Shown: positions 1-64,000 of the stretch, piece by piece
Layout of the letters: every line of letters begins with the position of its first letter
Position numbering within the stretch: the first letter of the stretch is position 1
Assembly (NCBI GenBank): GCA_023460995.1
Contig: JAEWOE010000001.1
Coordinates: forward strand, 10,664 to 74,663
Direction of reading: 5' to 3'
Length of the DNA: 64,000 nt
Origin: Bacillota bacterium
GTDB taxonomy: Bacteria > Bacillota_I > Bacilli_A > RF39 > UBA660
The notes under the pieces: generated by a model
What the model was told of the DNA's origin: nothing
Databases searched by the model: none
The model's input: the letters and a program-made list of their open reading frames with translations, nothing else
Made by a program: the position numbers and the translations under genes

Positions 1-1
1 A

Positions 2-1180
2 AAGGAATTTTATTACTCATTTAAATATAGTTTAACTAGTGATAGTTTGAAATCTGTTGAAAGTGGAATGGTTATATATCGAACATTAGAAGCTAGTGTA
101 TCTAGTGACTCTAAGCTAGCTGGTGATAATAATGAAAGTTATTTTTCGATAATAGGTACTAATACAAGCGATATAAAGGAAGTAAATAACGGGACTTTTA
201 GTATTATAGATGGTGATTTATATACGGATAAAGATATTGATAATGGTAACAATGTTATTTTAATTTCTAAAGAACTTGCTCAGGAAAATGGATTAAAAGT
301 TGGAGATAGTATTAATTTACGCCGAAAGGTTGAAACATATACTGAAACAGAAACAAAATCTTTAGGTACAGTTACAAAGGAATATAAGATTGTTGGTATT
401 TTTGAGGCTAAATTAAATAAAATTACTGATAATGATGGAAAAGTAATAGATGAGTCTAATCCACTTGCTAACAGTATCTATATGCCTAATAATACAGTTA
501 AAATAGTACATGATGAAGTTGTTGGTTTGCTTAAGAAGTACAATGCTAATGAATATGATGATTTCAATATAAGTGCCTCATTTTATTTAAATAGTATTGG
601 TGATATAGAAAATTTTAATAATGATAATTTAAAGTTATTACCTACTGGATATAAATTTACTGATAATAGTAATCTTTATAGTAGTACTTTAGCACCTATT
701 TCTAGTATGGGAGGTATATCAAATTTTATTATGTATGCTGCTTTAATAGCGTCAATTATAATAATAGGTCTAATCTCTTTATTATTTTTTAGAGAAAGAA
801 GACATGAGATGGGTATTTACTTAGCTCTTGGTGAGCATAAGATTAATATTGCTATGCAAATACTAATTGAAACTTTAATTATATCTTTACTTGCAGTATT
901 TATTTCGATATTTACTGGTAATATGGTTGCTAAAAATATTTCTAATAATATGTTAGAAGACCAAATAGAAAATAAAGCAAGTAATGATGACTATTATTAT
1001 GATGAGTTTGGATATCAATTAAATTATAGTAAAGATGAGCTATTAGATAAATATAATGTCAAATTAGATGTTACTACTATTATTTTAATTTTTCTAATTA
1101 GTATAGGAAGTATTACTGTTTCAACTTTAATACCTATTTACTATACTTTAAAGATTAATCCTAAGAAAATACTTATGTAA
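2..1180 (+). CDS. ABC transporter permease, FtsX/MacB family (5' end cut by window edge)
   Basis: Reading frame is open back to base 2 with no stop. C-terminal FtsX-like TM bundle (FRERRHEMGIYLALGE...). Clear paralogue of the full-length permease at 20988..22523 (shared VISEELAEENDLKVGD / EIVGIYE blocks). Confidence 0.75.
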   Translation, partial: KEFYYSFKYSLTSDSLKSVESGMVIYRTLEASVSSDSKLAGDNNESYFSIIGTNTSDIKEVNNGTFSIIDGDLYTDKDIDNGNNVILISKELAQENGLKVGDSINLRRKVETYTETETKSLGTVTKEYKIVGIFEAKLNKITDNDGKVIDESNPLANSIYMPNNTVKIVHDEVVGLLKKYNANEYDDFNISASFYLNSIGDIENFNNDNLKLLPTGYKFTDNSNLYSSTLAPISSMGGISNFIMYAALIASIIIIGLISLLFFRERRHEMGIYLALGEHKINIAMQILIETLIISLLAVFISIFTGNMVAKNISNNMLEDQIENKASNDDYYYDEFGYQLNYSKDELLDKYNVKLDVTTIILIFLISIGSITVSTLIPIYYTLKINPKKILM

Positions 1181-1191
1181 GGAGAATTAGT

Positions 1192-1869
1192 ATGGAAAAT
1201 ATATTAAGCGTTAGTAATTTAAGTTACTATTATCAAGATGGTGATACTATAAGACATATTTTGAAAGATATAAATTTAAATTTTGATAAAGGTAAATTTT
1301 ATACCATATTAGGTGAAAGTGGCAGTGGTAAAACTACATTTCTTTCTCTAATATCTGCTTTAGAAGAGCAAAAACAAGGTAAAATTAAATATGATGGAAC
1401 TGATATTAGACAAATTGGTTTAGATAACTTTAGAAGAAATAAGATTGGTATTATATTTCAAAGTTATAATTTAATTCCTTATATGACTGCTTTAGAGAAC
1501 GTTTTAACAGCGATGTATATAACAGACAATAAAATACCAGGTAATTACAAAACAGTAGCTCTAAACCTATTAAAATACGTTGGAATAGATAATGATAAAG
1601 CCACAAGAGTTGTTAATAAACTTTCTGGTGGTGAACAACAAAGAGTTGCAATAGCAAGATCACTTTCTACAGATGTAGATATCATTCTAGCGGATGAACC
1701 AACAGGTAACTTAGATGAACAAATGTCAGATGAAATAGTTAAATTATTTTCTTCGTTAGCTCATGATCATAATAAATGTATTATTATGGTTACCCATTCT
1801 AAAGAAATAGCAGAAAAGTCTGATATGGTTTTAAGACTATATAAAGGTGTATTAAAAGAAAATGAGTAG
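1192..1869 (+). CDS. ABC transporter ATP-binding protein (MacB-type ATPase)
   Basis: Walker A GESGSGKTT, ABC signature LSGGEQQRVAIARSL, Walker B ILADEPTGNLD. 8-nt overlap with the next gene. Paralogue of 20320..20982. Confidence 0.85.
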   Translation: MENILSVSNLSYYYQDGDTIRHILKDINLNFDKGKFYTILGESGSGKTTFLSLISALEEQKQGKIKYDGTDIRQIGLDNFRRNKIGIIFQSYNLIPYMTALENVLTAMYITDNKIPGNYKTVALNLLKYVGIDNDKATRVVNKLSGGEQQRVAIARSLSTDVDIILADEPTGNLDEQMSDEIVKLFSSLAHDHNKCIIMVTHSKEIAEKSDMVLRLYKGVLKENE

Positions 1870-3094
1870 TTTTTTAGACAACTTCACAGAAGAAGAAAAA
1901 CAAGATAGTAATGGGATAAAAACAACTGAATATGAAGTAGATATAGATAAAAAGTATAAAAGTAAAAAGACTAAAAGATTAGTCATTGAAGTACTAGTTA
2001 TAGTATTTATTAGTATTTGTATAATATTTACTATAATTTATATGTCTAAAGTAGAGGTACCAAACTTTAATAATCAGTTAGTATCCATTGCAGATAAATG
2101 GGGTTCTAACAACGATATAGATATAGTAAAAAGCGAAGAATATAGTGATGAATTTTTAGAAGGATATATTATAAGTCAAAGTGTAGAAAATGGTACCAGA
2201 ATATCTAAAAAAAATAATTTAAAACTTGTTGTTAGTAAAGGACCAGATCCTGAGGAAGTAATTAAAGTACCTGACTTCAGTACTATGACAGGAGCTGAAA
2301 TTAAAAATTGGGTTAATGAAAATAAATTAAGTAATACTACTATTACAGAAAAAAACTCTACTCTAATAGAAGCCGGCAAATTAATTAGTTATACATTTGA
2401 AAGTGTTATTGTAGACAAAGAAAATTTTAGAAGAAGCGATGTTTTAAATATCATCATTTCTAAAGGTAACACCACATATGAAAAAGATATAGAAGTAATA
2501 AATTTAGTATCTAAAACAAAAGAAGAAGTTTCTAAGTGGTGTACAGATAATAATTTAATATGTAATTATGCAGAAGTGCTTTCGGAAACTTATGAAAGTG
2601 GTAAAATTGTGTCTCAGTCAGTAAAAGCCATGGAAACTATTTCAAAAGATCAAATACTTAATTTTGAAGTATCTGTAGGAAAAGGGATAATAGTACCTAA
2701 TTATTCAAATGTCACTAGTGAAAACGCAAGCAGTATAAATACAAAGTTTGATATTAAATTAAAATATGTATATAATATGGTTACTAGTTATGGAAAACTG
2801 ATATCGCAAAGTGTTAAAGCAGGTAGTAAAAGATTAGAAACAGATAATAAAATAGAACTAGTTTATTCACTAGGAAGACCATATTTTAGCAATCTAGTAG
2901 GAACAAGCGTTAGTGAAGTAGCAAAAATATTTTATGATTATAATCAAAAAGGAGTTAACTTTACTTATGAAATACTTTATGTTAACAGTGATAAAGAAAA
3001 AGGAAGTATAATTGAAACTTCTAAATCAAATGAATTTGTTACAACAAGCGAAAACATTATAATTAAAGTTAGTAACGGAGTAGTAGGTGATTAA
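1862..3094 (+). CDS. single-pass membrane protein with about 5 tandem PASTA-like domains, no kinase or PBP domain
   Basis: Short charged N-terminus, one TM (LVIEVLVIVFISICIIFTIIY), then a repeated block G(K/Y)(L/I)ISQSV..G..ISK...L.L.VSKG recurring about 5 times (PASTA hallmark 'G.VISQSP.AG..V..GS.V.L.VSKG'). Start overlaps the ATPase stop; ends 2 nt before the sigma gene. Confidence 0.55.
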   Translation: MSSFLDNFTEEEKQDSNGIKTTEYEVDIDKKYKSKKTKRLVIEVLVIVFISICIIFTIIYMSKVEVPNFNNQLVSIADKWGSNNDIDIVKSEEYSDEFLEGYIISQSVENGTRISKKNNLKLVVSKGPDPEEVIKVPDFSTMTGAEIKNWVNENKLSNTTITEKNSTLIEAGKLISYTFESVIVDKENFRRSDVLNIIISKGNTTYEKDIEVINLVSKTKEEVSKWCTDNNLICNYAEVLSETYESGKIVSQSVKAMETISKDQILNFEVSVGKGIIVPNYSNVTSENASSINTKFDIKLKYVYNMVTSYGKLISQSVKAGSKRLETDNKIELVYSLGRPYFSNLVGTSVSEVAKIFYDYNQKGVNFTYEILYVNSDKEKGSIIETSKSNEFVTTSENIIIKVSNGVVGD

Positions 3095-3096
3095 TA

Positions 3097-3882
3097 ATGA
3101 GAATAAAACTAAATACAATTTTTGAGTTGCTTAGAAACTATGATACTTATGGTTTTGAACTACTTTACGAAAATTATTTTAGATTAATGTATGGTGTTGC
3201 TTTTTCTATTAGTAAGAACGATGAAACGAGTAAAGACGCAATTCAAAATACCATGTTTAATTTATACAAACTTGACTGTAATAAGTTTCCTACCAATAAT
3301 GAATTAAGCTGGCTTTACAAAGTAGTAAAAAATGAAACATTACAGCTTCTTAGAAAAGAAAAGGCAAAAATATCTATTGATGATATTGCGGAATTACCTG
3401 ATCTTAACAACGATATTAATTTAGTTGTAGATATGGATTCTTATGAACAGTTAGTTATGCAACTAAATGATCGGCAAAGAAAAATAGTAACTTTAAAAAT
3501 TGTCAGTGGTTTAACTCATAAAGAAATATCAGAAATGTTAGATATTCCTCTAGGTACAGTAATGTGGAGTTATAATACATCAATAAGGAAACTTAGACTT
3601 GTTCTTAGTGGATTAACTTCTGTGTTCTTATTAAGCTTAGGAACCGTCTTATATAGGTTATTTGATGCAAAAACAAAGGTAAGTCCATTAATAAGTGAAT
3701 CATATACTACTCTAGAATATTATCCATCTAGTAAAGTAGGTGGAAGTACAGAAATCGTAAGTAATTTTAATATAGATATAGTTTTATATATAATTATGAT
3801 TGGTATGCTAATTTCATTTATATTATTATTTATCAAATCTGATAAAATTCCTAACAGAACTCTTTACAAAAGAAATAGATAA
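3097..3882 (+). CDS. RNA polymerase sigma-70 family (ECF-like) factor with C-terminal membrane anchor (2 predicted TM helices)
   Basis: Region 2-like block (YENYFRLMYGVAFSISKNDETSKDAIQNTMFNLYK) and canonical region 4 HTH (LNDRQRKIVTLKIVSGLTHKEISEMLDIPLGTVMWSYNTSIRKLR), followed by hydrophobic helices LTSVFLLSLGTVLYRLF and IVLYIIMIGMLISFILLFI. RBS GTAGGTGA 6 nt upstream of the ATG. Confidence 0.6.
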   Translation: MRIKLNTIFELLRNYDTYGFELLYENYFRLMYGVAFSISKNDETSKDAIQNTMFNLYKLDCNKFPTNNELSWLYKVVKNETLQLLRKEKAKISIDDIAELPDLNNDINLVVDMDSYEQLVMQLNDRQRKIVTLKIVSGLTHKEISEMLDIPLGTVMWSYNTSIRKLRLVLSGLTSVFLLSLGTVLYRLFDAKTKVSPLISESYTTLEYYPSSKVGGSTEIVSNFNIDIVLYIIMIGMLISFILLFIKSDKIPNRTLYKRNR

Positions 3883-3978
3883 GCATTATTATTAAAATAC
3901 ATAATATGAACGGTAGTAGGTTAGGGGACTTTACTTAAATTAAAACATATTGTTATTTTTGATTTAAGTAGATATTTT

Positions 3979-3999
3979 AAGACTTTATAAGTCTTTTTT
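3979..3999 (+). terminator. weak rho-independent terminator after the sigma-factor operon
   Basis: Inverted repeat aagact-ttata-agtctt followed by TTTT. Confidence 0.35.
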
Positions 4000-4076
4000 G
4001 TTATCATGATACAAAAAGTATTTACAAAAAAAATTTATAAATATATAATTAATATTATTAATGGGGGAAAAATATA

Positions 4077-4630
4077 ATGAGTTTTAACACAGAAATAGCT
4101 GAAGAAATATCAAAAATGCAAGAAGATGCATTATTTATTATTGATAATGAGATAGTAGAAATTTATTATAAGTTTATTTCTTATATTCCTGAAAAATGGA
4201 ATATATCTAAGATACTTCAAAAAAGTTCAGTAGATTTATCGGTACAAGAAATAGATATTTTAAAACAAATAAAAATTGATAATAATAATAGTGAAGTGTT
4301 TTTAGAATATTTAAAAAATATTTTGATAAAAATTCAATAGAAGATTTAGCTAAACTAAAATTAACGGATGAGGAATATAATCTTTGTATTAACAATATAA
4401 AAAAATATTGTATTTTTCCAACTGAAGAGTTAAATGTTATAGTAAACGATTTAAGTAAAAAAAATTGCAATGATAGATCTATATTAGAAGAATTTATATT
4501 ACATGAGCTAAGATCAATATTATTTGCTAGAAATATAAAAAAATTATCTAATGATATTGATACTAAAACAGAAAAAAACTTTCAGATGCGTTATAAAAGT
4601 TCTATATATGTTCAAAAAAACAGTATTTAA
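4077..4630 (+). pseudogene. hypothetical gene split by a frameshift at an A6 tract (4313-4318); possible pseudogene or phase-off state
   Basis: ORF 4077..4340 stops at TAG; the +2 frame is open from 4295 to about 4630 (…YFDKNSIEDLAKLKLTDEEYNL…VQKNSI). One extra A in AAAAAA at 4313-4318 would fuse both into an approximately 185-aa protein (EYLKKYFDKNS…). Confidence 0.35.
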
Positions 4631-4725
4631 TTACTGAATATAATATATATTATGTTAACTTCTTGAAATAAAAACATTTTGTATATTTAATTAATTATTG
4701 CCAATACTATTATTGGGTGATTAAA

Positions 4726-4941
4726 ATGAGAAAGAATAATAATTCAAAACAGTCTACAACAACAAGTAAGTCTAGCAATAATAGTCAAGTAACTAATAAG
4801 AAATCTAACAACGTTACAAATAAAAATTCAAATAATGTTACAAATAAAAAAAGCGATGTTGGATTCGTTACTGACAATGCTAATTCTTTCAGGTATGATC
4901 CTGAAGAAGAACATTCCTTCGACGTAACTGATTGTAGATAA
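4726..4941 (+). CDS. small low-complexity Asn/Lys/Ser/Thr-rich protein with 3 x 24-nt tandem repeats
   Basis: ATG at 4726 with RBS GGGTGA 5 nt upstream. Imperfect 24-nt repeats 4786..4857 encode (S/N)NNVTNK(K/N)S. Imperfect hairpin plus T-run downstream. Confidence 0.3.
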   Translation: MRKNNNSKQSTTTSKSSNNSQVTNKKSNNVTNKNSNNVTNKKSDVGFVTDNANSFRYDPEEEHSFDVTDCR

Positions 4942-5372
4942 CCCAGAAAGAGACGGCTATTAGCCCCTCTTTTCTTTTTTTCATTTTTAATGACAAAACG
5001 AGATTGAGAACTATGCAACTTTATATATGTCGGTGCACCAGGATGCGCCTTCTTTTTATTATATATATATCGTCTATATATGTAGTATATAACAGTAATT
5101 ATATTATTTTAGTTAATAAGCTTATATTTAGAAAAACTAACGACTTCATGATGTATTATCATTTTAAATATATAAAAAGAAAAAAGGGGACTTCCCCTTT
5201 TTATTTTAATTTATTATATTTTTCATAAAAAATTATTTTTTTACTGATTTAGTTATTCTAATAATTATAAAAAAAAACATATATCATTTCATAATTACTT
5301 TTATAATCAAATATATGTTTATGATAGATATAAAATATTGTAAGGTTGAAATTGTAGTATCTCTCCCCTAGC

Positions 5373-5606
5373 CTATTTTAATTTCTTTTTTTCAAAACCA
5401 TTTTTTCCTAAATCAAAACCGTTTAATTGCATTTTTATAATAATATGATTGATGTCAGTATCTTTTAAACCTAGATTTTTGAAATCTTTTCTTTTTAACA
5501 TGCATATGTCTTTTATCTTGCTTAATTTGTTAGATTTAAGTAACATCTCAATTTCGTTAGAAATATTTAATATTTTAATATCGTCAGTGTTGTACAACGT
5601 ATCCAT
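5373..5606 (-). CDS. small helix-hairpin-helix protein (RNAP alpha-CTD-like fold, tentative)
   Basis: RBS AGGAG 7 nt upstream of the ATG at 5606. Sequence ILNISNEIEMLLKSNKLSKIKDICMLKRKDFKNLGLKDTDINHIIIKMQLNGF resembles HhH / RpoA C-terminal-domain architecture. Lies immediately downstream of the CarD-family gene. Confidence 0.4.
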   Translation of the reverse strand: MDTLYNTDDIKILNISNEIEMLLKSNKLSKIKDICMLKRKDFKNLGLKDTDINHIIIKMQLNGFDLGKNGFEKKKLK

Positions 5607-5632
5607 AATTTTACTCCTGTTATTATCTATAC

Positions 5633-6127
5633 CTATTTTTTTAATTCTTCAACTTTATTATGAACATATTTCTTTGTTTGTTCGTAAGATAAGCCTAGTA
5701 CAATAGAAAACTCATTATATAGAGATTGCTCTGCTAATTTAAGATAATTAGTATCTGTTGCTCCAGCCTTTTTTCCATCAATTATTTTCGTTTCATTTCG
5801 TAAATAAGCTGTCTTAATTATTCTAATTAAGTCTTCATGTTTACCAGTCATAATTAAATCTTTATAAATATAAATAATAGGTTTGTTACCAATACTATTT
5901 ACTTCTTCAATATTAGGTATGTTATTAATTAAACTTTCTACTTCCTGCTTTGTCATAATAGATCTAATAATACCATTTTTATCTTCGACAGGTAGTGAAA
6001 TAGTAAGAGATTCGTCTTCAATTGGACTCAATATATAATAATCCATATCCCCATAGTACTTTTCTTTAATTTCTTTAACTTTACAAATGTTTTTTTTGAA
6101 GACCACATATTCCCCTTGTTTAAACAT
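5633..6127 (-). CDS. CarD/CdnL family transcriptional regulator
   Basis: N-terminus MFKQGEYVVFKKNICKVKEIKEK matches the CarD_CdnL_TRCF N-terminal motif. Start moved to the ATG at 6127, which has RBS GGAGGTG 6 nt upstream (the ORF track begins earlier at a non-ATG). Confidence 0.7.
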   Translation of the reverse strand: MFKQGEYVVFKKNICKVKEIKEKYYGDMDYYILSPIEDESLTISLPVEDKNGIIRSIMTKQEVESLINNIPNIEEVNSIGNKPIIYIYKDLIMTGKHEDLIRIIKTAYLRNETKIIDGKKAGATDTNYLKLAEQSLYNEFSIVLGLSYEQTKKYVHNKVEELKK

Positions 6128-6146
6128 AAAATACACCTCCTCTAAT

Positions 6147-6192
6147 AGAAAAAGAGTAGTTTGCAACTGGACTTACGCCTGCAAAGCTACTC
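6147..6192 (-). terminator. rho-independent terminator downstream of deoB
   Basis: 12-bp stem gagtagctttgca / tgcaaa(g)ctactc with a 14-nt loop, followed on the minus strand by a TTTTTCT run. Confidence 0.5.
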
Positions 6193-6312
6193 GTTGTATT
6201 TATATTATACCATTTTTTATAGTTAAATGTAAGTCAAACCTTCCAATTATCGAATTATAACGTATTGTTATACCTGTTTAACATAATCTAAACTAATAAT
6301 AAAGATGAAATG

Positions 6313-7509
6313 CTACTTTAATTTACTTAGAAAACTAGTTCCTACTGGAGCATTAACTTTAAAATTATCTGCTATAGTTGCTCCTAGATCTGCAAATGTA
6401 GCAAGTTCATCTAATTTCTTAGGTTGTTTTAAACTAGATGAATATACAAAAACTGGTACATCTTCTCTAGTATGATCAGTTCCTTTAAATGTGGGGTCAT
6501 TGCCATGATCTGCAGTTATAATAAGTAAATCATCGTCATTTAAATGCGCTAGAATATGTGGTAGTGCTTCATCAACTTCTCTAAGAGCATCACCATATCC
6601 TTTGACATCTCTTCTATGTCCATATTTGCTATCAAAATCATTTAAATTAGCAAAACATAATCCTGTGAAATCTTCATGTAGTTTTTTCATGAAGCTTCTA
6701 ATGCCTTCAGTATTATCACCAGTATGAGTACTTTCAGTAATTCCACAGTCATTAAAAATATCTGCAATTTTACCTATTGATATTACATCTAAATTATTAC
6801 TTTTTAAATTATCTAATACAGTATTATTAACTGGATCTAAGGCATAATCTTTTCTGTTTCCAGTTCTTACAAAACTACCAGGATTACCTGTAAATGGTCT
6901 AGCTATGATTCTTCCAACTTTCCATTCTTCATTTAATGTAAGCTGTCTTGCCATTTCACATACCTTATATAATTCTTCTAATGGAATAATGCTTTCATGT
7001 GCTGCGATTTGTAATACTGAATCGGCAGAAGTATACACGATAAGAGCACCAGTTGCAATTTGTTCTCTACCTAATCTTTCAATTATTTCGGTCCCTGAAG
7101 CATTGCAATTACCTATAACTTTTCTACCACTCGCTTCTTCTAATGCAGTTATTAACTCTTTAGGAAAACCAGTGTTAGTATAGGTTTTAAAAGGAATTTT
7201 AGTAATAATACCCATCATTTCTAAATGACCTGTTAAAGTATCTTTACCATTACTTACTTCCCTAGCTTTAGTATAATAACTCATTGTTGGAAAATTAGTA
7301 TTATTTACAATATTAAATAACCCAAATTTAGCAAAATTTTTATACTGATGTGTAGTGTTATCAATAACATGTTTTAATGTATGGGCCCCTTTATCACCAA
7401 AATCAGCTGCATCTCTAGCCTCCCCTGCCCCTACTGAATCAAGTACAACTAGAAATATTCTTTTAAACCTATATGTTTCTTTTCTTTTTCCAAAATTAAA
7501 AATTCCCAT
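6313..7509 (-). CDS. deoB: phosphopentomutase
   Basis: RIFLVVLDSVGAGEARDAADFGDKGAHTL… matches the DeoB N-terminus. Start set at the ATG 7509, which has RBS GGAGG 6 nt upstream. Lies 1 nt downstream of the xerD stop, the same gene order as ripX-drm in Bacillus. Confidence 0.85.
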   Translation of the reverse strand: MGIFNFGKRKETYRFKRIFLVVLDSVGAGEARDAADFGDKGAHTLKHVIDNTTHQYKNFAKFGLFNIVNNTNFPTMSYYTKAREVSNGKDTLTGHLEMMGIITKIPFKTYTNTGFPKELITALEEASGRKVIGNCNASGTEIIERLGREQIATGALIVYTSADSVLQIAAHESIIPLEELYKVCEMARQLTLNEEWKVGRIIARPFTGNPGSFVRTGNRKDYALDPVNNTVLDNLKSNNLDVISIGKIADIFNDCGITESTHTGDNTEGIRSFMKKLHEDFTGLCFANLNDFDSKYGHRRDVKGYGDALREVDEALPHILAHLNDDDLLIITADHGNDPTFKGTDHTREDVPVFVYSSSLKQPKKLDELATFADLGATIADNFKVNAPVGTSFLSKLK

Positions 7510-7510
7510 C

Positions 7511-8425
7511 TTATTCCTCCCTACTATGCGGATGTGATTCATCATAGTTTTTTCTTAACTTTTCTGTCGCAACGTGTGTATATATACCTGTCGTTGATAA
7601 ATTAGAGTGTCCAAGCATTTCTTGAATACTTCTTAAATCAGCTCCATTATCAAGTAAATGTGAAGCAAAAGAATGTCTTAATGTATGAGGTGATAATTCT
7701 TTATTAATATCCTTTTCTTTTACTAAAGCTTTTAATATTTTAAAAAAGCCTTGCCTCGTCATCCCTAACCCATGATTATTTAAAAACAATTTATCGCACA
7801 CTCTGTTTTTTAGCATACTGATTCTGTATTCTTCTATATATGTTTTAACCGAATCACGAGCATAATCTCCAATAGGTATAATTCTCTCTTTATTTCCTTT
7901 ACCTATAGTTCTTACTATATCACTATCTAGATTAATATCATTTATATTTAAGTTTATTAATTCACTAACTCTAAGACCTGATCCATACATAAGTTCAAGC
8001 ATTGCCTTATTTCTGGCTGAAAAACTATCAACTATTTTAATATCTAATAGGCTGTCTATTTCATCTAAGGATAGAACATTAGGTAAAGATTTAGTTATCT
8101 TAGGCAGTTCTATTTTATCCATTGGATTGTAATTCATTCTACCAGTTATATTCATGTATTTATAAAAAGTTTTTAAGGATGATATATTTCTAGCAATAGT
8201 TTTATTGTTTATTTTTTTAATATCTAAATATTTTAAGTAATCGAAAACATTGTCATCAGTTATTTTTTCTGGTTTTATTTTTAAATATAATAGAAACTTT
8301 TTAATATCTTCAATATAAGATAATTTAGTGTTATCACTATATTTTCTATCAATTAATAAATAAATAGAAAAATCATCAAGAATAGGTTTTATTTCTTTAT
8401 AAAATTCTTTTTCAACCACTTGCAT
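7511..8425 (-). CDS. xerD: site-specific tyrosine recombinase XerD
   Basis: C-terminal catalytic region RHSFASHLLDNGADLRSIQEMLGHSNLSTTGIYTHV (R..H..R..Y motifs). Size 304 aa. Sits upstream of deoB. Confidence 0.8.
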   Translation of the reverse strand: MQVVEKEFYKEIKPILDDFSIYLLIDRKYSDNTKLSYIEDIKKFLLYLKIKPEKITDDNVFDYLKYLDIKKINNKTIARNISSLKTFYKYMNITGRMNYNPMDKIELPKITKSLPNVLSLDEIDSLLDIKIVDSFSARNKAMLELMYGSGLRVSELINLNINDINLDSDIVRTIGKGNKERIIPIGDYARDSVKTYIEEYRISMLKNRVCDKLFLNNHGLGMTRQGFFKILKALVKEKDINKELSPHTLRHSFASHLLDNGADLRSIQEMLGHSNLSTTGIYTHVATEKLRKNYDESHPHSREE

Positions 8426-8545
8426 ATCATCACCATACTAATTATAACAAATTTTTTATCTTTTGAACTAATTTTGTCAAATAAAAATGTATTTATTTTT
8501 TGTTGTATTAACTTTTATAAGCAACAAAAAAAGCGCAAATGCACT

Positions 8546-8746
8546 TTATACCATAAAATATTCTGTTAAAATATACCCAAGTACTAATAATATTACAATT
8601 GCTGTTCCGATCATAATTAATTTTGAAGAGTCTAATTGATCTTTTCGACTCATAGTTTTACTTACTGTATTTTCTTTTTGTGTTGTTTTTTTCTTCTTAG
8701 GTGTTGCATTCTTTGCAGTAACTTTTTTAGCTGACTTGTTTGCCAT
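8546..8746 (-). CDS. small Lys-rich single-TM protein (hypothetical)
   Basis: 66-aa ORF with a basic N-terminus and one TM (LIMIGTAIVILLVLGYIL). No homology recognised. Confidence 0.3.
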   Translation of the reverse strand: MANKSAKKVTAKNATPKKKKTTQKENTVSKTMSRKDQLDSSKLIMIGTAIVILLVLGYILTEYFMV

Positions 8747-8884
8747 ACAATCACTCCTATTCTAAATTAATTATATCTTTTCAAACATCTATTGTCAATA
8801 TCACATATATCGACAAATTAATTGACTATACCTTCTATTTGTGATATTTTTAAAATGTAATTGTTATATGAGAGGATGATAAGA

Positions 8885-10288
8885 ATGAATAAATATGATG
8901 CTATAATTGTTGGTGCTGGTCCTTCAGGGATATTTTGTGCCTATGAACTAATTAATAAGAATCCTAAAATGAATATTTTAATATTAGAAAAAGGACATGA
9001 AGTATCTAAAAGGATCTGCCCCAAAAGAAAAACAGGTAAGTGTGTCAACTGTAATCCTTGTAATATAACATGTGGTTTTTCAGGAGCTGGAGCTTTTAGT
9101 GACGGCAAACTTACACTAGCTAAACAAGAAACTGGTGGTAATTTATCTGAACTTATTGGACCTGATAAAACGGAAGAATTAATAAAGAAAATAGACGATA
9201 TTTATTTAAGTTTTGGAGCTGATACTAAACTACATGGTGTAGATAATAAAGAAGCTATTGCGACTATCAGAAAAAAAGCTATACAAGCTGATTTAAAACT
9301 TATTGAAAGCCCTATTAGACATTTAGGCACTGAGGCAAGTTATGAAATATATGGTAAATTAGAGAAGTTCTTAATTAAGCATGGTGTAACTATTATGTTT
9401 GATACAATGGTAGTAGATATTATTGAAGACAGTGGCACTATAAAAGGTATAGCTACAAAAAAGGATGAATTTTACTCTGATGTAGTAGTAGTTGGTTCTG
9501 GAAGAGAAGGATCTGCTTGGTTTCAAGAAATATGTAAGAAGCACCATATTGAGTCAGTACCGGGAACTGTAGATATTGGCGTTAGAGTTGAATGCCGCGA
9601 TGAAATAATGAAAGAATTAAATGATGCAATGTATGAATCAAAACTAGTTTACTATACTAAAACATTCAGTGATAAAGTTCGTACTTTTTGTCAAAATCCT
9701 TCTGGTGAAGTAGCACTCGAAAACTATACTCTTTCAAGTGGTAAACACTTAACTACGGTTAATGGCCATGCCTACAAAGGAGACAGTCTAAAAACAGAAA
9801 ATACTAACTTTGCTATCTTAGTATCTAAAAACTTTACTGAGCCATTTAAAGAACCTTTAGAATATGGTGTTGCTATCGCTTCACTTGCCAATATGCTTGC
9901 TGGTGGTGGTGTATTAGTGCAAAGTTATGGTGATTTTAAAAAACACCGCAGAAGTACTCCAGAACGTATTAGATCAGGTAATGTTGTTCCAACTTTGAAA
10001 GATGCTGTTCCAGGTGATTTATCAGCTGTTATCCCATATCGTATTTTTGAAGATATAATTGAAATGCTTGAAGCTATGGATAAAATAGTTCCAGGTATAG
10101 CAAATAACGAAACACTTTTATATGGAGTTGAGGTTAAATTTTACTCTAATAAAGTTATAATTGGCAAAGATTGCCAAACTAATATAAAAGGTTTATATAG
10201 TGTTGGTGATTCATCATCTTGGACTAGAGGGTTATCACTTGCTTCAGCTATGGGATTATATGCAGCTGATAATATTCTTAATATTTAA
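8885..10288 (+). CDS. FAD-dependent oxidoreductase (COG2509-like NAD(FAD)-utilising dehydrogenase)
   Basis: N-terminal Rossmann YDAIIVGAGPSGIFCA. Start at the ATG 8885, which has RBS GAGAGGA upstream (the track start 8861 is a TTG). Confidence 0.7.
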   Translation: MNKYDAIIVGAGPSGIFCAYELINKNPKMNILILEKGHEVSKRICPKRKTGKCVNCNPCNITCGFSGAGAFSDGKLTLAKQETGGNLSELIGPDKTEELIKKIDDIYLSFGADTKLHGVDNKEAIATIRKKAIQADLKLIESPIRHLGTEASYEIYGKLEKFLIKHGVTIMFDTMVVDIIEDSGTIKGIATKKDEFYSDVVVVGSGREGSAWFQEICKKHHIESVPGTVDIGVRVECRDEIMKELNDAMYESKLVYYTKTFSDKVRTFCQNPSGEVALENYTLSSGKHLTTVNGHAYKGDSLKTENTNFAILVSKNFTEPFKEPLEYGVAIASLANMLAGGGVLVQSYGDFKKHRRSTPERIRSGNVVPTLKDAVPGDLSAVIPYRIFEDIIEMLEAMDKIVPGIANNETLLYGVEVKFYSNKVIIGKDCQTNIKGLYSVGDSSSWTRGLSLASAMGLYAADNILNI

Positions 10289-10294
10289 TAAATA

Positions 10295-10323
10295 AAAAAT
10301 CCTTATAAAAAAAGGATTTTTTT
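10295..10323 (+). terminator. rho-independent terminator
   Basis: aaaaatcctt-ataaaaa-aaggattttt stem-loop followed by T-run. Confidence 0.6.
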
Positions 10324-10353
10324 ATGATAAAATAGAACTATGGAGGTGATAGT

Positions 10354-11574
10354 ATGAATGAACCGCTTGCTGTAAAACTAAGACCAACTAAAACTAGTGA
10401 AATAATTGGACAATCTCATTTAGTTGGAGAAAATAAAATAATTAGTAATATGGTTAAAAACGGAAAACTTTTTTCAATGATTTTGTATGGTAAGCCAGGT
10501 ATAGGCAAAACTACTATCGCCCTTGCTATTGTAAATGAACTTGCACTAAGATATCGTATGCTTAATGCCGTTATTAATAATAAAAAAGATTTTGATATCG
10601 TTGTAGAAGAAGCAAAAATGTATAAAGGTATGGTTGTTATAATGGACGAAATACATCGTCTAAATAAAGATAAACAAGACTTACTTCTACCCTACTTGGA
10701 GTCTGGTTTAATTACTTTAATAGGAATTACTTCATCTAACCCTTATCACTCTATTAATCCAGCAATTAGAAGTAGATGTCAAATATATGAGTTAAAACAA
10801 CTTGAATTTGATGACATAGTTATTGGTTTAAAAAAGGCTGTTAAATCTAAAACACTTCCAAATTTAAAGATTGATAAAAAAAGTATTGAGGCCATAGCTA
10901 CTATCGCTTGTGGTGATCTTAGAAGCGCTTACAATTTACTTGAGGTTTGTTATTATAGTACTAGTGATGGTAAAGTTAATATGGATGTTATTAAAGCTAC
11001 TAATAGTAAACCTGTATTCTTTCATGATAAAAATGATGATGGACACTACGATGTATTATCTGCTTTTCAAAAATCGATTAGAGGATCTGATGTTAATGCT
11101 TCTTTACATTATTTAGCAAGACTTATTGAAGCTGAAGATTTGGATAGTATATATAGAAGAATGACTGTTATTGCTTATGAAGATATAGGCCTTGCTAATC
11201 CAACTATGGGTCCTAAAGTAAATGCATGTATTAATGCCTGTGAAAGAGTTGGTTTACCTGAAGCAAGAATAGTATTATCTGCAACTATTATTGAACTTGC
11301 TTTATCTCCTAAATCAAATAGTGCTGAAACAGCTATAGACATAGCTTTAAATGATATTAGAAGTGGTAAATCAGGACATATACCTAATCATATAAAAACT
11401 AGTAGTACTACATACTTATATCCTCATAGTTATCCAAATGGATATGTTAAACAACAATATTTACCTGATGAATTAAAAAATAAAGAATATTATAATCCTA
11501 AAACTACTAGTAAATATGAGCGTGGTCTTAAAGAAGTATATGACAAGATAAAAGAAATAAATAAAAACACATAG
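10354..11574 (+). CDS. rarA: replication-associated recombination protein A (AAA+ ATPase)
   Basis: LRPTKTSEIIGQSHLVGENKII…ILYGKPGIGKTTIALAIVNEL (Walker A), DEIHRLNK sensor motif, MgsA/RarA C-terminal helical region. Confidence 0.85.
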   Translation: MNEPLAVKLRPTKTSEIIGQSHLVGENKIISNMVKNGKLFSMILYGKPGIGKTTIALAIVNELALRYRMLNAVINNKKDFDIVVEEAKMYKGMVVIMDEIHRLNKDKQDLLLPYLESGLITLIGITSSNPYHSINPAIRSRCQIYELKQLEFDDIVIGLKKAVKSKTLPNLKIDKKSIEAIATIACGDLRSAYNLLEVCYYSTSDGKVNMDVIKATNSKPVFFHDKNDDGHYDVLSAFQKSIRGSDVNASLHYLARLIEAEDLDSIYRRMTVIAYEDIGLANPTMGPKVNACINACERVGLPEARIVLSATIIELALSPKSNSAETAIDIALNDIRSGKSGHIPNHIKTSSTTYLYPHSYPNGYVKQQYLPDELKNKEYYNPKTTSKYERGLKEVYDKIKEINKNT

Positions 11575-11592
11575 ATCAATCTATGTGTTTTT
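11563..11592. terminator. bidirectional rho-independent terminator shared by rarA and malQ
   Basis: cacataga-tcaa-tctatgtg stem flanked by an A-run and a T-run. Confidence 0.6.
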
Positions 11593-12987
11593 TATAATAT
11601 GAAGTCTTTCTTTTAAATCACTAAACTCTTCAATCTTCCATCTAAAATTATTTATATTTACCTCACCCGGTGTATTCCAAATAGTAGAATCATCTAAACC
11701 AAGTATATCTTGAATTAAAAAAATTGTATATTTATGATTAAGACCTAATGTGTAATTAATAACTTTCTCATTAATAGAGTTACCCTTTATTTCTCTTAAA
11801 TAATAATTAATATTTCTTTTATTATTTTCATCTAAGTTATTATACCAACCTATTATAGTTTTATTATCATGATTACCTGGATAAACAATTAAATTATAAT
11901 TATCTAAAAATTCATCTTTTTGGTCATGAAGAGTATACTGTAATATTTTCATACCAGTTAAATTATATTTATCACGAAGATCATAAACTTCTTTTCTAAG
12001 ATTTCCCAAATCTTCAACTAAAAATCTATTACTATCATATTTAGTAAATACTTTATTTAATAGATTACTACCGGGTCCAAGTTCAAAGGTACCATATATA
12101 GCATCTTTATCAACTGGTATTTTATAATATGTATCAAGTGCCCTAAAATGATCTATTCTTATAATATCATATATCTTATAAGCAAATTCAAATCTATCCA
12201 TCCAGTATTCATAATTGTTATAAGACATATACTTATAATTATATAAAGGATGCCACCATTTTTGACCATCTTTTCTAAAGTAATCTGGACTAGCACCAGA
12301 ACAATATTCCATTTTATCCTTATTAAGTAAAAAATTATCTCTATATGCCCAAACTTCAGCTGAATTATAAGCTGAATACATAGGCATATCCCCTATTATT
12401 TTAATGTTTTTACTGTTAGCATAATTCTTAATATTAAGCCATTGTTTCATGCATATGTATTGTAGAAAAACATAAAATTCTGTTTCTTGATCAGTTCTCA
12501 TATTATTAAAATAATCTAAACAAATTTTATCCCAGTAGTTCCAATTTAGTTTATATAGATTATAAAATTTACTGTAAACGGCATATAAATAAGCCCATTT
12601 GTTTTCATTTTTAAACACACTATAATCATTTGGTATATTTAACTGAAATTTATTAAATGCTTTTTTATACATTTTATACTTATAATCATGAGCATAATCA
12701 TAATCAACCATACCATCAGTAATATACGCTACTAAATCATCTTCATCTAATAAGCCATCTTTAACAAGGAAATCTAAAGATATAAATAGTGGTTCAATAG
12801 AGTTAGAGGCGTAAGAACTATATGGGCAGTGAAATTTATCTATAGGGTTAAGAGGAAGGATGTTCCATAATGTCATCTTGTTTTCGTTTAATATGTCAAT
12901 AAATTCAAAAGCTTCTTTTCCAAAATCTCCTACACCATACTTAGAAGGTAATGCGAATATAGGCATAAGTAAACCTGTTTCTTTCAT
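11581..12987 (-). CDS. malQ: 4-alpha-glucanotransferase (amylomaltase, GH77)
   Basis: MKETGLLMPIFALPSKYGVGDFG N-terminus and GDMPMY… catalytic region typical of GH77. Confidence 0.85.
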   Translation of the reverse strand: MKETGLLMPIFALPSKYGVGDFGKEAFEFIDILNENKMTLWNILPLNPIDKFHCPYSSYASNSIEPLFISLDFLVKDGLLDEDDLVAYITDGMVDYDYAHDYKYKMYKKAFNKFQLNIPNDYSVFKNENKWAYLYAVYSKFYNLYKLNWNYWDKICLDYFNNMRTDQETEFYVFLQYICMKQWLNIKNYANSKNIKIIGDMPMYSAYNSAEVWAYRDNFLLNKDKMEYCSGASPDYFRKDGQKWWHPLYNYKYMSYNNYEYWMDRFEFAYKIYDIIRIDHFRALDTYYKIPVDKDAIYGTFELGPGSNLLNKVFTKYDSNRFLVEDLGNLRKEVYDLRDKYNLTGMKILQYTLHDQKDEFLDNYNLIVYPGNHDNKTIIGWYNNLDENNKRNINYYLREIKGNSINEKVINYTLGLNHKYTIFLIQDILGLDDSTIWNTPGEVNINNFRWKIEEFSDLKERLHIIKNT

Positions 12988-13128
12988 ATTATCACCATAT
13001 AAATTATAGCATTTAATTCTTTAATGAGATACTTATTTTATAATCTTCTTTATTTAATAATGTAAACATAGTATTTTATTTCTTGAAATGGATATAAATT
13101 TGAGGTATATTAAAATTGAGGTGAGCAT

Positions 13129-13802
13129 ATGGAAACAACTGATGCTGAAGAAATAATAGATGTTATGGATTTAGTTGATGATTTATTATTATCAATTTAC
13201 CTGCGCTTATTAAATTATCTTACTACACTAAAAAGCAAAACCAAACTGGTTTAAATGATGATTCAATTAGTAAAGATATGAAAAATATTGTTATTAAACT
13301 ACTTAAAATAATGCAAAATTCTAGTCAGGTATATTATGAAGCACTAAATGATTTATCTATGCTTGAAGCTGATGATATTCAAAGAGAGTGTGATAATAGA
13401 GCATTATCCATAGAGGATTTTAACGATAAAATTCATGAAATGAAAGACTTCTGTTTTTATCAGTTATTACTTGGTGCAATTTCTGATGGAAAAGAAATAA
13501 CTTATAATTATATGTACAAGTCAAGCGATATATTATCTTTAATACTATCAAATAATAATGAAAGCGCCTTTATAGAAATTACTAATGCTTTTGGAATTGA
13601 TATTCCTGATGAATTAAATATATATATATATCAAGTTCTGCTGCTAATATGGAAGCTATAACAAAAAATCGATCTAAGTTAATTAGTGAGTATCACAAAA
13701 ATTATATTGATAATAATATTAAAAATAAATTAAAATTACAAGGTGAAGTTAAAACTGAAGAAGTAGTAGATTTATTTACTAAAACTAGTTTTGTAAATAT
13801 GT
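13129..13802 (+). pseudogene. hypothetical gene fragmented into three frames (13129-13253, 13278-13661, 13649-13802)
   Basis: Good RBS GAGGTGA before the ATG 13129. Frame switches coincide with an A5/A4 tract (about 13230-13240) and an (AT)7 dinucleotide repeat (13618-13631). The 3' piece MEAITKNRSKLISEYHKNY… is open only in the shifted frame. Confidence 0.25.
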
Positions 13803-13920
13803 AAGTATATAAAATGACACTATAAAATATGAAATAGATTGGGTATACACTTAATTTATTTTATATTTTTTATTATATTATTAGCTTGCTGTGTAGTCTT
13901 AAAAAAACACCATAAGGTGT

Positions 13921-14859
13921 TTAATTTTCTAATATGAATAACTCTAAACCTAAATCTTTATTAATAGATCCTCTTTTTATATCATAATCCAAATCAGCAA
14001 GTTTTTTTATTAAACTAAGTAAAGTTTCACTATCATACTTCTTTAAAGAATCTCTCATGTAATATAAGTAACCTGGCTTAACACCTAAAATAGTAGCAAT
14101 CTCTACATCCTTATATCCTTTATTAAATAGTTCTTTAGTTTGATATAAACTTCTAATTTTATTCGCAAGAGATATTACTATTGAAATAGGTTCTTCATTC
14201 ATTTTAAGCATTTCATGATAAATATTAACAGCTTTTTCTTTATTTTTACTTACAATATTATCAATAAGTAAAAACAAATTAGCTTCAACATTTTCATAAG
14301 TTAGATTGATAATATCTTCATCAGTAATAACTAAATCATCATCTTTATATATTTTAATCTTTATTATTTCTTGATTAAGTAAATCTAAATTATTCCCTAC
14401 TCTATCTACAAGCAATTTAATTTGTTTACTATTTATTTTAAACTTTCCAAACAATGACATTATCACTTCATCTATATTTTCACTACTATTTAACTCTTTA
14501 ACAGTTCCTATTTTTTTAACTAGCTTAACTATTTTTTTTCTCTCATCTAGTTTATTATCAAAAACAGTAAAGATAATAATAGTACTTGGGTTAATATTAC
14601 TTAAATATTTTTCTAGTTTTTCTATATTTTGATCTAATGTAAGTTTTTTTGCCGTAAATATAACTGCATTATTAACAATAATCATTTTTTTATCAGCAAA
14701 CATAGAAAAAGTTTCAGCATCTTCTAAAACATCTTCAATTAAATCGCTGTTTAAATCGAAATGACTTATATTAATTTCTTCCATATTATTTTCATTTTTA
14801 ATCTTATCTATCTCTCGATTAAGAAGAAATTTTTCTAAGCTGTAAAGTAAATAAACCAT
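13921..14859 (-). CDS. holA: DNA polymerase III subunit delta
   Basis: MVYLLYSLEKFLLNREIDKIK… N-terminus, about 310 aa, typical HolA architecture and length. Confidence 0.7.
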   Translation of the reverse strand: MVYLLYSLEKFLLNREIDKIKNENNMEEINISHFDLNSDLIEDVLEDAETFSMFADKKMIIVNNAVIFTAKKLTLDQNIEKLEKYLSNINPSTIIIFTVFDNKLDERKKIVKLVKKIGTVKELNSSENIDEVIMSLFGKFKINSKQIKLLVDRVGNNLDLLNQEIIKIKIYKDDDLVITDEDIINLTYENVEANLFLLIDNIVSKNKEKAVNIYHEMLKMNEEPISIVISLANKIRSLYQTKELFNKGYKDVEIATILGVKPGYLYYMRDSLKKYDSETLLSLIKKLADLDYDIKRGSINKDLGLELFILEN

Positions 14860-14976
14860 TTAAATCCTTCTTTCCATATCTATTTTAATTACTTTTATAT
14901 TATATCATGTATACAAATTATGATAAAGTCAAAATAAAATATTTACAAAAAAAAATAAGTATCTATTTGATACTTA

Positions 14977-15612
14977 TTAAAAATCTTTATTTTGAAATAT
15001 CTTTAGAGATACAATATAAGATATATATAATATAATTAAAGTTAATGCTGGCATTATATAAAAACCATATTTATCAATAAAAGAAATTATAGCAGGTGGA
15101 TTAATTTCATTAATATTAATTACCGATAATAATGCACCACCTAATGCAGTAATAAGAAATACAATAATAAAAAGAAATAGTCTACCTTTTTCATTACCAA
15201 ATTTATATATAAATGGATACATTAGTGAAACAACTAAAGTTATTCCAAATAAACCGCCAATTAGTGTACTCATTATTTCTTCGTAATTAGTATCCCCTTT
15301 TATATTTCCTATGATTATTGAAGCTAATACGGAAATTACCGAACTTATTATAATAAGTAATATTGTAGAAATATACTTACTTCTTACAATTGTCTTTTTA
15401 CCACCTGGAAGTGTTATAGCATAAGCATTCCATTTGTTAAATTCATCATAACTAAAAGTTGATATACACATCATTACTGCAAAAAACGGAATTATGAAAG
15501 AAATAGTCGCCATATCATTAAAAGCCATTACTGTAAATCCAACTAATGCAATAGCTAAAGTCCTAATATTTCCTTTAATTAGATATAAGTCTTTTAATAC
15601 TAATCCCTTCAT
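14977..15612 (-). CDS. ABC-2 family transporter permease
   Basis: Six predicted TM helices. Start overlaps the stop of the upstream ATPase. Part of a YtrA-type GntR-ATPase-permease operon. Confidence 0.6.
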   Translation of the reverse strand: MKGLVLKDLYLIKGNIRTLAIALVGFTVMAFNDMATISFIIPFFAVMMCISTFSYDEFNKWNAYAITLPGGKKTIVRSKYISTILLIIISSVISVLASIIIGNIKGDTNYEEIMSTLIGGLFGITLVVSLMYPFIYKFGNEKGRLFLFIIVFLITALGGALLSVININEINPPAIISFIDKYGFYIMPALTLIILYISYIVSLKIFQNKDF

Positions 15613-16478
15613 TATTTCACCCCTTTTATGTTAAGAACCATAATATCTTCAAGAGTAGCCTTATCTACTATCATATTTTTATATTTTTTAGTAATTTTTC
15701 TTCTATCATTTACTAAAATTTCATAATTATATCGGTTCTTTTTAAATCTAACAATATCTTCTTTGTCTATTTTATCAAAATCTTTTTCTTCTATTTTTAA
15801 AACTCCATAATTATCAAGAATGGAATCTCTAGAATCGTTTAAAATGATTTTACCTTCATCAATAAAAACAATGTAATCAGCTATATGTTCTAAATCGCTT
15901 GTTATATGAGTAGAAAGTAAAATTGAATTTTTCTCATCTTGAATAAAGTTTAAAAATATATCTAGTATTTCTGTTCTTACAACAGGGTCAAGACCACTAG
16001 TAGGTTCATCTAAAATGAGAAGTTTTGGTTTATGAGCAAGAGCTGCTGCTATTTCTAGTTTTTTACGCATACCTTTAGAAAAAGTCTTTATAGCTTGATT
16101 AAATGGAATATTAAATTCCTTTAAATATTTATCGTATAGATTATTATCCCAGTTGGCATAAATACTATTCATAACACTTTTTATATCATTAGCGTTAAGT
16201 AGTTCAGGAAAGAAAGAATTATCAAGTACAACACCGATATCTTCTTTTACTGTACTATCCTTAAAGTCTTTATCAAACAGTTTAATATCACCGCCATCAA
16301 TTTTAATAATACCAAGTAAACTCTTTATTAGAGTTGTTTTACCGGCACCGTTTTCACCAATCAAGCCAACTATAGATCCACTAGGAATATTTAAGTTAAT
16401 ATTTTTTAGTGAAAAACTATCATAATTTTTGCATAATTTTTTAATTTCTATATTATTCTTCATCATTTTCCTCCTCAT
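15612..16478 (-). CDS. ABC transporter ATP-binding protein
   Basis: Walker A GENGAGKTTL, signature/Walker B, LSTHITSDLE H-loop region. Confidence 0.85.
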   Translation of the reverse strand: MRRKMMKNNIEIKKLCKNYDSFSLKNINLNIPSGSIVGLIGENGAGKTTLIKSLLGIIKIDGGDIKLFDKDFKDSTVKEDIGVVLDNSFFPELLNANDIKSVMNSIYANWDNNLYDKYLKEFNIPFNQAIKTFSKGMRKKLEIAAALAHKPKLLILDEPTSGLDPVVRTEILDIFLNFIQDEKNSILLSTHITSDLEHIADYIVFIDEGKIILNDSRDSILDNYGVLKIEEKDFDKIDKEDIVRFKKNRYNYEILVNDRRKITKKYKNMIVDKATLEDIMVLNIKGVK

Positions 16479-16839
16479 ACAGATAATTAATTATTTCAAG
16501 TATTTCCTCTTTAGAAATTTTATAGATATTTGCAATAGATATAGCACTACTAATATTCATTTCTATTTTTTTAAGAATTTCTTCCTTTAATAAACTACTA
16601 CTTTTTCCTTTAACAAAAAACCCTTTACTAGATAAGGCTTCAATATAATCTTCTTTTTCAAGTTCTTCATATGCTTTTTTAGTAGTTATAACGCTTATTC
16701 TTAAATCTCTCGCAAGACTTCTTATTGATGGTAACATCTCACCACCTTGTAAATCTCCATTTATTATAAGCTCTTTTATACGCTCTTTAATTTGCTCATA
16801 AATCGGTTTATTACTACTATTACTTATAATAATTTGCAT
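16453..16839 (-). CDS. GntR family transcriptional regulator (YtrA subfamily, short)
   Basis: wHTH KPIYEQIKERIKELIINGDLQGGEMLPSIRSLARDLRISVITTKKAYEELE. 128 aa with a short C-terminal extension typical of YtrA-like regulators of ABC operons. Confidence 0.8.
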   Translation of the reverse strand: MQIIISNSSNKPIYEQIKERIKELIINGDLQGGEMLPSIRSLARDLRISVITTKKAYEELEKEDYIEALSSKGFFVKGKSSSLLKEEILKKIEMNISSAISIANIYKISKEEILEIINYLYEEENDEE

Positions 16840-16856
16840 TTACTCCACCTCTTAAC

Positions 16857-16896
16857 TGTATATATACAATATATACACTATAAAGATGTTTGTCAA
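16857..16896 (-). promoter_or_regulatory. sigma-A promoter (TTGACA-17-TATATT) with perfect 12-bp palindrome TGTATATATACA overlapping the -10 box
   Basis: Minus strand: TTGACA (16896-16891), 17-nt spacer, TATATT (16873-16868). The palindrome 16857-16868 is a candidate GntR autoregulatory operator. A direct half-repeat ATATATACA follows. Confidence 0.4.
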
Positions 16897-16927
16897 GATA
16901 AAATAAAAAAAATTATTAAATAATTTT

Positions 16928-17671
16928 TTATCCTAACACAACATCAAGTACCATCATAATAGTAAAACCAATCATAACGCCAAGAGTTCCATAATTTTTG
17001 TCCTTACCTGTTTGTGAGGTTGGAATAAGCTCATTTATTACGACATAGATCATACATCCTGCCGCTAAAGCAAGTAAAAATGGTAATATTGGACCTAATA
17101 AATTTATAAGTACAATAGTAACAATTCCAGCGATAGGTTCAACTACTCCTGATAAAAAACCATACGAAAAGGCTTTTCTTTTTGTAAATCCAAGTCCTTT
17201 TAAAGGCATAGAAATAATTGTCCCTTCAGGTATATTTTGTATACCAATACCAATAGCGAGTGAAAAAGCTGAAGCTAGTGTAATCATATCGTTTCCTGTA
17301 AAAAGACCTGCAAAAGCAACTCCTACAGCCATTCCTTCAGGTATATTATGAATAGTTACTGCAAGCATTAACATAGAATTTTGTTTTCCCTCTTCTAACT
17401 TATAATAACCTATTATATAATCAATAAGCATCATTAGTAGAATTCCTGATATAAACCCAAGAGATGCACTTACTATTCCACCAGAGTCAATTGAAGGAAT
17501 AATTAGTGACCATATAGAAGCAGCGACCATTAAACCGCTTGCTAAACCCAGTAATAGTTTATTTATATTGGCTTTAATATCATTTTTAAGTAAAAATACT
17601 AACCCAGCACCTAACGTAGTTCCTGCAAAAGGAATTAAAATACCTAATGTAGTATTTAATAAATTATTCAT
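16928..17671 (-). CDS. zupT: ZIP family metal (zinc) transporter
   Basis: HNIPEGMAVGVAFAG and related ZIP signature helices. Start set at the ATG 17671 (MNNLLNTTLG). The track start 17680 is a GTG. Confidence 0.8.
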   Translation of the reverse strand: MNNLLNTTLGILIPFAGTTLGAGLVFLLKNDIKANINKLLLGLASGLMVAASIWSLIIPSIDSGGIVSASLGFISGILLMMLIDYIIGYYKLEEGKQNSMLMLAVTIHNIPEGMAVGVAFAGLFTGNDMITLASAFSLAIGIGIQNIPEGTIISMPLKGLGFTKRKAFSYGFLSGVVEPIAGIVTIVLINLLGPILPFLLALAAGCMIYVVINELIPTSQTGKDKNYGTLGVMIGFTIMMVLDVVLG

Positions 17672-17674
17672 AAA

Positions 17675-17706
17675 AAGCACCCCATATCTTAATATATGAG
17701 GTGCTT
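17675..17706 (-). promoter_or_regulatory. RBS-sequestering hairpin in the zupT leader
   Basis: mRNA AAGCACC-(18 nt)-GGTGCTT. The 3' arm overlaps the SD GGGGTG, which lies 6 nt before the ATG. Direct repeats TTATCTAT at 17726-17733 and 17740-17747 lie just upstream. Confidence 0.3.
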
Positions 17707-17739
17707 ATATTTTTGCTAGTTTAAATTATCTATAAATAA

Positions 17740-18543
17740 TTATCTATTAACATTTTGTTTTATTATTTGTTTTGGTTTTTCACAGTACTGATTATATATA
17801 TAAGATAGTTTTGATTCTAAAGAAGCATATACAACTTTATAAATAAGATTCCCTTGTTTTTTTAGATCAAAACCTAAGTCAAAAGTAATTAATAATTTTA
17901 TTACATCTTCCCTCTTCATATATTTGCAAAGAGTATTAATAAGTGCAACAATATCATTATTAAAATAGTATTTTTGTAATTTTTCTTTATCAAAAAGTTT
18001 CTCAAATTTCTCTACTAATTTCACTTCTTCATCATAAAATTTGGTTTTTTTGTTAAATATTCTTCTAGCAGTTAAATCTGTATAGCCTTCATTAAAAGCC
18101 TTCGCAAAAACTAAATTGTTAGAATAGTTTAAAAATCCACTTTGCTAAAACTGTTTATCCTTATCGTAATAAGAACTAGCTAAATGAATTAGTTCATGTT
18201 CTAATGAAGAAATTAAAGAGTAAGATAAAATATTATTTTTACTATCATATTTTCCCTTGATACCTAATAACAGTAAAGACAACTGCTTTTCTATTTCAAC
18301 TGTCTTTAAATTATTATATAAATTATATAAATTTTCTTTAGATATACTTTTTTCTAGTAGTTGGACCATATCTTTGATCTCTTTAGGAATAACAATATCT
18401 TTATTAACACTTGTAACATATCCAGTTTTTATATTATTAAAGTTTGCTATAATTTTCTTTTCTTGGCATTTACTTAAAATATAGTTTGTAGCGCCATTTG
18501 CTAACATAAGTGGTGCTAAATAAAGTGGTGATATAGTTTCCAT
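17740..18543 (-). pseudogene. HExxH-motif protein (putative metallopeptidase-like) interrupted by a single in-frame TAG at 18145-18147
   Basis: ORFs 18145..18543 and 17740..18024 are in the same frame. The 120 nt between them contain no other stop (QSGFLNYSNNLVFAKAFNEGYTDLTARRIFNKKTKFYDEEV…). HELIHLASSYYD motif is upstream of the stop. Reconstructed length about 267 aa. Confidence 0.4.
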
Positions 18544-18696
18544 AATAGTTCCTCCATGTAGGTATATTATAACTACATAAAAATTAATGTCAAATTGAAT
18601 ATATTATATCTTTACTGTATGAAAAAAAGATACTTCCTAGTATCTTTCAAGTTATCTTTACATATGTAAAATAAATATTTATATTTTTCTTTATCA

Positions 18697-19359
18697 TTAT
18701 ATCTTAATCTTCTTAACAGGATGTCTAATAACTGTTTTTAAATTTTCAGGTTTTGTTTTACGAGGATCACCTAAATATATTTCATGATGTCTTCTACCAT
18801 TTTCAAAGTCATTAGCGTAACCATTTTTTTCAATATATTCATTCATTTTAGCGATGCTTTCTCTTTCTGCATCATATGAACCTATATGCATTATTTGAAC
18901 GCAAATCCCTTCTTCTAATACTTCATATTTAACATTACTATAATCTAATTCAGGTTTTTTCTTTTTTAATTGTTCTAATGCCCAGTTATAGACTTCCTTA
19001 GTAACAAATTCTGATTGTCTTATCATGGAAGTCCAAATAAATTTACTTTTATCCATTATATTTAGTCCATCAAAATAACCTTCTTCACCATCCCAAAAGC
19101 CTTCTAAAGGAGGTACGACATAATCGAAATAGCCTTCAATATTATTATTACCCATCTTACTCATTTTAATTGTATAAGATAGACCGTAGAGAACGTTCAT
19201 AGCATTCTCATACTCTTTTGAAGTATTTGGATCCCCTTTACCATCTACCATAATAAATATCATTTTAGGAACATTTATTATACTAGGGGTGTTTTTAGGC
19301 ATATATAAATCCTTATATTCTTTTTTATAATCTTTCTTTTCCATATTACTTTTTCCCAT
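18697..19359 (-). CDS. GyrI-like small-molecule-binding domain protein
   Basis: YKDLYMPKNTPSIINVPKMIFIMVDGKGDPNTSKEYENAMNVLYGLSYTIKMSKM…GYFDYVVPPLEGFW matches the conserved GyrI-like/Cass2-type family signature. Confidence 0.6.
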   Translation of the reverse strand: MGKSNMEKKDYKKEYKDLYMPKNTPSIINVPKMIFIMVDGKGDPNTSKEYENAMNVLYGLSYTIKMSKMGNNNIEGYFDYVVPPLEGFWDGEEGYFDGLNIMDKSKFIWTSMIRQSEFVTKEVYNWALEQLKKKKPELDYSNVKYEVLEEGICVQIMHIGSYDAERESIAKMNEYIEKNGYANDFENGRRHHEIYLGDPRKTKPENLKTVIRHPVKKIKI

Positions 19360-20281
19360 CTAAAATTATATTTATAACGGCTTCTTTAGTTTCTGTTAAT
19401 ATTGGACTACTAGAAGCGGCTTTATGACCTTTACCACCAAAAGTCATAGCAAAAGCACCAACATCCACTTCCTTTTTTATACATCTATACGATATTGTTC
19501 CTCTGGTTAGTAAAATCATCATAACTAAATCAATATCAGTTTTACTATCCTGCAATTTTAAAGCTACATCATTACGATACTCATCTTCAACAAATGTTAT
19601 CCCAACTTTATATCCATCAATATCTTTTATAACCATATTACTTATAAAAGTATTAACTTTATCAAGTGTTTTCATTTTAAAATTATTTATCAAATCTAAC
19701 TCAACATCTGAAAAAGAAAACTTATCTTGTTTCTCTAGTTTTCTAACAAGATAGTTTATATAAGAGTGGTTTCCTAAAACATTAAATAATGTGTTAAGTT
19801 CATTTGATTTTTCATCACTATAAATTTCTTTCCATTCCCAAGTATCATATCTTCTTGTAAGTTCGACAAATTCATTAATAGCTTGCGATGAATTTAAATA
19901 GTTATTATCAAGTAGATATTTATAAAATAGACTTGTTCCACAACATTTTCCTATTTCATTATCGACAGTAATATTAACCCAATCATATTTATTGTTATTC
20001 TCTTTAATTTCAGTAATATGGTGATCAAATATATAAACTTTATTCTTCAGTTTTGTATCATTATTAATAATAGAGAGTAATGGTTCTTTAATACATATAT
20101 CAGTTACAAAAATATAATCATAAGAATATATTTCACCATTATCATAGTATTTACTAACTTCTTTATTAATTTCAAAAGTTTCACATAGTACATAATTGAC
20201 ATTTTGAAATGCTAATTTACTTAGAATAGCACTACCCATACCATCAATATCTATTTTGTGAGTGAATAATAGAACTTTCAT
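19346..20281 (-). CDS. DHH family phosphoesterase (NrnA-like, DHH + DHHA1)
   Basis: DHH motif (VYIFDHHITE) and C-terminal DHHA1 GGGH motif (GGKGHKAASS). Confidence 0.7.
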   Translation of the reverse strand: MKVLLFTHKIDIDGMGSAILSKLAFQNVNYVLCETFEINKEVSKYYDNGEIYSYDYIFVTDICIKEPLLSIINNDTKLKNKVYIFDHHITEIKENNNKYDWVNITVDNEIGKCCGTSLFYKYLLDNNYLNSSQAINEFVELTRRYDTWEWKEIYSDEKSNELNTLFNVLGNHSYINYLVRKLEKQDKFSFSDVELDLINNFKMKTLDKVNTFISNMVIKDIDGYKVGITFVEDEYRNDVALKLQDSKTDIDLVMMILLTRGTISYRCIKKEVDVGAFAMTFGGKGHKAASSSPILTETKEAVINIILDGKK

Positions 20282-20319
20282 TTTATCATCTCCTACATAT
20301 ATTATAACAAAAAAAGATA

Positions 20320-20982
20320 CTAGTTAGTATCTTTTAATTTGCCTTTTTCAAGTAAGAATAGCTGGTCGACATGTTTTTTTACATTAGGTGAATGTGATAC
20401 GACAATAACGCATTTCTTTTCATTATGAGCAAGATCTTTTAAGATATTTATTATCTCATCTTCATTATCTTTATCTAGATTACCTGTTGGCTCATCGGCA
20501 AGAATAATTTTCGAATCATATGAAAGTGCTCTAGCAATAGAAACTCTTTGTTGTTCACCACCAGATAATTGTAATACTCTTCGTTTTGCTTTATCTGTAT
20601 CTATACCAACTTTTTCAAGTAGTCTAAGGGCTTTATCTTCTTTGTTATCTTCTTTAATACCACTTATATTCATTGATAGAATTACATTTTCTAAGGCTGT
20701 ATATTGTGGTAATAAGTTATAACTTTGAAATATAATTCCAACTGCACTAGAGCGATATCTTTCACGGCTAATAAAATCAACATCTTGTCCTTCATATAAT
20801 ATAGTACCATTCTTTGTTTTTTCTAAACCAGCAAGTAAGGAAAGAAGAGTTGATTTTCCTGCCCCACTTTTTCCATATATACCATACATAATACCGTTTT
20901 CAAAGTTCATGTTTATATCTTTTAAAACGAATCTTTCTCCATCATATGTAAAATTCAAATCTTTTATTTCTAGTATTGCCAT
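20320..20982 (-). CDS. ABC transporter ATP-binding protein (MacB-type)
   Basis: GKSGAGKSTLLSLLAGLE Walker A, LSGGEQQRVSIARAL, ILADEPTGNLD. Paralogue of 1192..1869. Confidence 0.85.
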   Translation of the reverse strand: MAILEIKDLNFTYDGERFVLKDINMNFENGIMYGIYGKSGAGKSTLLSLLAGLEKTKNGTILYEGQDVDFISRERYRSSAVGIIFQSYNLLPQYTALENVILSMNISGIKEDNKEDKALRLLEKVGIDTDKAKRRVLQLSGGEQQRVSIARALSYDSKIILADEPTGNLDKDNEDEIINILKDLAHNEKKCVIVVSHSPNVKKHVDQLFLLEKGKLKDTN

Positions 20983-20987
20983 TTCTT

Positions 20988-22523
20988 CTACCCCCTATTT
21001 TGCAGTATCTTATTTGGTTCATATTTATTTACAAACATAACAGCTGTTATACCACTTATTATTGTAAGAAGTAAACTTACTCCAAATAACTGTGCTATTG
21101 TGATTAAATCTGTGTGAACTTCAAGTGATGATACATAATCATCAGCGCTTATAGTTGTAGGAGCGCTAGCCTCTGGTCTTGAAGAATTTTCGCTTGAATT
21201 TGAAGAATTAGGTCCACCATTAAATCCAGGTCTTGAGAATCCTTCTCCCCCAAAGTTTTCATTTATATTACTTTGACTTGTAGTATAACTTTCTATTTCA
21301 CTTGAAAGCATATAATTACTTACTGGTTGTGATAAAACAGTTCCTGCTGTTGTACCAACTACTAGAGCAATTAAAGCCACCATAAATATTTCAGAAACAA
21401 GCTGCAAAGTTACTTTGCTTTTAGTCATACCAATTGCTCTTAAAACACCAATCTCATACTTTCTTTCTCTAATATTAAATAGGTTAATGATTGTAAGAAC
21501 AATACCTCCTACTACTAATATAACAATTAAGAATGTAAATGAAAAACTAGCAATGCTTTTAATTGGTTCTAAAGTGGCAGTTATTTCATCTTCATTAGTT
21601 CTAATATTATAGTAATCACTAACACCTAAATCTCTAACAGCATCAGTAAATTTATCTAAATCTTCATAAGCTATATAAAAATTAGATGTAATACTATTAG
21701 ACATTGAATATGAAGTTGTTTCAGTACCATCATCTTTTACTATTTGATTTAATACAGATATATTAGTATAAATTTGATTACTACTACTTCCTTGCATTCT
21801 GCCTGGCATAGAACTAGTAGTATCATTAACTATTTCATATATTCCTACTATTTCATAGTTATAAGTAATTGCTTCATCATTAGTATTTATAAAATTTACT
21901 GTATCTCCAACTTTTAAATCATTTTCTTCAGCAAGTTCTTCGCTAATAACGATTACATTTTCAGTATTACTTTTGTCTATCATTGAACCATCAATAATTT
22001 TCTTATTTCCATCAACAAAATCTTCGTCATAAGATATATCAGAATAAGCAATTATAGTATAGTCTCCTGATGAAAAAGACATTCTTCCTCCACCGTCATT
22101 AGGTACTTGTCTATTAGTAGAATTAGTACTATTTGTACTTGAATCCTCACTCTCACTTGGTTTAGTAAATAAATCATCATAACTAATAGGCTCAATATCA
22201 TCACTGTTTAGACTACTTTGAACTGTGTAATAATAACCAGTTACCATATCTAGATTTCCTATTTCATTAATAGTATCAACAGTAAGTAACTCAAAAGTTT
22301 CTTTTTCTTCATCTGTTGCATTTCTATATGACATAGTATCTAGATTTAGGGATGCTTCTAGTGGATTAGTTTCTCTGTAAGTGTCTACTAAAGCATTACC
22401 AGACTTATTAATAGTAATAGTTATACATGCACCAAGAGTAATAGCCATAATAATTAATCCTATTAATACATTTCTTCCTTTTGCTCTAGTAATATTTAAA
22501 TAAGAATTTTTAAATATATACAT
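20988..22523 (-). CDS. ABC transporter permease, FtsX/MacB family with large extracytoplasmic domain
   Basis: N-terminal TM, about 300-aa Ser/Thr-rich external domain, C-terminal FtsX helices (FNIRERKYEIGVLRAIGMTKSK). Confidence 0.8.
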   Translation of the reverse strand: MYIFKNSYLNITRAKGRNVLIGLIIMAITLGACITITINKSGNALVDTYRETNPLEASLNLDTMSYRNATDEEKETFELLTVDTINEIGNLDMVTGYYYTVQSSLNSDDIEPISYDDLFTKPSESEDSSTNSTNSTNRQVPNDGGGRMSFSSGDYTIIAYSDISYDEDFVDGNKKIIDGSMIDKSNTENVIVISEELAEENDLKVGDTVNFINTNDEAITYNYEIVGIYEIVNDTTSSMPGRMQGSSSNQIYTNISVLNQIVKDDGTETTSYSMSNSITSNFYIAYEDLDKFTDAVRDLGVSDYYNIRTNEDEITATLEPIKSIASFSFTFLIVILVVGGIVLTIINLFNIRERKYEIGVLRAIGMTKSKVTLQLVSEIFMVALIALVVGTTAGTVLSQPVSNYMLSSEIESYTTSQSNINENFGGEGFSRPGFNGGPNSSNSSENSSRPEASAPTTISADDYVSSLEVHTDLITIAQLFGVSLLLTIISGITAVMFVNKYEPNKILQNRG

Positions 22524-22612
22524 ATTGTATCTCCTTTCATATTAATAATATAAATATTGTGTGAAAATAAAATGGAGGATAAATGTTATTTTAGTGAAGA
22601 AAAAAAGGATGA

Positions 22613-22861
22613 CTAAATCATCCTTTTTAATAAGTATATCCATATACATAAAAATATAGGCTCTAATAGTGCAAATTTAAGTTTTTTTGTCTTATGTCTA
22701 AATATATACATCCCTATAATAAAACCTAAACAACCACCTATAAATGATAAAAATAGCAGGATATTCTCTGGTACTCTATATTTGTGTTTAATAGCCATAA
22801 GTTTATCATAACCACATATAATAAAAGCTATAAAATTAATAGTTATTATATAATATATCAT
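22613..22861 (-). CDS. DUF1294-like small membrane protein
   Basis: FIICGYDKLMAIKHKYRVPENILLFLSFIGGCLGFIIGMYIFRHKTKKLKF matches the DUF1294 signature as I recall it. Confidence 0.45.
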   Translation of the reverse strand: MIYYIITINFIAFIICGYDKLMAIKHKYRVPENILLFLSFIGGCLGFIIGMYIFRHKTKKLKFALLEPIFLCIWIYLLKRMI

Positions 22862-24327
22862 TTGTTACTTTTATTAACTTCAAACCAGAAAGTAGTACCT
22901 TTATTAATTATAGAATCTACACCATATTTTAATTTATGGTTAATTAGTATATTTTCTACTATAGATAGACCTATACCAGTACCAATTTTATCTCGCTTAT
23001 GAGTTTTATCAACCTTGTAATACTTCTTCCAAATAAGTTTAATTTCTTCTTTTTTAATTCCTTTACCAGTATCTATTATTTCAATTCTAGCACTACTATT
23101 ATCATCATCAATAATGTTTATAGTAACTTTTTTATCACTACCAGTATAATTTACCGCATTATTAAGTAAATTATATACAACTTGCTCAATACGAAGTTGA
23201 TCAGCACTTATTAATAATTCTTTATTATAATTAAATATAAAAGTATACTGACTATTTTGTTCAAGAATGCGATATCTTCTAAGAACATTCTTGATTAAAT
23301 CTGTGATATCGAAAGTAGTAATATTTAAACTCTTTGTTTTAGACTGAAGTACAGACAAATCTAAAATATCATTAACAAGAACATTTAAACGATCAGTTTC
23401 TTCAATAATTACGTTTAAGTTTTCTTCTCGCTTTTTTTTGTCCTTATATGTTAAATCACGAACCATTTCCGCATAAGCTTTTATCATTGTAAGAGGTGTT
23501 TTTAAATCATGACTAACATTAGCCATAAGTTCTCTTCTAAGTTCTTCTGTTTTACTAAGTTCTTTTGTCGTTATGTTTAAAGTATTAACTAAGTTATTTA
23601 ATTCATCTATATCTTCATCTATATAAAATCTTGTGTCATAATCGCCTTTACTCATTTTAGTCGCACTTCTATTAATTTTTTCTATAGGTTTACTTATTCT
23701 TTTAGAAATAAAGAAAGCTACTATAAATGAAAGAAGTAAAACTACAAAAGTAACTATAACAAGTTGATGCTGAAGTATCCCTATTGCTGAATCAAGTGGT
23801 TCTAAAGAAGTACTCACAAAGGCATATGTATTAGTATTTAGTTTAATTGCTCTTATTAATACTTCATTATCATACCTTGGATTAATAAGTTTATATGTTT
23901 CTTCATCAAGTAAACTATTTATAAATGCTTGCTTATAATCTTTTACAGTTTGATCAGGAAGACAACCTCTATTAAAAGAAGTTGAATCATATACAATCGC
24001 ATTATTAGTAATTATTTGGATGCATATACCATTATCTCTCGCTACTGCATCAATAGTATTATACAAAGTGTTATTTTCATAGGTTGATTTTATTGTAGTA
24101 ATTGTACTTCCTATCTCTTTTACTTTAGCTCTTTCATAAAAACTATTTAGGAATAATATTTGGAATATCCAAAGAAAAAGTAAAATCAAAATAGAAAAGA
24201 TTATTAAATATGACCATATTTTAAATTTTAAACTATTTGTTTTTACTTTTTTTATTCTATTAAAGATATCTATAATACTATCTTTAATATTATTTATTTT
24301 TAACTTCAAATTTGTATCCCATACCAC
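22858..24327 (-). CDS. two-component sensor histidine kinase (TM-HAMP-HisKA-HATPase)
   Basis: H-box HDLKTPLTMIKAYAEMV, N/G boxes (IIDTGKGI, GTGIGLSIV), two TM helices flanking an extracellular loop. Track start is a GTG overlapping the response-regulator gene by 38 nt; the true start is uncertain. Confidence 0.8.
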   Translation of the reverse strand: MVWDTNLKLKINNIKDSIIDIFNRIKKVKTNSLKFKIWSYLIIFSILILLFLWIFQILFLNSFYERAKVKEIGSTITTIKSTYENNTLYNTIDAVARDNGICIQIITNNAIVYDSTSFNRGCLPDQTVKDYKQAFINSLLDEETYKLINPRYDNEVLIRAIKLNTNTYAFVSTSLEPLDSAIGILQHQLVIVTFVVLLLSFIVAFFISKRISKPIEKINRSATKMSKGDYDTRFYIDEDIDELNNLVNTLNITTKELSKTEELRRELMANVSHDLKTPLTMIKAYAEMVRDLTYKDKKKREENLNVIIEETDRLNVLVNDILDLSVLQSKTKSLNITTFDITDLIKNVLRRYRILEQNSQYTFIFNYNKELLISADQLRIEQVVYNLLNNAVNYTGSDKKVTINIIDDDNSSARIEIIDTGKGIKKEEIKLIWKKYYKVDKTHKRDKIGTGIGLSIVENILINHKLKYGVDSIINKGTTFWFEVNKSNK

Positions 24328-24952
24328 GAACAGTAGTTATTAAGTCTCTATATTTTCCTAAATTATTTCTTAATTTTTTAATATGTGTGTCAACAGTACG
24401 ATCATCACCAAAGAAACTATACCCCCATAATTTACTTAAAATGGTTTCACGCGATACCGCAATATTTTTATTTTGAACTAAATAGCATAATATTTCGTAT
24501 TCTTTCGGTGTTAATTTTAATTCTTCATCATCAACACTAACAGTATGTCCAGCATAATTAATAACAAGTGTTTCAAATTTAAACTCATCTGATACGGCAT
24601 TTCTTTTACTTACCGCTTTTATTCTAGCCATTAATTCTTTTGGACTAAATGGTTTAGTCATATAATCATCTATTCCAAGTTCAAATCCAACTAACTTATC
24701 ATATTCTTCTTTTCTAGCTGATAAAATGATTACTGGAATACTTTTAATCTTTTTAATTTCTTTACAAGCTGAAAATCCATCTAAATTAGGCATCATAACA
24801 TCTAATACCACTAAATCTATATTATTATTTCTAACCATTTCTATAGCTTCTAAGCCATCACTAGCCTCAAAAATATGATATCCTTCGCTTGCTGAATATT
24901 CTTTTATAACATTTCTTATTAATGTTTCATCATCAACTATTAATATGTTCAT
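24290..24952 (-). CDS. OmpR-family response regulator
   Basis: MNILIVDDETLIRNVIKEY…DVMMPNLDG receiver, C-terminal winged-helix (TVRGMGYKF). Confidence 0.85.
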   Translation of the reverse strand: MNILIVDDETLIRNVIKEYSASEGYHIFEASDGLEAIEMVRNNNIDLVVLDVMMPNLDGFSACKEIKKIKSIPVIILSARKEEYDKLVGFELGIDDYMTKPFSPKELMARIKAVSKRNAVSDEFKFETLVINYAGHTVSVDDEELKLTPKEYEILCYLVQNKNIAVSRETILSKLWGYSFFGDDRTVDTHIKKLRNNLGKYRDLITTVRGMGYKFEVKNK

Positions 24953-25016
24953 CTATATCACCTACTAATTCCTTTTTCCGGTATATTATTACATATATTT
25001 GTGTCTTTGCTGTGAA

Positions 25017-27074
25017 TTATTTATTATAATATGAAGTAATCGTTTCACTAACACTTTTCATAAAATCTTCTTTATATTTATCAATAAAATCTAAATCAGT
25101 TTGACTAGTTATATATCCTAATTCTAAAATATAACTTTCTAGACCTCGATTAGAATTTACATATGGATTAGCATCTTCATCATCTCTACCATCAACATAT
25201 GCTCCTGCCATATATCCACCAGTTTCTCTTATAATAAAATAATAATTTGTACTTAAACTTACATCAAATGGTTCAAAGTCTTTCTCATCAGCTTCTTTAG
25301 CAAGATTGTTTAAATCTGTTCCATTAAATGTTCTAGTATAAATACCTGATTCAACTTTCTTAAATGGATTATATGAATAAGTAAACTCACTTACTTTATC
25401 AAGTCCTGAAACTAAACTTCTTGCAAATTCATAATCTATATTATTAGAAGTATATAATTCAAAACCATTTTGAACTACATCACTAGCGTTTAAATGAATA
25501 GAGATTAACATTTTAGCATTACTTTCATAAGCTTTTGTTACTCGTCCGTCTTTACCATATTTATCTATCCACTCATCTTTTGCCCTTGTTAAGGCTACTT
25601 TAAAACCAGCATCTTCTAAATCTTCTTTTAATAAATTAGATAGTGCTAATGTATAATCAGTTTCACACTTTTTATTATAACAAGCGCCTGCATCTGAACC
25701 ACCATGACCTGGGTCGATAATAACATCATAAACTTCATCAGTCGATTTACTAATATTAACGGCCATACTATGATATTTTGATTCATCTTTAATAATAAAC
25801 TTTTTACTTACATTATCATCAGATATACCATAATATGTTGTATCATCATAATCGGTAGTGTTATCTAAAGCATAATATAAACTTTCTTTATCAGCAACAA
25901 CCTTAATAAGTAAAATATAATTATCTATTATCATATTGTCTAATAAAAAGCCTGTATTTAAAGAGTCAGTTATATAAAAATTTACCTTGTTGTTATCAAC
26001 AGTGTATTTCAAATCATATTCTACATTATTGTCTCTACCTATCATAACAAGATTAACATCACTAACGTTATCAGCATCTACATCTAAATTGCCTTTTAAA
26101 TTCATATGGTTTCCATAAATATATAATTCATTAATTGTTGCTTTGTTATCTTCTGTTGGAATTAACACTTCATTATGTTTAGGAAAAACCCTTAATAACA
26201 GATATCCTCCTAATGCAAGTATTGCTATTAGTAAGACAATTTTAATAATACTTAGTAGTGCTTTGAAAAAAGCAAATTTTTTAGTATCTCTTTTTTTTAT
26301 ATCATGAAATTTAAACATGTCTGGGTCTTTATCTTTTTTCTTTTCTTTAATTATTGTTTTGTTATAAGAATTATTATATAGATTAGCAATATCATTTCTT
26401 ATTTCTTCTTTTTTAGGTTCTTCTATTTTAGAAGATAAATCCTTTTCAAGTTTTAACAATTCTCTTTTTTCTTTTGCAAATTTCGAATATTTACAACCAC
26501 AGTAATCTTGACGATATAAGTCATATTCCTTTGCAAGTTCAACACTTCTTTTATAACCATTTTTCTTCTTGAAATCAGCATATAGATATTTAGTGCCAAA
26601 TTCTTTTTCTAATTCTTCACCAATTTCATTTAATTTATTACTATTTTTATAAGGGCTAACCGATAAAGTAGTTGTAAAATAATCAAAATCGTGTTCTTTT
26701 GCATATTTAGCAGCAGCTTCCATACGAAGTCTATAACAAATAAAACATCTATTACTTCCTTCAGCATCATTTTCGTGTCCTTTTATTATACTTTCAAATT
26801 CTGTATTATCATAATGTTCTATAACACAATTAACTGGATTTTTTGTTTTAAAAGTGCTAAGAAACTTTTTCATTTCATTAGCTCTTCTATCAAATTCTTC
26901 ATATGGTTCTATGTTAGGATTGTAGTAATATATTGTAATTTCAAAGTAATTAGCTAGGTATTCTATACAGTAACTAGAACATGGTGCGCAGCAAGCATGT
27001 AGTAGTAACTTAGGAGTATCTTCTTTCTCAGATACTTTTTCTAGCATTTCATCTAGTCTTTTTTGATAATTCAT
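25017..27074 (-). CDS. fusion protein: epoxyqueuosine reductase QueH domain (N-terminal) - TM segment - N-acetylmuramoyl-L-alanine amidase (Amidase_3) domain (C-terminal)
   Basis: N-terminal LLLHACCAPCSSYCIEYL…SVSPYKNSNKLNEIG…YRQDYCGCKYS (DUF208/QueH Cys motifs). Linker with TM FAFFKALLSIIKIVLLIAILALGGYLLL. C-terminal DVIIDPGHGGSDAGA…LSIHLNAS typical of the MurNAc-LAA amidase_3 family. Single uninterrupted 685-aa ORF. Confidence 0.55.
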   Translation of the reverse strand: MNYQKRLDEMLEKVSEKEDTPKLLLHACCAPCSSYCIEYLANYFEITIYYYNPNIEPYEEFDRRANEMKKFLSTFKTKNPVNCVIEHYDNTEFESIIKGHENDAEGSNRCFICYRLRMEAAAKYAKEHDFDYFTTTLSVSPYKNSNKLNEIGEELEKEFGTKYLYADFKKKNGYKRSVELAKEYDLYRQDYCGCKYSKFAKEKRELLKLEKDLSSKIEEPKKEEIRNDIANLYNNSYNKTIIKEKKKDKDPDMFKFHDIKKRDTKKFAFFKALLSIIKIVLLIAILALGGYLLLRVFPKHNEVLIPTEDNKATINELYIYGNHMNLKGNLDVDADNVSDVNLVMIGRDNNVEYDLKYTVDNNKVNFYITDSLNTGFLLDNMIIDNYILLIKVVADKESLYYALDNTTDYDDTTYYGISDDNVSKKFIIKDESKYHSMAVNISKSTDEVYDVIIDPGHGGSDAGACYNKKCETDYTLALSNLLKEDLEDAGFKVALTRAKDEWIDKYGKDGRVTKAYESNAKMLISIHLNASDVVQNGFELYTSNNIDYEFARSLVSGLDKVSEFTYSYNPFKKVESGIYTRTFNGTDLNNLAKEADEKDFEPFDVSLSTNYYFIIRETGGYMAGAYVDGRDDEDANPYVNSNRGLESYILELGYITSQTDLDFIDKYKEDFMKSVSETITSYYNK

Positions 27075-27101
27075 GTTAATCCCCTTTCAAAAAAGAAAAA
27101 A

Positions 27102-28025
27102 TTACTTGTTTATAAATAATTTTTTTATATTCTTTCTAGGCATAAGAATACTAAAATCTTTAACTATCTCTATTTTATAAGTAGTAGTTTCATCATCTAA
27201 TCTTTCTCCATCAATGCACCAAGCATTTTCAGGCACCTCATTAAATTTAATTTCAAGTTCATTAAGTCTGTAAAATTCAAAACCTTTGGCTTCAGTTATA
27301 TTAGATGTAGCTATCATGTATAAAGATTTAACTATATCAGCTTTCTTTGTCAAGTTGCAAAGAATTACTTCAAACTGATCATCATCAAGTTTAACATCTT
27401 TATAAAAGTTATTTATACCCGCTATTCTATTAGCATTAGAAATAAGCATAAAAGAATATTGCCCACTATAAACCTTATCACCTATTTTATAAGTTAAGTC
27501 ATATAATTCGGTTGGGTTAACAAAACTTTTTAAACCCTCTATAATATACGCAAAATGACCATACCTACTTTTTAAATTACGTGGAGTTTCATAAGGAACA
27601 TTCATAAACTTACCAAAACCGGCTACATAAACAAATGGTCTCTTGTTGATAGTACAAATATCAATTTTTTTTACAGTTCCTTCTAAAACTAACTTAAAGT
27701 TTTCTAAAACGTCACTACCATACCCAAACATAGCTCCAATATCATTAGTAGTACCAAGTGGGATATGGGCAAGAAGTAATGGTTCTTTTCTTTTTAAATT
27801 ACCAGTAACTACTTCATTAAATGTACCATCTCCACCAACAGAAACAACTAAATCTACATTACTATCAAGGTATCTTATTATTTCAGTAGCGTGCTTAGAA
27901 CGCGCTGTAAAATATATAACCGTTTCATAATCATGTTTTTTTAATAATTCTTGATAATCTAATATATAATCTTCGGATAAATCCTTACCACTATTAGGAT
28001 TAATAATTAATACACACTTTTTCAA
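27102..28025 (-). CDS. dagK: diacylglycerol kinase family lipid kinase (DagK/YegS-like)
   Basis: MKKCVLIINPNSGKD…VVSVGGDGTFNEVVTG (DAGK_cat motif). Confidence 0.75.
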   Translation of the reverse strand: MKKCVLIINPNSGKDLSEDYILDYQELLKKHDYETVIYFTARSKHATEIIRYLDSNVDLVVSVGGDGTFNEVVTGNLKRKEPLLLAHIPLGTTNDIGAMFGYGSDVLENFKLVLEGTVKKIDICTINKRPFVYVAGFGKFMNVPYETPRNLKSRYGHFAYIIEGLKSFVNPTELYDLTYKIGDKVYSGQYSFMLISNANRIAGINNFYKDVKLDDDQFEVILCNLTKKADIVKSLYMIATSNITEAKGFEFYRLNELEIKFNEVPENAWCIDGERLDDETTTYKIEIVKDFSILMPRKNIKKLFINK

Positions 28026-28106
28026 GATTCCACCCTCTTTAATTTCTAAAAGTATTATATCATATATTTGAAAAAAAGTGGTGATTTTGTCATGAAAAAA
28101 AGCAGA

Positions 28107-29171
28107 CTAAGCTGCTTTTATAACTTTTGTAAGTTCATGATTATTTTCTTGAATAAAATCTGTATTTTCACTAACAACCTTGTTTTGAATACCAATTAAT
28201 CTTTCAATTTCTAGTTTCTTTTTATTAATGCAATCAATAATCTTTTGTTCTGTTCTAATACCATTTAAATCATAATTTTCACATATTGATTTACTTTTTT
28301 TATTAACAATTGCGCCACCATCATAGTCAATTCCAGCTAAATCAAGTTTTCTATCAAGCCATTCAAAAGTTTCGTTTCTTATACCAAATCTTTTTAAAAT
28401 TTCATATTCTTCAGATAACTTTAAATCCATTGGAAACATACCAATTTGCTCACAATATAATATTTCTTGAAGTCTGTATACAATTTCACCAATATCAGAA
28501 AGTACATTTTTACTTTCTCTATGACTAATCTTAATATTATCTTTATTAATATTTCTAGCACAACGATTTAAATAATTATTATAATCATCTTCAGAGAAGA
28601 AAGCTATTCCTGGGTCATTCCAATTTTTCTTTTTCTCTTTTAAATCAATAGTTTTATCATAAATAAAACTATTTGGTATTTTAAAAATATGGTTAGATAG
28701 TTTAGTTAACATAGTACCATCTATAATACATTTATTACTATCTTCAGGTAAAAATGTTTCTTTCAAAATTCTATATAATACTGATGGATAAACAACTTCT
28801 AATTTTAATTTGCCTTTTTTTATTCCATCAATAGGCATAAACATCATTTTCTCTTCATCTGATAAGAACTCCCATTCTTTTGCAGTTCCACCTAATGATT
28901 TAAAGTATTCTTCACTTTCTTTTTCTTTTTTAGTTTCATGTAGGCCATTTTCTATTACAGTACATATATCACTCATAGAATCATACTTGCCATAACTAAG
29001 AGGTCTTAATCCTAAAAAAGTTGTTTCTATAATATCATTTTCTGTTTTTGTATATCTTTCATTTAATTGGTCTAAAAATTTACATAGTTTTTGGTCATCA
29101 AAAGAAATATTATATAATACGATATTATTATCTTTTTTAATACTTAATAACTTATTAACTATCATTTTCAA
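28107..29171 (-). CDS. hypothetical protein (354 aa, soluble, no recognisable domain)
   Basis: Long ORF with strong RBS GGGAGG 8 nt before the ATG. Coding-like composition. No motif recognised. Confidence 0.5.
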   Translation of the reverse strand: MKMIVNKLLSIKKDNNIVLYNISFDDQKLCKFLDQLNERYTKTENDIIETTFLGLRPLSYGKYDSMSDICTVIENGLHETKKEKESEEYFKSLGGTAKEWEFLSDEEKMMFMPIDGIKKGKLKLEVVYPSVLYRILKETFLPEDSNKCIIDGTMLTKLSNHIFKIPNSFIYDKTIDLKEKKKNWNDPGIAFFSEDDYNNYLNRCARNINKDNIKISHRESKNVLSDIGEIVYRLQEILYCEQIGMFPMDLKLSEEYEILKRFGIRNETFEWLDRKLDLAGIDYDGGAIVNKKSKSICENYDLNGIRTEQKIIDCINKKKLEIERLIGIQNKVVSENTDFIQENNHELTKVIKAA

Positions 29172-29309
29172 AACCTCCCTACAAATTTAGATTACATTAT
29201 TATAGCATAACTTAGTAATTTTGCAAGTTCATATAGGGATTTATACTATATTACCTTATATTTATTACTTATAGCCCCTATAATAAATAGAACGGGAGGA
29301 ATATCATAT

Positions 29310-30053
29310 TTATATCCTTTTTATAAATTGTGTAGGTTTTTCATAATCTTGATAAACCTTTATATGATCAACTAATTCTAAACTAGAATCTTTATACGGG
29401 TTATTTAAAAAAGGGAAGTCTTTATTATAATAATTATCTAAGGTAAGTGCCACTTGTTTAATTATTTCTAATTTTTTTATACTCTTAGATGTCGTTATGT
29501 CATTAGCATATTCATCTAAGATACTTGTACCATTACTTATATCTATTTTTAAACCACCAGTATTACACTCATTTTTTGTATCTCTAAGAACATAAATATC
29601 TTGGGCAAAATCTGTTTCTATCTCAAATCTTGATAAATCGTACTTATTCCAAAAACTAATTGAAAATTCTTTTTTAAGTGAGTTAACTAATACTGCATAC
29701 AAATACTCATTATAATAGTTAGCAGATATTTGGAAACCAAAGATATATGTAAAAAGGTCTTCCTTTGTTTTTGGACCTGGTTGCGAGAAATATTCAATAA
29801 ATTTTTTATTAACATATTCCATATCTTTTAATTCTTCTAGAACTAACTCATGAATTTTGGCATATTTCTTAATTGCATGACTATTTGTATTATCAAACAT
29901 CTTTACATGTTCATAACATTGATCCATTAAACTAAGAGTTATTTTATGCATTAACTTACTAACTTTTGTTATATCAACATCAGCATATTTTAATAGAAGT
30001 AATTTGTTTTTATGGTCTTTAATACATTTTAATGTAATATATTCACTGTGCAT
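29310..30053 (-). CDS. hypothetical protein (247 aa, soluble)
   Basis: Intact ORF. No recognisable motifs. Confidence 0.45.
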   Translation of the reverse strand: MHSEYITLKCIKDHKNKLLLLKYADVDITKVSKLMHKITLSLMDQCYEHVKMFDNTNSHAIKKYAKIHELVLEELKDMEYVNKKFIEYFSQPGPKTKEDLFTYIFGFQISANYYNEYLYAVLVNSLKKEFSISFWNKYDLSRFEIETDFAQDIYVLRDTKNECNTGGLKIDISNGTSILDEYANDITTSKSIKKLEIIKQVALTLDNYYNKDFPFLNNPYKDSSLELVDHIKVYQDYEKPTQFIKRI

Positions 30054-30238
30054 CTTATCACGCCCTTCTATATAATATATAATAGATTATCAAATAAAGA
30101 GAACTATTTTTTTATTATACTAATCTTCTTATCAATTTTTAATTAAAATTAATGTTTATTAACTCTATAATTATTAAAAACGTACCTTCTTGTTGTTTTT
30201 AATATAGTTTTTGTATATAATTATTTTGAGGTGATAAT

Positions 30239-31858
30239 ATGACAGATTTAGAAATCACACATATTACAAAATTACAAAATATAAAGGATGTAGCTTTAAA
30301 ACTAAACCTAAATGATGAAGATTTAGAATACTACGGAAAATATAAAGCCAAGATAAGTAAAAAAGCCAGTGAAAAAAAGGGAAAACTTATTCTAGTTACT
30401 AGTATTAACCCTACTCCATATGGTGAAGGAAAAACAACAATTAGTATTGGGATTCATGATGCTTTATGTAAATTAGGTTTTAATAGTTTAGCTGTCCTAC
30501 GTGAACCGTCTTTAGGACCTGTTTTTGGTATTAAAGGAGGCGCAACTGGTGGTGGTTATGCTCAAGCAGTTCCTTCTGAAGATATCAATTTACATTTTAC
30601 AGGTGACTTTCATGCGATAACTAGTAGTAATAATTTACTATGTGCCATGATTGACAATCATATTTTTCAAGGTAATGATTTAAATATTGACCCAGATAGT
30701 ATTTTATTTAATAGATGTATTGATATGAACGATAGAGCTTTAAGAAATGTTAAATTAGATAATAGAAGTGAAAGTTTTAATATAACAGCAGCTAGTGAAA
30801 TAATGGCTATCTTTTGTTTAGCAACTTCTCTAGCAGATTTAAAATCAAGACTTGGTAATATTTTAATTGGTTACACATATGATAAAAAGCCTGTATTTGC
30901 TAAAGAATTAGGTTGTGTGGATGCCATGGCAATACTGCTTAAAGATGCTTTAAAGCCTAATTTAGTTCAAACACTTGAAAACAATCCAGTTATTATTCAT
31001 GGTGGACCTTTCGCTAATATAGCACATGGTTGCAATAGTGTTATCGCAACTAAATTAGGTTTGTCTCTAGCAGATTATGTTGTTACTGAGGCAGGTTTTG
31101 GAGCTGACTTAGGTGCCGAAAAGTTTTTTGACATAAAATGTAGAAATGGTTTTGTACCAAACTGTGTAGTCATTAATTTTACAATTAAAGCCATTAAATA
31201 TAACGGATACTGTCCTAAGGAAGAAATAACTAATCCTAATTTAGATTACATCAAGAAAGGTATTATTAATTTAAAAACTCATGTAGAAAATGTTAAGAAA
31301 TATACTAGTAACATAGTTGTATGCTTAAATAAATTTAATACAGATACTGAGGAAGAAATTGCATACGTTAAAGAGTATGTTGAAAGTATGAATATGGCTT
31401 TTGATATATGTGATTCATTCGCTCATGGTGGTGAAGGTTCTTGCAATCTTGCTAAAAAAATAGTTGATGTTTGTAATAAAAATGAAGATTTTAATTTCTT
31501 ATATGATCTAAATGAAAGAATAGAAGATAAAATAACTAAGATTTGTACTGAAATATATAGAGCAAATAATGTGATTTTTACTGATAATGCTAAACAAATA
31601 ATTAAAGATATAAATAATCTTGGTTACGGTAATTATCCAATATGTATTGCTAAAACGCAGTACTCACTTAGTAATGATGCGAGTATGTTAGGATTCCCTA
31701 CCCCATATACAGTAACAGTAGATAAACTAAAATGTCAGTCAGGAGCTGGTTTTATAGTTGTATATTTGGGAAATATTATGACAATGCCTGGTTTGTCTAA
31801 ACAGCCAGCTGCTATTAATATGTATATTGATGAAACCGAGATAAAAGGAATATTTTAG
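30239..31858 (+). CDS. fhs: formate--tetrahydrofolate ligase
   Basis: PTPYGEGKTTISIGIHDALCKLG ATP-binding motif and full-length FTHFS conservation (539 aa). Confidence 0.9.
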   Translation: MTDLEITHITKLQNIKDVALKLNLNDEDLEYYGKYKAKISKKASEKKGKLILVTSINPTPYGEGKTTISIGIHDALCKLGFNSLAVLREPSLGPVFGIKGGATGGGYAQAVPSEDINLHFTGDFHAITSSNNLLCAMIDNHIFQGNDLNIDPDSILFNRCIDMNDRALRNVKLDNRSESFNITAASEIMAIFCLATSLADLKSRLGNILIGYTYDKKPVFAKELGCVDAMAILLKDALKPNLVQTLENNPVIIHGGPFANIAHGCNSVIATKLGLSLADYVVTEAGFGADLGAEKFFDIKCRNGFVPNCVVINFTIKAIKYNGYCPKEEITNPNLDYIKKGIINLKTHVENVKKYTSNIVVCLNKFNTDTEEEIAYVKEYVESMNMAFDICDSFAHGGEGSCNLAKKIVDVCNKNEDFNFLYDLNERIEDKITKICTEIYRANNVIFTDNAKQIIKDINNLGYGNYPICIAKTQYSLSNDASMLGFPTPYTVTVDKLKCQSGAGFIVVYLGNIMTMPGLSKQPAAINMYIDETEIKGIF

Positions 31859-31943
31859 TATTCCTTTTTTGTATATATGTGTAAAGTAGTTTTGCATTTA
31901 TATGTACACATTTGTTATAATGAATAATAGAGGTGGCATATAT

Positions 31944-33455
31944 ATGGATGACATTTTATTTACAGAAGAAAGTGGCAAAGAATTTCAAGAAAGCCTTTAT
32001 AAAGCACTTAATAGTGATATAAAAGAAATAAATAATAAGTTAAATGCTGAATTACTTGAAACTTATATAGATAATATATTAAAAAAAGAATTAAAAGATA
32101 AACCCGATGAAATAATTCTTTTTCATCCAATGATAGTAAAATTATCTAAAAAGAGTGACTTATATGATAAATATGCATTTGCTTTAACAGGCTTATCATA
32201 TAAAGAATATATAAACACAGTAAAAAAAATAATAGGAAATAAAAAAAATCTAGCTATTATTAAAAGTTACGCTACAAGTAATATTGATATTTTAGATTAC
32301 AAGAACCCTATTGAATTAGAAATATCCTCTATATATGCTAATTTGATACTTAAAGACTATTTAAAAACACTTGATATACAAAGATGGTTTATCACCTACA
32401 TAATTAGGAAAGAAGCAACAAATCATGGTTTAAAGCCTAATATCAAAGGTGTTACAATTATAAATAGAAATAAAACAAAATTATATAAAAATTCTCCATA
32501 TAAAAAATACTTAGATCTAGAAATAATTGATAATTATTCTAATTTCATATATATTAACCTTGGGTTATTTAATATTATTAAGAAGGAAAAAGGTAATAAA
32601 ACTGCCTTAATATACTTACTAAATACATGTTTTAAAGCCTTACAAAGACACATTAGGAAAAGTAATGAACATTCTATTACATATGATGATGAAATGTATC
32701 GCTTTATTAAAGAAGGAATTATATTCAAAGAAGATAATAACTTCTATAACCAAAACAAACTATATTTTAGTAGTGAGATTAATTTAAACGAAGAAACTGA
32801 TAATATGACTAAAGCTTTAATGGATAACCCTTTATTTAGTAAATTTGATTTTTTAAAGGAATTTGATGAAGAAGAAAACTATTCTTCCTATAAAAACACT
32901 GAAGATTATTTCGAAGTAGATAATCATATTGATAATATTTTAGTTAATAAACCTAGAATCTTAAATGATTATCCCCTGCTTCAAATGGAATATAGTGAAG
33001 TTGGAAGAAGAAAAAGTATTAAAGAATTAATCGATATTAAAATAAGCCAAATGGAATTCTTTAATATTCAAATAAGTAATTTTAAAGAAATCTTATTAGA
33101 AACTGATAATGATATTATAAAGGATAATATTACTATAAAATTAAATGAAATAGAAAAAGGATTACCTGGTGTTATTAGATGTCATAATAATATGATTTAT
33201 AAATCTTTAAGAATACTAAGTATTCCAGATTTTAATAAATTACTTTATAAAATAGAACAAAATTACATAGATGAACTTAAAGAAGTAATTATCCAAGAAA
33301 AAAATGATATAATAAAAAAATTAGAAAATAATAGAAGAAAAATATTTAAGCCTACTACATTTTTAAAAAATGATGAATTCTTAACTAAAGAATATTCAAG
33401 AGTAGCTAGATATGAATCAAAAATTAATGATTTTGAAAAAGAAAAAACCAGATAA
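31944..33455 (+). CDS. hypothetical protein (about 503 aa)
   Basis: Start chosen at the ATG 31944 with RBS AGAGGTGG (the track ORF starts at 31902). No recognisable domain. Convergent with the 3-gene operon on the minus strand. Confidence 0.5.
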   Translation: MDDILFTEESGKEFQESLYKALNSDIKEINNKLNAELLETYIDNILKKELKDKPDEIILFHPMIVKLSKKSDLYDKYAFALTGLSYKEYINTVKKIIGNKKNLAIIKSYATSNIDILDYKNPIELEISSIYANLILKDYLKTLDIQRWFITYIIRKEATNHGLKPNIKGVTIINRNKTKLYKNSPYKKYLDLEIIDNYSNFIYINLGLFNIIKKEKGNKTALIYLLNTCFKALQRHIRKSNEHSITYDDEMYRFIKEGIIFKEDNNFYNQNKLYFSSEINLNEETDNMTKALMDNPLFSKFDFLKEFDEEENYSSYKNTEDYFEVDNHIDNILVNKPRILNDYPLLQMEYSEVGRRKSIKELIDIKISQMEFFNIQISNFKEILLETDNDIIKDNITIKLNEIEKGLPGVIRCHNNMIYKSLRILSIPDFNKLLYKIEQNYIDELKEVIIQEKNDIIKKLENNRRKIFKPTTFLKNDEFLTKEYSRVARYESKINDFEKEKTR

Positions 33456-33469
33456 TATCTGGTTTTTTT
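33442..33469. terminator. bidirectional terminator between convergent genes
   Basis: aaaaaaccagat-aat-atctggttttttt. Overlaps both stop codons. Confidence 0.55.
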
Positions 33470-34229
33470 AATCAAATAAACTAATTTGTCCCTCTATAGA
33501 AATATTTTTTTTCTTAACTTTTGTTTTTGATTTTTCTTTTGGTTTTGTTCTTACAGATTCAACTTTTTGCACAACTTTTTCTTGTGTAGGTACAGGAATT
33601 TCAATTCTTTTTCTTTTACGTTTATCATGGGCAAAGAACATCCCTAAGTCATGAACTCCCTTATACTTTATCATAGCAGAACCATCTTTATTACTTTTAT
33701 AAGTAGAAGTAGATGCATCATAATAATATGTTTCTCTTATTACAAAGTTTTTTAGACATGAATGAAGATGATTTATATCTTCCTGTTCCATTTCTGATCC
33801 TTTTGCTACACAATTAATGTAATTTCTAATAGCGTTTATATTAGTTCCTTGAATATAACTATTACGATAGTGATTACATAGTTTTTCCAAAATTTGAATA
33901 TTAGATAAACATGATTCTAAATAATAAGCAAGATATATCTCATCAAGAAACATTTTATCATCACAATACGCAAGACCATATCCTAAATTTTTTTCTACTC
34001 CACGACTCTTATATCTTATAGATAGTTTTTGATTATAATCATCAACACTCATTAGACCATTTTTAACTAATTCTTCTTTTAAATCATCCTCATTTTTAAA
34101 AGAGGTAGTAAATAAGTCAATATCTTTAAGTAAATGATTATCTAAATTAGAAAAAATCGGAATTTTATTCCATAATATCTCTTCAAACTTTTTCTTTCCT
34201 TTGTTTAAAGATAAAATATAGTTAGCCAT
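33468..34229 (-). CDS. hypothetical protein, Lys-rich tail ending in QISLFD (beta-clamp-binding-like pentapeptide)
   Basis: RBS CAGGGGGAGAA, identical to that of gene 34807..36018. C-terminus …KKKNISIEGQISLFD resembles the QL[SD]LF sliding-clamp interaction motif. Confidence 0.5.
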   Translation of the reverse strand: MANYILSLNKGKKKFEEILWNKIPIFSNLDNHLLKDIDLFTTSFKNEDDLKEELVKNGLMSVDDYNQKLSIRYKSRGVEKNLGYGLAYCDDKMFLDEIYLAYYLESCLSNIQILEKLCNHYRNSYIQGTNINAIRNYINCVAKGSEMEQEDINHLHSCLKNFVIRETYYYDASTSTYKSNKDGSAMIKYKGVHDLGMFFAHDKRKRKRIEIPVPTQEKVVQKVESVRTKPKEKSKTKVKKKNISIEGQISLFD

Positions 34230-34250
34230 ATAACTTCTCCCCCTGATTCA

Positions 34251-34793
34251 TTACTTTTTAAATATCTTTTCTCTTATAAATCTCTTAATTCCTTTGTTGT
34301 TAGAGTCTTCTATTTCTCTTACTGGCTCAATTTCAGAAAAATCTGCATCTACTATTTCACCTGGAATATCCATATGATTAGTCCCTAATTTAATTTTTAT
34401 AATTTCATCTAAATAATTAATTACATATTCTAGTTTTTCACACTCATCCTTAACTAAAGAATAGTTCTTTGCTCTTTTTTCTCTACTAAGATTATTATGT
34501 TTTGTTGAGATAGTATCAATAGTTTCAATAAGAACTTTAAGTTTTTCATCAAGTTCTTCGACTGTTAAATTTTTATAATCATCATAATTAATAATATAAT
34601 CAAGTTTACTAAAATAATCTATTGCAGCTTTATCTTCAAAGGAAACAAAATCCATTCTATTACTATCATCGACAATAACTATACCTTTAAAAAATTGATT
34701 AATTATAACTGAAGGAATAGAATTACTATGGTTAAATGCGAACATTATATCATTCTTTTGGACATAAATTTTATTATTTCTAAATACTTTCAT
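34251..34793 (-). CDS. hypothetical protein (180 aa)
   Basis: Intact ORF tightly spaced between the flanking genes (13-nt and 21-nt gaps). Acidic. No known domain. Confidence 0.5.
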   Translation of the reverse strand: MKVFRNNKIYVQKNDIMFAFNHSNSIPSVIINQFFKGIVIVDDSNRMDFVSFEDKAAIDYFSKLDYIINYDDYKNLTVEELDEKLKVLIETIDTISTKHNNLSREKRAKNYSLVKDECEKLEYVINYLDEIIKIKLGTNHMDIPGEIVDADFSEIEPVREIEDSNNKGIKRFIREKIFKK

Positions 34794-34806
34794 ATTAAGT
34801 TTACCC

Positions 34807-36018
34807 CTATCTATTTTCCAATTTTTTAATTTTCTTCTTTTCTTTTTCTGTAGAAGCTAACAATACTTTTTTTTCATAGCTAAAAATCGAATTAGTTAAT
34901 TTTTGAAATAACTCTCTTTCTTCTGGTGAATATACTTCAGCGCAATTATAATGAACAGTTTTCAACAATTTATATACCGATCTAATACTTAATTTTTCTT
35001 TCTGACTACTTCTAGAACCATATCCAATAAAGCAATATAAATCACTATTTCCTCCAGCTTTAATATATTCTAAAATAAAACTTCGTAAACCAGGATCAGA
35101 TAAATCTACACCGTACATCATAGGAATATCAATATTTCTTTCAAATTCCTTAGCAAACATAAAAGCTCTTCTAGGACCAATTCTGTTACCGCCTCTTTCA
35201 ATAATGCGATACATCACACAGTCTAATAAACCATTATTCAAAGCCTTTTTATCATCATATCTTCTTATTGCTTCCTCTAACTCATTATTATTTGGCAAAT
35301 CCATTCCTTGCTCTTTCATAAATTTGACTACTTCAGTAATATGCATTCCTTCAAACGGATCATCATTATATGTTCCCCAGCCAGGAATAGGTTGCATATA
35401 TTCTGATTCTTCTACTGTTCCATCATTAGATAAATGAATATGAGACGCCATAGAATTATATCGGTTATCTGGATTAACATAAACTAACTCTGGATATTTT
35501 GGTTCACTTAAGTAATATGATTCATCATAAGGTAATGATTTTATAAAACTCTCTTTAGAATAAAAATTATTCCACTGTAATATACTTACTACCTCCATAA
35601 GATCTTCAGCTTTATCTATTTCTAATATTTCGGCTATTTCTTTAATAGCATTATTTTGTTTTAGCATAATATCATCAATTTCTTGATTGCTTTGACCGCA
35701 GCAAGGAAATAAACGATTAACTTCATACTCTGGATATCTCAGTTCAAACCACACGGCCATTTTTTCAATAAAATCTCGTATTCTTTTAGGTTCGTTATAC
35801 TCACCAATTTTTGTATACTGTCCTTTAACATATTTGTCGGTATACCAACTTATAAATTCATCAATCTTAGTTTCTAAATCGATGGTTTCATTTTTTCCAG
35901 TATCTTCTGAAATTGTAATATTTTCTTCTAAGTTCTTTTTAACATTAGAAGCTTGCTTTACAGAAGTACTTTGTAACATTCCTTTTTTAAACTTTAATAG
36001 TTCAGCTTTTAAATTCAT
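34807..36018 (-). CDS. hypothetical protein (403 aa)
   Basis: Intact ORF with strong GC-rich RBS ATCAGGGGGAGAA. First gene of a 3-gene operon that starts just downstream of tRNA-Glu. Confidence 0.5.
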   Translation of the reverse strand: MNLKAELLKFKKGMLQSTSVKQASNVKKNLEENITISEDTGKNETIDLETKIDEFISWYTDKYVKGQYTKIGEYNEPKRIRDFIEKMAVWFELRYPEYEVNRLFPCCGQSNQEIDDIMLKQNNAIKEIAEILEIDKAEDLMEVVSILQWNNFYSKESFIKSLPYDESYYLSEPKYPELVYVNPDNRYNSMASHIHLSNDGTVEESEYMQPIPGWGTYNDDPFEGMHITEVVKFMKEQGMDLPNNNELEEAIRRYDDKKALNNGLLDCVMYRIIERGGNRIGPRRAFMFAKEFERNIDIPMMYGVDLSDPGLRSFILEYIKAGGNSDLYCFIGYGSRSSQKEKLSIRSVYKLLKTVHYNCAEVYSPEERELFQKLTNSIFSYEKKVLLASTEKEKKKIKKLENR

Positions 36019-36090
36019 AATAAATATTCTCCCCCTGATATGTTTATGATTACTACACTTTCATTTTATCATATTTTGTGAATTTTTAAC

Positions 36091-36117
36091 AAAAAAAACA
36101 TCCTAATAATAGGATGT
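36091..36117 (-). terminator. rho-independent terminator following tRNA-Glu
   Basis: acatcct-aataat-aggatgt followed on the minus strand by T8. Confidence 0.55.
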
Positions 36118-36129
36118 TTTATTATTATA

Positions 36130-36206
36130 TGGTAACTCGTATGGGTTTCGAACCCATGGATACCGCCTTGAGAGGGCGGCGTGTTGAACCCCTTCACCAA
36201 CGAGTC
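36130..36206 (-). tRNA. tRNA-Glu (anticodon CUC by manual fold)
   Basis: Minus-strand cloverleaf: acceptor GACTCGT/ACGAGTT, 3-bp D stem (typical of tRNA-Glu), anticodon stem CCGCC/GGCGG with loop CUCUCAA, T-arm ATGGG-TTCGAAA-CCCAT, encoded CCA. Confidence 0.6.
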
Positions 36207-36299
36207 AAATAAACTATAATATAGTATACACTAAAACAGGCTCATTGGGCAAGATATTTTTTATTAATTTATTAAATCTAGTTAAACTATTTTGCTGAA

Positions 36300-36851
36300 C
36301 TACTTTTTATGAAGAAGATATCTTATTTTAGTTAGTTCAAAGTAATTAGACTGTTCTTTTTTACCAAATCTTATATCATTTATATGCAAATTATCTTCTT
36401 TAAAGCCAACTTTTATGAATGTTTTAATAGCGGCCTTTCTATCTAAAGGAATCTTATCTGCAACTTTATTAAGTTTTAATTTATTAAAAGCAATGTCCAT
36501 TAATAATCTTAAAGCTACTTCACTATATCCTTTACCTCTATAATCACTTTCTAATAAAATATGGACTAAGTGACAATCAAAATCATTATCATAATGTAAG
36601 GCTACTTCACCTATTGGAGTTTCATCTAACATAATATATGCATAATATTTTTTAGGTTCATTATTAACCCAAGCGTTAAACCATACTTGCCATTTTTCAT
36701 CAGTAAACTTAATAATACCTGTATCATAATTATATCCATCAAGATTTTGCTTATAACCGGCATTATAAGCCATTGTTTTAGAGTCAGCTAGTATTTGCTT
36801 ACGATAATCAAGTTCACTTAAACTAGGTACTTTTAAAGAAATTTTATTCAT
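36300..36851 (-). CDS. GNAT family N-acetyltransferase
   Basis: Acetyl-CoA-binding motif region HILLESDYRGKGYSEVALRLLMDIAF. Confidence 0.7.
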   Translation of the reverse strand: MNKISLKVPSLSELDYRKQILADSKTMAYNAGYKQNLDGYNYDTGIIKFTDEKWQVWFNAWVNNEPKKYYAYIMLDETPIGEVALHYDNDFDCHLVHILLESDYRGKGYSEVALRLLMDIAFNKLKLNKVADKIPLDRKAAIKTFIKVGFKEDNLHINDIRFGKKEQSNYFELTKIRYLLHKK

Positions 36852-36854
36852 ATA

Positions 36855-37460
36855 TTATTTCTCCTCACTATATGATTTTACTACCATCTTAACGCTATGA
36901 TATTTAAATTCTTCTGATATAGCTAAAATTTCATGTGGATGTCTATCTCTAATACTCTTTCTTTGCCCCACATTTACATCATAATACATAATATCTGCCC
37001 TATCTGTATATTCAATGCCATCTAGATGATCAATCTCATGACAAATAATAATTGCCTCAAAACCTTCAACAGTTTTAACATGTTTATTACCATGTATATC
37101 TTGATATTTTAACTTAATACAAAAAGGCCTCTTCACTCTTCCAATAGCATTACTAACACTCATGCAGGCTTCATAATATATTTGAGTACCTTCCATTTTA
37201 ACAATAACTGGATTAAAATAAGACGTTATTGCATACTTCTTTATTCCCTCATCCATCCCATAAACTTTACTATCAGTCATTACCAAAATAAATCGTTCAT
37301 TTATACCAAATTGTGGGGCAGCAGCTGCATAGGCATTCTTTTCCAAGCAAACTTCTTTAATACTATCTATAATACTTTTATAATCCTTTGTAAAATCAAT
37401 TATTTCCTTAGATACTTCCTTAAGTCGTTTATCATCTGGTTTTATTAGTTCTAATTTCAT
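36855..37460 (-). CDS. def: peptide deformylase
   Basis: Three PDF motifs: (G)AAAPQFGI, EACMSV, HEIDHLDG. Confidence 0.9.
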   Translation of the reverse strand: MKLELIKPDDKRLKEVSKEIIDFTKDYKSIIDSIKEVCLEKNAYAAAAPQFGINERFILVMTDSKVYGMDEGIKKYAITSYFNPVIVKMEGTQIYYEACMSVSNAIGRVKRPFCIKLKYQDIHGNKHVKTVEGFEAIIICHEIDHLDGIEYTDRADIMYYDVNVGQRKSIRDRHPHEILAISEEFKYHSVKMVVKSYSEEK

Positions 37461-37517
37461 ATTACCTCCATTTTTGTCTATTATTTATTATAACAAAAAA
37501 ACCAAACTATTACTAGT

Positions 37518-38558
37518 TTAGTTTATTCCAAATAGTTTATCTACTAAGTTTCCTAAATGAGGTATAACAAACTCAACCTTACTTACTAATTGATTAATTT
37601 CTGTATCAGGATAATCGTATCCAGAGTTATTATCACCCATAGTTGTAAAAGTTAAAACTTCCGCATTATTTTTTTTAACAATTCGATGAGTTAATATATG
37701 TCCCTTATAATTAAACTGTACTATATCATCAACCTTTAAATTTTGAATATCAATTTTGTTAACATCTCTAACAATAAGTAAATCTCCTTCACTTATTACA
37801 TCTTCCATAGAATCATTATTCATTATACTAAGTTTATATTTAGTTATATTAGAACTTAATAAACTAAATATAATCCATACATATATAAATAAATATAATA
37901 TAAGGTGTCCAAAATCTTTAGCACTACCATATTTCTCTATTATTTCTTTTTCGCTAGTAAGTCCAATCATTATGCAAAGTGGAAGTAGTAGTAACAAAAT
38001 TCCATTAGTATAAGAAGGAATATTAGGATAAATTGGTAATAGAAAAAATACTATCTCAGATAGAAATATATAGATAAAAACTGCCTTGAAATTATATTTT
38101 GGCGCTATATAAGTAATTACTAAATCATTAGCAAGTACAAATAATCCAAAATTAGTAAATACATCTATTAAACTCAAATTATTTATAAAACTTAAACTAC
38201 CTAGTAAAAGCATATCTATTATAGCCATAATAAAAGAAATAGTTTTATTATTATTTATATTTTTACTAGCTTCACAGTATCTAAAATGAAATAATGTGGC
38301 AGCTAATTTTAATATTACATAAAAACCAAAATAATAAACCAAATTTAGTTTAGTAAAACCTATATATCCTCCTTTACCATCATAAAATAATAATAAAAGA
38401 TAATATAAAGAAAAGAAAATTAAACTGTATTTTACAAATATTTTATATACGATTTTATTGCTTTCAATGTATCTCTCATTAAAGTCAATTTTTTTATATT
38501 CCAAACCAAAAATTTTCATATACACCCTCGCTACCTTACTATGATTAGTATACAACAA
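37518..38558 (-). CDS. polytopic membrane protein with C-terminal signal peptidase I (SipW/S26B-type) domain
   Basis: About 250-aa N-terminal region with about 7 hydrophobic helices, then NNDSMEDVISEGDLLIVRD…GHILTHRIVKK (catalytic Ser in SME and the His box of archaeal/SipW-type S26 peptidases). Confidence 0.5.
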   Translation of the reverse strand: MLYTNHSKVARVYMKIFGLEYKKIDFNERYIESNKIVYKIFVKYSLIFFSLYYLLLLFYDGKGGYIGFTKLNLVYYFGFYVILKLAATLFHFRYCEASKNINNNKTISFIMAIIDMLLLGSLSFINNLSLIDVFTNFGLFVLANDLVITYIAPKYNFKAVFIYIFLSEIVFFLLPIYPNIPSYTNGILLLLLPLCIMIGLTSEKEIIEKYGSAKDFGHLILYLFIYVWIIFSLLSSNITKYKLSIMNNDSMEDVISEGDLLIVRDVNKIDIQNLKVDDIVQFNYKGHILTHRIVKKNNAEVLTFTTMGDNNSGYDYPDTEINQLVSKVEFVIPHLGNLVDKLFGIN

Positions 38559-38770
38559 AAAAAGAAAGTAAACAATATACTATTTTTATGTACGATTCAT
38601 AGTACCAAAACTGTAAAAGTTAGCTTTATTGACGATCTCTTTTGCAAATATAAATAACAGTTACTTTGAGTAATATATCCAAATCAAAAATTATAAATTT
38701 AGACTATATTATTTTGTAACTTAATTTTAATAAAAAATTTAATTACTAGTTTTCACTATTTTGCGACTTT

Positions 38771-40267
38771 TCATTTTTTGATCCCTATTAATTCATTTTT
38801 TAAATTATTACAACTTAAAAACTGATGGCCAAATTGTATTAAGTTCGGCAAATATATCACACTTATTGAATTGTTGTAACTTAAGAAATTATCACCCACT
38901 TGTATTAGTGATGGTAAGTATAACGATGTTAGTGATTTATTCCCAGATAAGAATTCGTTTCCTGCTTCTTTTAGAGAAGGCAAGTTTATTTCTGTTAATT
39001 GATTATTTGAAGATAAGAAACCACTTCCTACTTGCTTTAACAATGGTAATTCTAATGTTATTAATGATTCGTTTTGAGTAAAGAAATAGTCTCCTACTTC
39101 CACTAGTGATGGCAAGTTTACTGATGTTAGTGATTCGTTTTGAAACAAAAAATAATTTCCTGCTTCCTTTAACATAGGCAGGTTTAAATCTGTCATTAAA
39201 ACGTTATTATATAAGAAAAAATCATCTGTTCGATTTAATTTATCATTCTTGTACCCTATAATATTATTATTTTTATCAATGATAACTTCTATAACATTAA
39301 TTTCTTCGCCCTTCTTCGTTTCAATATATATTACTTTATTGTTATTCTCTTTTTTTATAACGTTTATTTTAGAAATGTTTTTAAAATCATCTATAAAGCA
39401 GTCTTTTAAAGTTGAATCGTAAAGTAGTATTTTTTTATTGGTAATATCTAATATAAAATAATCAATAATAAGATATTTTGAACTATCAAGATAATCTTTC
39501 TTAACTACAAAGTTATCTATAATTATATTACCAGGGCAATAATAAATATTGTTTATTTCATAATTATATTTATGAAACTTTCCGTCATTAGCCCTAACAT
39601 ACCCTTTAATTTCAAAGAAATGTCGGTTAGGAATAAAATTAAACTTATAGTGTCTTCTGAAACTACTAGATAAACCTGACTTTATATTATCTAAATTGTT
39701 ATTAAAAGTACTGTCACAATTATCTACTCTGTGGTTATACCTATTTTTAATTGACAGCGTATTAACATTGCCACGCGTAAATTGAATACTTATTACAGAA
39801 GTACCATATTCATCTTGTCTTTGTGGCTTACTAAAGCTTTCTCTGTTTAATTCAAAAGCATTCTTTTTTACTGCAAAAAAAACATGGCATCGATCTAATC
39901 TATTTCCTTTAAATGTACATAATTCTTCTTCTGGTTTATAGTACTTTTTAAAGGTTTGTATTTCCTCTTCATTATGACACTCATAAAGAATATATCCAGC
40001 TTCTTCTAATAATTCCTGTGGCGTTTTTTCTTCAATACTTTCTATTGGGTCTTCTTCAGTTGCAATAGTATAAATATATTCCTTAAACTCAGGTATTAAT
40101 CCAAATTTACATATATCATAATATAAATCTCTTGATTGATAAAAATTTGTACTCAAAGCCCAGTATAATAACTGTGGTTCTTCAAGCAATGTCGGAAATA
40201 ATTGTTGGCATAAATGCATCATTTTTTCTCCGTAAAATTTTTTTATCATCTTTAAGTCATCAAACAT
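38771..40267 (-). CDS. leucine-rich-repeat protein (N-terminal unknown domain + about 6 C-terminal 22-aa LRRs, BspA/LRR_5-like); no signal peptide
   Basis: Repeats LPxLxxxGxxFLxxNxSLTxLx (e.g. LPSLVEVGDYFFTQNESLITLE). Full-length copy carrying a T8 tract in the codons for CHVFFAVKK. Confidence 0.6.
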   Translation of the reverse strand: MFDDLKMIKKFYGEKMMHLCQQLFPTLLEEPQLLYWALSTNFYQSRDLYYDICKFGLIPEFKEYIYTIATEEDPIESIEEKTPQELLEEAGYILYECHNEEEIQTFKKYYKPEEELCTFKGNRLDRCHVFFAVKKNAFELNRESFSKPQRQDEYGTSVISIQFTRGNVNTLSIKNRYNHRVDNCDSTFNNNLDNIKSGLSSSFRRHYKFNFIPNRHFFEIKGYVRANDGKFHKYNYEINNIYYCPGNIIIDNFVVKKDYLDSSKYLIIDYFILDITNKKILLYDSTLKDCFIDDFKNISKINVIKKENNNKVIYIETKKGEEINVIEVIIDKNNNIIGYKNDKLNRTDDFFLYNNVLMTDLNLPMLKEAGNYFLFQNESLTSVNLPSLVEVGDYFFTQNESLITLELPLLKQVGSGFLSSNNQLTEINLPSLKEAGNEFLSGNKSLTSLYLPSLIQVGDNFLSYNNSISVIYLPNLIQFGHQFLSCNNLKNELIGIKK

Positions 40268-40468
40268 AACTACACCTCTAATAAAATAATATCATACATC
40301 ATTAATATTACAAATTATTTATGTTTACTTTTACAATTGTATACATAAAAACATATATGATGTATATTACTCAAACTATTTTCTATCATTTATAAAATGT
40401 TAATATTCTTGAATACAAATCAAAAATTAGATTATAAAACAATAATAATGGTCCAATAAAAAGAAATT

Positions 40469-40741
40469 TTATCCATAGTACCTTTGAAAATATATTTCCT
40501 TATCGTCCGAAATAATCTTTATAATATCATCTTCATCTACGTTTATATTATTAGGGTTTAATGGACCAAAACTATAAAAATTCTTTTCATCAAGAATCTT
40601 TTGAGAAATATATATATAATCTTTTTCTTTTAGTATTATATTTAAAGAATAAAATTCCATATTTAGGTTGTATTTTTTATTGTCTTCTGTTCTTACTAAG
40701 TAATCATAATTATTAATTTCTAATATTTGCACTTTTTTCAT
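40469..40741 (-). CDS. hypothetical small protein (90 aa)
   Basis: ATGA start/stop overlap with the upstream LRR gene. No counterpart downstream of LRR copy 1. Confidence 0.3.
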   Translation of the reverse strand: MKKVQILEINNYDYLVRTEDNKKYNLNMEFYSLNIILKEKDYIYISQKILDEKNFYSFGPLNPNNINVDEDDIIKIISDDKEIYFQRYYG

Positions 40742-42431
40742 AAATTTCTCCTTAAAAATTCATTCATTGAATTAGTATTATTTAAAAAGTGGTCACCTGA
40801 TTCAACTAATGATGGTAAATTCACTTTTGTTAGTGAGTTATTCAAAGTTAAAAAATAACTTCCTATTTTAATTAGTGATGGCAAATCTAATTCTGTTAAT
40901 GTTTTATTATAATATAAGAAATAACTTTCTACTTGCTTTAGCACGGGTAAACTTACTTTTGTTAGTGAATTATTCATAGATAGAAAGCGATCTCCTGCTT
41001 GACTTAACATAGGTAAATTTAGTTCTATTAATAATTCATTATCATATAAAAAGCGTTCTCCTACTTTATTTAAAATAGGTAAATTTAATTCTATTAATGA
41101 TTCATTATCGTATAAGAAGCGATCACCTACTTGAATTAGTGATGGCAAACTTAATTTTGTTAATTTTATATTACTTTGCAAGAAGGAGTCTCTCACTTGG
41201 CTTAACATTGGGAGATCTAATTTTGATAATGATTGATTACTATATAAAAAGCAATCTCCTACTTGAATTAGTGATGGCAAATTTAACTTTGTTAATGATT
41301 TATTATCATACAAAAATCGATCTCCGACTTTATACAAGGCTGGTAAACTTAATTCAGTTAATGCATTATTATTCGCCAAAAATGAATCATTCGTTTGTTT
41401 TATTTTATCATTTTTATACCCTATAATTTTATTATCTATATTAACACATATTTCTATAACATTACTATCTTGACCACTTTTTGTCTCAATATATATCACT
41501 TTGTTATTATCTTCTTTTTTTATAACACTTATCTTACTAATATCTTTAATAGCATCTATAAAGCTATCATGTAAGGATGAATCGTAAAGTAGTATTTTTT
41601 TATTTGGAATATCTAATATGAAATAGTCAATAACTATATATTCTCCACCATTAAGATAATCATTTTTAACTTCAAAGTTATCTATAATTATATTGCCAGG
41701 GCAATAATAAATATTGTTTATTTCATAATTATATTTATAATACTTGCCATCATTAGCCCGAACATAGCCGTCAAGTTCAAAACTATACCTACTATTTTTC
41801 AAATTAAATCTATAATAACGAGCAAAACTATCTGATAAACCAAATATTATATTATCTAGATTATTATTAAATGTACTGTCAGGATTGCTTACTGTATGGT
41901 TATACCTATTTTTGATTGACACAGTATTAACCATTCCTCTTGTAAACTGTATACTTATTACAGAAGTGCCATATTCATCTTGTCTTTTAGGACTAGTAAA
42001 GTTTTCTCTTTTTATTTCACTAGCATTCTTTTTTACTGCAAAAAAACATGGCATCGATCTAATCTGTCTCCTCTAAATGTACATAATTGCTCCTCTGGTT
42101 TATAATAACTTTTAAAAGTTTGTATTTCTTCCTCGTTATGGCATTCGTAAAGTATATATCCAGCTTCATCTAACAATTCAAACGGTGTTCTATTTTCAAT
42201 TTTTTTCGCAACTTCTTCTTCACCTACAAGAGTATATATATATTCCTTAAATTCTAATACTAATTCTGATTTACATATATCATCATACAAACTTCTAGAA
42301 TGATAAAAATAGGAATCCAAAAATGAATATAGCACTCCTGGATATTCAAGTATTGTTGGAAATAATTCTTTGCATAAATGCATCATTTTTTCTCCATAAA
42401 ATTTTTTTATCATTTTTAAATCATCAATCAT
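40738..42431 (-). pseudogene. leucine-rich-repeat protein paralogue split by a -1 frameshift in a poly-T (coding-strand T7; T8 in copy 1) tract at 42040-42046
   Basis: ORFs 42033..42431 (N-terminal domain, …DRLDRCHVFLQ*) and 40738..42054 (MPCFFAVKKN…) align collinearly with the single 498-aa paralogue. The only disruption is an A7 vs A8 run on the plus strand. Confidence 0.55.
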
Positions 42432-42560
42432 AATAACACCCTAATTTAATAATATCACAATTTATTATTTAAGTTAAATTATTACTTATATTTTTACAAT
42501 AGTATACATAAAAATTTATACAAACAAAAACCGCTGAAAATCAACGGTTAGTTATCTATT

Positions 42561-42637
42561 TGGTAGCGACGGAGAGATTCGAACTCACGACCTACCGGGT
42601 ATGAACCGGTTGCTCTAGCCAACTGAGCTACATCGCC
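42561..42637 (-). tRNA. tRNA-Met (CAU anticodon, elongator-type; Ile2-lysidine not excluded)
   Basis: GGCGATG-TA-GCTC-AGTTGGCTA-GAGC-A-ACCGG-TTCATAC-CCGGT-AGGTC-GTGAG-TTCGAAT-CTCTC-CGTCGCT-A-CCA. Strongly resembles Bacillus elongator tRNA-Met. Confidence 0.65.
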
Positions 42638-42755
42638 ATGTCAAACGACAAATAAATTATATCAAATCTAGCAATCGTTGACAATACTTTTTTGGTTTTT
42701 TCTTTAAAATATACCATAAGGTCTACAAAATAAAAAGCACTGATGTGCTTATTTA

Positions 42756-43322
42756 TTAATAATTCTCGCTTAATATTTCAAAATATGATTGAGGATGAGC
42801 ACATACTGGACAAACATTAGGTGCTTTTTTACCAAAATGAACATGTCCGCAATTACGACAGATCCACATTGTTTCTTCTTCTTTTTCAAATACAGTGTTA
42901 CCATCTAAATTAGCAATCATTTTTCTGTATCTTTCTTCATGGCGTTTTTCAATTTCTCCAACACCTTTAAATAAGTTAGCTATTCTAGTGAATCCTTCTG
43001 CTGCAGCTACTTCTGCAAACTCTGCATACATATCTGTCCACTCATAGTTTTCACCAGCTGCAGCATCCTTTAAATTAGTCATTGTGTCAGGCACTTCTCC
43101 ATCATGTAGTGCCTTAAACCATAATTTTGCATGTTCTTTTTCATTTTGTGCTGTTTCTTCAAAAACTGCTGCAATTTGCTCAAAACCTTCCTTTTTAGCT
43201 TTTGAAGCATAATAAGTATATTTATTTCTTGCTTGACTTTCTCCAGCAAAAGCTGCTAATAAATTAGCTTCTGTTTTACTTCCTTTTAATTCCATATTAT
43301 CTAAATTCCTTTCTCTATACAA
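42756..43322 (-). CDS. rbr: rubrerythrin (ferritin-like diiron domain + C-terminal rubredoxin-like CxxC…CxxC)
   Basis: EKHAKLWFK…[14 protein letters not shown]…[29 protein letters not shown]. Confidence 0.9.
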
Positions 43323-43684
43323 TTAGGACATATTCCTTCAAAAACCAAATCTTTTGACATTATCTTATATTTAGTTTCTAATTCTATTTTATCATAAAAT
43401 TCATCTGCAGCACTTATAAAAATATCACTAACTGAGTTACAAGTAATGCATCTTATATGATGATGTGGTTTAATAGTTTTATCAAATCTATCTTGATTAT
43501 TTGATACTCCTATTCTTTTAATATAACCATTATCAGCTAAAGCATTTAAATTACGATAAATTGTGCCTAAACTAATATTAGGTATGATATCTCTTACCCT
43601 ATTATAAATAGTTTCAGCAGTAGGATGATCATATGAATCCATAACTACTTTAAGTACAATATCTCTTTGATATGATTTCTTCAA
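43301..43684 (-). CDS. perR: Fur family transcriptional regulator, PerR-like
   Basis: DNA-binding helix [23 protein letters not shown] metal site, CxxC zinc ribbon. TTG start with RBS GGAGG 7 nt upstream. Overlaps the rubrerythrin gene by 22 nt. Confidence 0.7.
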
Positions 43685-43702
43685 AATATATACCTCCTAA
43701 TC

Positions 43703-43775
43703 TAGTAATTATTACTACATTTCAAGTATATCATTTTATTTAATTGAAGTCAATAAAAAGTAGTAATTATTACTA
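43703..43775 (-). promoter_or_regulatory. perR-rbr promoter (TTGACT-17-TATACT) flanked by two identical 15-bp Per-box-like sites TAGTAATTATTACTA
   Basis: Boxes at 43703-43717 (over +1 and the leader) and 43761-43775 (just upstream of -35). Each is a near-palindrome of the TTAnAATnATTnTAA PerR/Fur-box type. Confidence 0.45.
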
Positions 43776-43777
43776 CT

Positions 43778-44734
43778 TTAATCTGTTTTCTTATTTATTA
43801 TAAATCTTGGCCTAGCTTTAGTTTCGCTATAAGTTTTTCCAACATATTCACCTATTATTCCAATTGAAATCATTTGAAGTCCACCTAGAAACCAAATTGA
43901 AATAGATAAGAACGTCCATCCAGCAACAGTATTGCCAGTTAGTTTTTGAATTAGCGAATATATCATAATAACTAGACTGGTAAATAAAATTATAATTCCT
44001 AAAATACATATAAATCTAAGAGGTCTTACTGTGAACGAAGTAATACCATCTAATGCAAAATTCATCATTTTACTAAGAGAATATTTACTCTTTCCAGCAA
44101 GTCTTTCATTTCTTTCATAATAAACAAAATCATGTTTAAAACCAATTAGAGGAAAAATCCCTCGTAAAAAAAGATTGACTTCCTTATAGTTTTCAAACTC
44201 ATTTATAACTTTTTTACTTGTAAGCCTATAATCAGCATGATCATAAATAATGTTTATTCCCATAAACTTCATTATTTTATAAAATAACCTCGCTGTACTT
44301 TTTTTAAGCCAAGAGTCTTTATCTCTTTTACTTCTAATACCGTATACAATATCATTACCTTGCTTGTATTTTTCTATCATCGCATCTATAGCGTTTATAT
44401 CATCCTGCAAATCTGCATCCATGCTGATTACTATATCGGATTTTATCTTGGCGCTCAGTAATCCCGCTACCAAAGCATTTTGATGACCTGAATTTCTTGA
44501 TAAACTAATTCCTTGAAATAATTTATCTTCTTTATTTATTTTTTCTATTATACTCCATGTTGAATCAATCGAACCATCATCAACGTATAAAACATGACTA
44601 TCTTTGTCTATAATACGACTTTTAATTAACTTACTAATTTTGTTTTTTAGGATTTTGGTAGTTTCTAATAAAACTTTCTCTTCGTTATAACAAGGTATAA
44701 CTAAATATAAGATTATTTTGTTTTCTTTTTTCAC
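43778..44734 (-). CDS. GtrB/CsbB-like family 2 glycosyltransferase (polyprenyl-phosphate sugar synthase) with 2 C-terminal TM helices
   Basis: LVIPCYNEEKVL…VLYVDDGSIDST…SLSRNSGHQNALVAGL and C-terminal membrane helices, typical of bactoprenol glucosyltransferase GtrB / ArnC-like. Confidence 0.75.
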   Translation of the reverse strand: MKKENKIILYLVIPCYNEEKVLLETTKILKNKISKLIKSRIIDKDSHVLYVDDGSIDSTWSIIEKINKEDKLFQGISLSRNSGHQNALVAGLLSAKIKSDIVISMDADLQDDINAIDAMIEKYKQGNDIVYGIRSKRDKDSWLKKSTARLFYKIMKFMGINIIYDHADYRLTSKKVINEFENYKEVNLFLRGIFPLIGFKHDFVYYERNERLAGKSKYSLSKMMNFALDGITSFTVRPLRFICILGIIILFTSLVIMIYSLIQKLTGNTVAGWTFLSISIWFLGGLQMISIGIIGEYVGKTYSETKARPRFIINKKTD

Positions 44735-45282
44735 TTTTTAACACTATAAAATATAGATACTACTTCTGCAAAACCATGTAAGATAGAAGTGTTATTTTTG
44801 ATTGCTATTCCTTTTCCTAATGCTTTACCACCAATAGTTAAAGATGCTACAATCCCTGTAATAACTAAAGTTGTTGGTAAACTTGGAAAATTAAATTTTT
44901 CAGCTACAGATGCTGCGACTATAACTCCAGCAGATCCTGAAATAATGCCGCATATATCACCTACTACATCATTACAAAAAGAAGATACTTTATCAGCATT
45001 TTTAATAAATTTAACAGCTATATCAGCACCTGCTACCTTCTGAGCACTCATAGAATTAAAAGGCCCGATGCTAGCACTTGTTACAGAAACTCCTATCATA
45101 TCGAATAATACACCTAGTAATACAAAAAGTATTAGTACTAATATCCCTATTATCATATTTACATTTGAAAGAATTGTCTCTGAAGCAAATGAAAATGTAA
45201 TAGATATAACAAAAGCAAGTAATGTAATCTTAATTATCCAAGCTGCATTTGAATTTTTCTTTCTCTCTTTTTTCTTTTTCAT
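44731..45282 (-). CDS. 4-TM small membrane protein (possible flippase/accessory partner of the GtrB-like GTs)
   Basis: Basic N-terminus and four hydrophobic helices including a Gly-rich GDICGIISGSAGVIVAA segment. Overlaps the neighbouring gene by 4 nt. No family recognised. Confidence 0.35.
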   Translation of the reverse strand: MKKKKERKKNSNAAWIIKITLLAFVISITFSFASETILSNVNMIIGILVLILFVLLGVLFDMIGVSVTSASIGPFNSMSAQKVAGADIAVKFIKNADKVSSFCNDVVGDICGIISGSAGVIVAASVAEKFNFPSLPTTLVITGIVASLTIGGKALGKGIAIKNNTSILHGFAEVVSIFYSVKK

Positions 45283-45290
45283 ACTACCCT

Positions 45291-46229
45291 CTATTTATTT
45301 TTTTTATTATCAATAATATTCTTTGCTATGTATATTGGTCTTTTTTTAGTTTCAACATATGTTCTTGCAATATATTCACCTAATATACCTAGTGAAAATA
45401 ACTGAAGCCCGCCAAGAAATAATATTAATACTACTATTGTAGCATAACCTGACACTGAAATACCATAGAAAATTTTCTCAAATATTACACTAATTAAGTA
45501 TAAAATAGATAAGATTGAAGAAGTCATACCAATAAATGTTGCCATTCTAAGAGGTGCAGTACTAAACGATACAATACCTTCTATTGCATATTTAAATAAT
45601 TTTGTAAAAGACCAAGTACTGTTTCCATTAGCTCTTTTGCTAACTGTATAAGGCATATAATATGTGTTATATCCCACCCATGAAAATATTCCTTTAGAAA
45701 ATCTAAAATATTCTTTCATTGATAAAATAGAATCAACCATACCTCTTCTAAAAGTTCTAAAGTCACTAGCACCTTGTACAAATCTAGTATCAGACATTTT
45801 ATTCATTATTTTATAAAAACAATCTTTAAAGAAAGTTAATACTTTACCTTCTTTTCTTTTTTCTTGATAAGCTGCTACTGAATCATAATCTTCATTATTA
45901 TCAAGAAATTCAATCATGCTTAAAACTAGTTTAGGATCTTGTTGCATATCGGCATCAATAATTGATACATAATCGCCTATAGACTTCTCAAGTCCAGCGT
46001 ACATAGCCGCTTCTTTACCAAAATTACGTGAAAAATTAATAACCTTGATATTTTCTTTAGAATTCTCACTAAGCTCTTTCAATACTTTAAAAGTATTATC
46101 CTTAGATCCATCATTAATAAAAATCATTTCGTAATCTTTAATTTTTTTAAAATTAGTATGTATACAGTCATATATTAACTCTATATTTTTTTCCTCGTTA
46201 TAACAAGGCACTATAATTGATAATTTCAT
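45291..46229 (-). CDS. second GtrB/CsbB-like family 2 glycosyltransferase
   Basis: LSIIVPCYNEEKNI…MIFINDGSKDNT…NFSRNFGKEAAMYAGL plus 2 C-terminal TM helices. Confidence 0.75.
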   Translation of the reverse strand: MKLSIIVPCYNEEKNIELIYDCIHTNFKKIKDYEMIFINDGSKDNTFKVLKELSENSKENIKVINFSRNFGKEAAMYAGLEKSIGDYVSIIDADMQQDPKLVLSMIEFLDNNEDYDSVAAYQEKRKEGKVLTFFKDCFYKIMNKMSDTRFVQGASDFRTFRRGMVDSILSMKEYFRFSKGIFSWVGYNTYYMPYTVSKRANGNSTWSFTKLFKYAIEGIVSFSTAPLRMATFIGMTSSILSILYLISVIFEKIFYGISVSGYATIVVLILFLGGLQLFSLGILGEYIARTYVETKKRPIYIAKNIIDNKKNK

Positions 46230-46324
46230 CTCTTCACTTCCTTTAAGTCTTGCAATATTATACCACTTATTATATCAAAATAAATTAATAAATTGTAATT
46301 TTTGTGTTTATGAATATCATGCAC

Positions 46325-46352
46325 AAAAAAAGGACAAAACTGTCCTGATTTT
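46325..46352 (-). terminator. rho-independent terminator (minus-strand T7 run)
   Basis: aggaca-aaac-tgtcct hairpin flanked by A7 (plus) / T7 (minus). Confidence 0.45.
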
Positions 46353-47013
46353 TCTGTTGAAATCGATGGCCATAAAACAGTAAACTTTGCGTCTTAGGTC
46401 AAGTTGTATTTCACCAGTTTCTCCATACACGTTACCATGTATGTGGTTCCCCTTTAAAGAAACCGATACGGCGTCGCCTATCCGTACGACTTGATTACCA
46501 CTTAGTACGCACTGCAATCCTGTTATATGAGACACTCTAGGAGATTTCCCCACCAACTGATTCATTATTAATTCTTTTTTGCAAATACAGTTTCAGATTG
46601 CGATTTTCAAATTAGTCTAGCTAAAACTAATTCAAAATGGATCAATCATTCCAAGTAATTCACTCAAGACAAGCTACACTACTCGTAACTTTCGCCACAT
46701 AGTAGGTTTAATCCTAATTCGTAGTAAGTCAGCTCAATATGCAATATATGTATATGCTTACCACAAGTATAGGTCTCCACGAATACAGGGTCATGAGCGC
46801 ATGCCATTGCGGATGCCCAATATTCTATCCTTCAGCATCCACCCCAAACTGGGCGTAAGAAGCAAACACCAAAGGCTTCACAGATATGCTCTTTAATGGT
46901 TTTTTAATCCCATCTTCATAATAAATCTCATTGACTAGAATAATGTGCCAATCAAAATTTACAAGATTAATTCTATCATATTATATGCATGATGTCAAAT
47001 TGCAATGACTACA
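46353..47013. other. GC-rich (about 45% vs about 27% background) non-coding island, 660 bp; candidate structured ncRNA or foreign DNA remnant
   Basis: No ORF longer than 82 codons in any frame. Composition sharply different from the flanks. Lies between the polysaccharide deacetylase gene stop and the 46325 terminator. Confidence 0.3.
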
Positions 47014-48369
47014 TTAATTAGTAATATAACTAGCAAACTCATCTAAAGTAGTATTGTACTGAACTGTATATCTAGGAACAGTATACATATTTACTCCTGG
47101 ATATGCTTTATACATTCCACCAGCAAATGCCATAGTGAATCCAGCTTGCTTAATTAAAGAAATTGCGTAATCATTATATTCATAGAATGGCCAAGCAAAA
47201 TATGTAGTATTATTTAATTGTTCACGACTCTTTTTTAAGTCAGCTAGAACTTTATCTTTATCCGAACATTTAAGTGGACTTCCCTGTCCACCTGAACAAA
47301 CACCAGTATTATGTAAATTATAAGTGTGTGAAGCAAATTGGACATAGTTTGATGATCTTGAATAAGCAAGTATGTCAGCGTTATTTTGTAGATTTCCTAT
47401 AAAGAATAAAGTGACATTAACTTTATACTCATTTGCTAGTGTATACATTCTATCAAACCACCAACCATCATCAACCGTTACTGTTACACTTTTTACTGGA
47501 AGCCTAATTTTACCATTCAAAAATAATTCAAGTTCTTTAAGAGTAGTTGTATAGTATTCATTTTCATTTAAATAATTAAATTGACTCTTAATTTGACTTA
47601 CATCATGGCAAATAATCGTGCTTAAACATTTTTCTCCTGCAGAAGAATCATAAGTATAATGATATGCAATAACAGCTATCTTGCTTGCAGATTTAACATT
47701 TGTATTGTTAGAAGCTTCGACACTAACAGAATCACCTTTTTCTAAATATAATAGTTTATTATCATACTCGACATAATAGCGATTATTATCCTTAATCAAT
47801 ATTGGTAACGATAGTCCTTCATTAATTGTGTATTTTCTTCCACGATCATCATATAAAAATGTCGGACTTGATGACACAACATTTTCATTAAATGGAATAT
47901 ACTTTTTATATCTTTGATCTGTTGATAAAGAGTCAATTACTTTGACATCAGTATACTTAATAAAATAAGCAATGTTTTGAAGTTCAAAATATACATCTTT
48001 ATAGTCTTTAATATCTTTACTTTTCAAGTTAAGTTCTACACCATTTGATATAGTTCCGGCTTCTACATACTCTCCATTAACAAGCTTATATATCTTTGCA
48101 TCATTAGTAGTTACAACAAATGAATTGTAACTATTTTTAATATCTTTTAATATTCTTTGTTGAGTTTGTTTTTCTTTTTCCTCTTGTTGCAATTTAATAT
48201 TATTCTCTTTTTGCTTTTTATTTTTATCTATATTATATATAACACTATAGATGGACACTAATATTATAATTGCAGTAAGCACAAAAAGAAGATGTCTTAA
48301 TGCTTTTTTTCTTCTTTTTTCCCTTTCAATATAATAATTTATAGTTTTTAGTTTATCTTTCTTATTCAA
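47014..48369 (-). CDS. membrane-anchored polysaccharide deacetylase (NodB/CE4 family)
   Basis: N-terminal TM, charged coiled region, C-terminal TVDDGWWFD… and HTYNLH motifs of CE4 deacetylases. Confidence 0.7.
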   Translation of the reverse strand: MNKKDKLKTINYYIEREKRRKKALRHLLFVLTAIIILVSIYSVIYNIDKNKKQKENNIKLQQEEKEKQTQQRILKDIKNSYNSFVVTTNDAKIYKLVNGEYVEAGTISNGVELNLKSKDIKDYKDVYFELQNIAYFIKYTDVKVIDSLSTDQRYKKYIPFNENVVSSSPTFLYDDRGRKYTINEGLSLPILIKDNNRYYVEYDNKLLYLEKGDSVSVEASNNTNVKSASKIAVIAYHYTYDSSAGEKCLSTIICHDVSQIKSQFNYLNENEYYTTTLKELELFLNGKIRLPVKSVTVTVDDGWWFDRMYTLANEYKVNVTLFFIGNLQNNADILAYSRSSNYVQFASHTYNLHNTGVCSGGQGSPLKCSDKDKVLADLKKSREQLNNTTYFAWPFYEYNDYAISLIKQAGFTMAFAGGMYKAYPGVNMYTVPRYTVQYNTTLDEFASYITN

Positions 48370-48442
48370 CTAAATCTCCTCCTATATATTAGTAAAGATT
48401 TATTGTATTAAAATACGCTATTAATTGATAAAGCAAAAACTA

Positions 48443-49258
48443 CTACACTTTATCTATTTTATTATTTTTTTCTGAATTTGAATAGAAATTATTAATAGCT
48501 TTGGCAATAAAAGTCGGCCAAAATTTTTTAAACATAATCAAGTCTTCTTTTGTCCTAATGTTATTATTAATAATTTCAGTTGTCGTAGAATCACTATGAA
48601 TTCTATGTCCCATTAAAGGTATATTTATATATATAAACTTTCCATTTAGTTTTGATAGTCTTTCCCAAGCATACCAATCAACATTACATTTAAATTCACT
48701 CGCAAAAATAGGAAACTTAATTCTATCAACATTAAATGTGACAGCTGGGCAGCAAATTGAATTACCTAGAGATATTACAAGCCTCTTGTTTAATTTTAAG
48801 CCACTAGTTTTGTTTGATTTTAAAGGACTTAGCAATGTTTTCTTTATATTTAAATTACGATTACTATATTCTTTCAAATCATTCTTTATTTCATAACTGC
48901 CAGTAAATAAAATTAATGCGTCATTATTTTTTTCATATTTCTTTACGACTTGATAACTATATTCGTAATCATATATATCATCCTGATGAGCAATAGTAAC
49001 AAGTGGTGTTTTACCACATTTTATTGCAAAATCAAAGTCATTACCTATTCCATTTTGCCCTTTGTTTTCCATTATTTCTAACGAATACTTGCTTGCTAAC
49101 TTCATAATAAATTTATTTGGAGTAGAAGTTGCCATTATAACATTCGACTTGTATTTTTGATTTAAAACTGATTTTATGCATTCTTCTAGATATTCAGATT
49201 CCTTGTATGCCAGAATCACAAATGTATGTATTATATCTTTTTGAACTTTATCTTTCAT
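48443..49258 (-). CDS. glycosyltransferase (GT2-like)
   Basis: HTFVILAYKESEYLEECIKSVLNQKY N-terminus resembles the GT2 nucleotide-binding fold. Confidence 0.5.
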   Translation of the reverse strand: MKDKVQKDIIHTFVILAYKESEYLEECIKSVLNQKYKSNVIMATSTPNKFIMKLASKYSLEIMENKGQNGIGNDFDFAIKCGKTPLVTIAHQDDIYDYEYSYQVVKKYEKNNDALILFTGSYEIKNDLKEYSNRNLNIKKTLLSPLKSNKTSGLKLNKRLVISLGNSICCPAVTFNVDRIKFPIFASEFKCNVDWYAWERLSKLNGKFIYINIPLMGHRIHSDSTTTEIINNNIRTKEDLIMFKKFWPTFIAKAINNFYSNSEKNNKIDKV

Positions 49259-50261
49259 TTTGTTTTACTTTCTTATTATTAATATAGTAATATAAAATTT
49301 GAATATATCTATGAATGTATATGTATATATTAATTGGTAATACATCATATAACTTTTTTTGAATTTTAAAAATTGTGCTTCTTTTAGGTACTATTTTTTT
49401 ATAATCATGCCACGGAGATTTATACAAATATTTATCAAACAAATCGTTTTGAGGATGACAATTTTCTAATTCCCATGGTCTTCCAGTCATTGCTCCCATA
49501 CAATGATTAATTTTAGGTTGCTTCATTCTCAATTTAATTAAATCTAATGGATGAAAAAAAGTTTTATTTAATTTATACATATTAATGCTATTTTTAGCTC
49601 CATATATATAAAAACCACTATTAAAATTATAAGTCAAGTCTAAATATGCAATATTTTTTCTAAAAAGTACATTGATTATATCTTGATCAACAATAAAATA
49701 GCTATTTCTTTTATTCTTCAAATGGTCAACTATTTTTTCTTTGCATTTGTAATCACGCCATTTTTTTTGATCAATAAGTAAAACACCACAATTATAATAT
49801 GGTTCATTTAACGGTATATCTACCATCTTCTTATAATCATTGACTATACAATCATATGTAGCAGCCATTATGTTTCCGTTAAAATTAAAATCACATAGTT
49901 CTGCTAAAGAACCATTAATTATGGTGTCACCATCAAGTTGCAAAATAATGTCGTTATTTGTTTTTATTTCATCAAAAACAAAAAGTTTAAAATATGTTGT
50001 ATATGTTCCTTTATATGGAACTAACTTTAAATCTTTTATTTTTTTAATTATAACATCTGTATCTAGAAAAAATATATCTCGTTTATAACTTTTACACATT
50101 TTTTTCATTTTCATAATATTTTCTTCTTTTATGCCATCATTTAATACAAATATATTTAAAATGTCTATATCTTTATTATTTTCAAGCAATGAAAATATAG
50201 AAACACCAGTTATTGGCGCATACGAATCATTACTTTGATAAAGAACATTTATTTTTTTCAT
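49248..50261 (-). CDS. family 8 glycosyltransferase (LPS/teichoic-type alpha-glycosyltransferase)
   Basis: GT8 motifs: …YFKLFVFDEI…, ILQLDGDTII (DxD), YYNCGVLLID. Confidence 0.7.
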   Translation of the reverse strand: MKKINVLYQSNDSYAPITGVSIFSLLENNKDIDILNIFVLNDGIKEENIMKMKKMCKSYKRDIFFLDTDVIIKKIKDLKLVPYKGTYTTYFKLFVFDEIKTNNDIILQLDGDTIINGSLAELCDFNFNGNIMAATYDCIVNDYKKMVDIPLNEPYYNCGVLLIDQKKWRDYKCKEKIVDHLKNKRNSYFIVDQDIINVLFRKNIAYLDLTYNFNSGFYIYGAKNSINMYKLNKTFFHPLDLIKLRMKQPKINHCMGAMTGRPWELENCHPQNDLFDKYLYKSPWHDYKKIVPKRSTIFKIQKKLYDVLPINIYIYIHRYIQILYYYINNKKVKQNER

Positions 50262-50272
50262 TTTTATACCTC

Positions 50273-51190
50273 CTATAATTTTCCAATCAAAAGTAAAAAC
50301 CTTATTGCAATTTCATCGAAATTAGAATCACTATATTTTTTATAATATAAAGCTTTTTTAAAATTGCTAATTAAATTTCTTGTTGCAAATAGTTGGAAAG
50401 TTTCTTTTGTTTTACTATCCATATCATTACTATATTTTTTATAAAATAACTCTACTGTTTTTTTTATGGGGCTATAATCATCATCAATGATAAATTTCTT
50501 GATTCTTAGAATCTGTCGACTTATAAACCTCTTTTCATATTTTGAAACATTTTTTTCATGTCGTCTATATTTTGCAGAACTTCTCGTATCATAAATTACT
50601 TTTCCAAATGATAAAGCAATCAGATAACACCAATAATCGTGTCCCCATATATTCAAATCTCTCAAGTCCAGATTATCAATATATTTTTTTAAATTGTAGT
50701 TGATAACAGTGTTAAAACCCAATGGGCATTGATTTGCGATAAGTGCTCTTTCTAAATGTGATGGATCATTAATATTTTTAGAGAATTCTAAAGAATTCAA
50801 ATTTTTATCACAAATAAGATAATTAGTAAAGTATAGAATTGGAATATTTTTATTTTGCAAGCTCATTTTTTCTACGGCATAGCTGATTTTATTCACATCC
50901 CAATAATCGTCCTGGTCACAAAAAGCATAATAATCTGCTATATTTGCATTTTTTAAAAGCCACAAAAAACTTTTAAAAAAACCTATGTTCTTTCCATATT
51001 CAACATGCATATTATCATTACAAGTTTGAAATTTTTTTAGTATTTTTATTGTCTCATCAGTTGAACCATCATCACGGACAAGAAGTTCAAAATTTGAATA
51101 ATCTTGGGCGAAAATACTGTTTAACTGCTCTTCAATATATTTTTCACCATTGTAACTTGATAATAAAATTATTACTTTTTTACTTTTCAC
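50273..51190 (-). CDS. family 2 glycosyltransferase (RgpB/WbbL-like rhamnosyltransferase candidate)
   Basis: VIILLSSYNGEKYIEEQLNSIFAQDY…LLVRDDGSTDET, about 305 aa. Confidence 0.65.
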   Translation of the reverse strand: MKSKKVIILLSSYNGEKYIEEQLNSIFAQDYSNFELLVRDDGSTDETIKILKKFQTCNDNMHVEYGKNIGFFKSFLWLLKNANIADYYAFCDQDDYWDVNKISYAVEKMSLQNKNIPILYFTNYLICDKNLNSLEFSKNINDPSHLERALIANQCPLGFNTVINYNLKKYIDNLDLRDLNIWGHDYWCYLIALSFGKVIYDTRSSAKYRRHEKNVSKYEKRFISRQILRIKKFIIDDDYSPIKKTVELFYKKYSNDMDSKTKETFQLFATRNLISNFKKALYYKKYSDSNFDEIAIRFLLLIGKL

Positions 51191-52409
51191 TTTTTGCCAT
51201 CTCCCTTAAAGTCAATAAATACATAAAATAGAATAAAATAAATTGAAATAGCATTAAAAAGCAGAAGCCTATAAATATTCCATTCATTCCATATTTAACT
51301 GATAATAATTGTATTATAATTGTGCCTACTAACAACACCAATAAATATAACACTAATTGAATTGCCATTTTTCTAGCAATAACTAATACATTAGAAAATA
51401 CTGCCGAAAATGAATTAAATGTGCCAGCTAAAATTAAAATAACAAAAGTCATCTTATACTTTTCGAAAGGAATTGCATAAAGTAAACTTAAGACCTTGTC
51501 ACCAATCGTAATAGCAAGTAATGAAGAAAATATACATGATATTGATAAAATAATTATAACTATTCTGATCTCTTTTTTTAATTTCTTTTTATTTTGCTGA
51601 TGATATAAATTTGTAATTGTTATTATTTTTGGTTGTAATATAAATTGACACAATAAGGATATTACTGTCGGGATCATCATCAATATTCCCAAATAACCTA
51701 ACTCTGTCAAAGAAATATTGGAAGTTAGAAATCTTGGAAGATTAAGTATAAATAAAGTCACAAAATTATACAGAAAGATATACTTTGATGTATTATAAAT
51801 ATTAAAATTAAAATCAAATCTAATCTTATTGAATTTTTTAATAATAGTTAAATCAAAAAACAGAAAAACCATAAACGTTGAAAATAAAGCAAGACATGTT
51901 GAGATAATTAAATTTCCAGTTACAACATCGGCAATTACAAAAACAGCTAAGTATGATATCGATTTTATTGTCAAAGATAAACCAACATAATCTAATCTAT
52001 CTTCTTTTTGAAATTGAGCATAAAATACATCACTAAATGTTTCAATAATACGTAATAGCATCAAATTGACCCCAACTATAAAAAATGCACTGTCATAATT
52101 GTTAATAAGAATATATATACACATTATAATCAAAGAAATTACTGAAGTCAAAATTTTTGATGAAAGATATTGATTAAATGAATACTGTTCTTTCACATCA
52201 GTAACTTGATATATTCTTGTTCCATAGTTTGAAACAATCTGTAGAATAAGACTGAATGAAAATAATTGAGAAAATAAACCCGAGCTGTCAACACCATTTT
52301 TTCTTGTAACTATCATCAATAAAAATAATGATAAAAAGGAATTAATAATTGTTCCAATAGCATTCCATATAAACTTTTTTTTACTATTGTTCATCAAATC
52401 AACTCCCAA
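51180..52409 (-). CDS. Wzx-like polysaccharide/oligosaccharide flippase (MOP superfamily)
   Basis: About 12 predicted TM helices. N-terminus KKFIWNAIGTIINSFLSLFLLMIVTR typical of Wzx/GacK-like flippases. Confidence 0.6.
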   Translation of the reverse strand: MGVDLMNNSKKKFIWNAIGTIINSFLSLFLLMIVTRKNGVDSSGLFSQLFSFSLILQIVSNYGTRIYQVTDVKEQYSFNQYLSSKILTSVISLIIMCIYILINNYDSAFFIVGVNLMLLRIIETFSDVFYAQFQKEDRLDYVGLSLTIKSISYLAVFVIADVVTGNLIISTCLALFSTFMVFLFFDLTIIKKFNKIRFDFNFNIYNTSKYIFLYNFVTLFILNLPRFLTSNISLTELGYLGILMMIPTVISLLCQFILQPKIITITNLYHQQNKKKLKKEIRIVIIILSISCIFSSLLAITIGDKVLSLLYAIPFEKYKMTFVILILAGTFNSFSAVFSNVLVIARKMAIQLVLYLLVLLVGTIIIQLLSVKYGMNGIFIGFCFLMLFQFILFYFMYLLTLREMAKSEK

Positions 52410-52500
52410 CTTTTAAAATCAATAATAAACTTTATCATATAAAGGTATTCAGTTTCATTATACCATATAATAATAAAAAAGAGCATTAAAAACGCTCTTT

Positions 52501-54306
52501 TTAAAAATTATTTGTACTAAAGAATTTATCCTTTTTAATAGAGTCTTCCCATTTTTTCATAACATATTCTTGTTCCTTTTTAAATCTTTCTACCTTCTCA
52601 GAAGTAACTTCATATCCTCTTGATTTTGATTCATGGTGATACATAGTCACATAAGATAATTGAACATTATAGTAACCCTTATCTAGCAATTTCAAATTTA
52701 GATCAACATCATTTAAAGCAACTTTTAGCTTTTCATCAAGTCCGCCTACTTCATTAAACTTTTTCCTTGAAACAAGTAAACAAGCAGCAGTTACGGCAGT
52801 ATAATTATAAGGCATGATAAGTCTACCCATCAAACCATTATCATTTTTTTCAGCAGTCACATAAATATGGCCCGCTAATCCTCCATATCCAAGAACTACA
52901 CCAGCATGTTGTACTTTATTGTCTGGATATAATAATTTAATTCCAACAGCGCCAACATGTTTTTGAGAGGCATAACCTACCATTTTATCTAGAAAATCTC
53001 CTTCAATAACTTCAGTATCATTATTTAAAAGTAAAATATAGTCTCCTTTACTTTCTTTTACTCCAATATTATTAATATGTGAATAATTAAATTCACCAGG
53101 AGCTTTTACAACTTTGAAATTACTATGTGCTTTTTTATATTCTTTAAATAAGTCTAATGTACTTTGTTCGTCACTACCATTATCAACAACAATAATTTCG
53201 AAATTTTTATAAGTACATTTGTTATATAAAGAATCGACACATACTTTTAAAACTTTACCATAATTTCTAGTAGGAATAATTATAGAAACAAGGGGATTGT
53301 CATGCTTATAATCAATTAAATAAGTACTAACATTAGGATTATGATAAACTTTACCTTCTATTTTTCTACGCTTAAGTGCATCTTCAAGTGCTTTTATAGA
53401 GGCATCCTTTGTATATTCCTTATTACCTAAATATCCAGCAGTAGATGTAGCAGACATACGCCAGTGATATAATATTTTTTCAATATGATAAATATTATTT
53501 GTTAATTCTGTTACTCTTAAAAATAAGTCATAATCTTGTGAACCATCATATTCACTTCTAAAGCCACCTACTTTATCTACTAAAGATTTTCTTATGGTAG
53601 TTAAATGGCATATATAGTTGACTGCCATAAAAGTATCTGGAGAATAATCAGGTTTAAAATGTGGTTCTAATCTTTTACCACTATAATCTAATTTATCTTC
53701 ATCTGAATAAATGAAATCTAATTTTTTATTTTTATTTAAAGCTTCTACTACAAAATACATTGCATCCTTAGATATGGTATCATCATTATCAACAAGCATA
53801 ATGAATTCACCTGTAGCAATTTCTATAGCAGAATTAGATGCTTTAGAAATCATTCCATTTTTCTTGCGATAAATCACTTTTATTCTTGAATCTTTTGTCT
53901 CATATTCCCTTAATGTTTCTTTTGTCTCTTCACTAGGTGAGTTATCATCTGCTATGCATATTTCAAAATTCGTATATGTTTGATTTAAGACAGAGTCTAA
54001 ACATTCACTTAGTAATTTCTTGCTAACATTATATACAGGTATAATAACAGATATTTTAGGATTATACTTGAACTTCTTGTGTTCAAAGTCAAACTCATTT
54101 TCTTCTACCCATTTTAAATAAGCTTTTTGATTAACAAATAAATTGGCTGTATTACCGTTATTTCTTTTTAAAACTCTAAAGAATGATTTTATATAATTCT
54201 TCATTGCTCTAGGAGGTATTAAAAAATGATGTCTATGCCATGCAAAGTAAATTGACTTTTTTACTAACCTAAATACTTTCTCAAATTTTGAAAAAACTTT
54301 TTTCAT
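52501..54306 (-). CDS. two-domain family 2 glycosyltransferase (RgpF/GacG-like)
   Basis: Two GT2 folds: VIIPVYNVSKKLLSECLDSVLNQTY…ADDNS and SIIIPTRNYGKVLKVCVDSLYNK…VVDNGSDE. Confidence 0.7.
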   Translation of the reverse strand: MKKVFSKFEKVFRLVKKSIYFAWHRHHFLIPPRAMKNYIKSFFRVLKRNNGNTANLFVNQKAYLKWVEENEFDFEHKKFKYNPKISVIIPVYNVSKKLLSECLDSVLNQTYTNFEICIADDNSPSEETKETLREYETKDSRIKVIYRKKNGMISKASNSAIEIATGEFIMLVDNDDTISKDAMYFVVEALNKNKKLDFIYSDEDKLDYSGKRLEPHFKPDYSPDTFMAVNYICHLTTIRKSLVDKVGGFRSEYDGSQDYDLFLRVTELTNNIYHIEKILYHWRMSATSTAGYLGNKEYTKDASIKALEDALKRRKIEGKVYHNPNVSTYLIDYKHDNPLVSIIIPTRNYGKVLKVCVDSLYNKCTYKNFEIIVVDNGSDEQSTLDLFKEYKKAHSNFKVVKAPGEFNYSHINNIGVKESKGDYILLLNNDTEVIEGDFLDKMVGYASQKHVGAVGIKLLYPDNKVQHAGVVLGYGGLAGHIYVTAEKNDNGLMGRLIMPYNYTAVTAACLLVSRKKFNEVGGLDEKLKVALNDVDLNLKLLDKGYYNVQLSYVTMYHHESKSRGYEVTSEKVERFKKEQEYVMKKWEDSIKKDKFFSTNNF

Positions 54307-54314
54307 TATTACAC

Positions 54315-56378
54315 CTAACTTTCAATTTTATAAATATACATACCATCTTCTTCATATAATAATTCAAATTTTATTAAATCGTTTTGATATGAACTTATAT
54401 CTTCTTGTGACACTATATAATTAGCATCTAATAACATTATATCATCAATATTTAAATTTACATTAAATTTATCATTTTCTGTTAGCTCAAAACTACTATT
54501 ATTATTTGTCAGAGTAATAGTTATGTGAGCATATCTATTATAGATATACTCGTAATTACCCTTTTGATCTAATTTGTGCCATAGTTCCAAATTTGGATAA
54601 TAGTTAACTGAATTAATAGTTTTAGCTCCATTAGCTACTAAGTAGTTTGGTACAGCAAAATGTGAATTAACAACTAGCCAACTTTTGCTAGAATCCTCTT
54701 TTACTATCTTTTGAATTTCTTTGGCAAAAGGTTTCTCAGTTAATACATCTAAGCCTTTATTAATTGGATTTACAGTACCTCCTATATATAATGATAGAAT
54801 TATAAGAATTACTGCCAAACATTTATTAGTTTTTTTATTATTAATCATTATTAATACCATTAATGGTATTAATATAATAAGTGTTGTAATAATCATCCAC
54901 ATATTTAGATAATTACTTAATATCTGATAACCAATATAAATAGTAAGTATCATAATAAATACTGATAAAATAATAGAAAAATTTATTTTTTTAAGTTTTA
55001 GTGCTTCCTTATCTTCATGCATACTTAATATTCTTATTAATAAAAGAACGCAAATAAAACCAACAACTATATTAGCTCTCTCAGGAATAGAGAATGATAT
55101 TAATGAAATTTTAGCTATTATATCTGGCAATTCTATATAATTCCATAGTGATAATAATATGGCACAAATACTAAATATTATTAAATATAAATCTTTATTC
55201 TTTTTTACAATTATGTAGTATAAAGACATTATTATTGGAACCGGATAAAAAGATAAAAAATTACTCATTTCAGATGGATTATGATAACTAATAATTGGAA
55301 AGAATATACTTGCGAAATAATCAAACAATAAGTTATATCCATATCCACCAGTAGAAAACCTTTTGCCAGGATATACAGTACTAGTAACAGTATTATATAT
55401 ATCCAATGAATTGCTAAATACAATCATGGCTATTGTAATAATAATTAAAAAAGATAGTATTAAATAAAGTAAATCGCTCCATTTTATTTTTGTCTTATTT
55501 TCAATTAATATCCATATAACAAAACAAAGAAATACATATCCATATGTTACTTGCCAAGCTGGATACAAAACAAATACATAGTTTAATCCAACTATTGCTA
55601 ACAATACTGATAAAATTAGTTTATAAACTATTTTATTGCAATTAATAAATTTATGTATAATCAAAATAGCAAGTGGCCCATAGGCTAATATAGCCAGATT
55701 ATTGCAATACCACCACATATTTGCAGCTGAAAAAGTAACTAACACCGTTCCAAGAAGAGAATAAACTTTTTTATTTTTTGTAATAATCATAAAAAGTTCA
55801 AACCATGCAAAGAAAATTACAAATAATTTTCCAAACCACATAAGAGCAAATGCATTTTCAAACGGTAATAGTAAAAATGGCAGATTAAATATGTTACAAA
55901 TAATAGAAATATCGAATGCAGGTAAAGACGGGTATAAAGTAACATTAGAACTAATCCCCATTATAGTATTATTTGTAGTAGAAAATCCATTATAGACTTG
56001 TGATAAAGCGTTTGGTGTATTTACGATCCATTCATCGCTTCTAATTCCCCTAGCCATTCCTAATACTACATCATAATTATCTGTATTTGGTTGTACAATT
56101 CTGTTCCAAAAAGCAACCGATGACCCGTTATATCCTAGAATAGTAATATATGATAAAAGAATAATACCAATAAGATAACGATTTTTGTATATAAATTCAT
56201 AAATCTTTCTTATATCAATAACAAAATGCAATGCTACAAATATGATACTAAAAGAACAAATAAATAGTAAATCATAAGAAAAACTAACAAAGCTTGTGTA
56301 TTTTATAACTAAAAAAAGAATAAAGTACATGATAATTATAGCAATTAAACTCATAATTATTTTAATTTTATTCTTCAT
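54315..56378 (-). CDS. large polytopic membrane protein (about 15 TM + C-terminal extracytoplasmic domain); candidate GT-C-fold glycosyltransferase/polymer-modifying enzyme
   Basis: 687 aa, highly hydrophobic. C-terminal soluble about 150 aa. Genomic context next to polyprenol-P-sugar pathway genes. Confidence 0.4.
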   Translation of the reverse strand: MKNKIKIIMSLIAIIIMYFILFLVIKYTSFVSFSYDLLFICSFSIIFVALHFVIDIRKIYEFIYKNRYLIGIILLSYITILGYNGSSVAFWNRIVQPNTDNYDVVLGMARGIRSDEWIVNTPNALSQVYNGFSTTNNTIMGISSNVTLYPSLPAFDISIICNIFNLPFLLLPFENAFALMWFGKLFVIFFAWFELFMIITKNKKVYSLLGTVLVTFSAANMWWYCNNLAILAYGPLAILIIHKFINCNKIVYKLILSVLLAIVGLNYVFVLYPAWQVTYGYVFLCFVIWILIENKTKIKWSDLLYLILSFLIIITIAMIVFSNSLDIYNTVTSTVYPGKRFSTGGYGYNLLFDYFASIFFPIISYHNPSEMSNFLSFYPVPIIMSLYYIIVKKNKDLYLIIFSICAILLSLWNYIELPDIIAKISLISFSIPERANIVVGFICVLLLIRILSMHEDKEALKLKKINFSIILSVFIMILTIYIGYQILSNYLNMWMIITTLIILIPLMVLIMINNKKTNKCLAVILIILSLYIGGTVNPINKGLDVLTEKPFAKEIQKIVKEDSSKSWLVVNSHFAVPNYLVANGAKTINSVNYYPNLELWHKLDQKGNYEYIYNRYAHITITLTNNNSSFELTENDKFNVNLNIDDIMLLDANYIVSQEDISSYQNDLIKFELLYEEDGMYIYKIES

Positions 56379-56390
56379 AAATCCTCCTAA

Positions 56391-57530
56391 TTATTTAAAC
56401 ACTTTTTCGTATTTATTAACTATATACTCCCAAGTATATTCATCCTTTATTCTTTTCTTAGCCAATTTACCTTTTTCTTTTCTTATCGATTTTAAATATT
56501 CCTCTTTATTTATTATTTTTGTTAAAGAGTTTTCATTATAAAAATATAAACAGCTGTTTAATCCTACTTGGTGATTGAAATTAACATCATATAATATATT
56601 AAGTTCGGTTAAACTAAGTGCTTCAAGTAAAGATGGGTTTGTACCGCCCACTGAATGTCCATGAATATATGCAAAAGCATTTTTTCTTATTGCGCTAAGT
56701 TTAACTTCATCATATATACCTGGTAATATGCATATTCTTGGGTCAGAATCCGAATTAGTTATAGATTTTAATTCTTCATAGTATTTGTTACCTTGAATAT
56801 TAGAAATAATTATAAGTTTTTTATTTGTTTTTGAATTCATAAACTCTTTTATAATTAATTCAAAATTATTTTCTGGGACACATCTACCAACTACTAAATA
56901 ATAATCATTCTTTTTTAATGAATATTCATTTAAAATAATTTTCTCATCTACATTATTCAAATCAACTACCTTAGTGCCATAAGCTATAAAAGTTTTAGGA
57001 ACTTTATTATCAGGATATTGTTCTTCTAAATAGGTTTTAATTCCTTTAGAATCACATATTATTCCGTCACAATGTTTAGTCATTGTCCTTTCAGAATATT
57101 TAAAGCAAAATTTAATGAATTTATTCCATTTTGATCTTTTCCATTCAAGACCATCTGGATTAACATACACTTTAATTTTATGTTTCTTTAAATATGGTTC
57201 AGAAAAACCTAAAACTGGTCCCAATCTCAAACCTAATATATAAATTATTGGATTTTCTATATTATTAACTCTTATATAATTTTTTACATACCTAAAAGCT
57301 GCTAATGCGTTAAGAAACATAGTTGCATTGCCTATCTTTTTTGTATATATAGGCAAGCAATTAATTTCATTTTTTTTATAGTTTTTATCTTCTTTATTAA
57401 AAGTTAATTCACTAACATATATATTTGCTTTTGATTTGTCATAAAAGTCACATAAGTTTTTAACAAAAGTCTCCCAACCACCATAATTTTTATTATAACC
57501 CTGGCTTCCAATTATAAAAATATTTTTCAT
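56391..57530 (-). CDS. DUF1972 + GT1/GT4 glycosyltransferase (RgpA/GacB-like first rhamnosyltransferase candidate)
   Basis: N-terminus MKNIFIIGSQGYNKNYGGWETFVKNL matches the DUF1972 signature as recalled. C-terminal GT1 domain (…ICILPGIYDE…HGHSVGGTNPSLLEA). Confidence 0.6.
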   Translation of the reverse strand: MKNIFIIGSQGYNKNYGGWETFVKNLCDFYDKSKANIYVSELTFNKEDKNYKKNEINCLPIYTKKIGNATMFLNALAAFRYVKNYIRVNNIENPIIYILGLRLGPVLGFSEPYLKKHKIKVYVNPDGLEWKRSKWNKFIKFCFKYSERTMTKHCDGIICDSKGIKTYLEEQYPDNKVPKTFIAYGTKVVDLNNVDEKIILNEYSLKKNDYYLVVGRCVPENNFELIIKEFMNSKTNKKLIIISNIQGNKYYEELKSITNSDSDPRICILPGIYDEVKLSAIRKNAFAYIHGHSVGGTNPSLLEALSLTELNILYDVNFNHQVGLNSCLYFYNENSLTKIINKEEYLKSIRKEKGKLAKKRIKDEYTWEYIVNKYEKVFK

Positions 57531-57534
57531 GCTG

Positions 57535-57879
57535 TCATCTCCTGCCTTGCTTTTCTTTAATTTTTTCTTTAATTATCGCAAGTTCTTGAGCAAGCTCTAT
57601 AATTTTTTCTTGTTGCTCAGAAATTATTTTGCTATTTCTAAAACAAATAAATAATAAAAAAATTATACAAAATACAAATAGTAATGATGGCGGATAGTCT
57701 ATTCCAAGAAATCCTGCAATATTATCTATTGCATAAGGCCAAATAGCTAATATAATCATTATTATTGAAGCTATTACCCACCAAAAACTTTCTTTAATTG
57801 AAAATTTCTTTTTCCTTATGACATGGAAGACATAAAAGCAAGAAAAAATAGCCAATATTACAAAATATATATTGTTCAC
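57535..57879 (-). CDS. DUF2304-like small membrane protein (GacJ-like GT2 accessory)
   Basis: 114 aa, 3-4 TM, coiled C-terminus. Overlaps the GT2 gene by 4 nt. Confidence 0.5.
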   Translation of the reverse strand: MNNIYFVILAIFSCFYVFHVIRKKKFSIKESFWWVIASIIMIILAIWPYAIDNIAGFLGIDYPPSLLFVFCIIFLLFICFRNSKIISEQQEKIIELAQELAIIKEKIKEKQGRR

Positions 57880-58610
57880 TTTTTAAGTCCCCCTCTCTTA
57901 CTACCAGTATTTTGGATAACAATGAAAGCAATTATGTAAAACATATTTATCATATACTTTATAGGTTTAATAATGCCCCCATGCATACTTTCTCCTGCTT
58001 CTCTTAAGCGCATTTTCACAGGAATTTCCTTAATTTTATAATTTGATAACAGCATTTCAATTACAAGATTTGCATCCGGAAACTCGGGATATTGTCCCAT
58101 TTTTGCATATCTTTCTATTACTTTTTTATTTAAGCATTGAAATCCAGAAAGTGGATCAGCAATTGTTTGATGGCAAAAGAATTTAATTAGATGTTCAAAT
58201 ATTTTGGTCCCTAATCTTCGAAAAAAAGGGCAAGGATAACCTGTATTAACCAAATATCGAGAACCAATAACAATATCTACATCTTCTTTTATCATAGCCC
58301 TATACAATTTTTCTGCTTCCTTTGCAATATGCTGACCATCAGCATCAAATTGTATAACATAGTCATAATTGTTTTGATATGCATATTTAATACCTGTTTG
58401 TACGGCCCAAGCATACCTCAAATTAAATATTCCTGTTATACACTTAACTCCTTCAGATTCTACAATTTCTTTAGTATTATCCTTTGAACAATCATTAATG
58501 ACTAAAATATCTGCGAATGGTGCATCCTTTTTTATTTCTTGTAAAACTTTTCTTATATTCTCAGATTCATTGTACGCAGGAATTATAAATAATACCTTTT
58601 CTTTTTTCAT
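57876..58610 (-). CDS. soluble family 2 glycosyltransferase (GacI-like polyprenol-phosphate sugar synthase)
   Basis: LFIIPAYNESENIRKVL…ILVINDCSKDNT…VIQFDADGQH, about 244 aa without TM. Confidence 0.7.
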   Translation of the reverse strand: MKKEKVLFIIPAYNESENIRKVLQEIKKDAPFADILVINDCSKDNTKEIVESEGVKCITGIFNLRYAWAVQTGIKYAYQNNYDYVIQFDADGQHIAKEAEKLYRAMIKEDVDIVIGSRYLVNTGYPCPFFRRLGTKIFEHLIKFFCHQTIADPLSGFQCLNKKVIERYAKMGQYPEFPDANLVIEMLLSNYKIKEIPVKMRLREAGESMHGGIIKPIKYMINMFYIIAFIVIQNTGSKRGGLKK

Positions 58611-60448
58611 GCTTCACCTTTTTTCTTTATCAAAAATCCCGCCTCATTTTCAAATAGTAAATCGTAATTATTTTTATCTATGTCATATTGATCTCCATTG
58701 AAATATAGTAGGCAGAAACTATTTGTATCTTTTTCCCAAATTAAATAATCAAATTTATTTTCATAAAATTGTGACAATTCGTACTGAGTATGATTATATA
58801 TAGGAACAATATCTGTCAATGAATAAAACCATAATTTTTTCATATAATCACCAGTCATTGGTATTTCAAAGTTTGAGATGCATTCCCCACTATTTTTTTT
58901 GGTTTCTTGTATCAGTTCAATTTGCGCTTTATTTAAAATAGGCTTCTCTTCTATTACTCTATTAAAGTTCCAAACATATATATTAGTAATACTATTGCTG
59001 ACAATAGTAGGTGAAAAATTTATGTTTATTGATTGTATTCTACTTTCAATTTTAAAGCCAGCAACTCCAATAACGAAGACTAACGATAAGAACCATGACC
59101 AAATATAAGTACTCTCTTCTTTTTTTGAATATCCTATAACTTTCGCTATAGAAAACCATGCCATAAGCCATAATACATAATACAATTTATAATAATAGTA
59201 AGACGAAGCTTTTCCCTTCATCCCCAAAATAAATATGAATACTGTAAATAGAACCAAAACTATCGTCATGATAAAATCAATACTTATTTTTTTATTCTTA
59301 ATTGTATTTATAAAATAATAAATTAATATTGGAAATAAAAGAATAAAATTGGAAAATAAATCCCTATATATATACCCTTCCATGGCTAAAGCTGAACTAC
59401 TGCTGACTTTACTACTGTCAAAAAATCCAGGTAATATAAAATAAATAAATCCAATTATAAATGGTATAACTAATGATACAATACAATAAATTATTGTATT
59501 CCAAAAACTATTTTTCTTATTTATCCAACAGTATAAAAAATATATTCCTATACTTAGATAAACAGCTGGCACGAATAAATAATAAGTAAAAAACAAGGAA
59601 TAATTAAGTAAAAAAAGAAGAAACATCATTATTTTATTTTGATTCATATTATCCTTATAATCGTTTAATAATACAAAAGATAGTAATATCAAATTAATTA
59701 TAAAAACACCAAAACCTAAATAGCTGAATCCAAAAATCATATTGTTAAGAGGATATCCAACCGTATAAAGTATTGTAATAAAAAATATCAAAGTATCCTT
59801 TTTTTTACCAATTTTAAGTTGAATAGCAGTTACATAAAATGTTAGAGAGTATAAAATTAAACATAATACATCAAAAATCATGTGAATCTTATATGCTGGA
59901 ATGAAATTAAAGACTCGCATTAACAAACCTTCATTTATATAGGTCCCACTCATAGAATGAGAGAAAGTTTTATACATCTCCGTTACTGAGTTTTGATCAT
60001 TTAGTAAAAAGTTAGATTTAGAAAATGTTTCAGCAATCTTATAATGAAGATTTGGATCAGTCGTCTCATAAACAACGTCAGAAAAGCCATTGAATCTAAC
60101 AATCCCTATCACTAGGCAGACTATTGATATTGCTATAAAAAAAACAATTTCATGCTTATTATAATAGTATTTTTGAATATTTTTTGCTATCTTCTCACTT
60201 TTTTTATAATTTAACCTATATATAGAAAAACTTAATAATAAATTAACTGCTGACAATGAGTAAAAATTGCTAGGTATATGAACAGTCGACAGCAAAAATA
60301 CAAGAAAAATATTAAAACATAAATAAAGATCTATCGTATAAATAAACCAAGTAACACCGTTTATTTTTTTACCTGTTTTATTTAAAAAGTATAAATTTGT
60401 CAATAATGCAAATATTGACAGAAGATATATTAGATTCATAATCAACAC
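58607..60448 (-). CDS. polytopic membrane protein (about 13 TM); GacL-like GT-C candidate
   Basis: 613 aa, highly hydrophobic. Translationally coupled to the GT2/DUF2304 pair. Confidence 0.4.
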   Translation of the reverse strand: MLIMNLIYLLSIFALLTNLYFLNKTGKKINGVTWFIYTIDLYLCFNIFLVFLLSTVHIPSNFYSLSAVNLLLSFSIYRLNYKKSEKIAKNIQKYYYNKHEIVFFIAISIVCLVIGIVRFNGFSDVVYETTDPNLHYKIAETFSKSNFLLNDQNSVTEMYKTFSHSMSGTYINEGLLMRVFNFIPAYKIHMIFDVLCLILYSLTFYVTAIQLKIGKKKDTLIFFITILYTVGYPLNNMIFGFSYLGFGVFIINLILLSFVLLNDYKDNMNQNKIMMFLLFLLNYSLFFTYYLFVPAVYLSIGIYFLYCWINKKNSFWNTIIYCIVSLVIPFIIGFIYFILPGFFDSSKVSSSSALAMEGYIYRDLFSNFILLFPILIYYFINTIKNKKISIDFIMTIVLVLFTVFIFILGMKGKASSYYYYKLYYVLWLMAWFSIAKVIGYSKKEESTYIWSWFLSLVFVIGVAGFKIESRIQSININFSPTIVSNSITNIYVWNFNRVIEEKPILNKAQIELIQETKKNSGECISNFEIPMTGDYMKKLWFYSLTDIVPIYNHTQYELSQFYENKFDYLIWEKDTNSFCLLYFNGDQYDIDKNNYDLLFENEAGFLIKKKGEA

Positions 60449-62251
60449 CTATTTTCTTTTAATAACTTTCTTTACTCTATTTAAAAAATTATTTATTCTA
60501 CCCTGATTTAAAATTTCTAGTAATTGTTGTTCTCTTTCCCAATCAACTATTTCATTATATTTATAAACATCTGCTGCTGTTATCTCTATCTTTGTTTTAG
60601 AATATTTGTTTCTTATTTCAGTTAAAGGTTCAAGTAAAAATTGATTGCGCTCTTTTTGCTCTTTTTTTTCAAAAGGAACTCTATAAACAGAGGTTGTTTT
60701 TTTTATAAATTTAAATGGATATTGTAGAGCACATCTAATCCAAAAATCCCAATCTTCAAGAGCATCCATTTTTTCATTAATATTGCCTACATTTTCATAA
60801 ACTTCCCTGTCAAACATAACAGACTGTATAGGTAAAAAGTTTCCAGTAAATATTCTTAAATAGCTAAATTCAAATGAATATCTGATTTTCTTATCTTTCA
60901 CTTCATAAATATATGGTTTCTTTGAATTGACATTAATGCTTGTTTCAAGAGCTGTAGAATAAACAACTTTTTCTTTGCAATGTTGAAGTTCACTAACCAA
61001 TACCTCAACATGATCATTATAAAATACGTCATCATCATCTAAAAAGTTAAAGTATTTTCCATTTGCCATAGATAAACCTATATTACCCACTACACATCTT
61101 CCAACTTTTTCAATAGTTGCTTTATATACGATATCCATGTCGCTAAACTCTTTTTCAATCATATTTTTAGAGACTTCTTTTCCATCCTCAACGACTATAG
61201 TTTCTATGTTAGGATATGTTTGTCTTCTAATGCTAATCAAAGTTTCTCTTAAAGTATCTGGTCTTCCACAAGTCCTAACAATAACACTTACTTTAGGATG
61301 AGAGACACACCCTTTTTTTACATAAAAAGCACCATCTTTTATTTTTTCATAATCATAAATCAAAAAAGTTGGTTCAAATTTATCAGAAACAAAGATGTAT
61401 TTAAATCTACTTAATATAGTAAAAAAACTCACAATATCTATCTTGAATTTAGCTTTTTTCAACTTCTTTTTAATTTTATCAACGCCCATTTTACTCACAT
61501 TTTCATTACGATGTAAAGTTAAATAACTTTTCAAAAACATTTTATGTCCAATAATAATTTGTTTAAGACTTCCATATTTATTTCTTAAATATAAATTATT
61601 TACAATTCCATATACATATTGATTGACCTTAAATGTGCTTTCATTCTCGTAAGAATAATGATTAATAGGAACATTTGGTAAATATTTAATCTTATATCCA
61701 AGCTTTCTAACGTGCCAACTTAATTCCACATCTTCACAATACATAAAAATATGTTTATCAAACCCTTTTACTTTTTTAAAAAGTTCTCTTTTTATAATAA
61801 AACATGCACCAGAGCTCCAAGAAACTTCACCAGTCATAGGATCATAATATTTAGGATGCTCATAGGGCTGTTGTTTTAACTCCCAAATACCGATTTTAGC
61901 ATCACTTGTTTCTGTGATTTCTTTCTCAATTTTAGAAAGAGTATCAGAGTGTATTTCAGTATCTATATTTAAGAAAAATATATATTTAGATTTACCAAAT
62001 TCACTAGCTTTATTATTTGCAATGCCAAAGCCATAATTTTTTTTTCCTTTAATAATTTGAAAATTATTAAATTCATTATCATATTTTTCTTTCTTTTTCT
62101 CTAAAATTTCTATTGTATTATCTGTTGAAGCATTATCAAAAAAATACAGATTAATTTTCTTTAAATCATAATTGCTAGATGCAATACTTTTAATATTATT
62201 ATCAATCCATTTTGAAGAATTATAAGTAACTAATACAATATCTATATTCAT
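60449..62251 (-). CDS. two-domain family 2 glycosyltransferase
   Basis: DIVLVTYNSSKWIDNNIKSI…YFFDNASTDNT and VSVIVRTCGRPDTLRETLISIRRQTY…VVEDGKE. Confidence 0.7.
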   Translation of the reverse strand: MNIDIVLVTYNSSKWIDNNIKSIASSNYDLKKINLYFFDNASTDNTIEILEKKKEKYDNEFNNFQIIKGKKNYGFGIANNKASEFGKSKYIFFLNIDTEIHSDTLSKIEKEITETSDAKIGIWELKQQPYEHPKYYDPMTGEVSWSSGACFIIKRELFKKVKGFDKHIFMYCEDVELSWHVRKLGYKIKYLPNVPINHYSYENESTFKVNQYVYGIVNNLYLRNKYGSLKQIIIGHKMFLKSYLTLHRNENVSKMGVDKIKKKLKKAKFKIDIVSFFTILSRFKYIFVSDKFEPTFLIYDYEKIKDGAFYVKKGCVSHPKVSVIVRTCGRPDTLRETLISIRRQTYPNIETIVVEDGKEVSKNMIEKEFSDMDIVYKATIEKVGRCVVGNIGLSMANGKYFNFLDDDDVFYNDHVEVLVSELQHCKEKVVYSTALETSINVNSKKPYIYEVKDKKIRYSFEFSYLRIFTGNFLPIQSVMFDREVYENVGNINEKMDALEDWDFWIRCALQYPFKFIKKTTSVYRVPFEKKEQKERNQFLLEPLTEIRNKYSKTKIEITAADVYKYNEIVDWEREQQLLEILNQGRINNFLNRVKKVIKRK

Positions 62252-62253
62252 AA

Positions 62254-63036
62254 TTATACCTCCTCTGCAAAGCCTTTTTGTAATTTATTAAAGATAACAT
62301 AACCAATTATCAACACTATTATACTTATTACCCCTACTACACCCAAACTTAGCATGCTTGGAGAAGTTTTAAAATAAAATACATCTCTATATGCATTAAT
62401 AATGCGCGCCATCGGATTTAAATATATTACCCATTTTATGTTAGTTGGAAAAATTGAAGTTGAATATAAAATGGGTGTTGCATAGAATAACATATTTACA
62501 AAAAACTGAATAATATTTTCTATATCTCTAAAATATAAATCTATCGCGCTTAAAATAAATACAATTCCTAAAAGTAAAATATATTGAATTAACATTATGA
62601 CTGGTAAATATATTAAGTTAAAACTAAAACCTATACCGCTAAACGCAACAAATCCTATTACAATAAGACAAGAAATGGCAAAATTAACAAGGGCACTAGT
62701 AACAGATGAAATAGGCAGTATTATTCTAGGAAAATATACCTTTTTTATTAAATTAGCATTTGTTAAAATTGAGACCATTCCTGAATTAATTGAAGCAGTA
62801 AAGAAAGTCCATGGAATGATGCCAGTTATTAGATAAATTAAATAATTGTCCATTTGCATGCGCATAATATATGGAAATATAATTGCATATATTAATACTT
62901 GCAAAAGTGGATTCAAAAAACTCCACAAAACTCCTAAAAACGATCCTTTATATTTACCTCTTATCTCTTTTTTTATATTTGATTTAAGAAGTTCTCTATA
63001 TTGAAATAATTCTTTAAATACTTTCATACTTTTCAC
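62254..63036 (-). CDS. ABC-2 type polysaccharide export permease (Wzm/TagG/RgpC-like)
   Basis: Six TM helices, 260 aa. Coupled to the downstream ATPase. Confidence 0.75.
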   Translation of the reverse strand: MKSMKVFKELFQYRELLKSNIKKEIRGKYKGSFLGVLWSFLNPLLQVLIYAIIFPYIMRMQMDNYLIYLITGIIPWTFFTASINSGMVSILTNANLIKKVYFPRIILPISSVTSALVNFAISCLIVIGFVAFSGIGFSFNLIYLPVIMLIQYILLLGIVFILSAIDLYFRDIENIIQFFVNMLFYATPILYSTSIFPTNIKWVIYLNPMARIINAYRDVFYFKTSPSMLSLGVVGVISIIVLIIGYVIFNKLQKGFAEEV

Positions 63037-63807
63037 CTACCCACAAATCTTCTTATACTCTGTAATGACATCTTTAGGATCTCCATCCATCTTAACTTCA
63101 CCTTTATATAGCCATACTGCTCTTGTACATAATTCTTTAACACTATTTAAATCATGAGTTACAATAACTATAGTTTTATCACTATTTTTTAATTCTTTAA
63201 GTTTATTAATGCATTTTTCTTGAAAATGTTGATCTCCTACTGCTAAAATTTCGTCAATAAGAAGTATATCTGCATCAACATTAATGGCTACAGAAAAAGC
63301 AAGACGCATATACATACCAGAAGAATATGTTCTAACTGGATTATCAATAAAACCCTCTAATTCAGAAAATTCAATAATCTTATCTAATCTATCATCTATT
63401 TGTTTTCTTGTAAGTCCGAAAATAGATGCATTAAAATAAATATTTTCCCTGCCAGAAAAATCAGGATGGAAACCAGCACCTAATTCTAATAAAGATGTTA
63501 GTTTTCCATTAGTAATAATTTTACCCTTATTTGGATAAATTATTTTTGTCATTAATTTAAGTAATGTAGACTTGCCACTACCATTAGTACCAATTAAAGC
63601 GACCGTTTCACCTTTTGAAATAGTTAAATCAATATTTTTTAACACTTCAAGAATGTCATTTTTGCTCCTTTTCCAAAAAAGTAGTTTCTCCTTTAAAGTA
63701 TTGGCTTTATCATAATACAATTTAAATTGTTTAGAAACATTTTTTACAATAATACTATTATTATTTTTCAAATTAAAAACCTCCATATTTTCAAATAATT
63801 TCTTCAT
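63037..63807 (-). CDS. polysaccharide-export ABC transporter ATP-binding protein (Wzt/TagH/RgpD-like, no C-terminal carbohydrate-binding domain)
   Basis: LIGTNGSGKSTLLKLM, YSSGMYMRLAFSVAI, ILLIDEILAVGD. Confidence 0.85.
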   Translation of the reverse strand: MKKLFENMEVFNLKNNNSIIVKNVSKQFKLYYDKANTLKEKLLFWKRSKNDILEVLKNIDLTISKGETVALIGTNGSGKSTLLKLMTKIIYPNKGKIITNGKLTSLLELGAGFHPDFSGRENIYFNASIFGLTRKQIDDRLDKIIEFSELEGFIDNPVRTYSSGMYMRLAFSVAINVDADILLIDEILAVGDQHFQEKCINKLKELKNSDKTIVIVTHDLNSVKELCTRAVWLYKGEVKMDGDPKDVITEYKKICG

Positions 63808-63857
63808 TAATTATACCATAATACTTCACTATAAGACAATAAATACGGTATTTTTGC

Positions 63858-63890
63858 AAAAAAAAGGAGCAATTTTATTGCTCTTTTTAT
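63858..63890 (-). terminator. rho-independent terminator after rmlB
   Basis: gagcaat-ttt-attgctc hairpin followed on the minus strand by T8. Confidence 0.5.
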
Positions 63891-63891
63891 A

Positions 63892-64000
63892 CTATTTTTG
63901 TTTAATTTTTACTTTTTGATATTCTCCACTTTTAATGTTATCAATCCATTCTTGATTGTTTACATACCAATCAATTGTTTCTTTAATACCATCTTCAAAT
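63892..64000 (-). CDS. rmlB: dTDP-glucose 4,6-dehydratase, C-terminal fragment (gene continues beyond the window)
   Basis: Minus-strand translation …FEDGIKETIDWYVNNQEWIDNIKSGEYQKVKIKQK* matches the conserved RmlB C-terminus (…TI.WYL.N..WW…SGEYQ.Y). Confidence 0.55.
   Translation of the reverse strand, partial: FEDGIKETIDWYVNNQEWIDNIKSGEYQKVKIKQK

Follow-up and report, generated by a model that had tools for sequence, protein, structure and literature searches.

A membrane-anchored ECF-type sigma factor in one operon with a MacB-like ABC transporter and a kinase-less five-PASTA protein

The left end of the window (the whole stretch of 64,000 nucleotides that was analysed) carries an operon in which a membrane-anchored sigma factor appears to switch on both itself and an envelope ABC machine with a PASTA partner. 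Genes for a permease, an ATPase, a PASTA protein and the sigma factor occupy positions 1–3882 of the forward strand in that order. They are one real, conserved operon, since the genes overlap and a conserved, family-specific promoter precedes the first of them. Judged from sequence comparisons, the operon is the junction of two independent modules, each of which is also found separately: the permease–ATPase–PASTA triad and an ECF-type sigma factor ending in a transmembrane (TM) hairpin, here called sigma-2TM. The combination of all four was not found in the literature searched and seems to be undescribed, as an earlier sequence-only reading of this DNA had supposed. The features are as follows.

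1..1180, forward strand: MacB/FtsX-type ABC permease, C-terminal 392 codons (Pfam FtsX and MacB_PCD)
1192..1869, forward strand: ABC ATPase, 225 aa, MacB/LolD/DevA-like (Pfam ABC_tran, 6e-34)
1862..3094, forward strand: kinase-less single-pass five-PASTA protein, 410 aa (Pfam, NCBIfam, AlphaFold, Foldseek)
1862..1981, forward strand: its cytoplasmic N-terminal tail, aa 1–40, motif MSSFL(D/E)xFxEE (homologue alignment)
1982..2038, forward strand: its TM helix, aa 41–59 (Kyte–Doolittle 3.14; model helix aa 30–61)
2048..3073, forward strand: its five PASTA units, aa 63–125, 133–200, 210–271, 276–336 and 340–404 (Pfam, AlphaFold model, Foldseek)
3097..3882, forward strand: ECF-type sigma factor with a C-terminal TM hairpin, 261 aa (Pfam, NCBIfam, SigW alignment, AlphaFold)
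3109..3597, forward strand: sigma-2 (aa 5–85), linker and sigma-4 (aa 107–167) (Pfam r2/r4_2, SigW 5wuq alignment, model)
3598..3654, forward strand: TM1, aa 168–186 (Kyte–Doolittle 1.9; single model helix aa 152–194)
3655..3777, forward strand: extracytoplasmic loop, about aa 187–227 (low pLDDT at aa 195–224; variable in the alignment)
3778..3834, forward strand: TM2, aa 228–246 (Kyte–Doolittle 3.04; model helix aa 226–249)
3835..3882, forward strand: basic cytoplasmic tail KSDKIPNRTLYKRNR (6 K/R) and stop codon
3932–3970, forward strand: long hairpin, nearly all A-U pairs, ahead of the terminator
3979–4000, forward strand: AT-rich terminator-like hairpin AAGACTT-TAT-AAGTCTT followed by a T-run

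The ATPase stop and the PASTA gene start overlap by 8 nt (ATGAGTAG), the PASTA/sigma junction reads TAA-TA-ATG with a 2-nt gap, and a ribosome-binding site of the GGAG/AGGTG type precedes every start codon. The open reading frames and junctions (1869/1862 and 3094/3097) of the sequence-only reading were all confirmed on the sequence, and a Pfam search placed the FtsX, ABC_tran, PASTA and Sigma70 domains that it had called above their gathering scores. It had also ended the operon at a terminator; a hairpin with a T-run is present at 3979–4000, a plausible but weak terminator. The folding z-score of the region is only −1.4. A consensus terminator scan did not pick the hairpin up because it has fewer than three G-C pairs. 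In the relatives L003 and L012 a hairpin and T-run lie directly 3′ of the sigma stop codon.

The permease reading frame is cut by the left edge of the window, which leaves its first 88 codons and the promoter outside; the whole protein has 480 aa, starts 263 nt ahead of the window and is complete in L001 at 6642–8084. Both Pfam matches exceed their gathering scores (FtsX 1.2e-12, MacB_PCD 5.6e-9). There are four TM helices (aa 18–36, 331–349, 375–393 and 447–465) and an extracytoplasmic domain of ∼295 aa. In a profile search against the PDB the nearest solved structures were MacB (5lil; 8e-8), Spr0695 (5xu1) and YknZ, with FtsX matching at just 0.32; the permease is MacB-like. The ATPase reached no NCBIfam equivalog at its cut-off, the best being a lactococcin-972-type ABC model (190 against 255 bits), and scored 171 against the FtsE model, for which the cut-off is 265.

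Pfam PASTA matches the third protein in five stretches at 6.8e-28, above the gathering score. Its AlphaFold model (pLDDT 83) has a TM helix and five α/β units, with aa 1–25 disordered apart from a short helix at aa 4–7. Among PDB folds the ectodomain of S. aureus PrkC matches best (4e-13), and with Foldseek the units match the PASTA domains of PrkC, PknB and PBP2x. There is no kinase domain: the NCBIfam PknB_PASTA_kin model was matched only over its positions 311–500, scoring 119 bits where the cut-off is 450. The protein is thus the kinase-less, single-pass chain of about five PASTA domains that had been read from the sequence. Its tail is conserved in 23 of the 23 aligned homologues, including those from loci without the sigma factor.

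The sigma protein matches Sigma70_r2 (5.7e-7) and Sigma70_r4_2 (7.2e-11) above the gathering scores and the NCBIfam sigma70-ECF model with 62.4 bits (cut-off 42.9). Sigma-3 is absent from the domain matches and the model, in which the linker that joins sigma-2 to sigma-4 is of low confidence (low pLDDT, aa 93–106). The sigma factor is membrane-anchored: the two C-terminal TM helices proposed earlier are hydrophobic at aa 168–186 and 228–246 and form helices in the model, ahead of a tail rich in K/R. In the AlphaFold model TM1 prolongs the recognition helix of sigma-4 without a linker. As the alignment to SigW (5wuq) stops at aa 166 and TM1 begins at aa 168, there is no room for an anti-sigma domain. 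The sigma-2TM family comprises about 214 clusters (50% identity) matching at E ≤ 1e-30, mostly from Clostridia, and exactly two TM segments follow sigma-4 in 116 of the best 150 of these clusters. The loop between them is poorly conserved and, within the family, anywhere between 1 and 219 aa long. Outside the clade of the window sigma-2TM almost always lacks a PASTA or ABC neighbour, and the products of its +1 genes are secreted proteins and lipoproteins of various kinds rather than anti-sigma factors.

A strict, promoter-like motif of the sigma-2TM family, CCAAYAAA-N15-CATCYAA, precedes the sigma gene and often recurs in its last 30 nt. There are 47 exact matches in 30 loci, every one on the sigma strand and confined to two fixed places, 25–60 nt before a start codon or within the final 30 nt of the sigma reading frame. 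A constant spacing of 30 nt goes with a variable spacer, an A-rich tract lies upstream, the −35 element contains AAC and the −10 element CATC; 43 instances give the consensus AnAAAATnCCAACAAAA-N11-AnGCATCTAAA. The upstream copy stands before the permease gene in L001, L002, L003, L012, L087, L092 and L094 (with one mismatch also in L091) and before the sigma gene elsewhere. The window itself has no exact match (0.01 expected by chance); in its clade the motif lies ∼40 nt 5′ of the permease gene, just beyond the window edge. The constraint on the motif is one on the DNA: synonymous sites are invariant within the motif, yet free at invariant core residues of the protein, and the gene-internal motif is retained in other reading frames or past the stop codon. 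Relatives have an exact CCAACAAAA-N14-GCATCTAA at the 3′ end of the sigma gene, where the window reads CCTAACAGA...AATAGATAA, with no match at up to two mismatches, and nucleotides 3850–3882 look like a decayed copy of the second, gene-internal promoter of the family. We infer that the motif is a promoter read by sigma-2TM itself; it could in principle be bound by some other factor instead. It is not present at triad loci without sigma-2TM, and a second ECF type comes with a different conserved promoter at the head of its triad operons, TTTGTAAG-N∼15-CGTTAA. Given the motif before the permease gene in the clade of the window, the whole operon looks auto-regulated.

The conservation of gene neighbourhood that had been proposed as a check was found: the order permease–ATPase–PASTA–sigma is repeated in at least nine loci, namely L001–L003, L012, L087 and L091–L093, together with the PASTA–sigma junction in L117, with sigma identity down to 55% (L093, which starts inside the ATPase gene so that its permease is unseen, and L117 are partial). 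The triad is also widespread without sigma-2TM, and the ATPase/PASTA overlap is kept in every full-length triad locus examined. Its regulators vary by locus: sigma-2TM, a canonical ECF/anti-sigma pair (an ECF with a one-TM partner; 10 loci), a response regulator with a histidine kinase (2–3 loci, including L089 and L106), MerR or none. Loci without sigma-2TM conserve the PASTA protein just as well, down to its cytoplasmic tail and TM helix. FemAB, polysaccharide-flippase and MurJ-like genes occur near some triads, and the permease gene has apparently decayed in an abundant gut lineage.

The explanation that we favour, with moderate confidence in the whole, is a composite self-activating envelope-stress operon, in which release of a tethered pro-sigma factor would induce a PASTA–ABC envelope-defence machine. 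Sigma-2TM would be made as a membrane-anchored ECF-type pro-protein. Because its −35-recognition helix is continuous with TM1, this form should not be able to engage promoter DNA or RNA polymerase in the proper way. Activation would probably be by proteolytic release, first through a cut within the short outer loop or close to it and then through cleavage of TM1 inside the membrane. The freed sigma factor would read the family promoter and drive the permease, the ATPase, the PASTA protein and itself, a positive feedback loop on the whole operon given the promoter ∼40 nt upstream of the permease gene. The triad would be a MacB-type (type VII, mechanotransmitting) ABC machine with the PASTA protein as a third, stoichiometrically coupled subunit, a membrane-anchored arm for binding peptidoglycan or lipid II in place of the membrane-fusion protein (MacA, YknX) or hydrolase partner (PcsB, CwlO) of related systems. 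Most likely, it would protect or repair the apparatus of wall synthesis when a wall-active or lipid-II-binding antimicrobial acts on the cell. Among ECFs fused to membrane-spanning regions, IutY has been shown to be released by proteolysis, and the like is predicted for ECF48/52/53 (PMC8999054). In those fusions an anti-sigma domain separates sigma-4 from the membrane; as sigma-2TM has none, inhibition by steric hindrance at the membrane is what we infer, from a model with a pLDDT of about 70. Site-2 proteases normally act on single-pass type II substrates, and it counts against proteolysis that here a second TM helix would have to be tolerated or taken out beforehand; nor is the operon linked to any protease gene. 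A further point against is that the conserved 2-nt PASTA/sigma coupling is also predicted by a physical partnership of the two proteins.

Such a partnership goes with the sequence-only reading, a sigma-based Bce logic in which wall fragments are sensed and sigma is released or activated. By itself or together with the transporter, the PASTA protein would sense muropeptides, lipid II or transport activity and signal within the membrane to the TM hairpin of sigma, triggering its release or activation. The PASTA and sigma genes are 2 nt apart or overlapping in all clade members; the triad repeatedly lies beside signal-transduction proteins (an ECF and one-TM partner at 10 loci, a two-component system at 2–3), and Bce-type sensor transporters show the same pattern; and the outer loop of sigma, short and poorly conserved, is not an obvious ligand-binding domain. 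However, most sigma-2TM members have no PASTA or ABC neighbour, so that their activation cannot depend on either, the tail and TM helix of the PASTA protein have no features specific to sigma-linked loci, and the unchanged triad is paired with regulators of three unrelated architectures. In L089, moreover, the histidine kinase carries an outer domain of 160 aa, in contrast to the intramembrane-sensing Bce kinases. The PASTA gene is tied to the ATPase and permease and not to sigma, since sigma-2TM is mostly PASTA-less and the PASTA protein is conserved without sigma; the PASTA protein is probably not the sensor, and we consider this reading unlikely. Because the operon joins two independent modules the earlier interpretation survives only in part: the single operon and the anchored sigma factor stand, and the sensing step is not supported. 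Its Bce analogy holds for an envelope ABC module with a dedicated regulator, the same triad being found also behind two-component systems and with ordinary ECF/anti-sigma pairs.

It is quite improbable, in our judgement, that sigma is active while in the membrane, recruiting RNA polymerase there so that the genes of exported proteins can be transcribed and translated, and the products inserted, on the spot, with no proteolysis and with control by amount or hairpin conformation. All predicted targets are exported or membrane proteins (the triad; lipoproteins and secreted proteins at +1 elsewhere), neither a protease nor an anti-sigma gene is linked, and ToxR, CadC and BcrR are membrane-bound one-component transcription factors. 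ToxR-like factors have flexible linkers, whereas the DNA-reading helix of sigma-4 (aa 152–167) runs into TM1 (aa 168–186) with none, which would leave the −35 DNA, and the flap of the polymerase, pressed to the bilayer. We also think it quite improbable that the triad, instead of being a defence pump, serves morphogenesis as FtsEX does, with the PASTA arm as its means of controlling a wall hydrolase or synthase, while sigma just times expression. MacB and FtsX have a common mechanotransmission architecture, the PASTA domains of StkP and PBP2x bring proteins to wall-synthesis sites (PMC10434722), and the FemAB, flippase and MurJ-like neighbours would suit such a role. The permease, however, has MacB_PCD and not an FtsX ectodomain, the FtsE (171 against 265) and PDB FtsX (0.32) matches are poor and no hydrolase gene is linked; an accessory function, more than a core one, fits control by regulators of the stress type (ECF, two-component system or MerR), the patchy distribution and the apparent permease decay.

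The proposed sigma-induced defence operon resembles several known systems. Like BceRS–BceAB, which detoxifies antimicrobial peptides in Bacillota, it places an FtsX-domain envelope ABC transporter beside a dedicated inducing regulator, and two-component-linked versions of the triad exist (L089, L106). BceB, however, has ten TM helices and the permease here four with MacB_PCD, the PASTA subunit is extra, and the Bce regulator is an intramembrane-sensing kinase in place of a membrane-tethered sigma factor, sensing via the transporter being only a possibility here. The MacB-type (type VII) ABC systems of Gram-positives, YknXYZ, Spr0693–0695 and MacAB, share the four-TM permease, large outer MacB-like domain, separate ATPase and third single-pass partner, and yknWXYZ, of the sigma-W regulon, also the ECF control; their third subunit is an HlyD-type membrane-fusion protein and not a five-PASTA chain, and the sequence similarity of the permease to MacB is confined to the FtsX domain (E 8e-8).

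IutY/ECF243, SCO4117/ECF52, ECF48, ECF53 and ECF263 likewise join sigma and TM segment(s) in one polypeptide with no separate anti-sigma gene, and regulated proteolysis is shown for IutY and predicted for the others (PMC8999054, PMC7826278). They have an anti-sigma/zinc-finger domain and long sensory extensions, or 5–7 TM helices (ECF263), whereas in sigma-2TM, from Bacillota, sigma-4 is joined directly to a bare TM–loop–TM hairpin and many members have a second promoter inside the gene. Pro-sigma-K (with SpoIVFB) and pro-sigma-E of Bacillus are likewise from Bacillota and, as proposed for sigma-2TM, inactive membrane-associated precursors activated by a membrane protease; they are group-3 sporulation sigma factors with a short N-terminal pro-sequence, in contrast to the C-terminal two-TM anchor of an ECF-type factor. 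The PASTA kinases (PrkC, Stk1, StkP, PknB and IreK) and PBP2x-class transpeptidases are also single-pass proteins with an outer PASTA chain, the best sequence match being to the juxtamembrane-plus-PASTA part of Stk1. Unlike these, the PASTA protein has neither a kinase nor a transpeptidase domain, its 40-aa cytoplasmic tail carries its own conserved motif, and its gene is locked by overlap to that of an ABC ATPase.

The four genes lie on one strand in positions 1–3882 of the window (G+C ∼26%), with a GGAG/AGGTG-type ribosome-binding site before each start codon. The called reading frames and the hairpins that follow them are:

Window edge (open) to 1180, + strand: permease ORF (ORF call)
1192–1869, + strand: ATPase gene (ORF call)
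1862–3094, + strand: PASTA gene, its ATG lying inside the last ATPase codons (ATGAGTAG)
3097–3882, + strand: sigma gene, starting two bases past the TAA of the PASTA gene
3932–3970, downstream of the sigma gene: long hairpin of almost all A–U pairs
3979–4000, downstream of the sigma gene: short hairpin with a T-run

The 5′ part of the permease gene that is missing from the window was supplied by L001, an identical locus on a Logan contig; the full permease has 480 aa and starts 263 nt before the window. The sequence-only reading described a packed four-gene operon closed by a terminator. The overlap and the 2 nt junction bear out the packing. The terminator is plausible, not proven: neither hairpin was called by a consensus terminator scan, the one at 3979–4000 is AT-rich, and in relatives, too, the sigma stop codon is followed at once by a hairpin with a T-run.

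An 87 aa ORF at 4077–4340 (+) has no Pfam match and corresponds to the N-terminal part of a 197 aa ORF in the related locus L002 (8970–9563); it may be truncated or a pseudogene. On the other side, positions 5678–6472 of L001 (∼430–1230 nt before the window start) encode a 264 aa protein that is assigned to no family and whose N-terminus weakly matches an HTH; two terminator-like hairpins come after the gene. This gene was rejected as a component of the system and probably lies outside the operon: it is kept only in the closest relatives (L002 and L091), and the terminators stand between it and the operon. Elsewhere, the window holds a full-length OLE (ornate large extremophilic) RNA (RF01071; 46350–46967, −; 377.6 bits against a gathering score of 50) and tRNA genes at 42564–42637 (−) and 36133–36206 (−).

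The product of the fourth gene is an ECF (group 4) sigma factor consisting of sigma-2 and sigma-4 only, with no sigma-3 or sigma-1. Pfam reports Sigma70_r2 (29.7 bits against 24) and r4_2 (42 against 25.7) and no r3 match, and the NCBIfam sigma70-ECF model scores 62.4 against a cut-off of 42.9. The protein aligns to the SigW, SigH and SigE structures over residues 19–172, the SigW alignment ending at residue 166. Hydropathy places TM segments at residues 168–186 and 228–246 and, as the C-terminal tail carries six Lys/Arg residues, both ends face the cytoplasm. The AlphaFold model (pLDDT 70) has sigma-2, a flexible linker, sigma-4 and a single helix over residues 152–194; since this helix is unbroken, the recognition helix of the sigma-4 HTH passes straight into TM1. 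The DNA-reading helix of the factor is thus fused, with nothing between, to a TM hairpin of N-in/C-in topology. We found no anti-sigma or zinc-finger domain between sigma-4 (alignment ending at residues 166–172) and TM1 (from residue 168) and, judged by the alignments and the model, there is no room for one.

A profile of this family, which we call sigma-2TM, was searched against 1.84 billion cluster representatives and returned 214 clusters at E ≤ 1e-30. Exactly two TM segments are predicted after sigma-4 in 116 of the best 150, among which the TM–TM loop measures 1–219 aa (median 64). A scan of one genome per species, made with the sigma alignment through peptide patterns from the sigma core and not its tail, gave 37 Bacillota loci. 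Only three of these have the order permease–ATPase–PASTA–sigma: L002 (sigma 92% identical), L003 (55%) and L012 (61%). The same order occurs in the metagenome loci L087 and L091–L093 (L093 starts within the ATPase gene), and L117 has the PASTA–sigma junction. Gene order, which had been put forward as a test of the operon, is therefore conserved, but only in a narrow clade. Other family members (37–48% identity) have no ABC or PASTA neighbours; such loci are found in Acetobacterium, Anaerovoracaceae, Wukongibacter, Lacrimispora, Clostridium boliviensis, Hathewaya and many Clostridia MAGs. The +1 gene in these relatives encodes a small secreted protein or lipoprotein of varying family, often DUF3221-like, and not an anti-sigma factor.

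The unrelated taxa Acetobacterium, Anaerovoracaceae, Lacrimispora and Christensenellaceae share an almost identical gene pair, sigma-2TM with a DUF3221-like lipoprotein, an indication of horizontal transfer, perhaps by way of an integrative element. A tRNA gene lies just upstream of the sigma gene of the pair in at least L004, L005 and L009 (∼7780–7900). One Anaerovoracaceae MAG has two sigma-2TM paralogues (L005 and L008) with near-identical promoters. Although the record for L003 (CAYURI010000002.1) names an uncultured Muribaculaceae (Bacteroidota) MAG, the contig carries a window-type operon otherwise seen only in Bacillota and is probably mis-binned.

The motif CCAACAAAA-N14-GCATCTAA is strongly conserved in the family and placed as for an ECF promoter, and is presumably read by sigma-2TM itself. 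Among the fetched loci, 30 contain the exact pattern CCAAYAAA-N15-CATCYAA, with 47 matches in total, every one on the sigma strand. All 47 fall either 25–60 nt before a start codon (P1) or within the final 30 nt of the sigma ORF (P2), where the TAA of the motif is usually the sigma stop codon. This result is not circular, because the loci were retrieved by sigma-core peptide patterns and not by the tail. Its layout is that of an ECF promoter: the −35 element contains AAC and is preceded by an A-rich tract, the −10 element contains CATC, and the spacer is constant in length but not in sequence; the consensus from 43 instances is AnAAAATnCCAACAAAA-N11-AnGCATCTAAA. In the window clade (loci with the order permease–ATPase–PASTA–sigma) P1 precedes the permease gene instead of the sigma gene. 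For the window operon it lies ∼300 nt to the left of the window, at 6572–6601 of L001, 40 nt before the permease ATG. It is found upstream of the permease gene also in L002, L003, L012, L087, L092 and L094, and with one mismatch in L091. The four-gene operon is headed by the predicted promoter of the sigma family, and this placement of P1 is the strongest evidence for what is probably a single transcription unit under that promoter. The exact pattern has no match within the 64 kb window (0.01 expected), and in a scan of the window for further regulon members the sole match with two mismatches, at 39412, is at chance level. The motif upstream of triads (permease, ATPase and PASTA genes) without sigma-2TM would have pointed to regulation in trans; we looked for it there and found none.

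In the alignment of sigma-2TM proteins (A1), P2 appears as a conserved tail, SDK(I/L)PTK...RI, in which the codons CCA-ACA-AAA read P-T-K and ATC-TAA reads I-stop. Across ∼30 sigma genes with G+C contents of 0.26–0.52 the motif codons are frozen, while the invariant core residues WLYxVVKNE and TLK have freely varying synonymous codons; in L021, L024, L031, L033, L034 and L006 the DNA motif is kept in another frame or past the stop codon. Because synonymous sites are frozen and the motif persists out of frame, the conserved C-terminal peptide is attributed to P2 at the DNA level. The tail is disordered in the AlphaFold model, and together these observations largely reject it as a regulatory or degron motif. 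Copies of P2 occupy the last 30 nt of each sigma gene from L004 to L029 (for example L004 8724–8753), so that in most of the family the sigma gene would lie between two promoter copies, one for sigma and one for the +1 gene. Window positions 3850–3882 read CCTAACAGA...AATAGATAA, with no match at ≤2 mismatches; P2 appears to have decayed in the window clade, where the putative terminator follows.

The third gene encodes a PASTA-domain protein by both HMM and fold. Pfam PASTA (PF03793) matches in five stretches (6.8e-28; 96.9 bits against 23.2), hydropathy gives one TM helix (residues 41–59), and in the AlphaFold model (pLDDT 83) a TM helix stands between a disordered tail and five α/β units. 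The best Foldseek match is the ectodomain of S. aureus PrkC, followed by the PASTA domains of PknB and PBP2x (4e-13 to 1e-11 for PrkC/PknB). There is no Pkinase match in Pfam and hence no N-terminal kinase of the Hanks type. The NCBIfam Stk1-kinase model (NF033483) matches only over its positions 311–500 of 563, the juxtamembrane, TM and PASTA parts, with 118.9 bits against a cut-off of 450; the protein is truly kinase-less because this match is so confined and scores so far under the cut-off. A search with the protein found hundreds of kinase-less homologues of 400–713 aa. The sequence-only reading had named three results that would count against it, namely missing PASTA HMM hits, non-membrane sigma segments and a gene order found in no relative; all three came out in favour of the finding.

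The permease matches Pfam FtsX and MacB_PCD, and the ATPase matches ABC_tran (6e-34). A profile search with the permease against solved structures placed it nearest to MacB (5lil, 8e-8), Spr0695 and YknZ, not FtsX; the FtsE model scores 171.5 bits against 264.85, the PDB match to FtsX has E = 0.32 and the outer domain is MacB_PCD, so that the pair is not FtsEX. With these matches and the four TM helices of the permease, the two proteins class as a MacB-type (type VII) ABC transporter. The ATPase reaches no NCBIfam equivalog cut-off; its best score there, to the lactococcin-972-type bacteriocin ABC model (TIGR03608; 190.3 bits against 254.85), is a lead only.

Context look-ups and a metagenome scan gave permease–ATPase–PASTA with the ATPase/PASTA overlap wherever the PASTA homologue is full-length and upstream DNA is available. 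In five shorter variants (L098, L101, L102, L104 and L118) the match begins only at PASTA residue 58, and no permease or ATPase gene was detected beside them. The triad is a MacB-type ABC transporter with an obligatory PASTA partner, and its regulators vary. The window clade has sigma-2TM after the PASTA gene. Other triads have a different, 185 aa ECF sigma factor with a 193 aa single-TM protein, in nine loci upstream of the triad and in L090 downstream of it. A response regulator and histidine kinase precede it in L089 and L106 (the L089 kinase has its own 160 aa outer domain), a divergent MerR gene adjoins it in L082–L084 and L095, and L085, L109, L110 and L112 have no obvious regulator beside it. 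Operons with the second ECF type are headed by a different conserved promoter, unrelated to the sigma-2TM motif, which never occurs there:

TTTGTAAG-N~15-CGTTAA(TATATATG): upstream of the first gene in L088, L099, L100, L103, L105, L108, L113, L119 and L090

Gene content across these loci makes the triad an independent module, the two modules being separable in evolution. The cytoplasmic motif MSSFL(D/E)xFxEE, the TM helix and the ectodomain of the PASTA protein are conserved whatever the regulator; the ATPase overlap covers only the first 8 nt of the motif coding, and the constraint is therefore at the protein level. We also considered the PASTA protein as an anti-sigma factor and rejected this, as its 40 aa tail is conserved also in loci without sigma-2TM.

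In one very abundant lineage of gut Clostridia (412 indexed blocks of the contig collection contain its PASTA protein; 24 contigs were read), the triad permease gene is N-terminally short (L082, L084 4319–5311 and L095, compared with L083), and in some assemblies it is split into two ORFs. This may reflect ongoing pseudogenisation or assembly error.

We hold the architecture and regulatory wiring described here with high confidence. The full mechanism that we propose (tethering, release, self-amplification and an ABC/PASTA output) has about an even chance of being right. The anchored sigma factor would be inactive, the membrane blocking sigma-4 from the −35 DNA and the polymerase flap. Envelope stress would lead to a cut in the outer loop and then to one within TM1, for which a RasP-type site-2 protease is the obvious candidate. 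Pro-sigma-K is a precedent for a membrane-associated sigma factor released by cleavage. Release by proteolysis has also been shown for IutY and is predicted for ECF48, ECF52 and ECF53 (PMC8999054; PMC7826278). The freed factor would read P1 and so amplify both itself and the ABC/PASTA machine, in which ATP-driven, MacB-like movement of the outer domain, with the PASTA chain gripping peptidoglycan or lipid II, might remove or neutralise the wall-directed insult.

The sequence-only reading instead suggested a wall-fragment-sensing pathway that releases or activates the tethered sigma factor, with the PASTA protein as the presumed sensor. Tight coupling of the PASTA and sigma genes and the repeated association of the triad with signalling proteins point that way, but the sigma family exists independently of PASTA and ABC genes, unrelated regulators are freely exchanged on the triad and the L089 kinase brings an outer domain of its own; we therefore consider such sensing unlikely. 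A sigma factor that is active while in the membrane, coupling transcription to export, is attractive in that every predicted target is an exported protein, although a linker length of zero argues against it. An FtsEX-like morphogenetic role of the triad is possible, but is disfavoured by the domain type and by the regulators. A joint reading, which we put forward tentatively as somewhat improbable, would combine a new one-component sigma class with a new type VII ABC transporter whose PASTA working arm acts on peptidoglycan or lipid II and which reports its activity to the paired regulator as Bce transporters do. In this joint reading the sigma factor would have a bare TM hairpin welded to its DNA-reading helix, with its gene bracketed by its own promoter and the second promoter copy written into the last ten codons and stop codon. 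If true, the triad would be a portable module that senses and resists cell-wall damage, paired with sigma-2TM, an ECF/anti-sigma pair or a two-component system.

Literature searches on tethered sigma factors, PASTA domains with ABC transporters and kinase-less PASTA proteins returned nothing relevant: no MacB-type ABC transporter with a PASTA protein as its constant subunit, no sigma factor running straight into a bare TM hairpin, no promoter embedded in the 3′ end of a sigma factor's own gene and no fusion of the two modules. The main text of ECF classification 2.0 (Casas-Pastor 2021) mentions no Firmicutes group with a two-TM extension, and the family may already be numbered there. At ∼200 clusters (50% identity), sigma-2TM offers a simple, testable model of membrane tethering without an anti-sigma domain, and its sharply defined promoter could serve synthetic biology as an orthogonal switch. 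P2 passes for a conserved 'protein motif' but is a DNA signal within the final 30 nt of the gene, a caution also to those who read motifs from protein alignments.

ECF sigma factors fused to membrane-spanning regions, FtsX-type ABC modules under ECF or two-component control and PASTA sensors are all known. In IutY/ECF243 and ECF52-type fusions, however, an anti-sigma or zinc-finger domain precedes the TM region, and the canonical ECF module has an adjoining gene with a cytoplasmic anti-sigma domain; the window sigma factor and its operon have neither. MacAB and YknXYZ tripartite pumps need an HlyD-type membrane-fusion (adaptor) protein, a gene for which we found neither in the operon nor at the related triad loci. 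BceAB-type transporters have a ten-TM permease with a large TM7–TM8 loop and a BceRS-like two-component system, whereas the permease here has four TM helices by hydropathy and no two-component system occurs at this locus (L001). The triad points to a new route of wall-synthesis defence or repair in Gram-positive bacteria, abundant gut Clostridia included. PASTA domains are outer sensors of Ser/Thr kinases and appendages of penicillin-binding proteins; as a conserved third subunit of a MacB-type ABC transporter, they would gain a third use.

Follow-up and report, generated by a model that had tools for sequence, protein, structure and literature searches.

The membrane protein encoded at positions 1862..3094 of the window (the 64,000-nucleotide stretch of DNA analysed here) consists of PASTA repeats on a short tail and a single membrane helix, and its gene closes a conserved trio in which it follows the genes for a MacB-type permease and an ABC ATPase. 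The reading that we favour, with a probability of roughly 55%, is that the PASTA protein is a dedicated third subunit of a three-gene type VII ABC module serving in envelope stress. The genes and segments on which the argument turns are the following.

1..1180, + strand: MacB-type ABC permease, 3′ part (residues about 104–480); frame open from base 2; Pfam MacB_PCD and FtsX.
1192..1869, + strand: ABC ATPase of the MacB/LolD/FtsE type, 225 aa; Pfam ABC_tran, E=6e-34.
1843..1869, + strand: translational-coupling junction, with Shine-Dalgarno AAAGGTG at 1843–1849, ATG at 1862 and TAG at 1867–1869; the 8-nt overlap is ATGAGTAG.
1862..3094, + strand: PASTA-only membrane protein, ATG start, 410 aa; the open reading frame is exactly that first annotated.
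1862..1978, + strand: predicted cytoplasmic tail, residues 1–39, with MSSFLDNF (motif 1), GIKTTEYEVDIDKKY (motif 2) and a K/R-rich stop-transfer stretch.
1979..2047, + strand: predicted single TM helix, residues about 40–62, hydrophobic run LVIEVLVIVFISICIIFTIIYM; AlphaFold2 helix 30–61.
2048..2254, + strand: PASTA repeat 1 (R1), residues 63–131; Pfam 39.9 bits; AlphaFold2 module 63–125.
2255..2485, + strand: PASTA repeat 2 (R2), residues 132–208, divergent; Pfam 19.6 bits over model positions 1–41; AlphaFold2 module 133–200.
2486..2683, + strand: PASTA repeat 3 (R3), residues 209–274; Pfam 33.0 bits; AlphaFold2 module 209–271.
2684..2875, + strand: PASTA repeat 4 (R4), residues 275–338, first half of a conserved distal di-domain; Pfam 22.4 bits.
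2876..3094, + strand: PASTA repeat 5 (R5), residues 339–410, with the stop codon; Pfam 19.6 bits.
3097..3882, + strand: ECF-type sigma factor with a two-TM C-terminal hairpin (hereafter sigma-TM); Pfam Sigma70_r2, r4 and r4_2; NCBIfam sigma70-ECF.

The first-pass annotation had described about five PASTA repeats, without kinase or transpeptidase domain, on a stub of about 35 aa and one TM helix, and had named a domain scan and a structural prediction as checks that might instead reveal another β-rich fold. In the domain scan, the Pfam PASTA model (PF03793) matched the 410-aa protein in five stretches (E=6.8e-28; 96.9 bits against a cutoff of 23.2), and neither a kinase nor a transpeptidase nor any other non-PASTA domain was found by Pfam in this protein. 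When the segments were scanned singly, PASTA was the top family in all five, with R2, R4 and R5 each below the Pfam gathering score of 23.2 bits; two repeats (R1 and R3) are therefore canonical and three divergent. The AlphaFold2 model (mean pLDDT 83.3) places five α+β modules, at about 63–125, 133–200, 209–271, 277–336 and 340–404, after the helix; they are tandem small globular folds in which one helix lies on a three-stranded sheet. Among Foldseek matches in the PDB, the best 31, which include all 25 at E≤0.001, were PASTA domains (from Staphylococcus aureus PrkC, Mycobacterium tuberculosis PknB and PonA2, StkP, PBP2x and S. aureus PBP1), and Big and SH3 folds were absent among these 31. 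The PASTA assignment therefore stands, as do the five repeats, the short stub and the single TM helix; only the length of the tail needs correction, to 39 aa.

The protein is predicted to lie N-in, PASTA-out. Its tail ends in KKYKSKKTKR, and residues 1–25 are modelled as disordered (pLDDT <50). This arrangement, an N-in single pass followed by an extracellular PASTA array, recalls the PASTA Ser/Thr kinases PrkC/Stk1, PknB, StkP and IreK, and kinase-type PASTA structures (3m9g, 3py9, 2kui and 5e12) are among the closest sequence and structure matches. In contrast to those kinases, the protein has no Hanks-type kinase domain and only 39 residues, bearing family-specific motifs, before the TM helix, and its gene is coupled to that of an ABC ATPase rather than of a PP2C phosphatase. 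The NCBIfam Stk1 PASTA-kinase model (NF033483) matched only through positions 311–500 of 563, its non-kinase part, with 118.9 bits against a cutoff of 450; no specific NCBIfam model was found for the PASTA protein or for the permease. The class B PBPs that carry PASTA domains (PBP2x, PBP2B, SpoVD and S. aureus PBP1) share the fold. However, the repeats here follow directly upon the TM helix instead of forming a C-terminal appendage; in the AlphaFold2 model the five modules cover the whole ectodomain, and Pfam found no pedestal, transpeptidase or PBP-dimerisation domain.

PASTA-only architecture is not rare: a profile of the family aligns end to end with about 100 clusters at 50% identity, a large and unnamed group whose members bear the generic database label "PASTA domain-containing protein". 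Two motifs mark the tail. The first, at the N terminus, reads M-S-x-F-L-x-x-F, or M-x-[SDN]-F-L-x-x-F in the wider family; the second, next to the membrane, reads G-I-x-T-x-E-H-E-x-x-I-D-x-x-Y, or more widely G-I-x-x-x-E-H-E-x-x-[IV]-D-x-x-Y. In alignment A1, residues S2, S3, F4, L5, F8, E10, G18, I19, D29 and Y32 are at least 90% conserved. Both motifs extend across the family down to 27% identity, in tails of 29 to 150 aa, and the N-terminal motif recurs in about 95 of 137 further representatives of 50%-identity clusters. At the other end of the protein, R5 is the best-conserved segment family-wide, with the highest mean column conservation (0.84 in alignment A1, 0.62 in A4), and the R4+R5 unit is tandemly duplicated in relatives of 562–713 aa. 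Conservation that is greatest in the distal repeats parallels StkP and PknB, in which the distal PASTA domain is the functional one.

Evidence for a partner comes from gene order. The ABC ATPase and permease upstream and the sigma factor downstream of the PASTA gene are as first described, and the order permease, ATPase, PASTA protein is fixed in about 15 lineages with GC contents of 24–52%. Wherever the 5′ end of the PASTA gene is intact and the sequence ahead of it is available, the permease and ATPase genes lie immediately upstream; this holds for about 28 loci from relatives of the window as well as for distant lineages. All nine distant lineages (L042, L044, L045, L046, L047, L048, L049, L050 and L051) have the trio, with PASTA identities as low as about 27–35% and GC from 24 to 52%. 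They include cultured bacteria, Enterococcus termitis (L045) and Alkalihalobacillus hemicellulosilyticus (L051), and one locus with two permease genes (L050). In the reverse direction, a permease homologue at 33% identity still had a PASTA partner, whereas homologues at 24–25% (in L052 and in a second module of the window) had none; the PASTA link thus defines a permease subfamily.

The genes are also coupled at the level of translation. The Shine-Dalgarno sequence of the PASTA gene lies inside the ATPase gene, at most loci the ATPase stop and the PASTA start share 8 nt, and AAAGG(A/T)G stands 12–14 nt ahead of the start codon in 16 loci spanning GC 24–52%. Such adjacency and coupling are evidence that the genes are expressed together, not that their products interact. 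The trio has no linked gene for an antibiotic or a bacteriocin. Within a single gut species, intact, permease-frameshifted and ABC-deleted alleles coexist; the module is dispensable, as these broken and deleted alleles show, and such frequent loss could mean that it is costly or marginally useful.

The window start cuts the permease gene, which begins upstream of it, and the full gene (480 aa) was recovered on an identical contig (L004, 5877–7319). The best PDB matches of its AlphaFold2 model (pLDDT 82) are MacB, LolC/E, Spr0695, YtrF and HrtB, and the extracytoplasmic domain (ECD) of YknZ was matched as well. The best NCBIfam and PDB relatives of the ATPase are Lcn972-type proteins, DevA, LolD, FtsE, MJ0796, the MacB nucleotide-binding domain (NBD) and YtrE. 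The top NCBIfam match of the ATPase, a putative lactococcin-972-type exporter ATPase, carries no weight here, its score of 190 bits being below the cutoff of 254.85 and about equal to those of DevA, LolD and FtsE. The two genes encode a type VII (MacB/FtsX superfamily) ABC transporter, with a four-TM permease and a large ECD between TM1 and TM2.

Among characterized systems, MacA–MacB, Streptococcus pneumoniae Spr0693-0694-0695 and Bacillus subtilis YknXYZ likewise combine a permease and an ATPase with an N-terminally anchored extracytoplasmic partner. Their partner is a membrane-fusion protein of the HlyD family; here it is a PASTA rod, in which Pfam, AlphaFold2 and Foldseek revealed no HlyD/MacA features (α-hairpin, lipoyl domain or β-barrel). 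The gene order permease-ATPase-partner and the conserved cytoplasmic motifs of the partner also set the trio apart. BceAB–BceRS, HrtBA–HssRS and YtrEF are similar in that a type VII ABC transporter is genetically tied to envelope-stress regulators, and BceA, HrtB and YtrE/F are among the structural or sequence relatives of the ABC proteins of the trio. Those systems lack a PASTA subunit, and BceB has 10 TM helices, in contrast to the four TM helices and MacB-like ECD of the present permease. In passages of PMC8060467 and PMC12772383, the type VII transporter YtrEF of B. subtilis is described as affecting wall thickness, and the ytr operon as induced by inhibitors of the lipid II cycle, which provides a precedent for the module proposed here.

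The regulators linked to the trio vary. The sigma-TM fusion is restricted to the clade of the window (clade A, 56–100% identity), where it lies downstream of the trio. Its residues 1 to about 168 comprise σ2 and σ4 without σ3 or σ1, the composition of ECF (group 4) factors, and TIGR02937 scored 62.4 versus 42.9 bits. Hydrophobic segments follow at about 170–190 and 226–246, the C-terminal 90 aa being an atypical extension; conservation is strong in the sigma part and weak in the TM part. Whether this C terminus is homologous to the anti-sigma of clade B, joined to the sigma factor by fusion, was also considered; no similarity was found. In clade B, a sigma factor and a separate anti-sigma are encoded upstream, with the promoter TGTAAG-N16-CGTTA. 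Two other lineages (L044 and L047) have an OmpR-type response regulator and a histidine kinase upstream of the trio, a two-component arrangement. Like the Bce, Hrt and Ytr systems, the module would be of an accessory, inducible character. In further lineages the trio has no adjacent regulator. In clade A operons the element CCAATAAAA-N14-GCATCYAAAT is invariant; it occurs a single time at each locus, downstream of a terminator and 40–70 nt before the permease start. The window was searched with this motif for further regulon members, and the motif was absent; neither a riboswitch nor a leader was detected ahead of the operon when the window and L004 were scanned with Rfam.

These observations bear on a second interpretation, that the PASTA protein is an extracellular sensor controlling the adjacent tethered ECF sigma factor, in the manner of an anti-sigma or co-anti-sigma, with the ABC transporter as the regulated output. 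The sigma-TM gene begins 2 nt after the PASTA stop, both proteins would be membrane-anchored such that their TM segments could touch, sigma-TM has no recognizable anti-sigma partner of its own, and clade B places an ECF sigma/anti-sigma pair in the same operon. Nevertheless, the 39-aa tail gave no Pfam or NCBIfam match to a Class I/II anti-sigma domain (helical, about 45–90 aa), the sigmas of the two clades have little in common (31% identity over 51 aa) and that of clade B owns an anti-sigma. An anti-sigma motif of a new, short kind in the tail is a remote possibility. Moreover, there are strains in which the sigma and anti-sigma genes are gone, a TTGACA-N17-TATAAT promoter of the sigma-70 type has been acquired and the trio remains intact. 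Since the trio is constant and its regulators differ by clade, it is the ABC transporter and not the sigma factor that is the conserved partner. The tail motifs, for their part, are kept whichever regulator adjoins the trio, be it a two-component system or none, and persist at loci without a linked sigma gene; thus a relay to the tethered sigma is not a general mechanism of the family. We consider the sensor interpretation unlikely. Accordingly, of the two routes by which the first-pass annotation had a signal relayed through partners, the ABC transporter is upheld by the trio in every lineage examined, and the tethered sigma applies to its own clade only. That the PASTA protein acts through partners is reasonable, and its role may be that of a working subunit and not of a sensor.

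Alternatively, the trio may form an FtsEX-like morphogenetic system whose transporter mechanically regulates peptidoglycan hydrolysis or synthesis while the cell grows or divides, with the PASTA protein as a wall-bound adaptor comparable to EnvC, PcsB or SweC/D. FtsEX with EnvC, PcsB, CwlO or RipC is indeed a type VII ABC system acting on the wall via an extracytoplasmic partner, and PASTA domains direct their kinases and class B PBPs to where the wall is being synthesized. The trio of E. termitis moreover lies between frr and uppS-cdsA-rseP. Against this, the partner here is neither a hydrolase nor a hydrolase activator, and no hydrolase gene is conserved beside the trio at the loci examined. 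The best structural matches of the permease are those to MacB, LolC/E, Spr0695 and YtrF, FtsX structures being absent from its top 50. The regulators that accompany the trio are of a stress-response kind, and disrupted or deleted copies of the module are frequent within a species, which would not be expected of a core division function. This alternative, too, seems to us improbable.

A third possibility is that the PASTA protein is a substrate, or a wall-anchored product, of the transporter rather than a functional subunit, for instance a surface protein that depends on the transporter to be inserted or released. Extraction of membrane-anchored proteins is the task of LolCDE-type transporters, the permease has LolC/E among its best structural matches, and giant PASTA-repeat proteins of 1000–3300 aa exist, suggesting structural surface roles for PASTA arrays. 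However, the tight translational coupling to the ATPase gene points to co-assembly in fixed stoichiometry, a cargo extracted outwards would hardly be expected to conserve cytoplasmic motifs, and the sequence of the protein shows neither a lipobox nor a sortase signal nor a cleavable signal peptide, which makes a substrate role very unlikely. Finally, that the protein is a functionless remnant of a PrkC/Stk1-type kinase, fortuitously beside ABC genes, is hardly credible: the repeats have their nearest sequence relatives in kinase PASTA domains, the match to NCBIfam PknB_PASTA_kin extends over the juxtamembrane, TM and PASTA regions, PDB sequence matches (3m9g and 3py9) are to the PASTA region of PrkC only, JGI labels some family members Ser/Thr kinases and an ancestry shared with kinase ectodomains is likely, but conservation largely refutes this reading, the roughly 100 clusters aligning end to end with frames intact over GC 24–52%, and the synteny, the Shine-Dalgarno sequence and the family's own N-terminal motifs, which fall outside the NF033483 match, all being maintained.

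In the subunit reading that we prefer, the PASTA protein would stand in the membrane beside the MacB-type (type VII, mechanotransmission) transporter, its two tail motifs docking on the cytoplasmic face of the latter, either on the NBD or on the permease N terminus. The five-PASTA rod would project into the wall, where the distal R4–R5 pair may recognize a ligand derived from peptidoglycan, for instance a stem peptide, a muropeptide or lipid II. Against such a ligand, three of the five repeats are divergent, and PASTA domains can also mediate protein–protein contacts, as PBP2B–DivIB illustrates (PMC7654742). The PASTA arm might target the ATP-driven work of the transporter to sites of wall precursors, or gate the ATPase upon wall ligands. 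The whole would be an inducible, dispensable device for envelope stress or antimicrobial resistance. In the organism of the window, the membrane-tethered ECF sigma would drive its own operon via the conserved non-sigma-70 promoter, as an exchangeable regulator of the module and not as the receiver of a PASTA signal.

It is tempting to speculate further that the trio represents a tripartite type VII ABC machine of a class so far unrecognized in Gram-positive bacteria, in which the PASTA rod replaces the membrane-fusion protein, and in which the tail motifs and the PASTA array within the wall couple ATP-driven mechanotransmission to the recognition of lipid II or nascent peptidoglycan. We put this forward tentatively, as a proposal that is possible and well short of probable. 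Such a machine might be a lipid II 'target-protection' device against wall-active antimicrobials or an ABC motor gated by wall ligands.

Work on PASTA domains has dealt almost solely with those appended to Ser/Thr kinases and class B PBPs, and the mechanism of MacB-type ABC transporters in bacteria without an outer membrane is poorly understood. In the open-access literature we found nothing relevant on a link between PASTA and MacB, FtsX or ABC proteins, or on stand-alone PASTA proteins, which is weak evidence of absence; the ECF re-classification paper does not mention PASTA. A PASTA-only family coupled to a MacB-type transporter links the two fields and corrects the Ser/Thr kinase annotation of some of its members. 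The hypothesis is testable in cultured bacteria, namely Enterococcus termitis or Enterococcus crotali (WP_025868822.1) and A. hemicellulosilyticus. The module is widespread in gut Bacillota and strain-variable; if it protects against antimicrobials that target lipid II, it would be a new resistance determinant. If the tripartite PASTA machine is real, it would give PASTA domains a third functional context besides kinases and PBPs.

The three genes that follow the permease gene in the operon are arranged as follows.

1192..1869, + strand: ABC ATPase, second gene of the operon
1862..3094, + strand: PASTA protein, an ORF of 410 aa
3097..3882, + strand: sigma-TM, an ECF sigma factor (sigma2 and sigma4) with a 90-aa extension containing two hydrophobic helices

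PASTA is the sole Pfam domain of the 410-aa protein (E=6.8e-28, 96.9 bits against a cutoff of 23.2, in five stretches). Its only NCBIfam match, to the Stk1 PASTA-kinase model, is partial (118.9 bits against a cutoff of 450) and spans positions 311-500 of 563, that is, the juxtamembrane, TM and PASTA parts, leaving the kinase part unmatched. When the repeats R1-R5 (membrane-proximal to distal) were scanned one by one, PASTA was the top family each time, with 39.9, 19.6, 33.0, 22.4 and 19.6 bits; two repeats are canonical and three divergent. The AlphaFold2 model, derived from an alignment of 35 homologues (mean pLDDT 83.3), displays a helix at residues 30-61 followed by five alpha+beta modules. 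Foldseek comparison with the PDB returned PASTA domains for the best 31 matches, including all 25 with E<=0.001, from PrkC, PknB, PonA2, StkP, PBP2x and PBP1, while the only PDB sequence matches were to the S. aureus PrkC ectodomain. These results bear out the first-pass annotation, which had described about five PASTA repeats on a short cytoplasmic stub and one TM segment, lacking kinase and transpeptidase domains, and they reject the different beta-rich fold that would have refuted it. The pre-TM tail measures 39 aa and is K/R-rich at its end, which places the repeats on the outside.

The protein is no orphan but belongs to a family. A first homologue search recovered 396 relatives, all PASTA-only, and a second search, started from a relative of 34% identity, added 382, including proteins of Enterococcus termitis, Enterococcus crotali and MAGs of Clostridia and Eubacteriales. 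Searching 1.84 billion cluster representatives with a profile returned 1025 proteins at E<=1e-30; among the best 150, roughly 100 are 410-580 aa long and match the profile end to end. Databases call the relatives 'PASTA domain-containing protein', 'hypothetical protein' or, wrongly, 'serine/threonine-protein kinase', and NCBIfam holds no family-specific model. Two motifs mark the cytoplasmic tail, M-[SA]-[SDN]-F-L-x-x-[FIL] at the extreme N-terminus (frequently in the longer form MSDFLSKFxxxNY) and G-I-x-x-x-E-H-E-x-x-[IV]-D-x-x-Y next to the membrane; since the linker between them varies, the tail ranges from 29 to about 150 aa. Conservation within the protein peaks in the distal repeats R4-R5, the unit tandemly duplicated in relatives of 562-713 aa. 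The representative library also contains giant proteins (1000-3300 aa, 10-30 PASTA-like stretches; P0215-P0220, P0228, P0234, P0252, P0276 and others), whose scores equal those of true family members. Their N-termini resemble signal peptides instead of carrying the MSxFL tail, and the proteins may constitute a separate class of PASTA-array surface proteins.

The permease gene begins before the window, its frame being open from base 2; locus L004, an identical contig, supplies the complete 480-aa MacB_PCD+FtsX permease and the preceding region. The ATPase stop and the PASTA ATG share 8 nt (ATGAGTAG), a Shine-Dalgarno sequence (AAAGGTG) lies within the ATPase gene 12 nt 5' of this ATG, and 2 nt separate the PASTA stop from the sigma gene. 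Upstream of the permease lie an unrelated HTH gene and then a terminator-like hairpin. Between the hairpin and the permease stands CCAATAAAA-N14-GCATCYAAAT, which is absent from the window itself; it is invariant, with exactly one copy per locus, across loci whose proteins are only 54-60% identical, and is the operon's putative ECF-type promoter.

Wherever a PASTA gene recovered from metagenomes or genomes had an intact 5' end and sufficient upstream sequence, the ATPase and permease genes preceded it. The 8-nt overlap is almost invariably identical among these loci, and the internal Shine-Dalgarno is kept from 24 to 52% GC. The close loci number roughly 28, many of them replicates at strain level; the independent evidence amounts to roughly 15 lineages below 65% identity. 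The trio was also found in 9/9 more distant lineages looked up.

L042, L044, L046, L047, L048, L049: trio
L050: trio with two permease genes
L045, Enterococcus termitis: trio inserted between frr and uppS
L051, Alkalihalobacillus hemicellulosilyticus: trio, reached with the permease as starting point

In the cultured Enterococcus termitis (3861-7584 of the locus) the trio interrupts the rpsB-tsf-pyrH-frr / uppS-cdsA-dxr-rseP-proS cluster, which is otherwise highly conserved, and sits directly 5' of the undecaprenyl-pyrophosphate synthase gene.

The permease model (AlphaFold2, pLDDT 82) matches MacB, LolC/E, Spr0695, YtrF, YbbP, HrtB, the YknZ ECD and BceB, and the ATPase matches MJ0796, the MacB NBD, YtrE and LolD; the transporter belongs to the type VII (mechanotransmission-type) ABC systems. 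Permease homologues of 24-25% identity, such as those in Lactiplantibacillus brownii and in a second module of the window (20320-24952), lack a PASTA gene, so that the PASTA link sets a distinct subfamily of permeases apart. The second envelope module also encodes an 82-aa membrane protein, between its histidine kinase and permease genes.

24290-24952, - strand: response regulator
22858-24327, - strand: histidine kinase
20988-22523, - strand: FtsX-type permease
20320-20982, - strand: ABC ATPase

Its ATPase and permease are 52% and 25% identical to the PASTA-linked pair, both permeases have a long TM3-TM4 loop, and the gene after the module encodes a DHH protein, not PASTA. Nearby, a 685-aa ORF (25017-27074, - strand) is an odd fusion of epoxyqueuosine reductase QueH (residues 23-198), a hydrophobic segment and an N-acetylmuramoyl-L-alanine amidase (Amidase_3, 451-565); it also shows the organism to be a peptidoglycan producer. 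Elsewhere, the window contains a full-length OLE (Ornate Large Extremophilic) RNA (46350-46967, - strand; Rfam RF01071, 377.6 bits against a gathering score of 50), in a genome of 26% GC; the genome's nearest relatives here are uncultured Bacillota/Bacilli MAGs. The 312-aa ORF directly 3' of the RNA on the same strand (45291-46229) could be the OLE-associated protein OapA.

Regulators vary by lineage. In the window clade (56-100% identity) the sigma-TM fusion lies 3' of the trio, its two-TM hairpin joined straight after sigma4 (3097-3882, + strand), and the fusion lacks an anti-sigma domain. Conservation is high in the sigma part, but in the TM part it extends only to hydrophobicity and an SDK motif at the C-terminus; the tethered sigma may become active through proteolytic release or while still at the membrane. 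A second clade (47-52% identity) has, 5' of the trio, genes for a 183-aa ECF sigma and a 206-aa single-pass protein, taken to be its anti-sigma, behind a classical TGTAAG-N16-CGTTA promoter; the sigmas of the two clades share only 31% identity over 51 residues. Some second-clade strains (loci L024, L025, L027-L031) have lost both genes, a leftover of the anti-sigma 3' end still being visible, and carry a perfect TTGACA-N17-TATAAT promoter about 200 nt 5' of the permease start. Immediately 5' of this promoter are two CTGAAATCGGT direct repeats, a possible operator, the second of them ending within the -35 hexamer. In two distant lineages, genes for an OmpR-type response regulator and a histidine kinase stand 5' of the trio, and the remaining lineages have no adjacent regulator. 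One abundant human-gut species is polymorphic, with intact, permease-frameshifted (L007, L013) and deleted alleles (L016, L019, L020, L022, L039). In the deleted alleles the sigma, anti-sigma, permease and ATPase genes are missing along with ~38 tail codons at the start of the PASTA gene, so that a fragment of a metallo-beta-lactamase-fold gene is now joined to a TM+PASTA remnant (e.g. L039, 5733-7083); the module is therefore accessory.

The trio is what stays constant, and the tail motifs persist irrespective of which regulator accompanies them; the PASTA protein is therefore most economically read as a dedicated subunit or partner of the type VII transporter. The ECF sigma and two-component systems would then only control an inducible envelope module, comparable to BceAB-BceRS or HrtBA-HssRS. 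The first-pass annotation had proposed relay through the transporter and/or the tethered sigma: the transporter is indeed the constant neighbour, whereas signalling to the sigma cannot hold as a family-wide mechanism, although it may operate as a clade-specific add-on. An FtsEX-like morphogenetic role of the trio and a PASTA protein that is transporter cargo or a kinase remnant are less well supported. With the PASTA protein as transporter partner, the tail would dock on the transporter's cytoplasmic face, the PASTA rod may bind a peptidoglycan-derived ligand and the module might cope with wall-directed stress. A precedent for such a wall-linked type VII system is B. subtilis YtrEF: it is reported to affect wall thickness, and lipid II-cycle inhibitors induce its operon (PMC8060467, PMC12772383). 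The bare, membrane-anchored PASTA-only architecture is already catalogued, under a generic database name; we found no description of the obligate MacB-type transporter coupling and tail motifs in the searchable open-access literature, and both are absent from curated family libraries. This coupling provides a hypothesis that is testable in cultured hosts.

What the first reader, a model, noticed from the sequence alone, without database searches (positions are those of the whole stretch)
3097..3882. Sigma factor with fused C-terminal transmembrane anchor (self-contained sigma/anti-sigma?)
Region 2 and a textbook region-4 HTH are followed directly by two strongly hydrophobic helices (LTSVFLLSLGTVLYRLF; IVLYIIMIGMLISFILLFI). 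There is no separate anti-sigma gene downstream, only a terminator. A sigma factor tethered to the membrane by its own C-terminus would need proteolysis or conformational release to act.
Basis: seen in the sequence. Interest (0 to 1): 0.65.

Follow-up and report, generated by a model that had tools for sequence, protein, structure and literature searches.

The report
Membrane-anchored ECF sigma factor family
This gene encodes a small alternative sigma factor that is welded to a two-helix membrane anchor instead of having a separate anti-sigma partner; it belongs to a sizeable, apparently unstudied family in Clostridia and Bacilli, so it is real and moderately interesting rather than an artefact.

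Summary
ORF 3097-3882 (261 aa) is an ECF sigma factor. Its sigma-4 helix runs without a linker into TM1 (~168-190). An acidic ~36-aa outside loop, TM2 (~227-247) and a short basic tail follow.

The layout is conserved. It is seen in 56 of 58 close homologues and about 213 clusters at 50% identity, including complete genomes. It is therefore not a frameshift artefact.

The nearest soluble ECF relatives carry a classical overlapping single-pass anti-sigma-like gene. This family does not.

A family-specific ECF promoter, CCAA(C/T)AAAA-N15-GCATCTAA, precedes the sigma genes, which points to autoregulation. In Clostridia a second copy lies inside the last codons of the sigma gene and drives a downstream secreted or lipoprotein gene. 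That explains the "conserved" SDKxPTK tail as a DNA-level constraint.

In the window's clade that second promoter has decayed. The sigma gene is instead the last gene of an operon: MacB-type ABC permease, ATPase, kinase-less PASTA membrane protein, sigma. The operon promoter lies about 330 nt left of the window.

Inferred, not shown: the hairpin sequesters sigma at the membrane until intramembrane proteolysis releases it. No anti-sigma domain is present, so "fused sigma/anti-sigma" is only partly right. I rate it a new variant of a known kind.

The parts
1..1180 (+). MacB/FtsX-type ABC permease, 5'-truncated by the window edge (residues 89-484 of a 480-484-aa protein). First gene of the operon.
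   Evidence: Pfam MacB_PCD + FtsX. 89% identical to residues 89-484 of the L001 permease, with the frame open to the window edge. Full gene in the window's own genome, L085 2642-4084.
1192..1869 (+). ABC ATPase of the MacB/LolD/DevA type.
   Evidence: Pfam ABC_tran 6e-34. Best NCBIfam hits are lactococcin-972-type exporter, DevA and LolD, all below their cut-offs.
1862..3094 (+). Kinase-less PASTA-repeat membrane protein: ~40-aa cytoplasmic N-terminus with the conserved motif MSSFLDNFTEEE, one TM, and five PASTA repeats outside. Candidate sensor partner.
   Evidence: Pfam PASTA, 5 stretches, 6.8e-28. Matches only the TM + PASTA part of Stk1/PknB. The N-terminal motif is near-invariant in 6 orthologues. 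Found immediately upstream of the sigma gene in every clade member examined.
3085..3090 (+). Ribosome-binding site AGGTGA for the sigma gene. The PASTA stop codon (3092-3094) is 2 nt from the sigma ATG.
   Evidence: Read directly from the sequence.
3097..3882 (+). ECF sigma factor with fused C-terminal TM hairpin (261 aa).
3163..3363 (+). Sigma region 2 (residues 23-89).
   Evidence: Pfam PF04542, 29.7 bits against cut-off 24. AF2 pLDDT 84-90.
3439..3597 (+). Sigma region 4 helix-turn-helix (residues 115-167). The recognition helix carries GTVMW.
   Evidence: Pfam PF08281/PF04545. The alignment to B. subtilis SigW (5wuq) ends at residue 166. GTVMW co-varies with -35 CCAATAAA.
3598..3666 (+). 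TM1 (residues ~168-190), N-in/C-out, moderately hydrophobic and rich in Ser/Gly/Thr. Continuous with the last sigma-4 helix.
   Evidence: KD 1.90. AF2 predicts a single helix over 152-194. Conserved position in 56 of 58 homologues.
3667..3774 (+). Extracytoplasmic loop (residues ~191-226), variable and acidic across the family.
   Evidence: Pairwise identity 0.20, length 21-43 aa, family net charge -3.1. pLDDT below 50.
3775..3837 (+). TM2 (residues ~227-247), strongly hydrophobic.
   Evidence: KD 3.04. AF2 helix 226-249.
3838..3882 (+). Basic cytoplasmic tail SDKIPNRTLYKRNR plus stop. The DNA at 3850-3882 (CCTAACAGA...) is a decayed relic of the in-ORF promoter P2 found in the Clostridia relatives.
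   Evidence: 5 K+R against 1 D+E. In relatives CCA-ACA-AAA = PTK and ATC-TAA = Ile-stop form the -35 and -10 of P2. The window clade lacks a match.
3979..4000 (+). Weak hairpin AAGACTT-TAT-AAGTCTT plus T-run. Possible intrinsic terminator of the operon.
   Evidence: Centroid -4.7 kcal/mol, z = -0.88. Not called by the terminator scan.
4077..4620 (+). Downstream soluble gene of unknown function, split by a frameshift relative to its 197-aa orthologue. Not part of the system.
   Evidence: tblastn finds residues 1-79 in one frame and 91-194 in another. Not conserved in L002 or L010.

Best explanation
SHOWN.
- The gene encodes a genuine group-4 (ECF) sigma factor. Its sigma-4 recognition helix continues without a linker into a C-terminal transmembrane hairpin: sigma domains inside, an acidic loop of about 36 aa outside, and a short basic tail inside.
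- It belongs to a conserved family in Clostridia and Bacilli of about 213 clusters at 50% identity. The family has lost the overlapping single-pass anti-sigma-like gene that its nearest soluble relatives carry.
- A family-specific ECF-type promoter, CCAA(C/T)AAAA-N15-GCATCTAA, precedes the family's sigma genes.
- In the window's own genome this promoter lies about 40 nt upstream of the permease start codon, roughly 330 nt left of the window. The sigma gene is therefore the last gene of an operon that its promoter marks as self-activated: MacB-type ABC permease, ATPase, kinase-less PASTA membrane protein, sigma.

INFERRED.
- The hairpin does the job of the missing anti-sigma factor by sequestration. 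While TM1 is in the bilayer, sigma-4 is held flush against the membrane and cannot engage the RNA polymerase flap and the -35 DNA.
- An envelope signal then leads to a cut in the exposed loop, followed by intramembrane (site-2-protease-type) cleavage of TM1. TM1 has the N-in orientation and the Ser/Gly/Thr-rich composition such proteases need.
- In this clade the signal is probably relayed through the adjacent PASTA protein (peptidoglycan or lipid II sensing) and/or the ABC transporter.
- The soluble sigma is released and turns up its own operon, giving positive feedback.
For: - Sigma identity.
- Conserved hairpin and topology.
- Family size and length distribution.
- Independent assemblies, including the complete genome of Acetobacterium carbinolicum.
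- Soluble relatives have a +1 gene encoding a single-pass protein with a ~50-aa cytoplasmic N-terminus. The fused family does not.
- Promoter: 48 of 49 exact matches to CAACAA-N18-TCTAA on the gene strand of 47 loci fall at two fixed positions, about -50 to -130 from the sigma start and at the sigma stop.
- Window clade promoter: it is the top PWM hit and the only invariant intergenic block upstream of the permease gene in L001, L002, L010, L083 and the window's own contig L085.
- Co-variation: sigma-4 GT(I/V)QW pairs with CCAACAAA, and GTVMW with CCAATAAA.
- No linker: the alignment to SigW ends at residue 166 and AF2 draws one helix over 152-194.
- TM1 is less hydrophobic than TM2 and carries S171, G172, T174, S175, S180, G182 and T183.
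- Context: a paralogous ABC module in the same window is wired to a two-component system. This suggests that PASTA + sigma fill the signalling slot for this transporter.
- Precedent from the literature: fused IutY is released by Prc/RseP (PMC8999054). From my own knowledge, pro-sigma-K is cleaved directly by the site-2 protease SpoIVFB.
Against: - No protease, cleavage site or processed form was observed. No M50 protease gene was recognised in the 64-kb window, though that was only a motif scan.
- TM1, the loop and TM2 are poorly conserved (0.29, 0.20 and 0.29 pairwise identity). There is no recognisable cleavage or ligand-binding motif.
- A two-pass substrate is unusual for site-2 proteases.
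- Cleavage in TM1 would leave a hydrophobic stub on sigma-4. In anti-sigma factors such a stub acts as a degradation tag.
- The partner proposed for this clade, the PASTA protein, is absent from most of the family. The trigger therefore cannot be universal.
- The steric argument against activity at the membrane is reasoning, not a computed result.
Confidence: 0.5

Rival explanations
1. The sigma factor works while still anchored. Holoenzyme forms at the membrane and transcribes envelope genes there (ABC transporter, PASTA protein, lipoproteins). These loci are themselves drawn to the membrane by co-translational insertion. Regulation would act on sigma abundance or on hairpin conformation, not on release.
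For: - All predicted targets encode membrane or secreted proteins. Of 43 +1 genes, 38 carry signal peptides, and the window operon is entirely membrane-associated.
- The hairpin sequence is poorly conserved, as expected of a pure anchor.
- No protease or cleavage motif was found.
- From my own knowledge, membrane-bound DNA-binding regulators such as ToxR and CadC exist.
Against: - There is no flexible linker between the sigma-4 recognition helix and TM1. ToxR and CadC have long linkers.
- Unrestrained positive autoregulation from P1 would lock the system on without some inhibitory device.
- The family replaced an anti-sigma-like gene, which is an inhibitor.
Confidence: 0.17
2. In the window's clade the upstream PASTA protein is the real anti-sigma factor or sensor. 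Its short conserved cytoplasmic N-terminus (MSSFLDNFTEEE) binds and silences the sigma domains. The hairpin merely keeps sigma next to it. Ligand binding by the PASTA repeats, or proteolysis of the PASTA protein, frees sigma activity.
For: - The topology is that of a classical anti-sigma factor: N-in, one TM, an extracytoplasmic sensor domain.
- It is translationally coupled to the sigma gene.
- It is conserved at position -1 in every clade member examined.
- The N-terminal 12 residues are near-invariant while the rest of the tail varies.
- The soluble relatives' anti-sigma-like proteins also have only ~45-50 cytoplasmic residues.
Against: - Profile-profile comparison with those anti-sigma-like N-termini gives a probability of 1.7%.
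- No anti-sigma Pfam domain is found.
- The PASTA protein is absent from the ~40 other family loci, which keep the hairpin.
- Binding could not be modelled, because no multimer prediction was available.
Confidence: 0.25
3. The hairpin is an instability or quality-control determinant. Membrane insertion exposes sigma to FtsH-type degradation. Envelope stress that saturates the protease lets sigma accumulate, without any specific release step.
For: - The hairpin has low sequence conservation but a conserved topology.
- The basic tail is short.
- There is no conserved partner across the family.
Against: - Accumulated sigma would still be membrane-bound, so this needs rival 1 to be true as well.
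- No direct evidence was obtained.
Confidence: 0.06
4. Artefact: a frameshift or assembly error joined a sigma gene to a small membrane-protein gene, or the hydrophobic stretches are buried helices rather than TM segments.
For: None found. L049 has a separate 79-aa two-TM ORF after a family sigma gene, but that sigma already carries its own extension.
Against: - The same architecture occurs in 56 of 58 homologous clusters and about 213 clusters at 50% identity, from NCBI, JGI, ENA and Logan assemblies, including complete genomes.
- The identical protein is found on 4 contigs.
- KD of 3.04 over 19 residues and the positive-inside charge pattern fit TM segments.
Confidence: 0.02

Closest known systems
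ECF sigma factors fused to a membrane-spanning anti-sigma moiety: IutY of Pseudomonas putida (ECF243) and the actinobacterial groups ECF48/52/53 such as SCO4117
   Same: They are single-polypeptide ECF sigma factors with C-terminal TM helix or helices. Activation by regulated intramembrane proteolysis is proposed, and for IutY shown (Prc + RseP) (PMC8999054).
   Different: Those proteins have a recognisable anti-sigma domain (FecR-like or zinc-finger ZAS) between sigma-4 and the membrane, and a large extracytoplasmic sensor domain. Here sigma-4 abuts TM1 directly, there is no anti-sigma domain, and only a ~36-aa loop lies outside. The phyla also differ.
ECF263 (C-terminal extension of five or seven TM helices; Casas-Pastor et al. 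2021, PMC7826278)
   Same: It has a TM-only C-terminal extension on an ECF core, no anti-sigma gene, and has not been characterised experimentally.
   Different: This family has two helices rather than five or seven. I could not test whether it is an ECF Hub group, because the group HMMs and the supplementary text are not available here.
Classical Firmicutes ECF/anti-sigma pairs released by proteolysis (sigma-W/RsiW, sigma-V/RsiV)
   Same: B. subtilis SigW is the closest solved structure by sequence and fold. They share an autoregulated ECF promoter with an AAC-type -35 and an envelope-related regulon. The nearest soluble relatives of this family have exactly this two-gene layout.
   Different: The inhibitor is not a separate protein. 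The membrane segment is part of sigma itself.
Pro-sigma-K / SpoIVFB of Bacillus subtilis (own knowledge)
   Same: A sigma factor is kept inactive by a membrane-associating extension and is activated when a site-2-type intramembrane metalloprotease cuts the sigma itself.
   Different: Pro-sigma-K is a group-3 sporulation sigma with a short N-terminal pro-sequence, not a true TM hairpin at the C-terminus.
ABC-transporter-coupled signalling modules of Firmicutes (BceAB-BceRS type; own knowledge)
   Same: An FtsX-family ABC transporter is co-encoded with a regulator that has two TM helices and almost no extracellular domain, and that induces the transporter's own operon. A paralogous ABC module in this window is wired to a histidine kinase and response regulator.
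   Different: The regulator is a sigma factor, not a histidine kinase. The permease is the 4-TM MacB type, not the 10-TM BceB type. The link to an ABC transporter holds only for the window's clade.

Membership tests
ECF (group 4) sigma-70 family | Sigma region 2 and region 4 present | tested here: met
   PF04542 scores 29.7 bits (cut-off 24). PF08281 scores 42 bits (cut-off 25.7). TIGR02937 scores 62.4 bits (cut-off 42.9). Foldseek top hits are ECF sigma factors.
ECF (group 4) sigma-70 family | No region 3 or region 1; short sigma-2/sigma-4 linker | tested here: met
   No Sigma70_r3 or r1 hit at E <= 0.1. The linker is 25 aa (residues 90-114).
ECF (group 4) sigma-70 family | Autoregulated promoter with an AAC-containing -35 and a conserved -10, upstream of its own operon | tested here: met
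   CCAACAAAA-N15-GCATCTAA lies upstream of 20 family sigma genes. The variant CCAATAAAA-N15-GCATC(C/T)AAA lies upstream of the operon in the window's own genome (L085) and in 4 relatives. Function as a promoter is inferred from position, conservation and co-variation. It has not been measured.
Fused sigma/anti-sigma ECFs (ECF52/53/48, IutY type) | Anti-sigma domain (ZAS zinc finger or FecR-like) between sigma-4 and the first TM helix | tested here: not met
   No such Pfam hit. Sigma-4 ends at ~167 and TM1 starts at ~168. There is no His/Cys motif in the extension.
Fused sigma/anti-sigma ECFs (ECF52/53/48, IutY type) | Large extracytoplasmic sensor domain | tested here: not met
   The loop is 36 aa here (21-43 in alignment A1) and disordered in the AF2 model. 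Longer loops in other members match no Pfam domain.
ECF263 | C-terminal extension with five or seven TM helices | tested here: not met
   Two hydrophobic segments in 56 of 58 homologues and in 91 of the 101 representatives that the script could index.
Any named ECF Hub group | Match to the group HMM of the ECF classification 2.0 | not testable with these tools
   The group HMMs and Supplementary Text S2 / Table S2 of PMC7826278 are not held. All NCBIfam equivalog models score far below their cut-offs.
Substrates of regulated intramembrane proteolysis (site-2 protease) | N-in (type II) TM helix with helix-destabilising residues | tested here: met
   The charge distribution gives N-in for TM1. 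TM1 contains S, G, T, S, S, G, T. This is compatible with being a substrate but does not prove it.
Substrates of regulated intramembrane proteolysis (site-2 protease) | Cognate site-1 and site-2 proteases present, and a processed product observed | not testable with these tools
   Only 64 kb of the genome is available. A motif scan found no M50-like protein in the window. Showing a processed product requires experiments.
Class I/II anti-sigma factor (tested for the PASTA protein) | Homology of the cytoplasmic N-terminus to known or neighbouring anti-sigma domains | tested here: not met
   hhalign probability 1.7% against the +1 anti-sigma-like proteins of the nearest soluble ECFs. No anti-sigma Pfam hit. 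Only the topology and the position match.

The most novel reading that the evidence does not exclude
A sigma factor that never leaves the membrane. The hairpin-anchored ECF recruits core RNA polymerase to the cytoplasmic face of the membrane and initiates there at promoters of envelope-protein genes. This would couple transcription spatially to membrane insertion. In the window's clade its activity would be gated within the membrane by the PASTA protein and the ABC transporter.
Probability: 0.15. Interest if true: 0.85.

Novelty: new variant of a known kind. Interest (0 to 1): 0.5.

Why it matters
ECF sigma factors are the third major mode of bacterial signal transduction. Nearly all mechanistic knowledge of them rests on separate anti-sigma proteins or on soluble C-terminal extensions.

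This family strips the system down to one polypeptide: sigma plus two membrane helices, with no anti-sigma domain. If sequestration and release are confirmed, it would be the simplest known way to couple an envelope signal to transcription. It would also be a direct ECF counterpart of pro-sigma-K processing.

The family comes with a well-defined cognate promoter and a one-gene or one-operon regulon. That makes it easy to test, and potentially useful as a compact orthogonal switch.

The analysis also gives a clean example of a promoter embedded in the last codons of the regulator's own gene. The embedded promoter imitates a conserved protein motif (PTK...I-stop, or QQK...SK in another reading frame). 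This is a caution for motif-based annotation.

The PASTA-ABC-sigma operon in the window's clade suggests a kinase-independent route from peptidoglycan sensing to gene expression.

Tried and rejected
- **Frameshift or assembly artefact.** Rejected on conservation.
- **The conserved tail SDKxPTK as a protein-level docking, phosphorylation or degradation motif.** Rejected as the main explanation. The same DNA element occurs in non-coding position upstream of the sigma genes. It also occurs in three different registers relative to the sigma reading frame, or wholly after the stop codon.
- **PASTA N-terminus as a homologue of the neighbouring clades' anti-sigma-like proteins.** hhalign probability 1.7%.
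- **A further sigma-dependent promoter inside the window.** PWM and regex scans gave only weak, unplaced hits.
- **Site-2 protease in the window.** Only a HExxH/LDG motif scan was run, and nothing convincing was found.
- **Domains in the long-loop relatives.** None.
- **AlphaFold DB fold search.** The library was not available. The PDB search only confirmed the ECF fold. The model's compact sigma-2/sigma-4 arrangement resembles anti-sigma-bound structures, which is expected for an isolated ECF and is not informative.
- **Literature.** Five full-text searches and five papers read gave no description of this Firmicutes two-TM family or of a PASTA-type anti-sigma factor. The supplementary text of the ECF classification is not held, so prior cataloguing cannot be excluded.
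- **Terminator.** The downstream hairpin is not significant.
Full report
**1. The observation**

ORF 3097-3882 on the + strand encodes 261 aa. It starts at ATG and has an AGGTGA ribosome-binding site at 3085-3090. Its start lies 2 nt after the stop codon of the upstream gene.

Pfam finds Sigma70_r2 at residues 23-89 and Sigma70_r4/r4_2 at 115-167, and no region 3. NCBIfam's general ECF model TIGR02937 is passed, at 62 bits against a cut-off of 42.9. Every specific equivalog model falls far below its cut-off.

The closest solved relative is B. subtilis SigW. Its alignment ends at query residue 166. Foldseek against the PDB returns only ECF sigma factors.

The best 19-residue Kyte-Doolittle means are 1.90 for residues 168-186 and 3.04 for residues 228-246. 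AlphaFold2, run with a 35-sequence alignment (mean pLDDT 71), gives the following:
- one uninterrupted helix from 152 to 194, so the sigma-4 recognition helix runs straight into TM1;
- a disordered stretch at 194-224;
- a second helix at 226-249.

**2. Not an artefact: a family**

A search of 5.8 billion proteins returned 58 clusters that cover the whole query, at 37-92% identity and mostly 240-273 aa long. After a sharp drop from E = 1e-42 to 1e-19, the remaining hits are ordinary 150-210-aa ECFs that match only the sigma core.

- Of the 58 clusters, 56 have two hydrophobic segments at fixed positions after the GT(I/V)xW motif. None of the 17 short hits printed has any.
- A profile search of 1.84 billion 50%-identity representatives found 213 clusters at E <= 1e-30. 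Most are 240-435 aa long and match through TM1 or to the end.
- Members occur in complete genomes and MAGs of Acetobacterium, Anaerovoracaceae, Lacrimispora, Clostridium, Hathewaya, Oscillospiraceae, Christensenellaceae, Erysipelotrichaceae and unclassified Bacilli.
- The window's exact protein is on four independent contigs.
- Mean pairwise identity by region is 0.61 (sigma-2), 0.65 (sigma-4), 0.29 (TM1), 0.20 (loop), 0.29 (TM2) and 0.42 (tail).
- Mean net charge is +2.8 before TM1, -3.1 in the loop and +3.5 in the tail. This is the positive-inside signature of an N-in/C-in hairpin.

**3. What the family has lost and what it keeps**

In 24 loci of the nearest soluble ECF relatives (about 30-35% identity), the gene that follows nearly always has the classical anti-sigma layout. 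It usually overlaps the sigma stop codon. It encodes a single-pass protein with a 45-60-aa cytoplasmic N-terminus.

In the hairpin family no such gene exists. Clustering of eight neighbours per locus in 47 loci found no conserved partner other than the +1 gene. That gene is on the same strand in 41 of 43 loci and carries an N-terminal signal sequence in 38 of them, 23 with a lipobox. These +1 proteins are diverse: DUF3221-like lipoproteins, CarboxypepD_reg-like lipoproteins, a trypsin-like protease and small secreted peptides.

**4. The cognate promoter, and why the tail looks conserved**

The regions upstream of the sigma genes share the motif CCAACAAAA-N15-(G)CATCTAA. Of 49 exact matches to CAACAA-N18-TCTAA on the gene strand of 47 loci, 20 lie 51-132 nt upstream of the sigma start (P1). 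Another 28 lie at the very end of the sigma gene (P2). Only one lies elsewhere.

In 20 loci the TAA of the -10 element is the sigma stop codon itself. There CCA-ACA-AAA encodes Pro-Thr-Lys and ATC-TAA encodes Ile-stop. That is exactly the "conserved" C-terminal peptide SDKxPTK...I seen in alignment A1.

In other subfamilies the same DNA element sits in another reading frame, giving ...QQK...xSK-stop, or lies wholly after the stop codon. The tail motif is therefore chiefly a DNA-level constraint: a sigma-dependent promoter for the downstream secreted-protein gene that overlaps the regulator's last codons.

The sigma-4 recognition helix reads GT(I/V)QW wherever the -35 is CCAACAAA. It reads GTVMW in the clade whose -35 is CCAATAAA. 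This is a single co-variation event, but it fits direct recognition of the promoter by this sigma.

**5. The window's clade**

The window, L001 (92% identity), L010, L002, and the loci carrying P0004, P0006 and P0009 (53-62% identity) all share one arrangement. The order is MacB_PCD/FtsX permease, ABC ATPase, PASTA protein, sigma.

The window starts at codon 89 of the permease gene. The window's own genome was recovered as L085. There the sequence TACCAATAAAATGTACTGTTAAATGCATCCAAAT ends about 40 nt upstream of the permease ATG, just after a terminator hairpin.

This element is the top PWM hit in L001, L002 and L010. It is the only invariant block in a five-way alignment of the otherwise diverged intergenic regions. 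So the sigma gene is the last gene of an operon carrying its own family's promoter.

P2 has decayed in this clade. The tail reads SDKIPNRTLYKRNR, with DNA CCTAACAGA... and no -10 match. No conserved gene follows. In the window the next gene is a soluble protein split by a frameshift, preceded by a weak hairpin with a T-run.

The PASTA protein has:
- a ~40-aa cytoplasmic N-terminus whose first 12 residues (MSSFLDNFTEEE) are nearly invariant;
- one TM helix;
- five PASTA repeats, matching only the extracellular part of Stk1/PknB kinases.

Its topology and position are those of an anti-sigma factor. Profile comparison with the anti-sigma-like proteins of the soluble relatives nevertheless shows no homology, with a probability of 1.7%.

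The transporter is of the MacB/LolCDE type. A paralogous transporter elsewhere in the window (20320-22523; ATPase 52% identical, permease 25% identical over its full length) sits beside a histidine kinase and a response regulator. PASTA + sigma therefore occupy the regulatory slot that a two-component system fills for the paralogue.

**6. Mechanism**

Shown:
- the protein is an ECF sigma factor;
- the hairpin topology is conserved;
- the anti-sigma-like gene has been lost;
- a cognate promoter lies upstream of the sigma gene or its operon;
- the operon structure.

Inferred: while TM1 is in the bilayer, sigma-4 is pinned to the membrane surface with no linker, and the sigma is inactive. A signal leads to cleavage in the exposed loop and then within TM1. 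TM1 is N-in and Ser/Gly/Thr-rich, as site-2-protease substrates are. Cleavage releases a soluble sigma that amplifies its own operon.

Precedents are IutY, a fused sigma/anti-sigma protein processed by Prc and RseP (PMC8999054), and pro-sigma-K, cut directly by SpoIVFB (my own knowledge). I give this explanation about 0.5.

The main rivals are a sigma that works while tethered (0.17) and, for this clade, the PASTA protein acting as the true inhibitor or sensor (0.25). The PASTA rival is partly compatible with the main model. No protease could be sought outside the window, and multimer modelling was not available.

**7. Comparison with what is known**

Reviews and the ECF classification 2.0 list TM-bearing C-terminal extensions in three contexts: ECF48/52/53 (ZAS domain plus 1-2 TM and a large outer domain), ECF263 (5 or 7 TM) and IutY-type fusions. 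This family fails the defining features of each. It has no anti-sigma domain, no sensor domain and only two helices.

I found no description of it, nor of a PASTA-linked ECF, in the searchable literature. The supplementary catalogue of ECF groups is not held. The family may therefore already carry a group number without having been studied.

I rate it a new variant of a known kind, with interest 0.5. It is a solid and testable family with a neat promoter-in-ORF feature, but it is conceptually adjacent to known fused ECFs.

Noticed in passing
window 4077-4620 (+): The gene downstream of the sigma gene is split by a frameshift relative to its intact 197-aa orthologue in L001. Residues 1-79 lie in one frame and 91-194 in another. 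It is either a pseudogene or a sequencing error. It encodes a soluble protein of unknown function.
   Followed up: partly
L003-L048, e.g. L003 7719-7761; L046 near the sigma stop codon: In the Clostridia relatives a sigma-dependent promoter is embedded in the last ~10 codons of the sigma gene. Its -10 TAA serves as the stop codon. The same element occurs in different reading frames in different subfamilies, giving PTK...I-stop or QQK...SK-stop, so it mimics a conserved protein motif.
   Followed up: yes
window 20320-24952 (-): A second, paralogous MacB/FtsX-type ABC transporter is present (ATPase 52% identical, permease 25% identical over its full length). It lies next to a HAMP histidine kinase and an OmpR-type response regulator. 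The same transporter type is thus wired to a two-component system here, and to PASTA + anchored sigma at 1-3882.
   Followed up: partly
window 25017-27074 (-): A single 685-aa ORF combines an epoxyqueuosine reductase QueH domain (residues 22-197) with an N-acetylmuramoyl-L-alanine amidase domain (450-564). This is an odd fusion of a tRNA-modification enzyme and a cell-wall hydrolase.
   Followed up: no
window 38771-40267 and 40738-42431 (-): Two neighbouring genes begin with nearly the same N-terminus (M[FI]DDLKMIKKFYGEKMMHLC...). The second copy is a 132-aa ORF overlapping a 438-aa ORF with BspA-type leucine-rich repeats. It looks like a frameshifted paralogue.
   Followed up: no
protein cluster of P0013; loci L004 and L006: Family members at >=90% identity occur in Acetobacterium (Eubacteriaceae) and Sinanaerobacter (Anaerovoracaceae). 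One Anaerovoracaceae MAG carries two copies on different contigs. This suggests recent horizontal transfer or duplication of the sigma + lipoprotein cassette.
   Followed up: no
L042 (uncultured Ruminococcus) around 1650-4700: Several sigma-like ORFs lie in tandem: 422, 249, 155 and 156 aa, all clustering with the family. One extra copy of the promoter motif lies 1.4 kb upstream.
   Followed up: no
window 4717-4941 (+): A small ORF (74 aa) with a repetitive Asn/Ser/Lys-rich sequence (NKKSNNVTNKNSNNVTNKKSD) lies in the gene-poor stretch 4350-5370 after the operon. It may not be a real gene.
   Followed up: no
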